Positions 1 through 64,000 of a stretch of 64,000 nucleotides of DNA are shown one piece after another. Origin of the DNA: Adineta vaga (taxonomy: Eukaryota > Animalia > Rotifera); the NCBI GenBank assembly GCA_021613535.1, contig CP075495.1, positions 2,170,001-2,234,000 on the forward strand, in the 5' to 3' direction. Each line of letters starts with the position of its first letter. The stretch's first letter is position 1. The notes under the pieces are model-generated. The model saw only the letters and a program-made list of their open reading frames with translations, was not told the DNA's origin and searched no databases. The translations under genes and the position numbers were made by a program.

Positions 1-1384
1 GTCGACATATTGTTAGCTAGCGAATGCACATAAATGAAACAAATTGCATTGTAACCTATTCTTTTTTTTTCTTCTTATCTCAATAATGTTTAAGCATGTT
101 TTTTATGAATAGAGGTGATGTTGTTGTTTTTAATATTATTATCTGTTTCTCTTTCTCGTTCGACCAACGCACCATTGTTTAGGTAGACGTATATATTATA
201 GGAACAAATATTCAGTACATTCTCAAGTAGATTTTGATGCTGAATGTAATAACATTTGTTTCGTCATTGATTTGATAATACTCATTGTATATAAGGAACT
301 CTTGAGTATATTTGATCATCTGACTTTACCATACTTTCTTATCAACCAACAAACTTTTAGATATAGATTGATGATAAAACAGAAGTTTCTATTCATAGTG
401 CAACTCAATATGAATGATGTTCATTTCTTTCTGTAGGCAGTAAGTTAATTAGTTTTTATGTTGTGTCTGTTACCTGAAGAGCTATTTTTGATGAAGGAAG
501 TCGCTTTGTCATTAATTCTCAATTCATAAGTTGAAAAAGTCAATTATTTATTTATTACATGTCAGAGAAGAATTCTTTTGTGTCAATGTCATAGAAGATT
601 TTCGCCCGCATCTTTTTTCTTTATTACCACCATCTAGCTAAACTCACGGAACTCTGGAATGTACGTGACAACCTTTTCATAAATAATTCATTTTCATAGA
701 ATATCAACTAAGTATAATCAAAATGACGTGATACAATATAAAAACAGTATATCAACTATTCCATTTTTCCTAACAGAGGAAATTTTCTTCTTTATCATCA
801 CAAGAGCCTGACGAGAATTTTTAATGACAAGATTAACTACTTAATAATGCATCTTATTGTGGCCCTTTTGTTTTGCACATAGTGAGTGTGAAATAGAACA
901 GTAGTGCGCATGATTTATAAACCTACAAAGTCTTTAAACTATTTATAGATCCTTTCGATTTAGTTGAACAAAGTAAAGAATGTCTATTGATTGAATTATA
1001 TTCATTTTCACATTCTTCTATCTGTAGCAGTCTAAGTATGAGACGATTTCATTAGAAAAAAACGAAGGTTATGATGTTCTCTGTGATTATCACGATAAAT
1101 AGATGAAAAGAAAAGAGTGTATTTAATGAAGTTTTTTACTAAAAGTACACTTTATAATGATGAAAACGTGCATTTCCGTGCTATTAATTTAGAAAGAAGA
1201 CTTACGGAATCCTATATTTCTAACTATCTTTCTGTTTCTTATCGTTCTTTTTTTTTACCACTAATAGAAAAACCAAACAAATAGGCACACATTTTTAACA
1301 TCAGAGTTTTTTTCTTTTCTATTTCATAGTTTATCAAAGACAAGTTCGTTTATTTTATAATAAAAAAAGAAGAATCTTTTGAGT

Positions 1385-2630
<1,246 letters not shown>

Positions 2631-3813
2631 CTAGAAGAAATCACATAAATATATCTAATTAAGAAATAAAACAACATAGTAGCGTCATTTCATGGCAATA
2701 GATGTTAAAGGAACATAATTATAACAACAATAGATCGGAAATATTAATGTAAATAACCTAGAAATAGAATACATTATTAAATAGACCAAGCTGGAAATAC
2801 ACAGATGCGATATACGACACCTGTTTTTTATTCTATAGAAATGAACTAGTTAAGTATGTTTCTTTTTTTTCACAAATGATGTATGCATTATATTTCATCT
2901 GCCTGATAGTTCAAGTAGGGTAAAATAGAACATTGATGTGCTATTAGAAATTCATTCCCTATTATGTGTGACATTATTTCTAAATACTTGAGTTTCCATC
3001 TGAGAAATCTTCAAAATCAGAAAACGCGTAGAATTTTCTGTTGCATTTGATACAACTAGTGCTAAACGAAATAAGACACTTTATCGAGCTAGGAAAAGAT
3101 TAGCCTATTTCTTTCCGACTACTCGCATATATTAATATTTTCATATTCCATGTCGCGTTGATCAAAATTGTAAATAGTCTAATTGATTCATCGAAGGATC
3201 AAAATGAATTTATCCGTAAATATTTTGAAGGTAATGACAGCATAGGTAAATCTTCCGATGGGATATTTTGTAGTTTTTCTGATAAAAACTAATCATCATC
3301 ATCATTTCAGACAGATCCAATTTTTGAAATACGCATTGGTTGGCAACCTCGAGTACACCTGACGCATTTGAAAAATCATGTCTTGACAAGTAAGCAACAG
3401 ATAGCTATTGGTCCGTCAAAGTCAGCCGAGAGACTATATATATATCCGATTGTATCTCCATCAAAATCTTTTTAATCATTCAATTGATTAGTAGTTTTAT
3501 TTTCGATTTGTCTAGTAATGAAGACATAGAAAATATATCCGATCGTTTAAAATGAATTAATCATATTTCAATACCAAATTAGTTAGTCTGCCTATATACT
3601 GACTCATTCAATATATCTTTATTATAGGTGAAAAAAACACTTTTGTACTCATTAGAAACAATTACATAGGTTAAAAAAACGATTTATATATTTTATAAGA
3701 CTTTCAAGACAACGCGTGTTTTTCAAAAATTCGAATTAATTTCTCTAGAGCTCAATCTTAATAATGTGTGTTTATTCATATTTAACACAATCTATTCATA
3801 TCTATCGTATGAA

Positions 3814-3832
3814 TTTGGCGCCTTTATCGATA
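3814..3832. promoter_or_regulatory. Adjacent E2F-like (TTTGGCGC) and DRE (TATCGATA) elements upstream of TYMS
   Basis: Exact motifs at 3814-3821 and 3825-3832. Function is inferred only from TYMS being a cell-cycle-regulated gene. Confidence 0.3.
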
Positions 3833-4452
3833 ATTTTCTTTTTATTCTTTCTTTCGTGCACTTCGTAATCATGTTTTCTTTTCATTGTTATCGAAGAATA
3901 GTACGTTAAATATGAAAGATCTCTTGAGTCTTTACATAGAACATACCGCGTACTTGTCGACCTAAGAGTTAGCATGATCTATTTATTCATCATCATTAAC
4001 TCTTGCACTAGACAACATTCGGAAGAATAATTCGAATATGACTCTTTTTTCTCTTTTTATTATTTGCTTGGTTGCACACAATCCACCCATTTCGTATCCG
4101 TCCGTTTTGTTTCTTGTCTTTCCTTTTTTTTTTGCATTTCTTCGTTTCTTTCACAACAACATATATTTCTTTTCTCTTTACCGGCAGTCAGTCTGTCTAC
4201 TAGTCAATGAGCGTGTTCGTCATGAAAAGAAAAAAGAATATCATTCTTTACGCTCACACTGTAGGTTTTTTAAGGAGAAAGAGTGAAAAAACGGGAGAAT
4301 AAAGGGATAAAAAGTCGAATAAGAAAAAAACTAACGCATTGCTGTTGTTATTGCAACTGACAATCTAACTACCGGTTTACATGCTTTCATCGATGGGGTA
4401 TGCTATTTATGAAAACGAATAATTAATCATACAATCGTCTTTGACTAACAAC

Positions 4453-7119
4453 ATGACTACTGTTTATCAAGATGTATGTTGATTTCTGGGTACATTTGAG
4501 GTTAATGAATAATATATGTTTAACTAATAATCGAATGATCATATTCTTGGGAAAACGATCATTGTTTAAGTTATTTCAAGTAAGATAAATTGAGAATAAT
4601 TTCATAACTATCGGTAAATTGTTTCGATACGTGTTTTCTTTTTCTTTCATTTTTATCATGTAATAAGTAGCGAAATATGTTTTTCTTTGCAGATATATTC
4701 GTCTTGATAGGAAATTAAAAAAATGTACCTTTCGACTAATGATGAAGTACGTGATGTCGATATTGATGATAATCCCCAAGCACAGCAAACAAATATGACA
4801 CCTGCAACATTAAATGTAAGTAGTTGTTTTTAATTTTCCATGGAATTAATCTAAGAATATTCCATGTATTTTCTTTTTAGATGTCACCATCACCATCTCC
4901 ATGTTGTTCAACATTACTGGTCATTGATGATAATTCAAATTCTAATGACTCAACTGTAATTACAAATGACATTCCAATAAATATACCGTCACCAACTGCT
5001 CAAACAACTCATGTTCAAAGAACATCTTCTCCTCCGTTAGTGAGCGCGGGTAATTTGACCTTTAAATGCAATCTTTTTGTACTTAATAACCAGAAAATTC
5101 TTCTCTAAGATACAACAAATGACACACCTGAACAACAACGCCGTCGAAATTCATCCATTGCTAAATTACTCGGTGGTCAACCATTAAATAATCAACAATA
5201 TGAAGGTGAAATATATATTTTTTGTTCATCTATTTCTTCAAGTCGATTTGTGTTGTTATTTTTTTTAGAAATCAATCAACAAATTCTTGATAATCGATCA
5301 GCTCAAAATGTACCTAATAATAGTGATAATAAAACCGACGGTGAAATACAAAGATCACGAAGTTCTATTGCAAGAACATTATTAATGAATACAGGTATGA
5401 GATAAAAACTTCTCCATAGCTTAGTAATTTTTAATTTAAATTTAAATTTAGAACAAAATCAAAATACAACGACAAATCTAAATAAAGCTCGACCAACATC
5501 ACCAGGATTTTCCAAAGATTTTGAATATTTAATACGGCGAGAACTTGATATTGAACATGCACCGTCAACACTTCAGCGAGATAGTAAAATTATTGTCATG
5601 TGTCTTGATAATTTCATGTCATTTTGTTTTAAAAATAGGCTCAAAACCAAGTGTTTTTCAGAATCTCAGCAGTATTCGTAATTCACCTGTTGAACCACAT
5701 TCACCAACAAATTCAAAATTAAAACGAAAAAGGTTTTTTTATCTACTTGTATGAATTTTTTATTTAGAATTCTTTCTTCTCTTTTTTTTTACTAGAGCAC
5801 TACCTAAGCAAACAATTCCGGTACCAACGACAACAAAAACTTCGAATAATCCTCCATTTAGTATTTCTGAACCATTCGAATTAGATTCATCTGGTCCTTC
5901 GCTTGCTCCACCCATGAATCCCACAAATCATCATCGTTCACATCATCATCAGAATGAGTTATTTCATTTTAATGATATGCCTCGTCATCAGCGTCGTCTA
6001 AGTCAACCACCATCACTAGTACAACAACAACAATATTCACTACCGATGAATAATTCCAATTTATATAATTATCAAAAAACAAATATCCCATTTTATGCAC
6101 AATTTAAAACTCATCATGACCGTTCATCTACAACACCATCTTCACCATTTAACTATGGTCGTTATCCTCGAACACCTGAACTAACATTACCAACACCTAT
6201 TTCGCCTTTATCAATGCATGCACCGTCACCTCCTGTTATATTACATCAAAGCATTGGAGCACCGTCTCGTAAAACTAAGGTAAATATTTGATGAAAGAAA
6301 AGAAAACCATATTTTTCTTCTTCAACTAAATATATCTTAAATTAATACAAGAGAAAAAAAGAGAAGAGTAGAAGAAAATTGTATCATAGACAAGACTTAA
6401 AAATAGTCTTTGTCATCATGAAATATGAAATTTCTATATAAATTCATGAAAAAGATATTTTTCTCGTTGAAAACTGCACTTTTGTTTAAAACTTAAATAT
6501 TTATTCAAGTACTATGAAGAATAGATCCATTTAAACGTTGCAAGAAACAACACTATTATCATGTCATGATTATACTTACAGTAAAGAACAGAATTAGTTT
6601 AAATAAGAATTAAAATATCAATTTCTCGTACTTACAAAGTACTAAGTCTATTTATTAGATATATATTTTGTATTGATACAAAAGTTTCATAAATTACATA
6701 CTTGAATTCTTTGAAGAAATATGAATTTCCATATTATTATTCGATTGTATATGACAATTTACTATGTTTTATATAAATATAAATAAACCGATTTGAATTC
6801 AGTTCATTGAACTGGAAAACATCTTCGCGGTTAAATCAAAACTAATAATAATATGTTTTTTTTTATAAACATTGATAAATTTCAAACGATTTCTACTTCT
6901 TCTTTTCCTTTCGTTTAGACAATATCTAATCGACCAGATATTTTTGATATTCCAATGCAACGATCGTCTTCAAATACATCATATCAATCGAATGCTTCTT
7001 TATCATCCACATCATCATCATCATCATCATCCTCTACAACATCGGAATATTGTGCACCATTAAAAAAGCGTTTGCTTCAATCGTATAAGAATGAGCAACG
7101 GCCTTCATCTTCCTCGTGA
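4453..7119 (+). CDS. Uncharacterised S/P/Q-rich, probably disordered nuclear protein, about 9 exons
   Basis: Exons (approx.) 4453-4473, 4711-4815, 4881-5049, 5110-5205, 5269-5394, 5452-5583, 5639-5732, 5796-6279 and 6919-7119 join in frame via GT-AG introns. Ends EYCAPLKKRLLQSYKNEQRPSSSS*. Confidence 0.75.
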
Positions 7120-7394
7120 TTATTTCATAGTTTTTGTTTTGTCGTTTTTAAACTACCAGGAAGACGTAAATCTCATTCGAATAATCAATCGAAAGATTGG
7201 CGAGAAAGAGAAAATTTCTTGATATGTATTTTTGTCTTAATCTTTGTTTTTGTTTAATGTATATACTCATTTGGATTTCAAATGTCTTAAATATAGACGA
7301 GATTATACATACAAAAGAAAATATAGTGTCTTTCTATCACACATTATTCACAAATTTAGAATATATATATATTTCATTGACAGTCACCGTCGTT

Positions 7395-9388
7395 TTATTG
7401 AATTGAGGAATTAGATTCAGATTGTTTACGAATTCGTCTACGTTGATTAGTTGATCGTTTAGAAGTCTTCTAGAAAAGAAATATTTTATTGCAATTTGAA
7501 AAATGAGTATATTTTAAAACATACTTTAGTATTTGTTCGTTTGGGTTTATCAGTGGATTGAGCTTTTATCAATTGAAAATATCGTTGACGACATTTTACA
7601 GCTGATCGATTTGGTAAGTGATTAGCGGCTAATATTGCCCAACAAATAGGCAATGTTTGATTGCTTTGTTGAAGTAAAATAGCATCTTCTTCTGGTGTAA
7701 ATGAACTTTTTTCTACATCAGGATTAAGATATGTCCAAACATGAGTTGTTTCACGTATACAACGATCACCGAGTAAATAAGCCGCATGTGATACACAAAA
7801 ACGATAATCTTTTACTACTGAACAACGATGTTTATACATTGATAAAAGATATTCTTTTTCAGGTTTTGTAAAACGTCTAAAAACAAAAAACAAACTATAA
7901 ATCGACTTATTCTTGACATAAATATTATTCATCTCGGTACATGCTAGTCGATGAATGTACTTCAAATAAAAGTTGACAGTTTTAGTCTTCAATTGTAAAG
8001 AAATTACATTCGATAGACTTATTAAAAAATGTAAATATGTTTTAATCATGCACATAAAAAAAAATCTTCGTTGACTATCATAATTCACTTCGAATAGAGT
8101 GATGTCTTATTAATTTAAATACATTTAATAGATAATAGAGGATTAATTTGAATAAAATCCATGACATTCTTCTAATAGAGTGCAAGAAAGGAAATATAAT
8201 TTGATGAATTATAAAATTTATAATGAGTTTTTTTTCTAGATTTTCACATGAATTAATGTACTTATAATTAAATATATATATACATATTTTTAATAGAACT
8301 TTATCTTTAAGCACATACATTGAATATATATATCAATTCTTAATTTCCGTTTGAAGATATATGTAATCAAAATAAGCATTTTAGTGCAACTTTCTTTTTC
8401 CGGGCAAAATTTTCTCGACTTACACACATGAGTTTCGTAGAAATGTTATTATTTCAATCGCAATCTATATCTTACCGTTTTGCATGTAATTTATTTGCAT
8501 TTGTCATATATCGTCGTGCACACATAAATGCTGATTTTTTCTTCTTCTAAAAAAATATAATACTTAGACTTGTTTGATTCTCTAGTTCATTGTTTTAAGA
8601 TGATTTACTTGAAGTAATTCATGTTGAGCAATTTCATTCCATTTACCATCACCATGTTGTTGAACTAATTGATTTAAAACTTTATCTTCTTCATCTGTCC
8701 ATGAACTATTGATACCATATTGACATCGATGAATCCAAATACGTTTTAAAGAATATTCATCAAAATATTTAAAACCACCTTTACTTCGCATTCGTGTTGT
8801 AATTAATTTCCAATCAATTTGATCAATTAAAATATCTTTTGAATTTCCACTTAACTCATATAATCGATTGACATCAATAGTTTTTATCATTGCTTTAACT
8901 TCATAGACTTTCTTTCTTAGATCTTCTTTTCTTCGTTCATTTTTACTTTGTCGTTCTTCTTCATTATACAATTCAAGTTCAAGCCAATTTAATACTATTG
9001 TATGCATATTTTCACCAACTAATGGATAAAGTATACGAAAAAATTTTTCATTTAAAAATTGATCATGTCGCCATTGACATATTGTTACTGATGATGGTGT
9101 TAATGATCGATCAGGAAATACTGTAGCATCAAAATCATCTTCATTAACATTATATGAGGGAACTTTGACAGGCGTTGATGTATTAAAATAGATTTCGTTT
9201 TCTTCAATATTATCATTTAATAATAATAATGCTCGTTGATAACAATTATTGAATGCCGATGTTAAAATAGGTGTGTTCTTGGATGATGATGATGATGCAA
9301 GTAAATCATAGGGGTTAATATCATCATGAATTGTATAATTATTTGAAGGACTGTTCGTACTAAATATAGAAGAAACTGTTGAAGTCAT
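7395..9388 (-). CDS. SNAPC4: Myb-repeat protein, SNAPC4/SNAP190-like (4 exons)
   Basis: IDWKLI...WTDEEDKVL...HGDGKWNEIA...SAFMCARRY...YLLGDR...WTYLNPDVEKSSFTPEEDAILL...LPNRSAVKCRQRY is collinear with the SNAPC4 Myb repeats. Introns near 8608-8547, 8475-7877 and 7523-7470. Confidence 0.7.
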
Positions 9389-9787
9389 GGATATTCATAA
9401 GATAAAGGAAAAGAGACGAAACGAAAGAATTTTGAATTACGAAAACAACATTGAAAGGAAAGAAATATTTTTCAATAGAGAAAAATTTGATTGGATAACA
9501 TATGTCACCAATAAACGATAGATGAATTTAAAACGTCGTATGAATTTCTTTTTCAGGAGAAAATTTGAAAAATTCTGATAATAAAATAAAAAATCTTTTT
9601 TTTTATAATTTAATTTGATGTCTTCGATGATAAATGTATATGATAGGTCAACTATCTAACACCACCTGGATAAATGAGTATACCATAATGCAGATGCACA
9701 TGTGGAAGATGATTGTTCACTTCTTCGTCGATTATTACTATCTGATTAAAATAATTCATTGTCAAATTTAGATAGAGACTTTCTAGA
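9389..9787. promoter_or_regulatory. Probable bidirectional promoter (SNAPC4-like / LMAN1) with inverted CCAAT boxes
   Basis: About 400-nt head-to-head gap. ATTGG (9490-9494) and CCAAT (9508-9512) flank a near-palindromic ACATATGT core. Confidence 0.4.
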
Positions 9788-12248
9788 ATGACTTTGTATC
9801 CATTAATATTGACGATCTGTTGTTCGATTCTTTATGTATTTGCTTATACTGATCCATCTGAAGTTAATCCACAATTAGTGAAAAGATTTGAATATAAATA
9901 TTCATTCAAAGGCCCTCATCTTTCATTTAAAGACGGAACTGTACCATTTTGGACATTTGGCGGAAGTAAATTTTCTTTTATGAGAAGAAATTAACTTCTA
10001 TTGAACGTATATTTTTGTTTTTATTTAGGTGCAATTGCAAGCGATGAACAAGTGCGTGTAACACCATCGATTCGTAGTCAAAAAGGTTTGCTGAAAAAAA
10101 ATCTGGAAAAAGTTTTGATTTATCTTTATTGTCAGGTTGGATCTGGAGTAAAAATCCATTGGTAGCTGATAATTGGCTTCTCGATGTTAAATTACGTGTC
10201 ACAGGACGCGGTCGCGTTGGTGCTGATGGAATGGTAAGAGAATGATAATGATGATAGAAACAGAGCGATGTCAATTTCTATGTTTATTATTCTTTTGTTT
10301 AATTAGGCTATTTGGTTTACAGAAAAGGCAGGTGTTGAAGGTACTGTTTTCGGTTCAAATGATCAATGGAATGGATTGGGTATCTTTTTGGATTCATTTG
10401 ATAATGATGCATTGGTAAGTTATTCGAATGAAAAGAATTGTTGTTCTTCGACTAAGTATAAGTGAAAATTCTTGTTCTTAATTACAATCCAAACTTTTTC
10501 TATATTCATTTATATTGCAGAGTGTTTCACTTGTAAGTTAACAGTTGTACACATATTTCTTTCTTGTTTCTAACGTATCCATGTTGTTCAATATTCATCT
10601 AGTGATTCTTCGTTGTATAATTTAGACTATTATATATATCTTGTAATGAATAGTCATAACGAAGTAGTAATCCCAACATGATGACTTCGATATAGAAATC
10701 ATAATATTTGGAATACAAACGAACTAATATAACTTTCGTTTTCTTTCTTTTTAGCAAAATAATCCGATTATTGCTGTTATGATAAATGATGGTACTAAAG
10801 TTTATGATCATCATAATGATGGTAGTAGTCAAATTCAAGGCAGTTGTATTCGAGATTTTCGAAATAAACCATTACCAGTTCGACTTAGAATTGAATATGT
10901 CAATCAAGCATTATCAGTAAGGAAAAGAATGATCAGATTTTTTTAAATATTTTATTATGGTTCTCTTCTAAAGATTTATATCAATAATGGAATTTCACAA
11001 GATGATAATGCATTCGAATTCTGTACACGTGTCGATCGAATTCAATTACCAAAAAGTGGCTATCTTGGTGTGACAGCAGCTACGGGTGGTCTTGCTGATG
11101 ATCACGATGTTTTAGAATTTTTAACAAATACCTATTCTGATCGACAATCTTTAGCAGAAAATAATGCAGCTAGTGATGAACAAGCAAAAAAATATCAAGA
11201 AGAATATGAAAAATATGAACAAGAACTTAAACAACAACAAGCTGAGTATGTAACAAAGATGATATTTAGAATTTTCTCGAATGATTTCAAATGTATATTA
11301 GTTATCAAAAATCTCATCCAGACGCTACAACACGAGTGAATGAACAACAAATTGTATGTTTTTTTCTTAACAGTATAGAAGAATATATATATATATATAT
11401 TTGTTGTCTACTTTTAGTATGAATCAGAATATGATCGGGAATTTCGTGTTATCTTAGAAGGTCAAGATCAAATTCGATTATCATTAACAGGTCTTGATCA
11501 TAAAATGGCTGAACTTTTGGGACGTATCGAACGATTGTCAACAGCGGGTAGCGGACAACAACAAATTGCTGGACAAGCTCAAGTAATAGATTATTCTATA
11601 AGATATATGTCTCTAAAAATCTTTTTTTAGGGTGGAGCTGGTATTGCATCAGGTGTTCCATCAGATGTTGCACGAATTCAAGATATCAATCGTGTAATTT
11701 CTGCTAATACTGATATGACACGTACTATTCAAAGTTTTTCGTAAGTACTAAAAATAATTTTGTTTGTTCAATCAGAAATTTTCTGTTAATTAGACAAGTT
11801 TTAACTGATCTTCAACAAAAAGTCAATTATCTTCAATCAAAAGTTGGTAATCAACAACAAGCAAGTGGTACAGGTCATCAAGCAGTAGGATCGAATACTG
11901 ATCCTGCTATATTAAATGAACTTCGTGATACAATTCGTCAAATTAAATCAGAAACAAATACACTTCTAAATAAACCAGTATTGAAACATTTCCTTTTTCT
12001 TCTGTACATTGTTTTGATTTTTTTCTTTAGAATACTCAAGTCAAATGTCCAACCGTTGCTGGTATTAGTGATTCATCATGTTTAGGACCGTATACATTCT
12101 TCTCAATGATTGCTTTACAAATTGTCGCAATAATTGGTTATTTGACATTTAAGTAAATTGAATCTTTGTTCTTAGTTTTTATTTTCAACAATAAACTTTA
12201 TTTACTTGTAGAAATCGTCGCGAACAACTTTCACGAAAATATTTGTGA
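9788..12248 (+). CDS. LMAN1: ERGIC-53 L-type lectin cargo receptor, multi-exon
   Basis: Signal peptide, RFEYKYSFKGPHL, GRGRVGADGMAIWF, FLDSFDND, CIRDFRNKP, AATGGLADDHDV, coiled coil, TM helix, tail KNRREQLSRKYL*. Confidence 0.95.
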
Positions 12249-13155
12249 ATGGAATCTCCTTGTTTTTATGCATCTGTTTGGACAATGAAAGAACAAAATC
12301 GATACCACATCAAATATTACATGTCTTGTTTCTTTTTTCTTTTGTTAGTTGTTGTTTTTCTTTTAATTTTATCTAGGATTATATTTGTTTTATTAACAGT
12401 CAGAGAGCAGTAAGACAATTTGTCTTCAATCAAAGTAAAACTTGAGGAAGAGTGTGTATATCAAAACATATCTTCCTCAGTTACAATAGAATATCTAAGT
12501 CGTTTATTATCATTTAGAATCTCATATTAAAAACACTCGTTTATCTCTTTATTTTGTTGTTTGTTGTATTTAACTTATTTATTACATTTGTTTTTCTCGT
12601 GATTTATTTGTCAACATTAACAATAACCGTTTTTTTTTGCATGTGATTTGATGTTCTTTTTGGTTGCTCTTATTTAAATATATATGTTTGCTCATGATAG
12701 AACAAACGTTTCACTCTTCTATTAGATTATCATCAAGAAAATTCTCTGCATTCATTTGTTTCGTATGTTTATGTATATAAAATGATTGGTATGTGCCAGG
12801 TTTACGATTTGGTTGCATGTAAAATAAGATTATCCAGAAACAAGATATGAATAGAATTAGAATAGATGTAATACAAAGTAAAGTAAATGGAACGATAAGA
12901 AATCCAAATGATATCATTTAGAAAAGGGCGCGAATTATGAATAGCAAATACAAGTAATACAGAAAATGGATCTATTTCTTTGTTATCTGACCTATATCAT
13001 CATATCTGTGCATCTTTTTTCATCATCATCTCATTGCATTTTACTTGCATACTGATAAAAAGATAACTATTTCATGCAACTGAAGAAAAAAAGACCGCAA
13101 GAAAGATATCGAATCATTTTTGAAATATTACTATTGAAAATAGACCGGAATAGAA

Positions 13156-13796
13156 ATGCTTTTGAAACTTGCAAGTATTCTTTTGTTAGTTGTGTTTATA
13201 ACTGTTAATGCCGATCTTCGAAGCACGTTAGTAGAAATTTTCTTCTCGAGTTCTTTTTTTTTCGCTTATCATTTATTGAAACTTTTAGTGTTTATGGATT
13301 GGTTGAAGCTCGAAGTGGTGTGAAATCAAACTGCTCATTATGGACATCTTATTTTGCAGCAAATGGCGTTGTTCGTTCACCCGTTGGATCAGCACCAATT
13401 GTTGGTACTGATGCGATTCAAAAACATTGCGATGCATGGAATCAAATTCTTGGTCCACAAGGCAATGGATGGTATCCGATGGAATTATGGTCAGGTAATA
13501 TGGAAGTATGTTGATTATACATGTATTTAAATGAGACTTCTATTCTCAATATGTTTATTTTGTTTCTTTTGAAAGACTGCTTTCGAAGCGACTATACGAG
13601 CTGTTAGTAAAGGTGGTTGTCAAATCAATTGGCGTGGTATTATTACAATTAAATTCGATAATATGGTAGGTATATGATCTTCTAGCTTTCTTCAGCTATA
13701 ATCTTAGCTATTTAGTTAAAAATTACGGAATGGAGTCATTATTATGATGATGATTTCATGGCACCACAATTGAAAGGTAAATGTCAATATCAATAG
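13156..13796 (+). CDS. Secreted NTF2/SnoaL-fold protein resembling bacterial ketosteroid isomerase (4 exons)
   Basis: Signal peptide MLLKLASILLLVVFITVNA. YFAANGVVRSPVGSAPIVGTDAIQKH resembles KSI [26 protein letters not shown]. C-terminal GIITIKFDNMLKITEWSHYYD is NTF2-like. Three frame-preserving introns. Confidence 0.75.
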
Positions 13797-13930
13797 GTAA
13801 TACAATACAATTGATCGATTACAAGAATTATTCTAAGAAAAAAAGAAACTAATAAAACGAAATGTTGTTTTTTTTCATCCAATGCATTGATGTAATTTAT
13901 TACACAAATCAAAATAAATGTGAAAATTTT

Positions 13931-14322
13931 TCACATCTGATTATTTCCATCATTCTTTTCTTTTTCTTCACTACGTAACTTTTCAAGAGTTCGCTCAAAG
14001 TTTAAGAGTATTTTTAATCGATCACCGTCATCACCCTTATAATCTGGAATATCATTCAATAATTGTTCAACATTAATTGCTATTGTTGATGACGCAGGTT
14101 CTATATGTAAAGATAAATATTCGATGTATTTGAGAAGAAAAGAAGAATCAAACCTGTTGTAGACAATGTTGATGCTTGAGGTGTATTTCGAGATCCATGT
14201 AATCGCCAAGTATTGAATGTCCATCGTTTACCATGTGTTGACATAGATTGAATAGGACTGACAACTAAAATAATCAATGCTGTTACAGTGATTATCATAC
14301 GGACTGTTTTCAATGAGTTCAT
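13931..14322 (-). CDS. Secreted neuropeptide-precursor-like protein (exons 14322-14154, 14100-13931)
   Basis: Hydrophobic signal peptide, then MSTHG-KR-WTFNTWRLHG-SR and an acidic spacer. A 53-nt GT-AG intron joins the two ORF-track frames. Confidence 0.65.
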
Positions 14323-14944
14323 TTTCGAAAGTGAGATTGTTACAGAGTATCTGAAAGAAAACGAAGATTTCAAGTTGATTTTTTTATAACACTACAAAAG
14401 GTTGTTAATTCGATAAATCTTTTTAAAAGTTTATTTCGTTAACAAGATTGTCTTGTATTAGATGGATTTATGACTATGTGTGCATGAGAGTTTATTGCAG
14501 AAAATAATATGACAGCTAAGAAAGTTGATATTAACATGCATGAATAGAATTTTCTTGGCAAATAACTTAATGTATGTTAATCAACATTGAAATTGTAATT
14601 GTTACTTTTGATTTCCTGTCAACATTCCATGAGAAATTCAGATAACGAACTTTTTTGTGTCAATACGGACGAATTATTCGTATTGAAAGCTTCAATTACA
14701 TCATTGAAATTTAAAATAATCATATCTTTGTTTTCTTTTGAAACTGTGCATCAATGAATACAAGATTTTTAATGATAGTATCCGTTGGAAAAATCGATGT
14801 CTATTTATAATATAGTATAATTTAGTCTGAAAAAAAACCCGGAATACCTACAGATATAGTTTTCCCATAGATTCTTACACAGTAGTGACACCTAGGATTT
14901 CACTAATATAAGAGATTAAGCTAGAGAATACAACAAAAAAAGAG

Positions 14945-15017
14945 AGGTTCGAGCGAGGTTTGAACTCGCGACCTTCTGCGTGTAAAGCAGACGTGATAAC
15001 CGCTACACCATCGAACC
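14945..15017 (-). tRNA. tRNA-Val (anticodon TAC)
   Basis: GGTTCGATGGTGTAGCGGTTATCACGTCTGCTTTACACGCAGAAGGTCGCGAGTTCAAACCTCGCTCGAACC folds to a full cloverleaf with A and B boxes. A T7 Pol III terminator follows a few nt downstream. Confidence 0.97.
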
Positions 15018-16675
15018 GATGGTATCAACTACAGAAAATATCGAAGAGATGATTATTAGAATCTTTTATATCAGACAACAAAAAAGATACATACACATCC
15101 TTGTATTGTCATACCATTGATATTAGACAAACAGTCAGAAATGTTCAAAAAATAAAAATTTTAAAAGATTTTCATTTACTATTATACGAAATGTGAAGCA
15201 TGTGATTAATAACAGAGGACGTTTGGTGTAAATAAACAGCTATAAATTATCATCATTCGCATATTTTATACCTATTTTGTACATAGTAAAACATTTTAAA
15301 GTGGGTGCGACATTCATATCTTACTCAAGTATACGCCTACATCCTCATCTATTCAAATTCCTTCGGACAATATTTGAATAGAATCAGTATATACAGATCT
15401 AAAATCTTAATACGGATAACATCAATCAACTAATAATTTTTTTTGTAAAATTTGTCTCCAGCAGTTTTGATTACAGTACATCAACATAGACAATAAACGA
15501 ATATTTCAATTGAAAATCATTTCGATACTAAACGTGATAAGTAACTTTCATGTTGAAAACATTTCTTTGTGATACAAATGAAACAGAAAGAAAGAGAAAT
15601 ACATAACAAGTTCATATTTTTTATAATACCATATCGAAAGAGAAAGTAAAAGAACAAAGTAGTAATACTATTATTTCGTTTTCATTTGAATAACATTCAC
15701 TTGTTCTCTTAATTTGACTATAAAACAATGGTTATACATTCTTTAATGGTGATGCTGTAATCAATGAATGACATTAATCCTTGAACATATGTGGTAAGTA
15801 TTGCTATTGTTAAAAAGAGAAACGATGCTCGACTCTATTTGATGATGATGAATAGAACTAGTTCACCAGTGATTCTTGTTCTTACATTTACTGTCTCGTT
15901 ACGATTTGACTATTATGCATTGTCAAGGTCCTGTATGTTAGGTAGACAATGATCAGAATACTGTCAAGTGTCACAGCTGAAGATGCATCATTAGACAGTT
16001 TTTATTGATGAATGACGATTGTGCACGCGAACAAATCGTTGAGTAAAAATAAAAAGAAATGATCAAGATTCTTCTAGTTACAGCTAATCGATGTCGTCAG
16101 AAAATTAAAAGGAATTTCGCCAAAGAAAACATAAACCAACGCCCTGTCTCACTTAAATGAGAGCGCATGTTTTTAAACAATTGATCGAATATTTTGAAGT
16201 GCAATCGAATACCCTCCGACACATGAAGAAAAAAATGAAGGTTGTCGGTAACATTTTGAAATGTGTTATAATTTTTTTGCTGTAACAAAATGAGAATGAG
16301 AGAGACAGAGAGGGAGCGTACAAAAAATGGAGAACAAGTAGTGATGCGAACGTAGAAAAAAAATGAGAAAGAGAGAGAGAGCGAAGTAACACATATACAC
16401 GCACGTACAATGTATTACATCAAACACATTCTTCAAGGAATAAAATAAGACACAATACATTGGAATCAATTGGTATTCTTTCTTCTCTTCTCTCCTCTCA
16501 TTCTCTCATTCTCGATTGTTTTGTCTTTAATCTTTGCCAATTTTTCATCGACAACACTTCGGACGCGGATCACTTACACTACTACCAACTTTTTATTTTA
16601 TCTCTCTCTCTCGTATCGTCTACTCTTCGTTCATTTTTTTTTTCATTCAATCAAGAACATACGCAAATAAAAGTA

Positions 16676-18575
16676 ATGTTGAAGTGGGCGGTGACACCAC
16701 GTTTAAACACAGACTACTTTGACCATGATGGTATTCATCATGGAGAGCATTGTCAATCGTTAACATTACAAGCAATTATTGATCAACATCGTCTTCCATG
16801 TCTTGTTCGACTAGTCAATGACGATGTCAATGATAACTACTGTCTTCTACTTTGTCAAACAACGGATCCATATTTGCTTGTTTCAAATGAAGCTGAACGT
16901 TTTTCTATTCCACTTTCATTTGATGGTAAGTGTTCTTGAAACAGGAGGAAAGAAAAGGTGTTGGAAAGATGATTCTTCATCTTATTCATACATTTCGATT
17001 TTTTCATACCTATAAACATATTCAAGAAATCTAATCATATTCACAAGAAATATTTCTTCAGAAATATGTAGGCTTCTATTTCATCAAAATATGTAAAAAG
17101 AAAAACGAGAAAAGAATCTAATCTTTCATGAATATTTCACAAAGAAGAATAATAACACGAGTGAAACAAAACTATTGTTTGAGAGAAGATCATGGAGTTC
17201 AAGAGAACGTTTCGCATTTTATTGGTTTTATCTAGGTTTGTTTGCTCCTGTCGAACAGGGTGTTACTCGATATAGTATTCTACAATCAGTACGTGCATTA
17301 CAATCACATCTAAAATCTCAATCATCATCATCAGGATGTTCATGTTTTACAACACTACAGCCATGTACAGCATACAACAAATCTGCTCTTCGTCGGATTC
17401 ATTCTGGAACAGTTCTTGAACCATGTCGTGCACCGATCATATCATGTCGATCTCCCTCACCATGCAGTTCTACATCGTCAGCAGCATCATCGAAACGTTT
17501 ACGTGCACTTCTTGCCAATCTTCCTCATTCATTCAACAAACATATTCTTCCCAGTCATCAACATTCACGATTACTCAAAAATCAACTACCGCCAAGCGAT
17601 TATCTCGAAGTGAAGTCGACTCAGAATGATGAACAATTTTGTCTGAAATCCGATTCGACTGGTGTGTTCGTTCCTGTCTACACTCAACTACCAACCAATA
17701 CTTCTTGTCGTCGTTCATCACTTTTACCTTGTTCATCACCATTTTCATCATCATTTTCCAATCAAGTTCAAGGTTTATACACCGTTTCATTGTTAAGTCA
17801 ATTATCTCATCAATATCCACTTATCAGTGAACTTGTCATTAGTCGAACATTGGAAGAAAATGTTCCAACAGATGTTGGATATCCATTTCGTCGTTTGACG
17901 TTACATCGTCTTGTCGAACAACACACACGTATTCTTGCATTCGATATGAAAAACTATGCATTCATTGAACTTGATACAAACAACTCTCTCGATTTCTATA
18001 CACTTGAACATGAAGATACTCTTTTTCAACGATATCAAGCTCAACTAAGATGGTGTGATACTCACATGGCTGCATTTCGTTCCCAAATCAAGACTGTTGT
18101 TCATTCATCAAATGGAACAGCAATGTTTGTTCAAACAATACCAGTTCATGGTCAACAATATCATCTGCATCGAAATTCAGCAGCATCATCAACAACGACA
18201 TCACCTATTCCTAAACACATTCCGCAGACAATCTTTACATCGACTGATTCCATATCATCTGCTCGTTCTCGTGCTCGTACACCTTCAGCATCAAAGTTTC
18301 ATACAGCATCGAATCATCTACGACAAGATCAACAACAATCCAAAAGTCGAACAACTCGATCAAGTGCTATGACACGAAAAGATATTCGTGTTTATTTCAA
18401 TGATCCAACAATTCCAAAACAGTCTGAAGTTACATCACGAGCAATGATTAAACAAACCTCGTTCAATAAAAAGCATTCTGCCTATCGAACAAATAGTGCT
18501 GAAAGTGACAGTCTTGAAGGCGATGGTGATGGCGATGTAGAAACCGACGATTTATATCAATGTACAGCACTGTAA
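16676..18575 (+). CDS. CABIT-domain-like protein (GAREM/THEMIS/Serrano-like) with Ser-rich tail; exons 16676-16925, 17236-18575
   Basis: LTLQAIIDQHRLPCLVRLV and FSIPLSFDG|LFAPV...LQSVRAL match the CABIT pattern. Phase-1 intron; long second exon. Confidence 0.6.
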
Positions 18576-21500
18576 TTTATTTGAAAGCATATAGTTGATG
18601 CACAAAGTGTACAGAGTCTACTGTTTCATTTCATTTTGTTTCTATTTGTTATATTATGAAGACAGAGGTGATGGTGAGCAGAGTGGAGAGAAAGAGAAAG
18701 TTGTAAACGAACGCGAAATGTACGGAATTTTCTGTTTTTTTTTGTATAATAAATGTTTTAAAATGATTTGATGATGAAATGAAAATGGATGTGAATGTGA
18801 ATATGATTGCTTTTGTTGTCAGTGATCCGAAGTTGATCTATCATAAAGACGAGACAACATCTGTGTCTGTCTTCTCAAATATATATATATAAATTTGTCT
18901 TATATATCGATTGCAGTATATAAAGGATTATGTTATATAAGAGAATCGAATCAGATCAAATGTCTGTTGATCGCTTTTGATAAGAGACTTTATGATGATT
19001 GTTGTTCAATTTCTACTTATTTGCTTTAGCAAATTGTAGATCACATTTATCTTCATTACTAGACAGCTCAGAATTAATCACTGTAGTATAATATAAAAGT
19101 AGACTTGAAATGTTGAAGTTCATTTGATCCAAATGATTGTTTCATCAATAGATCCATTATCTTATGACAGAACTATTTTATAGTTGCAGTTAAAACCCAT
19201 AGGTTTCTTTTGATCGATAACATCTGACCGGAATTCTCATAAGTATATTTTCTAGTGACTAAGATTTCAACGAAATCAATATTTTCGATTGAGAAATATT
19301 CAATACTACTGCAATAAACTACTAGTGATAATGACACAAATGTATTGATTTCTTCTGTGCCAGTGAAAATAGTATAAACTGATACAATTCTTCAAATATA
19401 AATTCTCATTATTTTTAACAAAAAGGAATTAACAATGTGAAATCTCTTTCATTAGTGTTACTAAGTTTGTTCGTGAAGAAGGAACTGTGCTGCGGTACTC
19501 CATATATAATATATTGTAGAAATTTTACAGTTTGTATTCTGTTCTCTCTGATTAGATATTCATAACAAAAAGTTTTAGAAAAGAACTAATCATGACTTCA
19601 TCTCAATGATTAACAAACTCTTTTCAAAATCAATATTTGATCGTATTTCGAATCAGTATAGTATTTAATGTAATCGATAACTGAATGATTACTTCAAGCA
19701 AACATATGAATTGATCAATAGTACACATTGATAATCATCTAAGACATCCTTTTACCTCTAAAATATCGATGGAAATTAGTGAATTATCAAAAATTACTCA
19801 ATGCGTGCAAATATATTTTTCACAGGATATACGCCTGAAACAAGTAGATGATCATTGATTATAGCAAAAGATTCATTATATGAATGCAAAAGTGGTCTAT
19901 TGAGAAGTAGTCTAGATCTTATGAATTGAAAATAAGAATTAAGTCATGCATCAAAGTAGAAGTATTTTGTTATATATAGGTTTTTTTTCCTATTCAATTA
20001 GAGTTTCATAGGAAGACGATGATCTGACGTCAAACAGGAGATTGATAATTATATTTCGCATTATCTCTAGAGCATGCATCTGCGTCATCCATCGAATTCT
20101 AAGACATGCTTATTAATAAATATATATTCTATTAGTTTATATCGATGTATTCAAAGTACGATTTGATTCCAGAACAATATCTTAAAGTGAAATATGTTGA
20201 GTAATTCGAACAAAACTAATTGACCCCTTTGTATTTTTCTTTTGCTAAGTAAAAATTATTGATTTTATTGAATGGAATCTTAATGAAATGATTTTCCATC
20301 TATTTTCATTTCTAGAAGGAGATTTACTGAGAATGAAACATTCAAATGATCTACAGTATTGTATATACTCAAAGATATGATACTCAGTGTACTTTTTATT
20401 ATTATTTTGCATAAAATCTTAAATTATTCACACAACAATAAACAAGCCATTTAGTAAAATAGAAGTCTCTATTGTAACTGTATGTACTACGTGTATCATA
20501 ATTGTATAAGGAAGAGAAGAAAAAAATGTAGGTGAGAAAGATTAATATCCGTTTTGTCAAAGATTTAATTCAAATTCAGTTAATCGATTTAAACCTCGAT
20601 TACATTCCAGTTTAACGCGTTTAGAAAATCTATTACTTATTGTTTATTACATAAAAACTTGTTGTTCGATTGCATTTTTTTCTTACACTCTTGTCATAGA
20701 TCTGTTTTCGAACTAATCACATTTTCAATTGAATGTGTTTTGTGTTCATTTGTGAGTGAACATCGGTAATCACACGTCAACGTCAATGTCCATTGCTTCC
20801 TCATGATCGATACATAGACTAGCAGATTGTCATCATGGATCACACAGTGTGATAAGACGATCAAAACAAATAAAAATGTCTTGTCCTTTTTTTTTCAAAA
20901 AATGTTTTCATACATTACTAAGAAGACATAGAAAATCATTAATCTATACAAACATTTCAATTTTCTTTCAATTGACACTCTTATTCTTCATGTCTCTTCA
21001 GTATTAACACGTATATATATCAGAAATAAGATTAGCTTTCGTTTTTTCGATTGATTTACTTCGATTCATTTTTCTTCTGATAAGCTTGATAGAATCGTAT
21101 CATTTCCATCGTTTTACATCTAGTAAGCAGATGATAAGACATTCCATATCATTGGACTTATTTGTCCGAATGTCCTATCAGATGAGTAGAAGGCGGAGAC
21201 AGAGAGTATAGCTTGCTTCCTCTATTTCTTTTGAATGACTGCACTAAATAAATCATAGAATATCATGACAGTCTGGCAAGAATAACATCATCATCATTTA
21301 TTAATCCGTTGAATGAAATCAACAAGATCATCTATGTTCCACCTTCTTTCTGGCTTACGGCTATTTTAGCCATTATTCGACATTAAGTCGACGATCAGTT
21401 AAAACAACAAGCTAAATTAATAGAAGCATATGTCGTAACGTTCTTTTTTTTTGCCTACTAAAAATCTCATACCTTGTTGAAATCAACGACGCCACTGATA

Positions 21501-22868
21501 GTCACTCAATTAGCTTTTTTTTCATACACAGTTATTAATAGATTAGGTCAAGTGTAGCTAGAAATAAACGAATGAATCAATGAAAGCAAATATAAACTAT
21601 ACATAAACATGAGTCGATACGACTAATTCTAGATGGTATAGATGATCATAGTAATGGACAAACATCAAGTGACTTATCACGAACTGTCTTTTTAACTTGA
21701 TGCGACAAGTATAATATAGTACAGTTCTCTCATATTCGATTTCCGTTCGGATGTGTCGGCGACTGCATCTGTTCATTGTTGTTATGTGAATTCATCAAAC
21801 GAATCTCTGCACGTGCCAGAATGTCGTACATGTTAATCAAATCCTTTATGTTGAAGAAAAGAAAAAAAAAAGGAAAAGCATCTCACTCGATAAATATCCA
21901 AAAGGAATCAAATTGAACTATATGTTGACATAAAATTTGATGAGAAAGACAACCGCCTGTTGTGTTCAGTTAACCTTGATTCAATCGATTGATTGAGCGA
22001 TTAGTGTGCATGTTGTTCATCAACGAATATTTTTGTTGTCGTTCTCTGTCAATCAGCCGTGATGTAAGAGCAATTTGCTATTATTCGCCGCTCGTCTACA
22101 CACCTTTGTCTGTGAAACTAAAGCACGTGCCTTCATCATTTCTTTCTCCTTATTCATTGAAGCGAATTTTTAATAGGGCATTATTTACACTTGATTGTTA
22201 AGGTATTTCCTCCATCTTCTTTTCTTTATATGAAAACAACAAAGAAGCCCTATTAGTTTTTTTTTCAACAGATCAAACGTCTTCTACTTTGGCATCTGAA
22301 GAAGAAAATCATCCTCACCATCATCATTATTAGAGAACGTCATCTACTCTAATTGGCCACTGCTATTTCCTCATGCATTGAAAAGTAAATCACCTGCATC
22401 ATTGCATGCATACGAAATCAATATTTACTGGAATGGGCAGATCTCATTTTGACATGATATCGATAATAATGATCGATAATAATGTTGATTATGCAATTGA
22501 AAAAGAAACGAACGACGATTAACTCATTATGTACATATTGCAATTGAACGAGAAATATATGTACATATATATATATATATATTTATGTCAATAGGTGGGA
22601 AAGAAAATGAGTGAGAGTCAATTAAATCAATGCAAAAGATTTTTCATTCTGTAAAATATAGATATGAACGAAATCTTATTTGCTTTCATAATCAAGAATT
22701 AGATCATTGAGAATTTTGATTGTTAAATAAAAACGAATTAAAATTAAGATATGAAAACAGTATGTCCGTATAGTATGATTTTTGATTTGACAGTGAACTT
22801 GATTTGTTTTTAATTATTTGACTTTTCTATTTGAATAAGTTCTTGAATCTCAAATGAGATTTTCTATA

Positions 22869-24290
22869 TGACGTCAGTATGTAAGACAATTGACAATATA
22901 TTGTTGACGTGGAATACACATGCAACAAAGTTGCTTGACTCGTACCGGAAATGCCTCTCATTTCGTATGCTGTTTGGCAATGTCACTCTTCCACCTACGT
23001 TTCTCATTTTTCTTGCCGTGTGTGCTAATTTATATTTGCTTGCCTGTTGTCTTCATTCTAATATTGATCTACAATACATCATTACTACACGAAAAAAATG
23101 TTCTTCCTCGCACTCTCTTTTACCAATATATTACTTTGAAAATCAGATTGCTAGACGTCGACTTCGTTGTAGAAGAAAAATATTGTTCTTTGTTCGTCGC
23201 AGCGAACTCTAATGGACTGCACTATAATAGGGTAGTTCTGCACCGGAAGTCAATTTTCTTTGCTTACCAGGGTGTGTGTGTGTATGTGCAGACTTTGCTA
23301 ATGTTACCAAACGCAAAAAGACAGGCTAGAAGGAAAGATAATAAACGGGGGAAAAAAAACGAGAAGAGAAAAGGAAAAAGGAGAGAGGAAAAAAAGAAAG
23401 ATTGGCAAGACAAATCTAAAAAAGCGAGTCATCCAGTCACTATACAGGAAATAGCTGCTGATGCTTGAACTTTTTGTGATAAAGATGAAGAAGAAACGAT
23501 ATGACCACTGGATCAAGCAATGAATGAAAAAAAAACGAGAGACGTTAATTTTCTCTATGATGATTATTAAAAATCGAATTAAAATATTGTTTAAAAAAAA
23601 ACTAGAATCTTTCGAATTTTGCTATGAACGAATTGAATTTAAGTGCAGAGAAAAATATTCTCATGTAAAACCTTGAAATATTTCGTTATGTTCAAACAAA
23701 TATCACATCCGCCCAATCGTTCACTTTCTTTTTTTCTTTTTATATTACTCCAGTGCTCAAAAAGAAAAAGAACGAGAAGACATTCCACCCGCACACAAAC
23801 ACGTAGATAGGCTCGTCTCAATGAAGAAGAATGAATATGATTGGTTAAAGAATTCTATTGGACGTGCAGGCATGCAGAAACACGCACGCGTATGTATGTC
23901 ATGATTTTTTTTCTTCACACAAGGAAGAGACGGAGAGGAATAGAGAGAGAAAGAGAGCGAAAGAAAAAAGAGAGAGAGACGGAAAGGCCTCAGTTCCTGC
24001 TTCCTTCTGCTCCTCATTCGTCATTGCTACTTCTACATTGTCGTCAACCTACACGAAGAAATATAGCGGCGACGACAACGGAGATTCAATCTCTCTTAAT
24101 CGGGCATTGCATTTCCGTAAAAGTTCTTTTCTCTGTCGGTCGTCGACACGATTTCAAGGAAGTCCGGGACTTAAAGGCGTCCTCTCTTCTCGTCCGTCCC
24201 ACAACCACATATACTCATACATATAACAACATCGACACATCATGCTTACTGGTAAGCGAGTCGTTCTGTTTAAGGAAGCCAAGATTTCCG
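22869..24290. promoter_or_regulatory. Upstream regulatory/promoter region of the ETS gene: clustered ETS sites, CRE, inverted CCAAT boxes, GA tracts
   Basis: TGACGTCA 22869, ACCGGAAAT 22944, ACCGGAAGT 23242, ACAGGAAAT 23444, further GGAA cores to about 24290, ATTGG near 23840 and 23857. Confidence 0.45.
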
Positions 24291-26529
24291 TCTGCCTTCA
24301 ACTTAGTCCATGCGTTTGAGCGCACGAACAGGAATCGAAGTTTTCCGTTTTTCAAAAAAAAAGAAGAAGAAGGAAACGACAACGATAGCATTGCCACTAC
24401 TATTCGCTTCGCTCTAGTTATTATAACTAATATCTTAGATAGACATTTTTCGAGTTACATTTGGCCAGAAAAAAAAAGGAAACGCAATGGTACAACAAGT
24501 CGAGCACATCCGTTCGGAGAGACAAACGAAAAGAAAAAAAGCGAGAGTGCGGAGAAAAAACTATTCGTCTCGATCAGAATGTCAGTTTGCATAACATTTA
24601 AAACATCATTTCTATTCTTTATCTTCTTTAGAACCATCAAAACATGCCTGGCCGCATATAGGTATTGGTAGTACAGCATCGAATGTTTCCAATAGCAGTA
24701 AGTTGCTTGAAGATTTTTTTAAATAAGATGAAAAAAAGGATAACATTGCAGTTTATTTATCTTTACTCTTCAGCTTAGTTCAAGTGTCGATAGAAGATTA
24801 GGAAAACTCCTGAAAGATTTGCGCAAATAATTAGGTAGATAGAAGTGAAATTGAGCAAATGTTTTTTCTTGCTCACATCTAAGTGCTTACTGCCACTGTA
24901 TATGTACATTTAAGTGAAAAAAATAAGCAAAACAAGCTGTCGATAAAATTGACACATCTTTTTCGCGAGATATTTTTTATTTGAAAAATATAAAGAAGAA
25001 GAAGAATATTCTTTTCTCTAACCTATCTATGTTAGTAACACTTCGATATTTATTGAATTTTAAATAAATTGAATATCAACTATCATCTGTTCAACAGTAT
25101 CGTAGAGACACTTGTTCTTCTTTTTTTACAATAGTCTGATTGACTAAATGTACTTCTGTTCATTTTCTTTCGTATTTTTATATGTCATGAAAATGAAACA
25201 GCGGGTGGGAGAAGAAAGACTAAAAATGCCGCTCTTTTCCCAGTTCTTAATTATCAATCGTTTGTCTTTCTTGACTAACGATATTCAACAACAGAAAAAA
25301 AGTCAACAATAATCGAATAAACTAATTCTTTTTTCTTTCTCTAAATCAAATCGATTGACAATCAAAGAATTGATTGTTCGAGTAGTACATCATGTTCATC
25401 TAATTGTCCTTTTTTTTCTTCTTTATTAGTTGGCTATCATACAACGACAACTCCTTCGTCGACATCATCATCAACTTCTTCAACCAATGCTGGTGGTAGC
25501 AGTAGTTCAAGAGTGAAAAATGATTATGATAATGGATCAGGACGTGGAAATGATTCTGTTTCAAATACAGGTCATCAACATCAACATCAACAACAGCAAC
25601 AACAACAGCAGCAACAACAACAATCATCACCTTGGTCATCATTGGTTAAATCAGAATCACCACATGGATTAAGAGGTAAACCAATGATAATCAATAAGAT
25701 TGTTAAATCTAATTTTGCTTTGTAATTTAGATCCTTATTCATCTTTTTCAAGTCAATCATTTTTTCCTCATAATTCTCATCGATTTGGTGGAGGAGCTGC
25801 TGGTAAATAATCTTATTTTTTTCCTTCTTTTAACTTGAATTTTTTCTCATCTTGTTCATTGTAGGTACAGGTCAAATTCAATTATGGCAATTTTTACTTG
25901 AATTATTAGCTGATGCGAGTGCCAATGCAAATATTATTGCTTGGGAAGGTTCAAATGGTGAATTTAAATTAATTGATCCAGATGAAGTTGCACGTCGATG
26001 GGGAGAACGAAAATCTAAACCAAATATGAATTATGATAAATTATCACGTGCATTACGTTATTATTATGATAAAAATATTATGACTAAAGTTCATGGTAAA
26101 CGATATGCATATAAATTTGATTTCAATGGTTTACATCAATTAAATCAACCACAATTACCTGAATCACCTTACGCAAAATATCAACAAGAAATGATGCGTT
26201 CATCACATGCACATGCAGCTTATTTTAAATGGAGTGCATTGAGTTCAGCAGCAGCAACATCGTCTGCTGTTCATATGCCACATCATCCTCATCATCATCA
26301 TCCTGTAGCAGCCGCAGCAGCCTCAACTGCATATGCACCTTATTGGAATCATACAAGTACATATGACTATGCAGCTAATTTTACTGCACCAAATCCATAT
26401 TTATCAACATATAATTGGGTTAGTCCAACAGCAAGTACAACTTCGTCAACACTCACATCATCTGGAACAGGAGGATTATCATCAACAAGCACAGCATCTA
26501 CTGCCATTTCTCCATCATTACCCTATTGA
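24242..26529 (+). CDS. ETS transcription factor, ERG/FLI1/FEV subfamily, no PNT domain evident
   Basis: [13 protein letters not shown]...[50 protein letters not shown]. Exons 24242-24251 (MLT), 24632-24697 (EPSKHAWP), 25430-25675, 25731-25802 and 25866-26529 join in frame. PolyQ and His/Ala tracts. Confidence 0.93.
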
Positions 26530-27345
26530 AATTGACGAAAAAAAACACATATCTATTGTTCTGTTGTATACAATTCCTTTTCTTTTTTTTTCTCTCTCTT
26601 ATTCTTTTTTTTTGAGTGAATTAAAAAATCACACACCATTATCAGCACGTTATCTTGATGATCATAGCATGAGGCACCTGGACACGAACATCTGCATGTA
26701 AATGTGACAATGACTGTCTATCTAGTAAAATTCACTTAGCATGAATAATGATCGATTGCTATTCTGTTGTTGATATTGTTGTTGTTAATATTATTCTTGA
26801 GATGAACTTATTCGAAAAAATTTTAATATATGTTCCTTTTTTGCCTTCTGCTTCTACTTTATGTTTTTCTTCTTCTTTTTCTAATTGAATATGAGAAGTG
26901 TCGTTCATTTCCGTTCTTCCTTCTGTCTACTCAATCACACCTTACATAATATTCGTCGTATTGAAAGATCAAAATTCACTTTTAAGTCAAGTGTAGTATC
27001 GTTGCATTTAATTGTTTCTATCGAAAATAGTGTCAACGACACGAATGAATAATGCGGAAAGAACGATTGATGAAAAGAAAAGAAAAAGGATATGTTTCAC
27101 TCTTCAAACATGTAAGCATCTTGTCAATGATAGGAATATATAGAAAGCGTTTAATGTCTAATTTCAATGATCAAAAAATGACGATCGGCGCAAACTCATC
27201 ATCATCTTCAATTGCTTTTCTCTTTAGTCAGCCATTAGAACAGCTGGCGCGATATACGACATGTAAAAAACAAACAATGGTTAGTAGAATCTTTTTCAAT
27301 ACCATATTTCTTTTCATTACTTCTAAAATATTTAGTTCGACAAGG

Positions 27346-29066
27346 ATGAATATTACACAGAAAATTTCAGCCATAATCATTTTGCTATTCATTCAATCCT
27401 ATGCACAAGCCATGCTTGATAATGTAGGTAGGTTAAGAAGAACAATTAATTTCGTGATTTTGTTGACAAATGTAATCTATTTTGAAGATTATATTGATGA
27501 TGATGATTCTTCTGCTACAAATGATTCATCAACATCAATCAAATCTACAACTACTAAAACTTCATTTTCATCAATAATAATCACAGCTCTATCGACCGCA
27601 TCTACACGAGCGAAAACAACGAATTATGGTAAGACTTCATTGGCGCTTAGAAATCGATCTCAACTACATTAACAACAAATCCAAGTAGACAAATTACTGT
27701 TGCACCCATGGCACCTTATATTCTTGCTAGAAATCTTCTTGATCAATTTAATCATTATCGTACTGGTGATATTCTGTCTCGTATTAAACAGTGCGATTCA
27801 AAAATGAAATTAACTGATATGTGTGAAGTCTATACAATGGATAATCATACATATTCAATTATACGTAGCGCTAATATTGAATTTCAATCTTTACAAAACA
27901 TCTATGAAATTTTGATTGATCGTTTAATAGTGAAAAAATTGGCTAATCTTTGTTCACCTGGTCAATGGTGCTTAGGAAACATATCACAAGAAGATATTCG
28001 TTTTACAATGGATATTTTCCGACAACGTGGACGTTCATTTTGTGCATTGAAAGGATGTCATCATCGTTTGACAGTACATATCAATACATGTCCAATCATT
28101 TCACCGAAAGTATATTAATTTCTAATCGAATTACTTCAATTCTTGTCTCTATTCCTTATCTAGAATACAAGCGTAACCACAATGAAATTATTACCAATGT
28201 TATGTGCACTTTATGAAGAACCACAAAGTTCGAATTCAAATACGTGTATGAAACAGATTGTATATCTTTTACATATTTTTTATGCATTTTGGCCACAAAT
28301 TGAAGTAAGAAGATTTTTGTTTACAATCAATGTCATTTTATGTATCATCGTATAGACATGTCATCGTATTATTACTTCTGGTTCTGATGGTTGTACAACT
28401 GCTTGTTTAACATTGGATAATCTTCTTCATTTCGTCGAAAGTCAATGCAGTGCAGATGCTTCATTCTTAACTCGGTAAGATCAATAAATCATGTTTATTA
28501 TACATTATATTTTTCTCATAATTGAAATATAAAATAGAATACCTGAATTAGCTTGGTATCGATTGATAAATTTACGAGAAGAATGTCGTCGTGAATCTAT
28601 TCCAGATACATCTCCATTTGTTTCTTCGGTAGGTCACATAACAATTTGACTATCTAATAAATATTTTTTTCAAGGTCAAAAATTTCATTTCATCAAACAT
28701 ACTTTGGTATCGATTTCATCAACGACCGATCTATGCAGCTCTCTTTATTATTGTCGTTATTTGTATTGTTATTAGTTTTTCATTATGTTTATATGTTATG
28801 TCAAAGAATGATTACGAATCATCTAATCGTCATACTGATGATGATTATGAATATACACGTTTACATGATTCAACATTTGAACTTGGTGCAAGTACTGAAA
28901 GTATGTTTTGTTCATTATCTACAACATATATATATATAATCATTCTAAACATCTATATTTAGTTCCGAATTCAAATCTATCATCCAATAATGCATCAGCA
29001 TTTGATTTACGTAATCATCATCATCGTTCACCTGAACATCAACGTTTATTATACATGGAATCATAA
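27346..29066 (+). CDS. Uncharacterised type I membrane protein (signal peptide, S/T-rich stalk, Cys-rich ectodomain, TM, Tyr-motif tail); apparent frameshift near 27650
   Basis: Signal peptide MNITQKISAIIILLFIQSYAQA, many Cys, TM AALFIIVVICIVISFSLCLYVM, tail DDDYEYTRL. Introns join in frame except at 27628-27690. Confidence 0.65.
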
Positions 29067-29397
29067 CAGACTAGAAAAAAAATCTTTTGTTTCTTTTTCT
29101 ATTAATAAAGAACATAAAAAGAAGTCATCATCATCTTATAGATAATAATAATAAAACTACATATGTTCAAATCTGACCGGAATGAGTTGCTATAGATTTT
29201 AAAAAGTTACTTTTCTTTTCTTTTGGATGAGTTTTACACATCTTTCTTTTTCATTCTATTCTTCATCAAACACTCAGAAAGTAAAAAAAGAGAAAGAAAT
29301 GTAACTGTTTCTAAGTTACATTTACATGTTTTGAGAGTATTCTTTTTTCTTCTTTTTCGATGTCATTAGTCAAGGATTATTCTTCGAAGAAAACGAT

Positions 29398-31784
29398 ATG
29401 ACAGAATCTAATGATCTACATTCATTACTATCTCAATTAGAAGAACTTGAAAATTCAACAGATTATTTAACAATTATCAATACATTTGGTAATCATTTTC
29501 ATCGACAAATCAATGAACTTATTACAAAATGGATTGCAAATGAAGACTTATCAACGGATGAAACACGTTTCTTTGATTTATATTCTAAACTTCAATTATC
29601 ACCTGTCGAATATTGTCTCTTTCGTTCGGATACGACAGCAAATATTCCGACAATCATCGAACAGTTTCCTCGAAATTTATTTCAACGAACATCGACAGAT
29701 AAATTAACGGAAGCTGTCGAATATATTCGTGAAGAACATTTTAATTCACGTTCTGAAGATGATATTATTCTTGTTTATATTATGCGAATGATTGATGCAC
29801 GATCATATGCATATCGTTTACAAATGAATTATTCGAACGATATGCATCCGAGAACATTTTATGTTGAACTTTATGATGGTTTAGTACATCGTCATGGAAA
29901 AAAATATCTACACGATGTAAAATTATTCAATGAAACAAATGAGAAAATTGTTTTGACTAATCGTCATAAATTCTTCCTCGGATGTTCAACGTATGCTGTT
30001 GCTTTATTTCCCGAAAATCGTTATTTATTGAAAGATTCCAATGAAAAAACAACAAAATATATCAATTTATTGGCAAAATATGTTCGAGTGATGTTAAAAC
30101 AAAATCATTTCGAACAAAATTCATCGATTCTTTATTGTCTACGCGGTGTTTTAGCTTTATTAACAAATTGTGTACCAACAGAAAATTGGATTCATATTAT
30201 TAATAAAGCACTCGCTAATCCGAATGATATTGATGTACAACAAACAAATCCATTTAATTTGGATCTATTTTCTTCAATTGTTAAACGTTTATTAGGATCG
30301 AATATTATTCATGATAAGGCAATTCAATCAGATTCACATATTGTTACTTCATTAGTTGATGTTGCATTGATATTTTTATGTAAATGGTTTGGAACATTGA
30401 TCGATCGAGAAGATGATGAAGAAATACAGACGAAAAAAGAAGAACCAAGTGAAGTTCTTCAACTCTTACGTTTAAATAAACAATTCAATGATAAAATTAG
30501 TACATCGGAAATTATCTTTTCATATATTGATGCTAAATATGATCGTCTTCGATTTATGTCTGTTGCAATTCTTTCATCCTTAATGAGTTTTAATGATCTT
30601 GAAAAATTAAAAGAGAAAAATAATCATATTTGGAAAGATATTGTTACATTAATATTTCAATTTATTGATCAAGCAGTTGCTCATGAAAGAAAACAATATA
30701 AAGGAATATCATTCGATTTACTTTTATGTTATTTATATCGATTTCTTCTACAAGATGGTGTTAAAACAGAAACTGTACCATATATTTCACAAATAACACA
30801 ATATGCTACAGGAGGTGATCTAACTGCCTTAAAAGTTGCAAATGATTTATTTAATCGTGAATCGAAAATGTACAAATATGTTCAAGATATTCGTGAAAAT
30901 CTTAAACCAATAAAACCGAACAATAATTTAAGTAAAATAAAACAAAAACTCTACATTTAATTTTATCCTTTTTCTTATCTAGTTCCATATAAAAGTGAAG
31001 GTCGACAAGCATTTATTTCTTATTCACATGATGATGTAGAACAATGTAATCGTTTTCGTCGTATATTGGAAGATTCCGGTCTTTTTACTAAGATCTGGGT
31101 TGATTCAACACATATGGAAAAGAATATAATTGATTCTATTACACATGCTATTCGACAATCTGAAGTTGTCTTCGTTTTACTTAGTGATGCATATTGTCAA
31201 TCGTCAACCTGTCGACGTGAATGGAATTTTGCTGATACATATAAGAAAACAGTTTGTGCACTTGTTGTTCAAGAAAGTTTCAAACGAAGATCCTATGATT
31301 GGGTGACATTTCTTATTGAAACGGATCTTTATTACAAACTTCATGATAAAAATGATGTTAAACATTTACTTGAAAATCTTCGAAAGAATCGACATAAACT
31401 ATATCAAAAGTTGAGAAGAAACCATCAGAGAATTTGAATTCATCAGTAACAATTTTGACGACAAAAAATTCAACAAGCGATCGAGATAATTTAAATAAAC
31501 AACTTATCGCTGAATGGACACGTGATAATGTACAAAGTTGGTGTCGTGAAAATAAACTTAATCAATGGTGTCAACCATTAGCTCATTATAATGGTCGAGA
31601 TTTACTTGAATTGAATAAAGTTTTGAAGAAAGATGCATATCTACATCATGTGGCTACGAGTCATGATATTCCTCTACTTGATGTAATTAAATTTCGAGGT
31701 GAATTAAGAAAACTTATTTCAGAAACAATAACAACAACTACACCGATAATATCCACGAAAAAAACGATAATAAAACGTAATTAA
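29398..31784 (+). CDS. Helical/ARM-like + TIR + SAM domain protein; apparent frameshift between TIR and SAM
   Basis: Exon 1 29398-30931, exon 2 from 30983. TIR motifs AFISYSHDD, IWVD, LLSDAYCQSSTCRREWNFA. SAM-like EWTRDNVQSWC...YNGRDLLEL in the -1 frame. Confidence 0.8.
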
Positions 31785-31842
31785 TCGTTTATTTATTTTA
31801 ATTTTGTTCTCTTTTTTTTTGAAATAAAACATATAAGAAAAT

Positions 31843-32530
31843 TTAAAGAACGGATTCAATTGCTTTGGTGATTTCTTCATCCGTCGGTTTTACTCGACTA
31901 TTCCATGCAGCAATTAAGTGACCTTGTCGATCGATCAAATATTTATGAAAATTCCATTGAGGTAAAATGTCTTTACCACCAGCATCAATAATCCATTGAA
32001 AAACTTCACTTGGTTTATCTTTATCTTGCTTAGTTGTTAATGGAAAATTTGTTTTAAATTTACTTTCATATAATGAACAAACTTGTGGTTCATCACCGGG
32101 TTCTTGTTTACCGAAATTATTACATGGAACACCCTAAACAAACAAATTTAATAATTTTCACTTTCATTCGATTCAAATCATTCATTCCTACCAAAACAGT
32201 AAAACCTCGATCTTTATATTTATCTTGTAATTCTTGTAATGTATATAATTGTGGTGTATATCCACATTCACTTGCTGTATTCACAAGTAAAATAACTTTG
32301 CCACGTAATTGACTCATATCGAGTGGTTGACCTTTGATATCATTAAATTGACGTTCATAAAATGATGGTCGACTAGCTGCATCATTGATGTTGGTATGAC
32401 GTGCAGTGAAAAGGGATTTACCGAATTGAAGAAGACTAGCCATGTGTTCTTGTCCTTTGCTATTGAATAAAAATGCGGTAGCTAAACAGACAATGGAAAG
32501 ACAGAATATGGTACTTATTTTGAAAGACAT
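31843..32530 (-). CDS. Cys-type glutathione peroxidase family protein with N-terminal hydrophobic leader (intron 32191-32134)
   Basis: GKVILLVNTASECGYTPQ, LGVPCNNFGKQEPG, WNFHKYLIDRQG. Cys rather than Sec at the active site. Confidence 0.93.
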
Positions 32531-32887
32531 TTCTTTTTATATAGAAAGACAAAAAGGACGCAAAATGACGTAGTCGAACTTTATCACAAAAGTTCGGTTA
32601 TGTAAAGAAATGACGCAGCAAAAAATAACTATGTGTTGTCACTTCAAAAACAAAATGATAATAAATAAAAAAGAAAGGCGTATAAAAAATCCTTTTCCGG
32701 ATTGGTTATATTTTTAGAAGATTTAGATGGTGCTAGTTAACAGTCTGTTTATCTTTTAATTATTATTCTTATGTCAATTGAATACTCAAGATCGATCATA
32801 CTTGATGATCTTATGATAAGATCAATATTTGAAATGAGAATCATCGAAAAATTTTAAATACATATTTATTCTTAATTCTTTCAATAG

Positions 32888-33009
32888 ATTATTCAGATGA
32901 AACAAATGCAGAATGTTCATTAACTCCCATTGATTCTGCACGTTTTATAATGGAACGTGCTCGACATTTTTCAACACATCTATCATCTTTACAAAAACTC
33001 GCGACAACC
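32888..33009 (+). pseudogene. Isolated exon resembling the N-terminus of queuosine salvage protein (C9orf64/QNG1)
   Basis: AG...GT-bounded segment reading LTPIDSARFIMERARHFSTHLSSLQKLATT, compared with human [29 protein letters not shown] (from memory). No downstream exons recognised. Confidence 0.5.
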
Positions 33010-35117
33010 GTATTTTCTCTTATAGGTGATTCTATTTCGGGAAACTCTCGATAAGATGACATCTTCTAATTGTCTTCAATATGTACTATATTTTCGATGG
33101 CTAAAATATTTAGAAGATTAGACGTTATTTAAGAAAAAAATTATTATTATTATGCGTGGTTAGTTTTCTCAATACAGCACCATTGTGTACATGATCTTAT
33201 CAGTGTTACTTTGAACATTCTTATCATGTACTCATTGTTTTTAGATGAATGCTTATTAGTGGCACATTTTCTTAAAATAATCGATAAAACTATGTCAATG
33301 AGTTCACTGATAAAGGACGATTAATCTCTCTTTGTTCAATTCATTATTTTATTGACAATAAACTTATATAGGTACCGACAATGGTTTTCGCTCATCAGCA
33401 AGATATTCACTCTATTACATACTGTGATGTCACTGAAATATTTTCTTATTTAGTAATCGATATCAGCTGTGGTATTTTATATCATATCGTTAAACTCGAT
33501 TGTTATTTTGTTATTCAATAGAAAACAAAACTAATCCAACAAATAATTGAACGTATCAAAGATAAATATTGTTTTTCTTTTGACTCATTGATTTGACCTT
33601 CAATCATATGATTTATAAGTTCAATATTATGCGTGATGATATACGATCATATTCACAACGAACATTTGTGAGTCGCTTATCAGTTCTCAATAGTGAAGAG
33701 AAATTTTCACAATGTTCGCCTCATCTCTGTCTGTCTGTTCATATCCTCAAGCTATGTACATATATAGAATAACGAGAGAAGAAAAAGCAATCGAAAGAGA
33801 AAGAGAAAAAGAACGTTTATCATTCATTCACTAGTTCATTGGTGTTGACAACACTTTTCTTTCCTTTTCATATGTATTAAAGCGAGATAACTGTTGTAAC
33901 TAGAATCTATTTTCTTGATGATCAGGTGAGAAGAAACAACTATTTAAAGATATATTAACTTAACTTCATAGAAGAATGTTAAACTTTCGATTACAAAAAA
34001 ATGTTCTCGGTAAATAGTCGTTCGATCTAGTAGTTTCCTCCTTCAACATCGATTACATATAGACTTGTATATATATGTGTGTGTGTATGTGCGCGCGCGT
34101 CCGTCATTGATTAGTCTACATTGCTTGAACTGTAACTTATTCTTTTTTCTTGGTTAGAACAGTGTATGATGATATCTAATTAATATCAACATCAGTCTAG
34201 TATATTCTTTCGAGTTGAATTGAAGAGAAATAGGTGGTGAGTTTATTTTCTTTCTTTTTGATACATCGAAAAGTTCAACGAGCCGATAATATGTAATTTG
34301 ACCGTATAACTATTATAATACTTCTTTCTCTCTCTTTCTCGGTTTTCTTATTTTGTTGAATGAGAACGATGAACAGTTGAGAAGGTGGCAATCATTTATT
34401 GAATTTGTTCATGTTAAGCGTCTTAACAGAAAGCAAGCAAGTACGATCTTTTGCTCACAGGTGCCATATAGTTATCAGTATAACTGATGATCACCTAAAG
34501 CTAGAGAAGAAGAAGAACAAGCCTTGAGGAATGTATAGATGTATTCATTTCATCGTCTTTCTGTTACATAATCAGCTGAATAGTAGTATCGATATAAGTC
34601 ATTCATCAATGTAGAAAGGCTGGTGCTAGTGATCTAATCTCGTTGTTGGCATTACTCGCATTCATTTTTTTCTTTCTCAATCGAACGAATACATTTATAT
34701 AGACATAGAGATCAAAATAAATGTCTTATTAGAAGAAAGTAAAAACTAGAACGATTCCATCTGTTAATATTATTCATCATTATAGAACATATGAGTTTAA
34801 TAAATGATTCGGTTTTTTTGTTATGCTTTCGTTATTGAAATATCAAGATTCTTTCTTACTCATTTTGCCCTATAATTGTTCCTTCACGTTTTCTATTGAT
34901 TCTTTGACGATGATTATTGCTACCGATGAAAATTGTTCGTAATATTTACAGTTCGCTCTATACCTGCAGTTATTCTCGTCCTTTTCTTTTCATTCCTATA
35001 ACCACCTGCAAAGGATATATATGTATTAAATCATTCAAACATTAAATATCTTGTATGATTATATATGTATGTATGTATGTATGTGTGTGTTTTGTCTTTG
35101 CATTTATCTTATAGATA

Positions 35118-37690
35118 ATGAAAAGCTTGACTATTCTAAATCAACCTTCTTGTGAATCTCCTCGATCGGTTTGTTTCATTACTTAAGAATTTTATTTGAT
35201 CCTAATCAATTTCTTTTCTTTCTAGCTTATGTCGGACGTTATCGACAGTAGTTCAAGTGCAAGTACAAGTGAATCCAGTCGTAGTTCAAAATCACTTCTT
35301 CAATTGATTACATGGTAAAGTTCAATGAAATTCTTGAAATTCGATGTTTTATTCAACCTTTTTCTTCAGTCCAATTTGTCTGGAAATCTTTCGTGAACCA
35401 TTACAATTACCATGCCAGCATACATTTTGTAAATCATGTCTCGAACGAATTACGGATGATCGTTGGGGTCGATGTAAAATTATATGTTGTTACTAACCAA
35501 TTTCATCTTACATTTTTTGTTTCAATGTATATAATATAGGTCCTGTTTGTCGTGGCTGTTATCGTGTACCATTCGCCGGTGTTGGCTCATTCGAAGTGAA
35601 TCGAACAATTGTCAATCTTTTAGAAAGTCTTCCACATACGGAATCAAGACCGATGTTAAAAGCGAAATGTGCATTTTGTAAATTAGAAGATACAATTACA
35701 GTAAAACGAGATTTGATGACAAAAGAAAACACAAAAGTTGATGCTATTTTCGATTAGGCTTGTGAACATTGTCGTGAAGCCATATGTCGTAAATGTCGTC
35801 GACAACATTATGATGATTTTTGTAAGTATATTACGACGAAATTAAATGAAACTCAACAAGAAACAGAAAAGTTAATTGCAAAAGAAGGTAATCATCTCTA
35901 AACAGAGAGAAATTTCGTTGATTAAAATTTTATTTTTCGATTACTAAAGTGGAAAATATTAAAAATCATGAAGAAAATGTTCGTCAATCGGATGACATTG
36001 CTGATGTTATTCGTAGTAAAGTAGCAAATTTGATTGAAAAAATCAAACAAGAAGAAACGAAATTATTGCATAATGTTCAAGAATTTCGTAATGCTGAACA
36101 GAGGTAAATCTTTCTTTTCTTTTTTCGAAAATAGTCAATTGTCTTTTAGATTAATTGATGAGAAAAATGTTCGTCTACAAGATCTTTCAACAATTAATCA
36201 ATTTTGTTCAATTTCACAAGAGAAATTACGAAAGTAAATCAATTTTCGTGAGAATTAATCAAAGAATTCTACTCTATTTTATATAGTAAAGAAGAAACTG
36301 ATCAAGAAGCAGTTGAAATTCGCCAAAAATGTGAGGATTATGTTTTGAATATCAATGATCTTCAAAGTCAAGTACTTTTCGTTAAAACACCTATTCGTCG
36401 AGTAAGTTCAATGATTTCGTTCTTTTCCTCTTGTACATACATGTATGTCAACATATATTGTAGATTTCATTCTTTAATCGAGATATATCATCCGACTCTA
36501 TTTCATTGGGTTTTGTGGAAATTGGTTTAACACTTGAACCTATTGAAACATCTGTACAACTTTCATCGATACCGATCTCATCAGCATCATCATCATCAAA
36601 AAGTGATCCAATACCGACAGCACCTTCAATTGATGTAGATTTACAACAATGTCCTAAACAACTCTTTCATTGTTTAAGTGCAACATTATTACAACAACAA
36701 ACAAATGAAAATCCAAATGGTCCATCTCCATCGTATCGTTCAAATGTATCAATATCGGAAAATAATGGCTGTTGTCGACAACAACAATCACAAAATCATC
36801 GAAAAGCACCACGTATTATTGGTAAACGAGGAACACGTGAAACAGAATTTATGCATCCATCATCATTAGCTTATTCGAAACGAGATCAACTAATTTGTAA
36901 GATAAATTAACATTTGAAAAGAATTCTTCTATCTCTCTCTCTCTCTGTAGATGTATGTGATACTTATAACAATCGTCTTGTAACATATAATATTGATGGT
37001 GTTTTTCAACAAGTTTATAATGATACAACAGAAACAGGTGAAATACGATTTTATCACCCATATGCTGTTCATATCGATTCAGATAATCGACTTTATTTAA
37101 TTGATCAATCTGAACGACGTATAAAAGTATTCAATCGGGATTTTAAATTAATTCGTGTTATTGGACAATATGGTCGAGATGTTGGTCAATATTCTGCCCC
37201 ATGTGATTTATGTACCAATGAACAAAAATATATCTTCGTATGTGATGCAGGTGGTCATCGAATCTTAAAATATAATGAACAAGGACAATTTCTTCTTGCT
37301 TGGGGTGGACTTGGTACTGATCATGGACAATTTAAATGTCCGGCTTGTGTTTGTATACTTACGGGAGATCGATTAGCTGTATCGGATTGGGGTAATGATC
37401 GAATACAAATATTTAATAGTGAAGGCGATCATTTATTGTCAATTGGACAACGTGGTAAACTTCTATCGGAATTTTCTCGTCCATTAGGTTTAGCATATGA
37501 GGAAGGAACAGATCGATTATTTGTCTGTGATGAAGGAAATAATCGTGTTACAATATTCAATCATGATTTTACGGTTGCTGAACTTGTACATTCAAAAATA
37601 GGCTTTCATGGACCCTATGATATATTATTACTTAAAGATGGTCGAATTATGATTTCTGAACATCGCGCACATCGTTTACAAATTATTTAG
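35118..37690 (+). CDS. TRIM-NHL protein (RING, B-box-like, coiled coil, NHL repeats), about 10 exons
   Basis: RING CPICLEIFREPLQLPCQHTFCKSC...CPVCR; CAFC...CEHCREAICRKCRRQH; NHL repeats such as GQFKCPACV...VSDWGNDRIQIF. Confidence 0.92.
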
Positions 37691-38010
37691 ATTCTTCGTG
37701 ATTCTTTTTCCTTGTTTAAGACGAATTTGTTTTTATGAAAAGTCAGATGTGCGTTTAAATTAGAGTGACATAGCGTTTGTTTTGTATATTTGATTTTTTA
37801 AATATTCCTTTCAATTCAATAAAAAATCATATTTAAAATAATAAAATCAAATAAAACTTGCATGTTATATAGATTAGGTATGATCTTATTCTTTATCTTT
37901 CTTCGAGTACAGAGGATATTTCAATCATGAATTTATTAGAATCATTTTTGAGTAAAGAAAAATATCATTATTTTCACTATTTTATTACATTAGATAATGG
38001 AAAACGAAGT

Positions 38011-38970
38011 CTATAATTTGTGATAATAGATAAGTTCACCTGCTTCGCCTGGTGCTGATTGTTCACTTGGAATGAAAAGCGTAACAATTAATATACGTTC
38101 ACCTTTCCATGTACTAATTGTGAATGTTGGATTTGCAAATGCTTGACTACCTCCATCTGTAACAATCGATACTTGATCAGCATTACCTGTCTGAGGATCA
38201 AATACAAATGTACGCCAAGTACCAAAATCATGCGACTTATACTGTCCTTCGATAGTTGTGAATGCATAACCATCGAAATCAGAAAGTGAATCTCGATCGC
38301 CAATATTACCTTGTACACCATAATGAAGTAATGCATTATCAACATTAGGTTGTTTTCGAATTTGAACCCATATATTGAAATTTTTCAATGTTGCTCGAGC
38401 TTGACGATCAACAACACAATTATCATAAAAATGAAAACCAACATCGATATTACTCAATGTTGGTTGACCATAGATATTCGGTGTACCTTCTGCACAACGA
38501 GATAATGTACGTGGAACAGAGTAATTTTTTGACGATATCCCAGATTGTAAATCAAGCCAAGTTGAATAAAAAGAAAATTGTATATGATTATTTGGTTCTT
38601 GTTCCCATGCAATGATATAACCTTGTGGTTGATCAATTGGTACAGCAATCGTTGGTTGAGAACCAAAATAAGCTAATTCACGAAGCCATGTCCAAGTGAA
38701 AAGATCATCAGATACAGCTAAATTAACTCTTGGTATATTGTTAATATAAGTATGATAGACACCAATAAATTGTTCAGTATCCGTTCGTTTGATAATCTTT
38801 ACACAATCCATTGTATTTCCAAGATGATCACGTGAAGCATACCGACGTCCATTAGCACCACGTACATCAGCTATCAACGATACAAGCTTATGTCGGGCAT
38901 CATCCGATGGTGTTTGTGCGTAAGCAACATACGCAATACAGCCTACCAATACAAAGATTAATGTCCACAT
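38011..38970 (-). CDS. Intronless secreted protein resembling a bacterial (actinobacterial-type) hypothetical family; HGT candidate
   Basis: 319-aa ORF with a signal peptide. Motifs MDCVKII, GVYHT, SDDLFTW (Asp-box-like), SQPTI, AEGTPNIY, GNIGDRD, AFANPT, GEAGELIYY. The family assignment is from recall. Confidence 0.75.
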   Translation of the reverse strand: MWTLIFVLVGCIAYVAYAQTPSDDARHKLVSLIADVRGANGRRYASRDHLGNTMDCVKIIKRTDTEQFIGVYHTYINNIPRVNLAVSDDLFTWTWLRELAYFGSQPTIAVPIDQPQGYIIAWEQEPNNHIQFSFYSTWLDLQSGISSKNYSVPRTLSRCAEGTPNIYGQPTLSNIDVGFHFYDNCVVDRQARATLKNFNIWVQIRKQPNVDNALLHYGVQGNIGDRDSLSDFDGYAFTTIEGQYKSHDFGTWRTFVFDPQTGNADQVSIVTDGGSQAFANPTFTISTWKGERILIVTLFIPSEQSAPGEAGELIYYHKL

Positions 38971-39287
38971 ACTGAATGCGTTTATCAGACGAACGATACA
39001 TTAGTAGATATATGTAAAGAAACGAATAACAGCTGAAATGTTTTCTCACACCTAATATTTGCACTCGAACGACTTGAAATCGAAAAACAAATTGAAACAT
39101 TTGATGAATCAGAAACGAGATTTTAAAATTATTTGATAATGATAAATGAAAAATGTTTAATCAAATTTTTCTTTTCTCAAAAGAATATAAATAATCGAAG
39201 ACAAAAACCATATTTTATAAAGTGCAAGGAAAGAAGAAATAAAAATAATTATGACGCAGAGAAAAACTCGCTATAGAGTGAAATGAA

Positions 39288-41235
39288 TTAAACTGAAGAT
39301 GGATTATTATTAGTACGTTGTAAAAGTAGCTGCCAAGCATGTTCAACTTGTTTTTGAGTAACACTTTCAGCCCAATAAGTACAAAGAAGAACATTAGCAT
39401 ATGGAAATCGATCTTGATTAGACATTTGAGCATTTAAACGACGTTTTGCTTCTTCAGACGGCAGATGATCTCGTTCGATGACACGTCGAATAGCCTATAA
39501 ACATATTTTCAAATAAACAACAGACCAATATATTATAGATCGATTACTTCTTTTGGAGGAATTGATGCAATCCATATTTCATTTACTGCAACAGTCCATT
39601 TGGCTTCAATTAATACAGCTGCATCGAGTACAATGATATGTTTACCTAATAGAATTAATTTGAAATTTTTATTTTAAATATAAATTTTTTGTATACTACC
39701 TTGTTGGAAGAAATTTTCAATACGTTCTTGTGCTAGGTTTAATATTGCTGGCCAAACAATATCGGTTAATTTCCTCAATTCATTAGGCGCTTGAAAGACT
39801 TTTTTACCGAGTATTTTTCGATCGATTGAACGATCAATAGGATTAATAATATCTTCACCGAATGTTTCAATAACTTTTCTATAGGCATCAGTATCTACTT
39901 TATACGTTTCATGACCTAGTTTATCACAGTCAACAATAGCAGCACCAAGTTTCTCCATGCGACGAGCGATACTTGATTTTCCTGAACCTATGCCACCAGT
40001 AAGACCAATTATATACGGACGATTTGGTTCGTTTGCTTTCTAGAATACAAAATGAATAAGAAGACATTTAACATTACGAATAAATAATATACTAGTGGTG
40101 ATTTAAGAAGAATACTAAGCATTTGTCGTCGAAATGTTGTAGAACTTAATTTATTATCTCCATCTTGATTATCATCATTAGCTGGTACCATAGGTACAAT
40201 ATGAACTGATAATTGAGAGAGACCATTCTCTGCTCTTTCTTTATTCACTTGTAAAGCACCTTGTTTAGTTTCATCCGTAACAATAATACACTAAATCAAC
40301 ATATTACATTCATTACAAGAGAAGAAAAATCTTACATTTAAATCGGGCATAGTCGCAGATGGTCCACAGGGATCTTCAATTGGTTCACAATGAACTTGAA
40401 GACTAGGCCGAATTAAATCAACAAATGAACGAACATTTGATATACGATCAGCAACTGGTTCGATCACTTCTCCTAACAACTGTACAAATAACTTTATATT
40501 TGTAACTAACAGACAATTGTATATAACATACTTTATTCTGTATCATAACACCATCAGTAATACCAACAACAATCTTCTCATCACAAAGTAAAGCACTTTC
40601 AGTGAGTAATAATTTGTGTCCATTATGTAATCTATCAAATGTACCTGAATACAAAAGGCAAAAACAATCAATTTGATCTTCATCAAAATGAACTTACCGC
40701 CTAGCACTCCTCGATTATATTGACTTGTAGATTTATCACTAAACAAGTCATGATCAAATGAAGATAGATTATCTCCTGATTGATCATCTTTCGTATCTTT
40801 TTCATCAATTGTACGAAGTTCAAAATCTTGATCTAATTGATAGAAATGATCTCGACAGTAGTTATATAATCCTGGTGATGGTGAACAATCAGCGAAAACG
40901 ACTTGGCATAGACGAGGTAATCGTAATGGATTCGATGATTTGATGACAGAATCAACATTATGAAGTAGAATATCAACGGAAGGATTCTTTGTTGCTGGTA
41001 ATTGTTTGTAAATTGCATGTAACATAGGACGTATACGTTGTTTTTGTTGTTCCGAATCGACGTTTTTTTCTGACGTTGTTGTTGATAATTGAGCATTCGG
41101 ATTTTGAACAATAATATAAAGATTTCGTTCAACATATGGAATGACTGCAGATAGAATCGATGGAATACGTGAACGAATTGGATTGGTTATCAACAGAAGA
41201 GCCGTTTGAAATCGTCGAATATTTTTATCCGTCAT
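39288..41235 (-). CDS. COASY: Bifunctional CoA synthase (PPAT + dephospho-CoA kinase), 7 exons
   Basis: GVLGG|TFDRLHNGHK, KLSSTTFR, IIGLTGGIGSGKSS, DCDKLGH, LDAAVLIEA. The first ATG is at 41235; the ORF-track start at 41253 is TTG. Confidence 0.95.
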
Positions 41236-41583
41236 AATGAAATGTCTATGCAATCAACAACAATGAATCAATCGAATAAATATTCTCAAATCAAGAAAAT
41301 AATACTATGGTCTAACTCCACAATATTATCTAAAATAAAAGTACTTTTTCAATATCTGTCATTATCTCATCTCATGAATTCAAACATCGATCAATCTAAA
41401 TGGGTTATCTTTTTTTTCTATTTTTATTTATTTTTATTTCAAAAGACAAGACAACATCATCTATTGCACATAAAGATCAAAATATTGGTGAGAAGAAAAA
41501 AACTCTAAAGGTATGTATGTTTGATCGAAATGATAAATATAAATCGAAGAATAAAAAGGAATGCAATCTAATATGAATGTTAT

Positions 41584-42317
41584 CTATTCCAGTGATGTTA
41601 ATGTTGTAAGTTGTTTTAAAACTTTAATTTGACTTGTTTCTCGAATTTCACCTGCAAGAAACATTTCATCAACGACTGAATAAACCTAGAAAGAGAAATC
41701 ATCATCTAATTGCATGAAAATGATAATAAAAAAAAACGTAAGTCTTACTTTATAAAAGTTGAAGACTAAATCTAATTCGCAGACATTATGAAAAAATCTT
41801 TGAATAAAAAGAAAAAGAAAGAAATTTTTCAATCGAGACATTTTTAATCTATTTTACTCATTGAGAACTTCGACAAAGTTATGAATGGCTTCCAGATAAG
41901 CTAAATTATTATCATTAACATCCACACAAATGCAAAAGTATAAGCCAGCATAACGACGATAGACTATTTTAAAATTACGAAACTAAACGAAAAAATACTA
42001 TCGATCAATTTCATAAATGTACACACAATCATACTTCGACAAAACTAAAAACGAAGAAAACAAGTTTTTTTTAGTTTTTGCTAAATAAAGAAATGTCTCT
42101 TTTTCTAACTAACTTACTTTGTATGTTTTGCATCTCGAACAGTAACTAAAGCATGAACTTCTTCAATTAATTTTTGTTTTTCATCATCATGAAAGTTCAT
42201 AAACCTATAAGAAAAAATAAATGGTGAAAATCTTTTCAAAAAAAAAACCTTTCTACTATACCATTTAGCTAGACGAGTTTTTCCAGCACGATTCTGAATA
42301 AGAATAAATCGAATCAT
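41584..42317 (-). CDS. AP2S1: AP-2 complex sigma subunit, 6 coding exons including a 10-nt microexon
   Basis: [19 protein letters not shown]...[26 protein letters not shown]...[15 protein letters not shown]...[11 protein letters not shown]. Confidence 0.97.
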
Positions 42318-42351
42318 AATTGATCTGAAAATACAATGAAAAAATATCGAA

Positions 42352-44651
42352 TTATTTTTCAAGTTTCATTGTAAAACAAACAAATAAACATTTGATTACA
42401 AATCCTACAAGTTGAAATAAAAATCTCGGTGAAAAAATCTTCCATAACATTAAATGTCGTCGAAGAAGAAAGACACTCAATGATGTCATTAATAATTTCA
42501 CACAATCGACAATTAAGATAAGTTTTAGAAAACGTTTCTGAGATTTTTTATCAAGATTCTTTCGAATCAATATGACATTTAATATCTGACCAGAAAACGT
42601 TTCAATTAGAACAAATATTCCACGAAGAACTAATGAATTGATAATTAATGAAAGATAAATATTTAATGGTGAATTTAATGTTGGAAATGCTGCTGTCCAA
42701 CGTATTTGAGAAATCACAGGTTGATGGCCAGTTGCATAAAAGAAATAATCCGATAATAATGAAAATAATAATGGAATCGATGAATCCGTATTCTTCAAAA
42801 GAATTTTATAGAGAGAATATTGTAGAAATATCACAAATGAAAATCGATAACCAACAACAAAGATTAGAATCGAATAAATTAATGTATCAAAGTAAGATGG
42901 TTTATAAAGAATAAAACCAAATTGAATAAGAAGACTTAGATAAAATATTGATAATGTATGAGGAATATTGAACCAATAAGCAACGATAGTTATATAGGAA
43001 AGATATGAATAATTCGATGTAAAGTAGAGAATAATTAACCAAACAATTGCGGATAGAAATGGAAGAATAGAATCGAAAGTATCTGAAGATTTTGATAGAA
43101 GCCAAATTGGATCAATACAATATGGTTGTTGTTCTTCGCGACAAATTAAAAATGCTCGAGATACAAATAAAAGAAATGAGAGAAGACATTTTTCATGTAA
43201 ATTTCTTTTGGTTAACAATATTATTGTTTGTATTAAGAAATAAAGACACATTGCTTCATTAATAATGAAACTATTCGAAAATGATATTGCAAAATACATA
43301 GATGTAAGTATAAGATAAAAGATTAGCTTTTGATAATCTTTTGTTATTTGAAAAAAGATGAATAATAAGATCAGTGATGAAATTAACATGATAAATAATC
43401 CATTAAGAATTCGTGAAATATTAAATGTTGACCATTGATGACGAAAATGTCTTTGTAATTGATGTTTAAATTCATGAAATAGATTTTCAATCATTGTCAG
43501 ATTTCTTTCATTGTTCGATTTGAGAAATATTGTATGAAGATGAGCTCGTAAATCTTGAATATCATCAGATAATGGTAATGTTGAAGAGATTTCTTTTAAA
43601 TATGTATCCATTTGTTGAAAATTTAATTTCATAGCATGATAACGTTGTTCAATTGGAAGAAGATCAGTAATAATCATACCGAGATTAGAAAATGGTATTA
43701 ATATATGAAGAAACCATGCAAGTGTAGGAACAAGATCAATTTGTGAAACTGTTTGTTCTTTCAAATATGTTAATGGAAAATAATTGACTTTTGTTGTATA
43801 TAAAAACATGGCTGTTTCAATTTCATTTAATTCATCACCACCATGATCACCTTGTTGAGTCATACCATGATCACCAATAACCATAAGAAGAGACGGAGAA
43901 TTTAATTGATTTAATACAATTGTTAAATTGCGTATCACATTATCCATTTGATTTAATTTACGTTTCATTTCAATATGTAATGGACCATATCGATGACCAC
44001 AATGATCGCACCGAGAAAATGTGCAATTAGAAATGAAATTTCATCATTCTGATGAGTAGTATTATCAATAACTTGCCATAAATGTTCAAGAATACCATTA
44101 TCAACTGTATCTAAATCATGAACATCAAATGATGGATAAACATGTAAATGTTTAAATGGAATATTTGGATAGAGTGCTAACCATGTATCATCACCTAATA
44201 AGGAAATATTTCGTTGATAAATACTATTATTCAATTGATTTAAAAGATTATCTTCTTCAATTTCATATCCAATAAAATTATAGGATATATCAATAAATGT
44301 TGGTAATGTACCAGTAGTTAAAGCTTTTAAACGTTGAAGTGTTGTTGTTGGTGGATCAGCAAGTAATTTTAATAGAATAGATTGTTGAGGTTGATTTGTA
44401 AGTAATTCTTGAATAAATGGCATTTGTTTTTGATAATTATTTTCAATTGAATTATTTGTTGGTTTAATGAAATCATAACGAAGTGCATCGATAACAATGA
44501 AAATAACATGTTTGAATTCAATTGGTACAGTTGATGGAATTGTACCAATGGAATTTTGTAAAATAACACGACGTGTTAAGAGAAATCCATTGAGAAAAAA
44601 AGCAAGACCTACTATATAAATAGTAATAAGAGATAAAAATGTATAATTCAT
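42352..44651 (-). CDS. PIGO: GPI ethanolamine phosphate transferase 3, intronless; 1-nt deletion near 44008
   Basis: [48 protein letters not shown][V][14 protein letters not shown]...[28 protein letters not shown]. Confidence 0.93.
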
Positions 44652-44670
44652 ATCTAAAATAGAAAATAGA

Positions 44671-45536
44671 CTAGAATAGAATATAATGTTTGAGATTACA
44701 TCGAAATGATGTATAATTTCTTTCTAATTCAAATAGATAATCAATATTAAAATCAATTGTACCATTGAGTTCAAGAATTCGAACATTGTTTGTTAAAGAA
44801 AAGATCAATAATAAACGATTGAGTTCAATATTTTCAATATGAAGAATAAGTGAACGAAGAGATTCACGCCAGATAAATTATCAATATCTTTATCCATGCA
44901 TTCTCGATTTTGATCATTAATATTTGCAGATAAATAACGTAATTCTGGTAGTTGAGACATCAAAACAATCAAATCACTTGAAAAACATTGATTATTCATA
45001 ATAAATCTTGTAATTTTACTTGAATAATATTGATCTTGAATAAAATATATATTAGTATGAAAATGACATTCAATCGATCGAAGATCTGATTGTTGTTGAA
45101 AGAGAATTTGAAATATATCATTTAAATGTTTTTCATTTTGAATATAATTTGTATCAATTTTTATTGATTTTAACTTGGAATATTTCAATATTTGTTTTAA
45201 TTCAATTAATTTAACATCACACAATCGAATTGATTGTAAATTTGTGAATACAAATGACTGAAGAATTATCTGTAAATGATTGTCTTCATCGGATATTGAT
45301 AAATAACGAATATAATGACTAATTTGTGGAAGAATTTGTTTTTTATAGAGTAAAAATTGTTCGGAATTCAAGGAAATCATATTGGCTTGAAAACAAATAT
45401 GTCGATCAACAAGTAAACAATTCAATCGTTGATTTAAATCAAAAAATCCACGAAAAAGATCATAAACATCCAAATAATCAAATATTTCCAAGAATAAATC
45501 ATTTGACAATTCGATAAATGACGAAATATATTTCAT
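44671..45536 (-). CDS. F-box/LRR-like protein; apparent frameshift near 44870, with the continuation ending at 44671
   Basis: F-box FIELSNDLFLEIFDYL...GFFDLNQRLN, then LRR-like repeats. The -1 frame continues ESLRSLILHIENIELNRLLLIFSLTNNVRILELNG...LKHYILF*. Confidence 0.75.
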
Positions 45537-45821
45537 CTAAAATTCAATTAAAAAAAAGAAACATTATATAAACAACAAATTACATCATCATCATCATCAC
45601 TGAATACGTAAACAACACTATGAGAATATCACATGATGCGCAGAAGAAAAGAAAAAAATACAAATTAAACATGAAAAAGAGAAATTCGAGATCGACTATC
45701 GAATAACGAAAACAAATCCATATCTGAATATTGAGCGGAATTGAACCATTAACATAACTAGTCATTATTTATGGCGTTTAACTTGTTTAGTAACCTAAAA
45801 TATACAAAGAAAATTGAAGAT

Positions 45822-47222
45822 TTAATTGTCAAGTAAATGATTATTTACTCGTGAATTGGATTTTTCAACAACTAATTCAATAATATTTTCATCTTTTTCA
45901 AATAAATTTCGATTCAATTGAACAATTTGATTTCTATTAGCATTCTTCGAACAACGTCGCATTTCAGCAACAATTTTCAATGCACATGCACGATATACAT
46001 GATGAACATCACGTAAATGTCTTGGCATATCTAAACGTGAAATAATCGATGAACATGGCGCTTTCATAATATATTTTGGTTGACAATCAAATGGATTTTT
46101 CGAATCTTGATTAAATGGACAAGCAATATGAAAATTTTTATTATATAATATATCTTCTGAATTGAAGAGTACTGTTAAAATGGGATCACGTTGTTTTAAA
46201 ACAGCTTTACAAACTTTGTATGCACTACGAGCTGTCATATGATGAAAACTTTGTAAATGATTGTAAAGACAACTTGGTTTTCCTTCACATAAACGAATAT
46301 TATGAATTGGAAGAATACCAAATAGACCAACACGTGTTATTGGACATGCTCCACGAAACATTGTTACAGATTGATTTAAATTTGATGATGAAGATAATCG
46401 ACGATTTGAACGTTGATGTTGTTCACCATTTTCCTAAAGAATAATCTTTCATCAAAAGAAAGAAATAAATCATTTCAAATGTTCTTACCGAATCACCTTC
46501 ATCCATATCACTAAAATTCATATCACTTCGTTCTCCTTCTTCTGCTGATAAACTATTTTTCGAAACAAACTCAAACATAAATATGAATATTTTCAAATTT
46601 CTTATTACTTACTCATCCGATTTGTTATCCTTATTATCTATTGACATACTTCGACTATTTGATACTAAATCGATAATAATAAGAAAAGATATGTATATGT
46701 ATCTGACTTACAAGAAGTTGGAATGATATGATTATGATTAAAATTATCATTATCATTAAATTCGTTTGGTTCAAGTTTAATATTTGTTGGTACATCGGAA
46801 TTAGAATAAACACGTTCACGTTGTTGTTCACGTTCGATAGCTACATCTAATTTATCTAAATATGTTTGAAATTGGTTGACAGTTGTTTGCGAGTCCAATA
46901 TAGATGTTCCTTCTATTTGTAACTGAAAATGATCACGTCGTCGTTGTTCATATGTTCGTTGAATTTCCGTACATGCTATTTCAATATCACGTTTTTCTTG
47001 TTCATTTAATTTTGTTTCATCAATAAGTCGATTATAAAGGCAAATTCGTTGTTGAATTCGTCGACGTAATTCTTTCGGTGCATCATTTTTATCTTTCTCA
47101 TATAATCGATGATGTTCTTGTAAATGTTCAAAACATACATAACGTTGACAATGTTTAACACATAAAAATGTATCCGTACTTGAACAAGTTGATTCACTAC
47201 ATACGACGACATCGGATGCCAT
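45822..47222 (-). CDS. Uncharacterised protein with Cys/His N-terminus, coiled coil and two CP...HL..H repeats (4 exons)
   Basis: CSESTC...CVKHCQRYVCFEHLQEH; GACPIT...LYNHLQSFHH and IACPFN...MPRHLRDVHH. Three frame-preserving introns. Confidence 0.75.
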
Positions 47223-48148
47223 CTAAAATGAAATTTTAACAAAAAATTAAATTCTATTCGAAGAACCTTGCTTATAACATGTATCGATGTCAAAGCAAAG
47301 CAAAGCAAAGATCACACAGGCTTCATCATTCCTTCTTTCTTTTTTTTCTTCTTCAATAAATGTTTTCAAATGGAAAATAATCTAACCAATATACAAATGG
47401 ATTAATGAAGGACATTAACAAGATGTCGCTTTTGTTCAATAAACTTGAGAATTTGATCTTTTTATATGAAAAAGGTATTAGTGTATAAATATGATTTCGA
47501 TCTATTTGATGACAAAATGAATCAAGATTTACCGTTGTAGAAAATATTCATTATTCCTATATAAGTTCACATGACAATCTCTTCAATATGAATATATCAA
47601 TTTTATGTTTGATATAATTCAAGTATCTTTATGTCTGATGTCTAAATCGTATTTGTCAATATATAGTTGCATCTGTCATTATAAATTTACCAGTTCCTCG
47701 AACGATTTGATTGTAAATTTTTCTTTTCATGCGAGATAAAAGAACTTCGTAAGATGCTTTCAATTTCCGTTTATAGTAAAGTCAAAGAATGAAAGAATAA
47801 ATATAAGAGCATTTGAAATTCTTAATGGATAGAATGATAAATATATAATATAAGTAGACGCAAGAAACAAACTTAGTATATTCTACTCGTATTAACAATT
47901 TAGAAAAGTGAGGAATTTTTCTAATGTATAAAAATAAATCCTTTCAGTTTAATACTTTTCGATGTATTAAATGGTAATCGCTCATGCACATTTTCGCAAA
48001 AATGGTTTATTATTTTTTCTTCAACGTTCTGTTTGTATAATTAGACGAATCAATAAATATTCCTGTAAGAAAAAAAAAGAACGAAGAGAAGGCCATTTAT
48101 TTTTTCGGTCACACTTTTTCACTGTATTTTCTTTTGCTTATTCTCATA

Positions 48149-49360
48149 ATGTTTCGTTTAAAAACCGTCTCTTCACTACTATTTTATGGAGCTGCGGCGC
48201 TCGTTTCTCTAGTTTTTGTACTTCATCTTTTTACTCCGTCGTATCGTATTATCGACGATGAATCGGATCCATCATATCATGACGATTTCAATAGTCAATT
48301 TTCACGAGTACAGTCGCAAAAACAAACTGTACAACCACCGACTTCTCCACTAACGGAATCGACAACGAAAGAAATCAATACAACAATGATCGAATGTCGT
48401 GATAAATTATTAACTATTGAACAATATCGTACGCGATCAGTTGTTCGTGGTGTTATTGTTCGTTTTCCTTCACGACGAACCGAATATTATTTCGTACAAT
48501 TTCGTTGGTTTTTTCGAAGTTGGATTGAATCAGAAATGTTTACACTTGATCGTTGGCGTACAGATATTATTATTCTTATTGATAATGATTTCGATAATGA
48601 TACTCGACAATTCTTAGAACATTTAAATTGTCGTTTGGAAAATCAACGAACAACACGTCGACAAACATCACGTTGTATTCTTGTTCTCCATCAAACATTT
48701 TCACAACGTAGCGAAAGTGAACGTCAAACTTATATTAAAAAATATCCTGCACTCAATGGTAATAAAGAACTGGACAATAATATTGATCGTATATTTGCTA
48801 TTCATAGTTATATTAATCAATTGAATAAAATTGAAACATTATATGATATTCTAATGATAACTACAATGAATACATTTTTAACAACACAATTTGGAAAATA
48901 CATTCCTGTTAAATGTGCATTTGTTATTGGTACAGAACCAGATTATTCCACATGGTATGGTCAAATTGAACAAATACAAGAATTTGTTCATACATTATTA
49001 ACTACATTAAAAGGTTCGACAACTGAATCGGGAAATTTAACAATGGATTTTAAATTAACCATTGAAACTTTACAACCACGTTTTCTATTTCTTCAAAAAC
49101 AAGTTGATATACCATGTGATTCAACACGAACGACATATCGAACATATATTTATCATCTGAAATGTTATGCACATTCAACAAGTTTATTTTCTGAAAAAAT
49201 GTTTCGACAAAATGCCTATGATGGTTACGAAAAAGAACCATTTAATATTTATATAGCACGAGAATATGCAACATTAATAGCGTTACAATCAAAAGTGATG
49301 AGTTTAGATGATTTACATTCATTATCGGTTAATGTCACTCGTCGAGAAGTATTCTCATAA
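48149..49360 (+). CDS. Intronless type II membrane protein, possibly glycosyltransferase-like
   Basis: N-terminal signal anchor, S/T/P stem, globular domain FRWFFRSWIE...WRTDIII...LNC...SRC. First ATG at 48149. Confidence 0.7.
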   Translation: MFRLKTVSSLLFYGAAALVSLVFVLHLFTPSYRIIDDESDPSYHDDFNSQFSRVQSQKQTVQPPTSPLTESTTKEINTTMIECRDKLLTIEQYRTRSVVRGVIVRFPSRRTEYYFVQFRWFFRSWIESEMFTLDRWRTDIIILIDNDFDNDTRQFLEHLNCRLENQRTTRRQTSRCILVLHQTFSQRSESERQTYIKKYPALNGNKELDNNIDRIFAIHSYINQLNKIETLYDILMITTMNTFLTTQFGKYIPVKCAFVIGTEPDYSTWYGQIEQIQEFVHTLLTTLKGSTTESGNLTMDFKLTIETLQPRFLFLQKQVDIPCDSTRTTYRTYIYHLKCYAHSTSLFSEKMFRQNAYDGYEKEPFNIYIAREYATLIALQSKVMSLDDLHSLSVNVTRREVFS

Positions 49361-49972
49361 AAAAATTCAATTCGAGTTAAGACCTATGCTTGTTTTTTTA
49401 AATAGTATTATTGACTTCATATATGTATGTGTGTTTGAATGGAAAATGTGTTTTATTTTTTTTATAAAAGAAATTTTCGTATGAGGTCTTCACATTATAT
49501 TGAAGTATAATCTTTTTTTCAACAGATAATTATATTCCTACCGAGAATAAGATCATATTTATGTTAATTAGTTGAAAATTAGGTTTCTCATTTACACATC
49601 ACCATAGAATGAAAAGATAAAATATAAATATCAACACCAAACGTCAACAGTTCTAAATCAACTACAATTCTAAATTATTTTTTCACAGTCAATAAGCAGC
49701 ATTTCAATTTCGATAAAAGAAAAAAAAACAACACATTTTATACAAATCACTTCTCTTCTACATCGAACAAAAGAAGAAAAATGTCAATAACAAGTCATCT
49801 CTCTCTCTCTCTCTGAATGATGAGACTTACGCAAACAAATTTCTCACATCCATCTATCTATTCGCACGCATACATATTCACAATAACAGCGATGTATTGA
49901 CCTGAGGATAATAATAGAGAGCTTAATTGTATTGAGAAGAATAAGAAAAAACGACAAAGAACAATTATTCAT

Positions 49973-51833
49973 CTAAAACTCCCATTGTGTTGCTTGTCGA
50001 CTATTTTGACACGTGGCTTGTATACTTCCATTTTGTTCAGCACGTAAATACATTCCATTTGGTGCTTTGATAACAACACGAGAATATGAAGAACATAATT
50101 CTAATGCAAATTTTGATGGTTCACAACTTGTAACACTAAGATTTAAATCAGTTAAAACTTCCCAATAAAGTCCATCAGAACTTTTTAAATAAATAATTCC
50201 TTCGCTATGAGTTTGTTCATCTGGTTCTTCTAATGTAAATAATGTAAATAAAGATTTATTACATTCAAGAATACGTGATTGTTTATTTCGATAACCAACA
50301 TGACCAAAATCACATTTAAATACACAAAATGGTCGATTGACAAATTTTAATAGAAAATAAGCATCAGGTAAACTCATTTGATCTGTTACAACACGCATAT
50401 TTCCAGTCGCATGTGGAACAATACATTTTCCATTTGATGCTTGAAAAGTAACATATCCACGACCGACAGATTGTATATGAAAACTTGTTTCTGTTGATCT
50501 GAAATTCAATCATTCGATCATAAATCATATGACAATTCTTCGACTTACTTTTTCTCAGCTGTCGCTTGAACACCAAGTCCTTCAATTTTCCAATATTTAT
50601 TATCATATGTTCGAATTTGATAAGCTTGTAAATCTTCATCATATTCTAATTGAAATATACTACTTTGATCTCGTTCATATTGATTTGCTGATAGATCAAT
50701 TCCTTGTTTAATTGATACAAGTTTTCCATTTGGTGCTACTAAACATATTTGTAATTTACTTTCTTCTAAAAGAAATTGTTCATCTTTGCCAGCTATTCGA
50801 TTTCGTGTTGTCATTATTCCTAATGGACCAATAGCTGTTAGATAACATTCATTACAATCTTTGAATGTTATATATCCTTTATGAAGTTCAATAGTAAATA
50901 AAGTTTCAGTTGTCTGTTCGGATAATAATTTGCCATCTTTATGAAAATAATATCCATTACTTGATCGAATACAATAATGTTCATTTAAATATTCAACAGC
51001 AAGTATTGCATTACTACCCCATGGAATAATTTCATCTATATGAATTTCATCAACATCTAATTTTGCATAACGTTTTCGTAGTACATGTTTTAAATTAATC
51101 TAAATGAATAGATAAAAAATTGTTTAATAGGAAAAAGAACGATTATACTTGTGGATGAAGAGCTAAATGAGGTGACCACCAATCTGGTGCTTTACTAAAA
51201 CAATGTAATTGATCATTATCTCCACCTAAATACATGCCATATGTAACAGATTTCAATGCCCATTGACCATTTCGATTATATTCAAGATGAAAACGACAAT
51301 CATCATCCATATCATGCATATCACATTTTAAACGACCATATTTATCAGTTGATAAATAACGATTCAATGGTGATTGAAGATAAACACAATCATTTGAAAT
51401 GTTATAGATAACTATCCACTTTTGTTTTCTTTTCAACGATGTACCCGCTAGAAGAAGATAAATATTTTCAAAATATTGATTTCACAAAATATTTACTAGC
51501 ATTGATTTTACAACCAAATGTTTCAGCAGTTAAATATTTTCCTTTAGAATTGATTAAACCAAGTGACCAAGTTAATTTTTCGGTATTTGTATTATTCGCC
51601 ACTGAATATATATCGTGATGACGACCATTACCATTAATCATAAGTGGTTCATGATGACCGTTCGTTTGTTTGAGAAATGCTTTTTTAAGTACTGGTTGTG
51701 GGTGATGATTAATCGTTGGCGGAATAAGTGATGGAGGTAATTTAACAGAAGGTTTGGGTCTAAATTGAAATTTAAGATTTACATGTGAAGTATGATTATT
51801 GAAATACAAATGAAACCTGAGAGCTGAATGCAT
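49973..51833 (-). CDS. FSCN: Fascin (actin-bundling beta-trefoil protein), 4 exons, with a Pro/His-rich N-terminal extension
   Basis: GLINSKGKYLTAETFGCKINA|TGTSLKRKQKW, HLALHPQ, IPWG, GKDEQFLLEES, VSIKQGIDLSANQ, ends QWEF*. Confidence 0.95.
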
Positions 51834-52850
51834 CTTGTTCTTGTTTCAATGAATGATCATTTTGTTCAGTCAATATGTATTGTCATCGAACTATCTATTG
51901 AAAATGAGAAATAAAAAATTCTCTCTTATTCACTCTCTGCTTCTACTATTCTCTTTTCGCTGTCGTGCGCGCGTTCTTTTCTTCGTCTTCTTCTCCTGTT
52001 CACCCCTCCCTTTTTCGTTAAGACATCGTATGAGTTCGTCAATCTATTTTCATTGATTGCCTTCAATGAGAGGAATGAAATTCTCTTTCTTTTATTCGTT
52101 TTACATACATGTACGTGACCGTTATACTGTACTCAGTAATTAACAAACAAAAAGTAAAGGAAATGCAATAAAAATCTTGAAAAAGATTATTCGTTTCGTT
52201 TGATCAAGATTGGAATTAGTTGGTCTTAAAATGATGATGATCAATCAGGTTTTTTTCTTCTATCAAAGAACACATATCTATAGAACGATAGAAAAATGAT
52301 ACATTGAAGGTCAGAAAAAAAAGAGAGGTATGTTCATGTCCAAGACTAAGGACAACAGATTGACACTATAACCTTTTGTGTTACTTTTGTCACATCTTGG
52401 TTTATATCTTCTCCAAACAAATAAAGCTTGAATATGTGACCATTACGAAATAACATCTGATGCTTTTCATCTGACGAAATACATACAATTGATCCAGCTG
52501 CTCTATTTTTCATTAATTCTTGACGAATTATAATAAATACAATAACAAAGAGAAAGTCATTTTGTTACATAATTTCTTAATCCAACAATGAACATCAATT
52601 TATAAATAAATATTCCTGCAGCGTATTAATCCTAAATTTTTAATTATGGAAGCGTCTATTTCTTACTGAGAGAATAGAAATGGAGTATTTTAACGATGAA
52701 GAAATATGCGACAATTTCACTATTTGCTTTTCTTTGTTTTTAAAAGAAACCCGCATGGTTTTACTTCCTAGCAGCTTTATTTGAAAAGCATATATTCAGC
52801 TGAGAATCAGATCATTTTCTTTTGATAGTTGAATCACTTGTAAATTTAGT

Positions 52851-55800
52851 ATGATGTTGCCACTATTGGAAGAAGAACTATTCGACAGTACGTAGTTCTA
52901 GTTGATTGATGATTTTCTAATGGTTTATTTTAAGAACACATGATGAATGGCGATTTTGATCAAGAACTAGATGTAGGTGGCTCTTTTTATGACAAAGTTT
53001 AGAATATAATTAATCTTGAATTTTTACAGGACGCTGCTGAACTTGCCACTGCTCGATCAAATATAACAGAGAATAAGATGTCACGATCAAATAGTAAATT
53101 AGTAAGACAAGCACTGTCACATAAGAAACGAAAAGTCAATCTGTTCTGTATAGGATAACCAGTCAATAGAACATAATAGACAATCATTAATTTCTTCAGC
53201 AACTGGATTTTTCAACATAGTACGTTATTAATCAGAATCTGTTTGACTTAAATTGTACATTTATTTGTGTATCAAGGATAGTGTTCTACGTGAAATGGAT
53301 TCAGCCCTCATACCGGTAGGATCATTCGGAAAAAAAATGTTTTCAATTGTATAATTCTTCTCCTGTAGACACCACCTATGACAGCAAGAAGATCGTAATT
53401 TATGATAAATGTACAACTTGAACTGTTTAAAAACTACATTCCTATTTCAGAAATACACCACATCTATTTACTTGTGACGATGAATATCGAAGTAGTCAAG
53501 CGGGCGGAGGTTTCTTCGCTCAGAACAAATTTTATTGTGCATTAAAAAGAGACATGAAAGAAGCATACGATGTCGAAATCACTATCACGAAGAGTAAAGA
53601 CGATTCACATTTGGAAAATTCCATTTATATTGTTCACTTTCAAAGTGAAAATGCAGAAAATATTCATATGGCTCAAAAAGCATTAAGATCTCTTTTTAAT
53701 TCAACAAAAATCAAAATTATTGATGACAAATCGGGTAAACTTTGGTCTAAAACATACCGGAACACTATATTTCATTAGATTAATAATATGAGAACATTTT
53801 TTATCTAGAATTTTGGACTCAAGAACAAGATTGTGTTCGTATTGTTCAAGCTTATGCTGATCAAAATGAACGTTTACATATTTCATGCGAATATTCCACA
53901 ATTGGTTTATTTATTTCTTATTTCGACGAGAACATATCCACTGTACTCCCTCATTTGTGTACTACGGATGTAATTCTTGGAAGAATACTCAAAGAAAAAT
54001 TCCGATCAGTGGATATCAATCTACCAGTTAGTTCTGATTTGACGACGAAGAATATAAGTTTCTTTGCACAAGATATTCTTAAATTGGAAGCTGAATTTCG
54101 ACATCATCCTATTTTAATCAAACTTGAACAACGATATATCCGTTTATTTGGTATACTCGATCTAATCAACGAAATTGAACAACAAATTGAGAATATCAAA
54201 ACGAAATATGCATCAAATATGGTTCAACTTAATCTCGAACCTTTTCAGGTACGAAATACATTGATTTTGTTAACCACCATAATTTCATTATTTAGATCAA
54301 ATATCTACTCGATATTCATTCTCATGAACTTCAAGAGATAGAAAAACGATTTATGGATGCGAAGATTATTGAATATCTATCTAATGGAGAATTCATTGCA
54401 CCAAGTTATGTACAAAATACCATAAAAAAACAAATTATCGAATTAGCTGCATTATGTCCACCGATTCATTTCATAATTGAAGAAGAAGCTTTTCGTCCCA
54501 TTGCACATAAGGAATGCTCAAATTTGATAGATATCGGTCGTCAATATAAATGTCATATTGACATAGAAGAACATACCGTAGATCATGTATGTGAAATTCC
54601 TCGAGCAACAGTAAAAGATCATGTTTCGAACAAATTGACAGCAGCAGCTATTGATATAAAACAAGGCGATCTTGCTGAACAGAATGTAAGAATTTTTAAT
54701 GATACTGAATCTATGTAAAAATTAATCTTCTTCAGGTGGATCTTGTCGTCGTTTGTTCAACATCTTTCTATCTTTGTCAAAATCTTATCAACAAAGCTGG
54801 TCATTCAGTAAAACAAGAATATGATGCAATTACAAATGATTCACCATCGGAACCGTTTGAAACTAATGCTGGTGATTTAAAATGTCGAAAACTATTGTTT
54901 TTACCATGGAAAATTGATAAAGCTAGTAATCGATCGTTTACACAATCAATTCGAAATTTTGTTCGAACAGCAGTTCAATATGCTGTCAAAGGTCATCATA
55001 CATCAATTGCTTTTCCATCTATTGGATGTGGTAAATTAAATGTTGGAAAAAATATCATAGCAAATGAAATGTTAATTGAAGCACAGAAACAATTATTAAT
55101 GGCGAATGTTTTATTGCAGATTATTTTTGTTATTTTACCTAAACAGAACGATGTTTTCGAAGCATTCAAAGAAAAATTGGATTGTCTTCAGAAAGGTAAC
55201 ATCGAAATGAAAGATGCTCAAGTTTCTTATCGTCTATCAAGTCAGTTGAATATCTGATTAGCTTTTGATCAATTTGTTTTGTTGATTTATTTTTGTAGCA
55301 TTACTATTGATTATCATATCGTCGAATGAACAGAAGCAGAGAGAATGTCTCGAAGCGTTGAATAATTATGTTCAGAAATCAATTGCAGTTTCTGAACTTC
55401 TTCAACAAACTGCATTGAAAAAATGGTCTCAACCAGCATTAAATAAATTTTATCGACTTTGTCGACATCATCAAGTTGTTATTGATATAAATCTTCAAAT
55501 TGGTTATTTGAAATTGTATGGATCGAAAGAAGCAGTTCGAGACGCTGAAAATGCATTTCTTAACGAACAAATCTTTCAAAGTGAACAAGCTCGATTAGCT
55601 GCTATTGCTCGAGATATTATATGGGCATATGAAATCGAGAAAAATAAATGGGAAAAATATCCACCCGAAGTCAATGCTCTTATTGAAGATCAATATTCAT
55701 CAAAAATTTCATCAGTAAGTGAAGACTTTGATAGAATTAGAAATAACATGATCATTTTCAGTTCAAATATGTAAATGATAAATCTGAAGAATGTACGATT

Positions 55801-56467
55801 GACTTTCAAACAATGACTGAAAAATGTCTAAATAGAGTTCAAGAACGTTCAATTATTCGTCAAGGCGATTTTGCATTTCCTAACAATTGGCAAGTTCAAT
55901 CGACAAATGTCGATCAATTTCCATTGCCAATTCTTTCCGATGAATTCAAACAGATTCATAATTTATTTAATACAAAAATGGCTTCTAAATATAGTGAAAT
56001 AGTTCGTATTGACCGAATTCAAAACATACCATGGTTTATGCAATACAATTCCTATCGAAATTTTTCATCAAAAAAGCATACAGAAAAGAAATTATTTCAT
56101 GGTTGTCCACAACAAACAGTACCATTAATTGTTAATTCATTTTTCAATCGATCCTTTGCAGGAATTAATGGTTCGTATGTTACTTATTTTGTTTAAATAA
56201 TCCTTTTCATTTCTAGGTGTTGTCTACGGACAAGGTGCTTATTTTTCATCGGATGCTTCGTATAGTCATTCATATGCAACCAAGAACGCTACTAATGATG
56301 AACGATGCATGTTTGTAGCAGATGTTTTAATTGGTGATACGATTCAAGGAAATTCAAAAATGAAAACACCACCAGCAGGTTATGATTCAACAACGGATGG
56401 AAATCATATTTTTGTTACCTATCGTGATGATCAAGCATATGCATCATATTTAATTGTCTATAAATGA
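52851..56467 (+). CDS. Macrodomain-WWE-PARP mono-ADP-ribosyltransferase (PARP14-like), about 13 exons
   Basis: Macro IKQGDLAEQNVDLVV...SIAFPSIGCGKL; WWE WAYEIEKNKWEKYP...IEDQY; ART RIQN, LFHG, FNRSFAGINGVVYGQGAYF, MFVADVLIG, DSTTDGNHIFV...QAYASYLIVY. The 5' micro-exons are less certain. Confidence 0.9.
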
Positions 56468-56575
56468 ATCTCCTACTAGACTAAAGATGTATGATATTGT
56501 GTGTATGTGTTTTTTTATTCAATTTCCTTGAACAATAAGGAATAACAACAAGTTATTTCAAAAAACAAAACTTAA

Positions 56576-59500
56576 CTAAAAATCATCCATATCATCACTT
56601 GTTTTCTTATTGATCTTTTTTCTTCGATCTTTTCTTGCATTTTCAATTGCTTTCATTCGTTTCTTCTTTCCTAAACCTAAACGTTTCGTTTGTTTGACAC
56701 GTTTCTTTCGATAAATAACTTCCGGTTGATTAATAGCTAAAACAGCTAATTTTTGTTTACGTTCTAAACGTTTCATTCGTCGTTGTTTGGCAACATCAGC
56801 ATAAATACTTGTAATTAAATGAATATCATAATGACGTTTGAACACATCGAATACATCTTGTGCAAGAGTTTTTAATGATAAATTTCCAGTTGTTTCATCA
56901 CGTTCAATTTCACGTTCAAGAACAGTTAGAAATGATTTCAAATGTAATGTTAATTGTTCTGAAAAATCCAGAGCAAGTGCAGCCATCCATTTGAGAATAG
57001 ATGAACGACGTGTGATTTCATTTGGATATTTTGTTGATTCAAATGTTGTTAAACGACAACAACGTCGAAGAACTAAATCAAACTGATCGGAAGTAGAGAG
57101 AATGAGAAGTTTCGATAGATAAATCAGATTTTTTGTTATTTGTAAACAAAATTCATCGGTTAGATTCGACGGTTTCAATTGAGAACAAGCAGCAAGACAT
57201 AAACGTTGAATTTTGATTAAAGGTGAATTTGATATATCAAATGTAGTGACATAATGAACGAATAAAGGTTCATTATCAAGATTTGATTTCTTCAAACGTT
57301 TACGATTTGGACCATCATCAGTCGAACTAAAAAACAAATAAAACAAACGTTTATATTGAACATTTCCAATAAGAATCATAATACCTAATATTTGTATCAT
57401 TTTGTGAAATAAATTTTTGTAAATGTTGTACAAGATCTTCAGGTTTATTTAAATCAAAGAGTAGACCAAAAAATTGTGCTGATAAAAGTCGAATCCATAT
57501 ATGAGGATGTAATAAACATTTCTCATCAATTAATTTCATTAAATCTAACCATTTCGATCTTAATTGTATCATTTGTAATGAATTTGAACAGAATTTTATC
57601 ACATAAATTAATACATTAATCAAATGATAAATATATTGATCATTGAATTTTTCTTGTTCATCATTTTCATTGAAATCTATAGCATGAAATTCTCGTTGAA
57701 TGAAATCGAATATATCAATTAAATATTGATCGAATTGTTCATGTTCAATTTCGATAAATAAAAGAAATAATTGTAATGCTAAACAACGATGTTCAATTTT
57801 ATCATTCATCCAACTACAAACGATATTTTTCAAAATATCCGTACGATGTTGTTCATCAATTTTTTCTAATAATAATTTTAAATTCATTTGAAATGTTTTC
57901 TTACATTCATTATGCGTTTCATTATAATAATGACATGCTAAAGGAAGAAAGAAATAACCGGCATAATCATTTAAACGTTGTTTTGTTAAATCTTGAAATA
58001 GATTATTAAGAAATACGAGAACAGATAATCGACCATTGAAATCTTCATAATCAAGTTGAAGAAGAAAAAAATCTAAATATGATTTTAATTTTGCTTTTGT
58101 ATGTTCATAAGAGAAGAAATAGATATGAAATAGATCACGACATGTTGTTCGAATATGATCATAAGGTGATTGAACAATCAAAAAGATCAAACGAGATCGA
58201 AGAAGATTATCTAATTGAATTCGAAGAGTTTTATTATTAGAAATAATGGCAACTGAATGACGCATAATTGAACGAAGGAGAAGAAATGCACTTGATTGTC
58301 GATGTATATTCAATAGATCGGATTCAATATAGGTAAATAAACATTGATATTCATCAGAACTTAACGAAACTTTATCAATAATAGAACGTTGAACAAATGA
58401 ACCAAGAATTTTATATGAAAGAGTCAATAAATCATTCATATCAGTTGAACCAGCTACTGAAGAATACATTTTAAGTAGATCAAATACCTAAAACACGAAG
58501 AGAAATATTCATGTCGAAAGCTTTTCTACTCAGTTCTTCATATGATCGAAGGCGAGAGATCGAATTAAAACTTACTTTTTTATATAAATTTGTAATTCGT
58601 TGTTGATTTAATGATGGTAATGAATATTCTAATAGAGATGAAAGATTTCTCAATGCAGCAACGATAACATCTAAATAAGGTGAATTTAAACATATTTCAA
58701 TATGAAGTATAAATGGATCAATCATTGCTAAGAATGTTTGATCGTCTGTTTTAAATTTTTTAATTAATTTATGTAGTAAATTCAATGTCCATGATGTTAA
58801 ACAATGTAAATTCGTTTTCTTCACATGTTTTATAGCTTGAGCAACACGAGCATAACCACGTTTAGGTTCCAATGGAACTAAATGATATTTATTTCGTTCT
58901 TCAATAGCTGTACTTAACATTGAATTATTCGATGGATTAATTGGTTGATCATTTGGAAGATTTTCTTCAGTTTTTGTTAATAAATGATAAACAAAAATGA
59001 ATAAACTTTCCGTAGTTAAATGTGTATTATTAACTAAACCGGTTTGAAAACGTTGTAAACATTTTTCACATTTCGATATTTGTCTTGAATCATGATTGGT
59101 TGTTAATTGTTGTCGTAATGGTTCGATACATGTTAATAATTCTTCATTTGAATGTATTAAACGACCAAGTATTTCCATAACATTTGCTGTTTTATTTGTT
59201 TTCGCTTCGGGAATATTCGATGGTTTATATGATGAATTTTCATGTTCATTTGCTTTAGATGATTCAGTTTTTTCTTGATTAAAAAAATCATTAATAAATA
59301 AATTTGTTATGATTTTAATGGTTGAATCAATATTAAAATCAACCGTTAATGATGATATATGAATAAGTATTGTATGAATTGTATGTAGAAGAACAAAATG
59401 TTGATAACCACGTTGTAAACCAGTAATTAATTCTTCGAGAATAAATTTCAAATAACGTTTGCCAAGAATAGTTATACATTTACAAAGACAATCTCGTGCT

Positions 59501-62500
59501 TGATCACGAATTGAATATAAACGTGAACGAAGTAAAGTAATTAAATGAAGAAGAATAGTTGAAATATGTTGTTCAATAAAATTCGATGGAAAAACAACGA
59601 TTAATTTCATTGCAATTAATGAACATGTGATTGTTAGAAGAACAGCTTGTTGACGTTGATCATCAATTGTCGATGTTTTTGTTGATATACCATTGGTTGT
59701 TAAACTATCGATGGAAAATGAATTTTGACTTAAAAGATTCAATATCATTGGTAATAAACGTTGTTGAATTGTTTTACGAATACGGTCATCTAGCAAAGGA
59801 AAAGAAAATACAATGAATTTCTTTTTCATCTATGTTTATTACTTTCAGATTGATTTTCATTTGTATCTAATTGAAAATGAAATGCATCAATAATAGCTGA
59901 AACTGTTTTTGTTAAACAACGTTTTTGTATTGAATTCAATGTTCGTTTTGTTGTTATTAATTGTCGAAAATATGAAATAAATAATTGATTATATTTCATC
60001 CATGGTAATATTTGACAAAATGTTGTTAAACATTGAAAAACAATCTCATCATTTGTTATATCATGTCCATTTTCAATTAAATTATCATTGATAAATGAAC
60101 AAATAATTGGTAACAGATAATTTGTTATTGTTGTTAAACGAAATGGTTTATCTTCATGAAAAGATTTCAAACGTTTTAATGCACGTAATCGTCGATGTGT
60201 TTGAACATGTGTTATATTTTGAAAGAAATCTAATTCAACATCAATATGATTACGTAAACGTTTTAAATCATTTAAATCATCATTTTCATTATTAAGATCA
60301 ACAATAATTGCTAAATGACGAAGAAATTCATGACGAATATTTGTCGATATATTTGATTGTTTCAAAATTGTACGAATTTCTGTAAGAAAATATGTTTGAT
60401 ATAATGAATTTTGTTTAAGAAATAAATGAATACATTGTGATGCATATTCTCGAAGTGAAAGATCAGTAATTGAATAATGTAATTCATATAAACAATGATA
60501 AAATAAACATAAATATTCATCTTGATCTTTATTCATATCTTCAATATTTGATAATTGTTTTGTTAAATCTTTATAACTATTTAATCGACGTTCATAATCA
60601 GGTTCATCGATTTGTTCATTATTCCAAGAATTTAATTCAATCAATTGTTTTAAATACCAAATTGTACTAGAATTGAAGAAAAAAAACCGGATTATTTCAA
60701 TGAATTGATGATAAATTTACCTTGTTTTTGTTGTTGTTGAAGATTGATTGATAAAGATTTGAATCAGTTGAATCAGTTCAATTCTTTGATCACGTTGAAT
60801 TATTTTACCAAAAAGAATTGCTAATGATGAAAGATATTTTTCAATTGGATTAGAAAGATTTGATATTAAGTTTTGTAAAACTTTTAAGATGGAAAGATTT
60901 AAATCTTGTCCAGATGTTTTCATTGAAAATTTCTTTTTCTTTTTCGAAAGAATATTTTGACGAAGTAAACGAACAAAAATTGAACATAATTGTTCGATTT
61001 TATCTAATTTTAATTGTTTACTACTAAGAATAAGAAGAATATCAAATTCTTTTCCTGATAATGCAATAGAACTATTCGATTCAATCATTGAATTCGATAC
61101 ATTAGTTAAATATGTTAATAATTGATCATGATATGGTATAATTAATGAATCATTTGCTAAAATAAAGAAAAGAATTCAAATCTATCGAAATCAACAAAAT
61201 ACATACGATCAATTTGTAAAAGATTCCAAATAAATTCAATAATCAATTGTTTATTATCATTTGTAATCTTTTCATTTAATAATCCCATTGAACATTTCAT
61301 TAAATCTTGAGCATCTTTTCGATCATTTATAATTGTTTGTCGTAAATAGGGTGTACTACTCCAAATGACAGCTAATTTTAATATATGAATAATATCTTCA
61401 CGTTGTTTAGTTTTATTTAATAAATCATTGAGATAATTCTCTCGTATACAACATAACCATACGGAATCGATAAGATCCTTAGTGAATATTTCATTTTCAT
61501 CATTATCAAATAATTCAAAAAGTGTTTGTAAACCTTTGTATGACATTGATCGAAGACGTTTTAATGTAATTCGAAGTTTTTTCGTTTGAAAATCATCATT
61601 ATCTTTAGTATTACCAAGATAATCAACAAATTTAATTGTTAAAATATAAAATTTCATTATATAATGCATTTGTTTATGAAGATAAACACCTAATTTAGTA
61701 ATGAATGTTTTCAATAATGATAAAGAATGTTGAATATATTTAATAAATGTTTCATATGAATTTAAATGAATATCTTCTGATTTCAATGAAATTTTCTTTT
61801 CATATATATTCAACCATTGATTATCATTTGAAGAAAATAATTCTTCAGCAAAAGGTTCTAATAATAATTGAATAAAATATCGAAAATGTATTTCATAGAC
61901 ACCATTCGAAGCAAATGTAATTAAAAATTGAAATAAATATTTACGATTTAATTCAAAATAATCTTTTCGTCCACGTGTTGTTGAACCTAGAAAAAGAATC
62001 AAACTATTGATGACATGATTTGTTGATTAGAAATCATACCTAATGAACGTTTAGTATTCAATTTACTAAAGATAATACGTATTAAAATGAATGCATATTG
62101 ATTTTTTAATTGATCGGAAAGATTTTGTTCGAGAAGAACACCTTGAATTAATTCATGAAAAGCTTTTCGACATGAACTTGGATTAAATAACGGTAGAATT
62201 TCTTGTGAATGTTTAAGAAAATCTGATTGAATAATTGATTCTGGCATTTGATAACATGTTAATAGACAATGATAAGCAGATTGTTGAATAGAATTATCTG
62301 TTGATAGAAGTAAACGAATGTAGAATTGATAGAGACGATATGGTTCAAACCATTGTTTATAATGATGAAATTGTTTGAGAAGATTTAAAATCGTTTCTAA
62401 AGTTTTAATAGAAAATTTTCGAGATAATCGTTTCGATGAATTCGTTTGAATAATATATGATAATTTTGATTGACCAAATAGACCCAATGCTAATAAATGA

Positions 62501-64000
62501 TCATAATATTCATTTGCAAAAAAATCGAAAATAATTGGTAGAAGAATTTTAGTTTTCTGTTCACATTCATTCGGAAAATGAGTTAACATTTGAAATAGAT
62601 TGAGACGATATTGTATAAAATCAATTGTTTGATCATTGATTTCATATTCGCGTTTTTCTTCATTATTAAGATATTCTTTAACTAATTCATCGGTTATGAT
62701 TTCATTCATTGGTAATTGATCACGTTGACTAATCAATTGAAATTTATCATTAAGTATCGACCAGAAATAAGTATGACCTATGTATTCAATAGCTTTATTT
62801 CCATATGAACCAAGTAAATCCGTACAAACCGACCATAATGGAGTGAAATTTGCAGAAAGTAAACCAAGTAAATAATACATAGCTAAATGAAATGATGATG
62901 AATTATTATTTAATACAATAAATTCAACGGATAATTTTTGAAGATAGATAAGTTTTGAACGATATTCATAAACATTTAATGGACATTCTTCACATAGAAG
63001 ACAATTGGATATCACATGATTCGAATCGGAAGTAAATGAAACAAGAATTCGAAGTGATAATAATCGAATTTTACTATTAAATGATGATAAATTACTTTTT
63101 AATAGATCAATAAATTTATCCGAATAATCTTTGTTTGGTGAATTCAATAGAAATGAAAGACGTGTAGAAAGTAAATAAAGTTCAGAATGATTATCACGTT
63201 GAAGTATTGTATACCAAAATTCTGTTGAAAATGAATGAAATGAAATGAGTTCGATTAATGTTAATGCAATTATTGATGATGAATTATTTAAAAATTGAGA
63301 AGAGATTCGTTCTAAATGTGTAGATGTAAATTGAATTGTATTGATCTCTTTATCCGATAATGAATGTAAAAGAATTAATGCACGCCAAAGTTGACCAGTT
63401 AACAAAATTTGTTCATCATCGATGTTAAGTAAAGTTTTTTGAATAAATGTTTTAATTAATTGTAATCCTTCATCACCAATCTTATCTTTACTCAAAAATT
63501 TCTTTTTCATTTTTAATAGATTCATTTTTTCTAATATAATTTGATCATTATCATTTGATAAGAAGATCATTTCAGTTTTTTTTCGTTCAAGAATTACAAA
63601 ATCCACAAAACAATTAATAGTTTCTTCTTGTTGATGATCTTTTGTTTTTAATAAAGTATGCCATAATCGTTGATAGAATTCATTGGGTAATTTATCAGTT
63701 AAATCAGTTTGAAAGATCTTTCGTGTTTCTTCATAACAAAACAATGATGGTGTTTGTTCAATAAAACGATAATAAATATCAATAAATTCTTTCGTAATAG
63801 GAATGAATTTCATTAATTTTCGAACAGTTTCATAATGAATTTTTAGAAACTCTTTATTATCATTCGATTTAATCATGGTAAGAAATTCTGAACATAAATT
63901 TAAATCATTAAACATTTTATAATCAATAAATAATTGAAAAATTTCATAGAATGTTTGATAAATAATCATTGAATTGTTAGATTTCTTCTTTTCTTTTGTT
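56576..64000 (-). CDS. UTP20: Small subunit processome component 20, 5'-partial (continues beyond window)
   Basis: HEAT-like protein with DEPDYERRL, FFQNITHVQTHRRLRAL, LRSRLYSIRDQAR, LQRGYQHFVL, HPHIWIRL and a basic C-terminus. Six introns all preserve frame. Confidence 0.9.

Follow-up and report, generated by a model that had tools for sequence, protein, structure and literature searches.

The window analysed here, a stretch of 64,000 nt of the Adineta vaga genome (contig CP075495.1), carries six genes on its minus strand in the order gene 1, F-box-like gene, PIGO, AP2S1, COASY and gene 6, flanked by a divergent plus-strand gene starting at ~47971 and a convergent gene ending at 37690. This bears out the six co-directional genes of an earlier note on this DNA, in which each was given a splice acceptor abutting its ATG. 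Its assignments of PIGO, AP2S1, COASY and a bacterial-type gene 6 could be confirmed as well, the F-box gene being recognisable by a weak match only. Protein searches used single ORFs or exons, and exons were joined in local scripts only, for the placement of stop codons. RNA contigs come from two studies; X1, X2 and X5 are taken as RNA runs because GT..AG introns are skipped there and never in X9, the DNA run.

Gene 1 (45537..47222, minus strand) encodes a 413-aa Cys/His-rich orphan, for which a Pfam search gave nothing above cut-off. From RNA joints and translation, its exons were placed at 46712-47222, 46613-46664, 46488-46552, 45847-46432 and 45537-45792, with a predicted 5′ end at 47222; four GT..AG joints are seen in contigs of X1, X2 and X5 and none in X9. 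Since the 3′ intron 45793-45846 is removed in RNA, the stop codon moves to 45767-45765 and the gap to the F-box ATG amounts to 228 nt, not the 285 nt reported before, and is filled entirely by the 3′ UTR of gene 1. The remaining stop-to-ATG gaps of 19, 34, 348 and 317 nt were correct. The acceptor abutting the gene 1 ATG is kept in the orthologous contig L024, and by-eye alignment with this contig (~590-690) revealed a conserved non-coding block at 47331..47430 (minus strand), of which ~100 nt are alignable, 110-210 nt upstream of gene 1 within the 750-nt divergent intergenic region; it may represent the promoter of the unit. Another block at 45585..45636 (minus strand), almost unchanged between the window, L024 and L025, lies within the gene 1 3′ UTR, with the F-box acceptor ~50-100 nt downstream, and, from its position and conservation, could be a 3′ UTR element, a branch-point region or an internal promoter.

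The F-box-like gene (44671..45536, minus strand, ~288 aa) is broken in the reference, which lacks one T after 44867, into pieces translating to 223 and 64 aa. The T insertion behind 44867 is found in all four runs, DNA run X9 included, so the frame-corrected reading proposed earlier holds and the break is a one-base reference error. An intact 288-aa orthologue in L025 yields a weak F-box match with an E of 0.042, below the Pfam cut-off. PIGO suffers from the same type of error, one A missing at 44007/44008 and inserted in X1, X2 and X9. A pseudogene reading of the two genes is ruled out, since both are in frame again in the reads; with real genes split by two assembly indels, gene models are easily mis-called here.

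At junction 1, the AG at 45537..45538 (minus strand) is both the poly(A) point of gene 1 and the spliced-leader acceptor of the F-box gene. The gene 1 contigs of X1, X2 and X5 all stop at 45536, X5 adding 15 non-genomic A, and the upstream poly(A) thus starts at the downstream acceptor AG. From the other side, X5 record 18 aligned with the F-box gene to 45538 and continued with 9 loose letters, the reverse complement of CTTACCAAG, which is the 3′ end of the rotifer leader. Together with the shared AG, 11 nt of leader are present on the F-box message, in line with the trans-splicing predicted at 45536. Polyadenylation of gene 1 and leader addition to the F-box message occur at one AG, with no intercistronic DNA. 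Spliced-leader trans-splicing has been described in bdelloids (Pouchkina-Stantcheva and Tunnacliffe 2005). SL RNA genes in which a GT donor follows the 23-nt leader are present in the genome, with the consensus GCTTATTACAACTTACCAAGAG/GTAAAT and with leader, donor and downstream RNA body conserved; the leader-plus-donor word has 54 genome copies versus 2 in the control.

Downstream of the F-box gene, the 19-nt spacer of junction 2 (44652..44670, minus strand) consists of a pyrimidine tract, an AG (44655-44654) and AT, followed directly by the PIGO ATG. A PIGO RNA contig (X1 record 3) stops precisely at 44655 and an F-box contig (X5 record 15) at 44664, and the junction is bridged only by a DNA contig (X9 record 24), an arrangement that we count in favour of an operon. 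PIGO itself (GPI ethanolamine-phosphate transferase 3; 42352..44651, minus strand) is intron-less and matches Pfam PF19316 and PF01663; its orthologues measure 756-780 aa. The 34-nt spacer of junction 3 (42318..42351, minus strand) holds an acceptor AG (42326-42325) 7 nt before the ATG of AP2S1. Two RNA contigs, X1 record 2 and X5 record 14, extend from 43417 and 43360, respectively, through this spacer and AP2S1 exon 1 into the spliced joint 42260>42202, joining at least 1.1 kb of PIGO to AP2S1 with intron 1 already removed. Junction-spanning RNA, which the operon prediction had implied, was therefore found in two studies, as De Bruijn contigs that differ from single molecules and could stem from overlapping transcripts. 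Among the loose ends listed, the leader is seen on the F-box contig only; the contigs of PIGO and COASY terminate on an AG, and AP2S1 has no loose end among those listed from RNA contigs.

AP2S1 (41584..42317, minus strand) encodes 142 aa with a Clat_adaptor_s match, its CDS following from joints in X2 and X5 and from translation. Its exons lie approximately at 42260-42317, 42118-42202, 42035-42044, 41858-41982, 41747-41797 and 41584-41683, that at 42035-42044 being a 10-nt microexon. A 3′ UTR element ending in AATAAA (41431..41483, minus strand) is kept in the window, L021, L022, L027 and L035, and AP2S1 contigs end between ~41444 and 41529. The COASY CDS (39288..41235, minus strand) was modelled stop-free with 7 predicted exons and 545 aa and has a CoaE match; its orthologues combine CTP_transf_like and CoaE. 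The COASY acceptor claimed at 41245 was dropped, as the COASY contig (X1 record 1, 1838 nt) is colinear with the genome past this position up to 41331, plus 5 further letters, and a better acceptor, conserved together with the following UTR in A. steineri L021, lies 86 nt upstream of 41245. This AG (41330..41331, minus strand) is most likely the one in use, placing the first exon base at 41329 after ~100 nt from the canonical AP2S1 poly(A) signal (~60 nt in L035) and leaving a 94-nt 5′ UTR without upstream ATG. The AP2S1-COASY spacer varies from 45 to 650 nt across taxa, with 450-650 nt in A. steineri, Rotaria and L027, and RNA contigs of X1 and X5 do not cover 41332-41443. COASY is possibly a fifth, more loosely attached cistron of the unit. 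Gene 6 (38011..38970, minus strand), according to sequence matches a 319-aa secreted-type protein of bacterial origin, shares 58% identity with Chitinophaga and Niastella proteins and has orthologues across bdelloids, with nothing above cut-off in a Pfam search. A CAG does lie 1 nt before its ATG, as had been noted, with a weak tract of 8/15 pyrimidines, and it is absent from three orthologous loci. In other taxa gene 6 lies 0.7-2.7 kb from COASY, and A. steineri has an extra paralogue. Judged from these sequence features, it is probably a transcription unit of its own with its own promoter.

The distances of 0, 0, 2, 7, 10 and 1 nt between YAG and ATG were reproduced for the six genes. Of all ATGs in the window, 18-20% have a bare YAG in the 10 nt before them, so its occurrence at all six genes by chance has a probability of 4-7e-5. 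If at least 10/15 pyrimidines are demanded, the background drops to ~5% of window ATGs and 4 of the 6 genes retain an acceptor (P ~9e-5); the pyrimidine tract is poor at 41245 and at 38971. When the 60 nt upstream of the acceptors were scanned for 12 hexamer variants, neither junction 1, examined in 3 taxa, nor junction 2, examined in 7, showed an AATAAA-like signal; AP2S1, which closes the core, carries AATAAA in every taxon examined. A search for a common promoter motif ahead of the acceptors yielded AT-rich 6-mers only; the word ATG..TGA(G/T)A precedes the F-box gene and certain COASY orthologues without being general.

Synteny in other bdelloids speaks for an operon of the first four genes, tiny spacers with acceptors recurring in up to eight DNA contigs. 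The spacer between the F-box gene and PIGO measures 19-30 nt with acceptor in six other contigs (L023-L027, L035), and that between PIGO and AP2S1 19-71 nt with acceptor in eight, one GC-richer species whose PIGO identity is only 60% included. All relatives' contigs examined (L021-L027, L033-L037) are DNA or devoid of leader and speak to synteny only. A search of the 8 kb upstream in A. steineri and Rotaria detected neither gene 1 nor the F-box gene nor the N-terminal third of PIGO. In A. vaga itself, an AP2S1 ohnologue on contig 5 has a conventional 350-nt spacer and no PIGO ohnologue was found in the genome; this comparison is uninformative on co-transcription.

We propose that gene 1, the F-box gene, PIGO and AP2S1 form a spacer-less spliced-leader operon of the Ciona type in a bdelloid rotifer, a reading that we consider probable with some reserve. 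RNA polymerase II would initiate in the divergent intergenic region, upstream of 47222, and transcribe all four genes in one pass. As the contigs show, the F-box message acquires the 23-nt rotifer leader at the AG abutting its ATG, and gene 1 is polyadenylated directly after that AG. The next two junctions, composed of pyrimidine tract and AG only, would work like junction 1, and the RNA contigs spanning PIGO and AP2S1 would represent unprocessed precursor. Since the upstream message contains both the branch point and the AG, a single precursor would probably give rise, at each junction, to either the upstream or the downstream mRNA, but not to both. Of the polycistronic unit resolved by spliced leaders that the earlier note put forward, the part comprising the first four genes is thus supported by the leader at 45536, the gene 1 poly(A) at the same AG and the spanning contigs. 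Extension to six genes is not supported, given the COASY acceptor elsewhere behind spacers of up to 650 nt and the gene 6 acceptor that is not conserved. It counts against the operon reading that the evidence is split by junction, with leader, poly(A) and spanning RNA coming together at no single one.

Alternatively, the genes could be overlapping independent units packed into a compact genome, with promoters located within the preceding gene or its 3′ UTR and with trans-splicing trimming the outrons. Contig depths of neighbours differ by an order of magnitude (~2-13 for the F-box gene, 55-110 for AP2S1), which leaves room for internal promoters; the block at 45585-45636 could be one of them, the AP2S1 ohnologue works behind its 350-nt spacer, and contigs cannot prove single molecules. 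However, stop-to-acceptor spacers of 17-27 nt would confine such promoters to coding sequence, and gene 1 poly(A) begins at the exact bond of F-box trans-splicing, so that transcription must cross this boundary for both products, an argument taken from PMC1488885. Given that RNA spanning PIGO and AP2S1 appears in two studies and that up to eight further bdelloid contigs preserve the junctions, we judge independent units to be rather unlikely, yet the most serious competitor of the four-gene operon.

A single unit of all six genes, COASY and the bacterial-type gene 6 included, would agree with their common strand between divergent and convergent neighbours, with a COASY contig ending on an AG acceptor, and with an AP2S1 poly(A) signal about as close to this acceptor as in nematode operons. 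It is rendered improbable by the stretch 41332-41443, devoid of RNA contigs in X1 and X5, by the long AP2S1-COASY spacers of other taxa and by gene 6, with its weak acceptor missing from three orthologues, its distance from COASY and the additional A. steineri paralogue. Hardly any credence is left for a leader exon with donor GTAATT near 45583, cis-spliced to alternative acceptors to give unrelated proteins, as the earlier note had also considered. The GTAATT is present at 45583, but gene 1 contigs of three RNA runs are colinear through it to 45536, where they are polyadenylated, no joint starts nearby, and the letters on the F-box exon match SL RNA genes and not local sequence, which refutes this exon.

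The locus thus displays sequence- and RNA-level signs of a rotifer operon with an unusual Ciona signature. Membership in an operon could restrict changes of gene order in a bdelloid genome otherwise known for rearrangement, and the bacterial-type gene at the cluster end has a bearing on bdelloid biology. A third animal lineage would join those that bear on the question by what mechanism operons lacking spacers are resolved and whether their origin lies in convergence or in common descent. In the literature searched, including that later than PMC7986045 (2021), no report of the sea-squirt operon layout in rotifers was found.

In Ciona, the upstream mRNA ends in AG followed by poly(A), intercistronic DNA is missing, 16 of 18 operons are without AATAAA, and genes inside and outside operons receive the same one leader (Satou et al. 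2006, PMC1488885). As in Ciona intestinalis, unrelated genes on one strand adjoin here without intercistronic DNA, AG-poly(A) coincides with the downstream acceptor, no AATAAA precedes the junction and, as far as contigs can tell, unresolved dicistronic RNA exists. In contrast, the phylum is another one, the 23-nt leader is unrelated, the rotifer acceptor abuts or nearly abuts the ATG, and the evidence consists of assembled contigs instead of full-length cDNA clones, with poly(A) and leader at one junction only. SL1-type operons of C. elegans, as summarised in PMC1488885, share little or no intercistronic sequence, a general leader and probably mutually exclusive processing, but the characterised nematode cases have a canonical AATAAA upstream, which rotifer junctions 1 and 2 lack in the taxa examined. 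The AP2S1-COASY boundary, with canonical AATAAA, ~100 nt and acceptor, resembles the C. elegans SL2-type, from which it differs by its spacer length varying between taxa and the lack of bridging RNA in contigs, whereas junctions 1-3 are too tight for the ~100-nt region after AAUAAA. Oikopleura operons have intercistronic regions of 23-30 nt (PMC1488885), and in chaetognaths, gnathiferan relatives of rotifers, 18% of genes reside in operons (PMC12460157). Short intercistronic regions and mostly housekeeping content are common to these and the present locus, as is apparently the absence of an operon-specific leader (PMC1488885; PMC12460157), although the rotifer processing sites coincide rather than lying 23-30 nt apart. 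It is possible, and we suggest it tentatively, that the layout with an end polyadenylated at the AG is shared by descent with the chaetognath operons.

The six genes lie on the minus strand of contig 2 of a 100.8 Mb genome of six contigs, in a window spanning bases 2,170,001–2,234,000, of approximately 30% G+C and with introns of 50–70 nt, and are flanked by a divergent plus-strand gene (from ~47971) and a convergent gene (ending at 37690). Gene 1, a Cys/His-rich orphan of 413 aa, is followed by an F-box-like gene (~288 aa, with a weak Pfam match at E 0.042), PIGO, AP2S1 (142 aa), COASY (545-aa model) and the bacterial-type gene 6 (38011–38970, 319 aa). The latter has a signal-peptide-like N-terminus, and its closest non-rotifer relatives are Bacteroidota proteins of 58% identity (Chitinophaga, Niastella), which some sources describe as fucose-specific lectin or GH43-like. 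It is found across bdelloids, with a tandem duplicate in A. steineri and ricin-type lectin domains on some Rotaria paralogues. The stop-to-ATG gaps and YAG-to-ATG distances, from which the earlier note had proposed a six-gene operon resolved by spliced-leader (SL) trans-splicing, were reproduced as the DNA reads. A bare YAG within 10 nt upstream is found at 18–20% of all ATGs, giving a chance of ~5e-5 for all six genes, while a YAG with a pyrimidine-rich tract precedes ~5% of ATGs and is seen at four of the six cluster genes; the pattern is therefore unlikely to have arisen by chance. Elsewhere in the window, three long minus-strand ORFs (297, 450 and 373 aa, ~57300–60700) are spaced by -4 and 10 nt and are acceptor-less; they may represent another reference indel or a multi-ORF mobile element.

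Assembled contigs of the sequencing runs X1 and X2 (from one study), X5 (from another) and X9 were aligned over positions 41100–47099, and the following results refer to the contig pieces and loose ends listed. Eight GT..AG introns are skipped by X1, X2 and X5 and never by X9, whose contigs bridge them, so that the former were treated as RNA and the latter as DNA. Relative to the reference, every covering run, X9 included, has one additional T after 44867 and one additional A after 44007/44008. The frameshifts in the F-box gene and PIGO are therefore reference errors and both genes are intact, which also renders the frameshift-corrected 19-nt gap between them, as put forward earlier, real. The two missing bases split each gene into two ORFs in the reference, from which gene callers will mis-model both. 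Since the intron 45793–45846 is removed in RNA, the gene 1 stop resides at 45767–45765, leaving 228 nt of 3' UTR to the F-box ATG. RNA contigs of two runs confirm a 10-nt microexon of AP2S1 (42035–42044); the first AP2S1 intron is absent in L026 and L027, DNA contigs from other bdelloids, and L026 additionally has no intron after the microexon. One X1 contig matches PIGO 3' coding bases 42364–42475 only (112 bases), with more than 255 unrelated letters on each side.

The leader word CTTACCAAGAGGT has at least 54 copies in the genome, compared to 2 for the reversed control, and in aligned copies GCTTATTACAACTTACCAAGAG is conserved and leads into a GTAAAT donor, after which the RNA body is conserved as well; this organization identifies the loci as SL RNA genes. 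They are mainly arranged as head-to-head pairs with leader words 168 bp apart (e.g. C1:1639465–1639645 and many other loci), and are also clustered on contigs 2 and 5.

At the boundary of gene 1 and the F-box gene (junction 1), gene 1 contigs of X1, X2 and X5 all end at 45536, and that of X5 extends past this position with 15 non-genomic A. An X5 contig over the 5' part of the F-box gene aligns to 45538 and continues with nine letters, CTTACCAAG on the minus strand, which together with the AG common to leader and acceptor make up the 3'-terminal 11 nt of the leader; the F-box ATG follows immediately. Leader sequence at the acceptor at 45536, a check the earlier note had proposed, is thus observed. 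The same AG (45538–45537) is therefore the attachment point of both the poly(A) tail of gene 1 and the leader of the F-box mRNA, and intercistronic DNA is absent. Upstream of this acceptor, a block in the gene 1 3' UTR (45585–45636, minus strand) is near-identical in two other species; it may serve as an internal promoter, as a branch-point region or as an element of the UTR itself.

At junction 2, between the F-box gene and PIGO, the X1 PIGO contig terminates exactly on the AG at 44655 and the X5 F-box contig at 44664, and among the contigs listed the 19-nt spacer is crossed by a DNA contig only. At junction 3, single contigs of two runs (X1 record 2 and X5 record 14) each comprise at least 1.1 kb of PIGO, the 34-nt spacer, AP2S1 exon 1 and the spliced joint of exons 1 and 2. 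RNA covering both PIGO and AP2S1 therefore exists in two studies, with a de Bruijn contig not being proof of a single molecule.

Using PIGO homologues, we reached ten bdelloid DNA contigs and found the junctions to be conserved. The order gene 1 > F-box is displayed by L024 and L025, F-box > PIGO by L023–L027 and L035, and PIGO > AP2S1 > COASY > gene 6 by L021 (A. steineri), L022 (Rotaria sp.) and L027 (metagenome). The F-box > PIGO spacer measures 19–30 nt in every contig showing this pair, always ending in T-tract-AG-AT-ATG, while the PIGO > AP2S1 spacer measures 19–71 nt and carries an acceptor in 8/8 contigs, including L035 from a GC-richer species with a PIGO identity of 60%. The ATG-abutting acceptors of gene 1 and the F-box gene are conserved, as is, with L024, a ~100-nt block upstream of gene 1 (47331–47430). 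Twelve poly(A)-signal hexamers were looked for in the 60 nt preceding the acceptor, and all were absent at junction 1 in 3 taxa and at junction 2 in 7 taxa; AP2S1 retains AATAAA in all taxa. In A. steineri (L021, ~7000–8480) and Rotaria sp. (L022, ~3900–7980), a search of up to 8 kb upstream of the PIGO C-terminal part recovered neither gene 1 nor the F-box gene nor the N-terminal third of PIGO, unlike in six other bdelloid contigs.

Downstream of AP2S1 the arrangement changes. AP2S1 contigs stop between ~41444 and 41529, adjoining a ~50-nt 3' UTR element (41431–41483, minus strand) that ends in AATAAA and is nearly invariant from Adineta to Rotaria and the GC-rich L035, in contrast to the surrounding UTR. 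The alignment of a COASY contig of 1838 nt extends to 41331, where it reaches the A of a good acceptor (AG after a T-rich tract), and the contig carries five further letters; the acceptor proposed previously at 41245 lies within its colinear stretch and is therefore not the one used. The COASY acceptor lies ~100 nt beyond the poly(A) signal of AP2S1 here, ~60 nt beyond it in L035 and 450–650 nt beyond it in three other contigs. COASY may belong to the unit as a fifth, more loosely attached cistron. A. steineri, Rotaria and L027 lack the CAG acceptor assigned to gene 6, and there the gene is separated from COASY by 0.7–2.7 kb. The SL-resolved polycistronic unit of the earlier note is supported from gene 1 to AP2S1 by the shared AG at junction 1, the RNA contigs at junction 3 and the conservation of the junctions; gene 6 probably lies outside it.

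Very unequal contig depths, the conserved block within the gene 1 3' UTR and the conventional spacing of the AP2S1 ohnologue on contig 5 all favour the main alternative, in which each gene would be transcribed from its own promoter inside its upstream neighbour. We regard this explanation as rather unlikely: following the argument made for Ciona (PMC1488885), both products at junction 1 need transcription across the boundary, and gene 1 and the F-box gene are therefore not fully separate units. In the operon we favour instead, transcription of the four genes would start in the divergent region that lies upstream of 47222, presumably at a single promoter, the leader would also be added to PIGO and AP2S1 mRNAs, and the F-box gene and PIGO would have their poly(A) sites at the acceptors of their downstream neighbours.

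In the literature searched, no rotifer operon of this layout is described, including in papers that appeared after Wenzel et al. [quoted passage not shown] 2006, PMC1488885). The signature observed here at junction 1 is the one defining Ciona operons and, taken together with the requirement for transcription across the boundary, leads us to consider it reasonably probable that gene 1 > F-box > PIGO > AP2S1 constitutes a Ciona-type SL-resolved operon.
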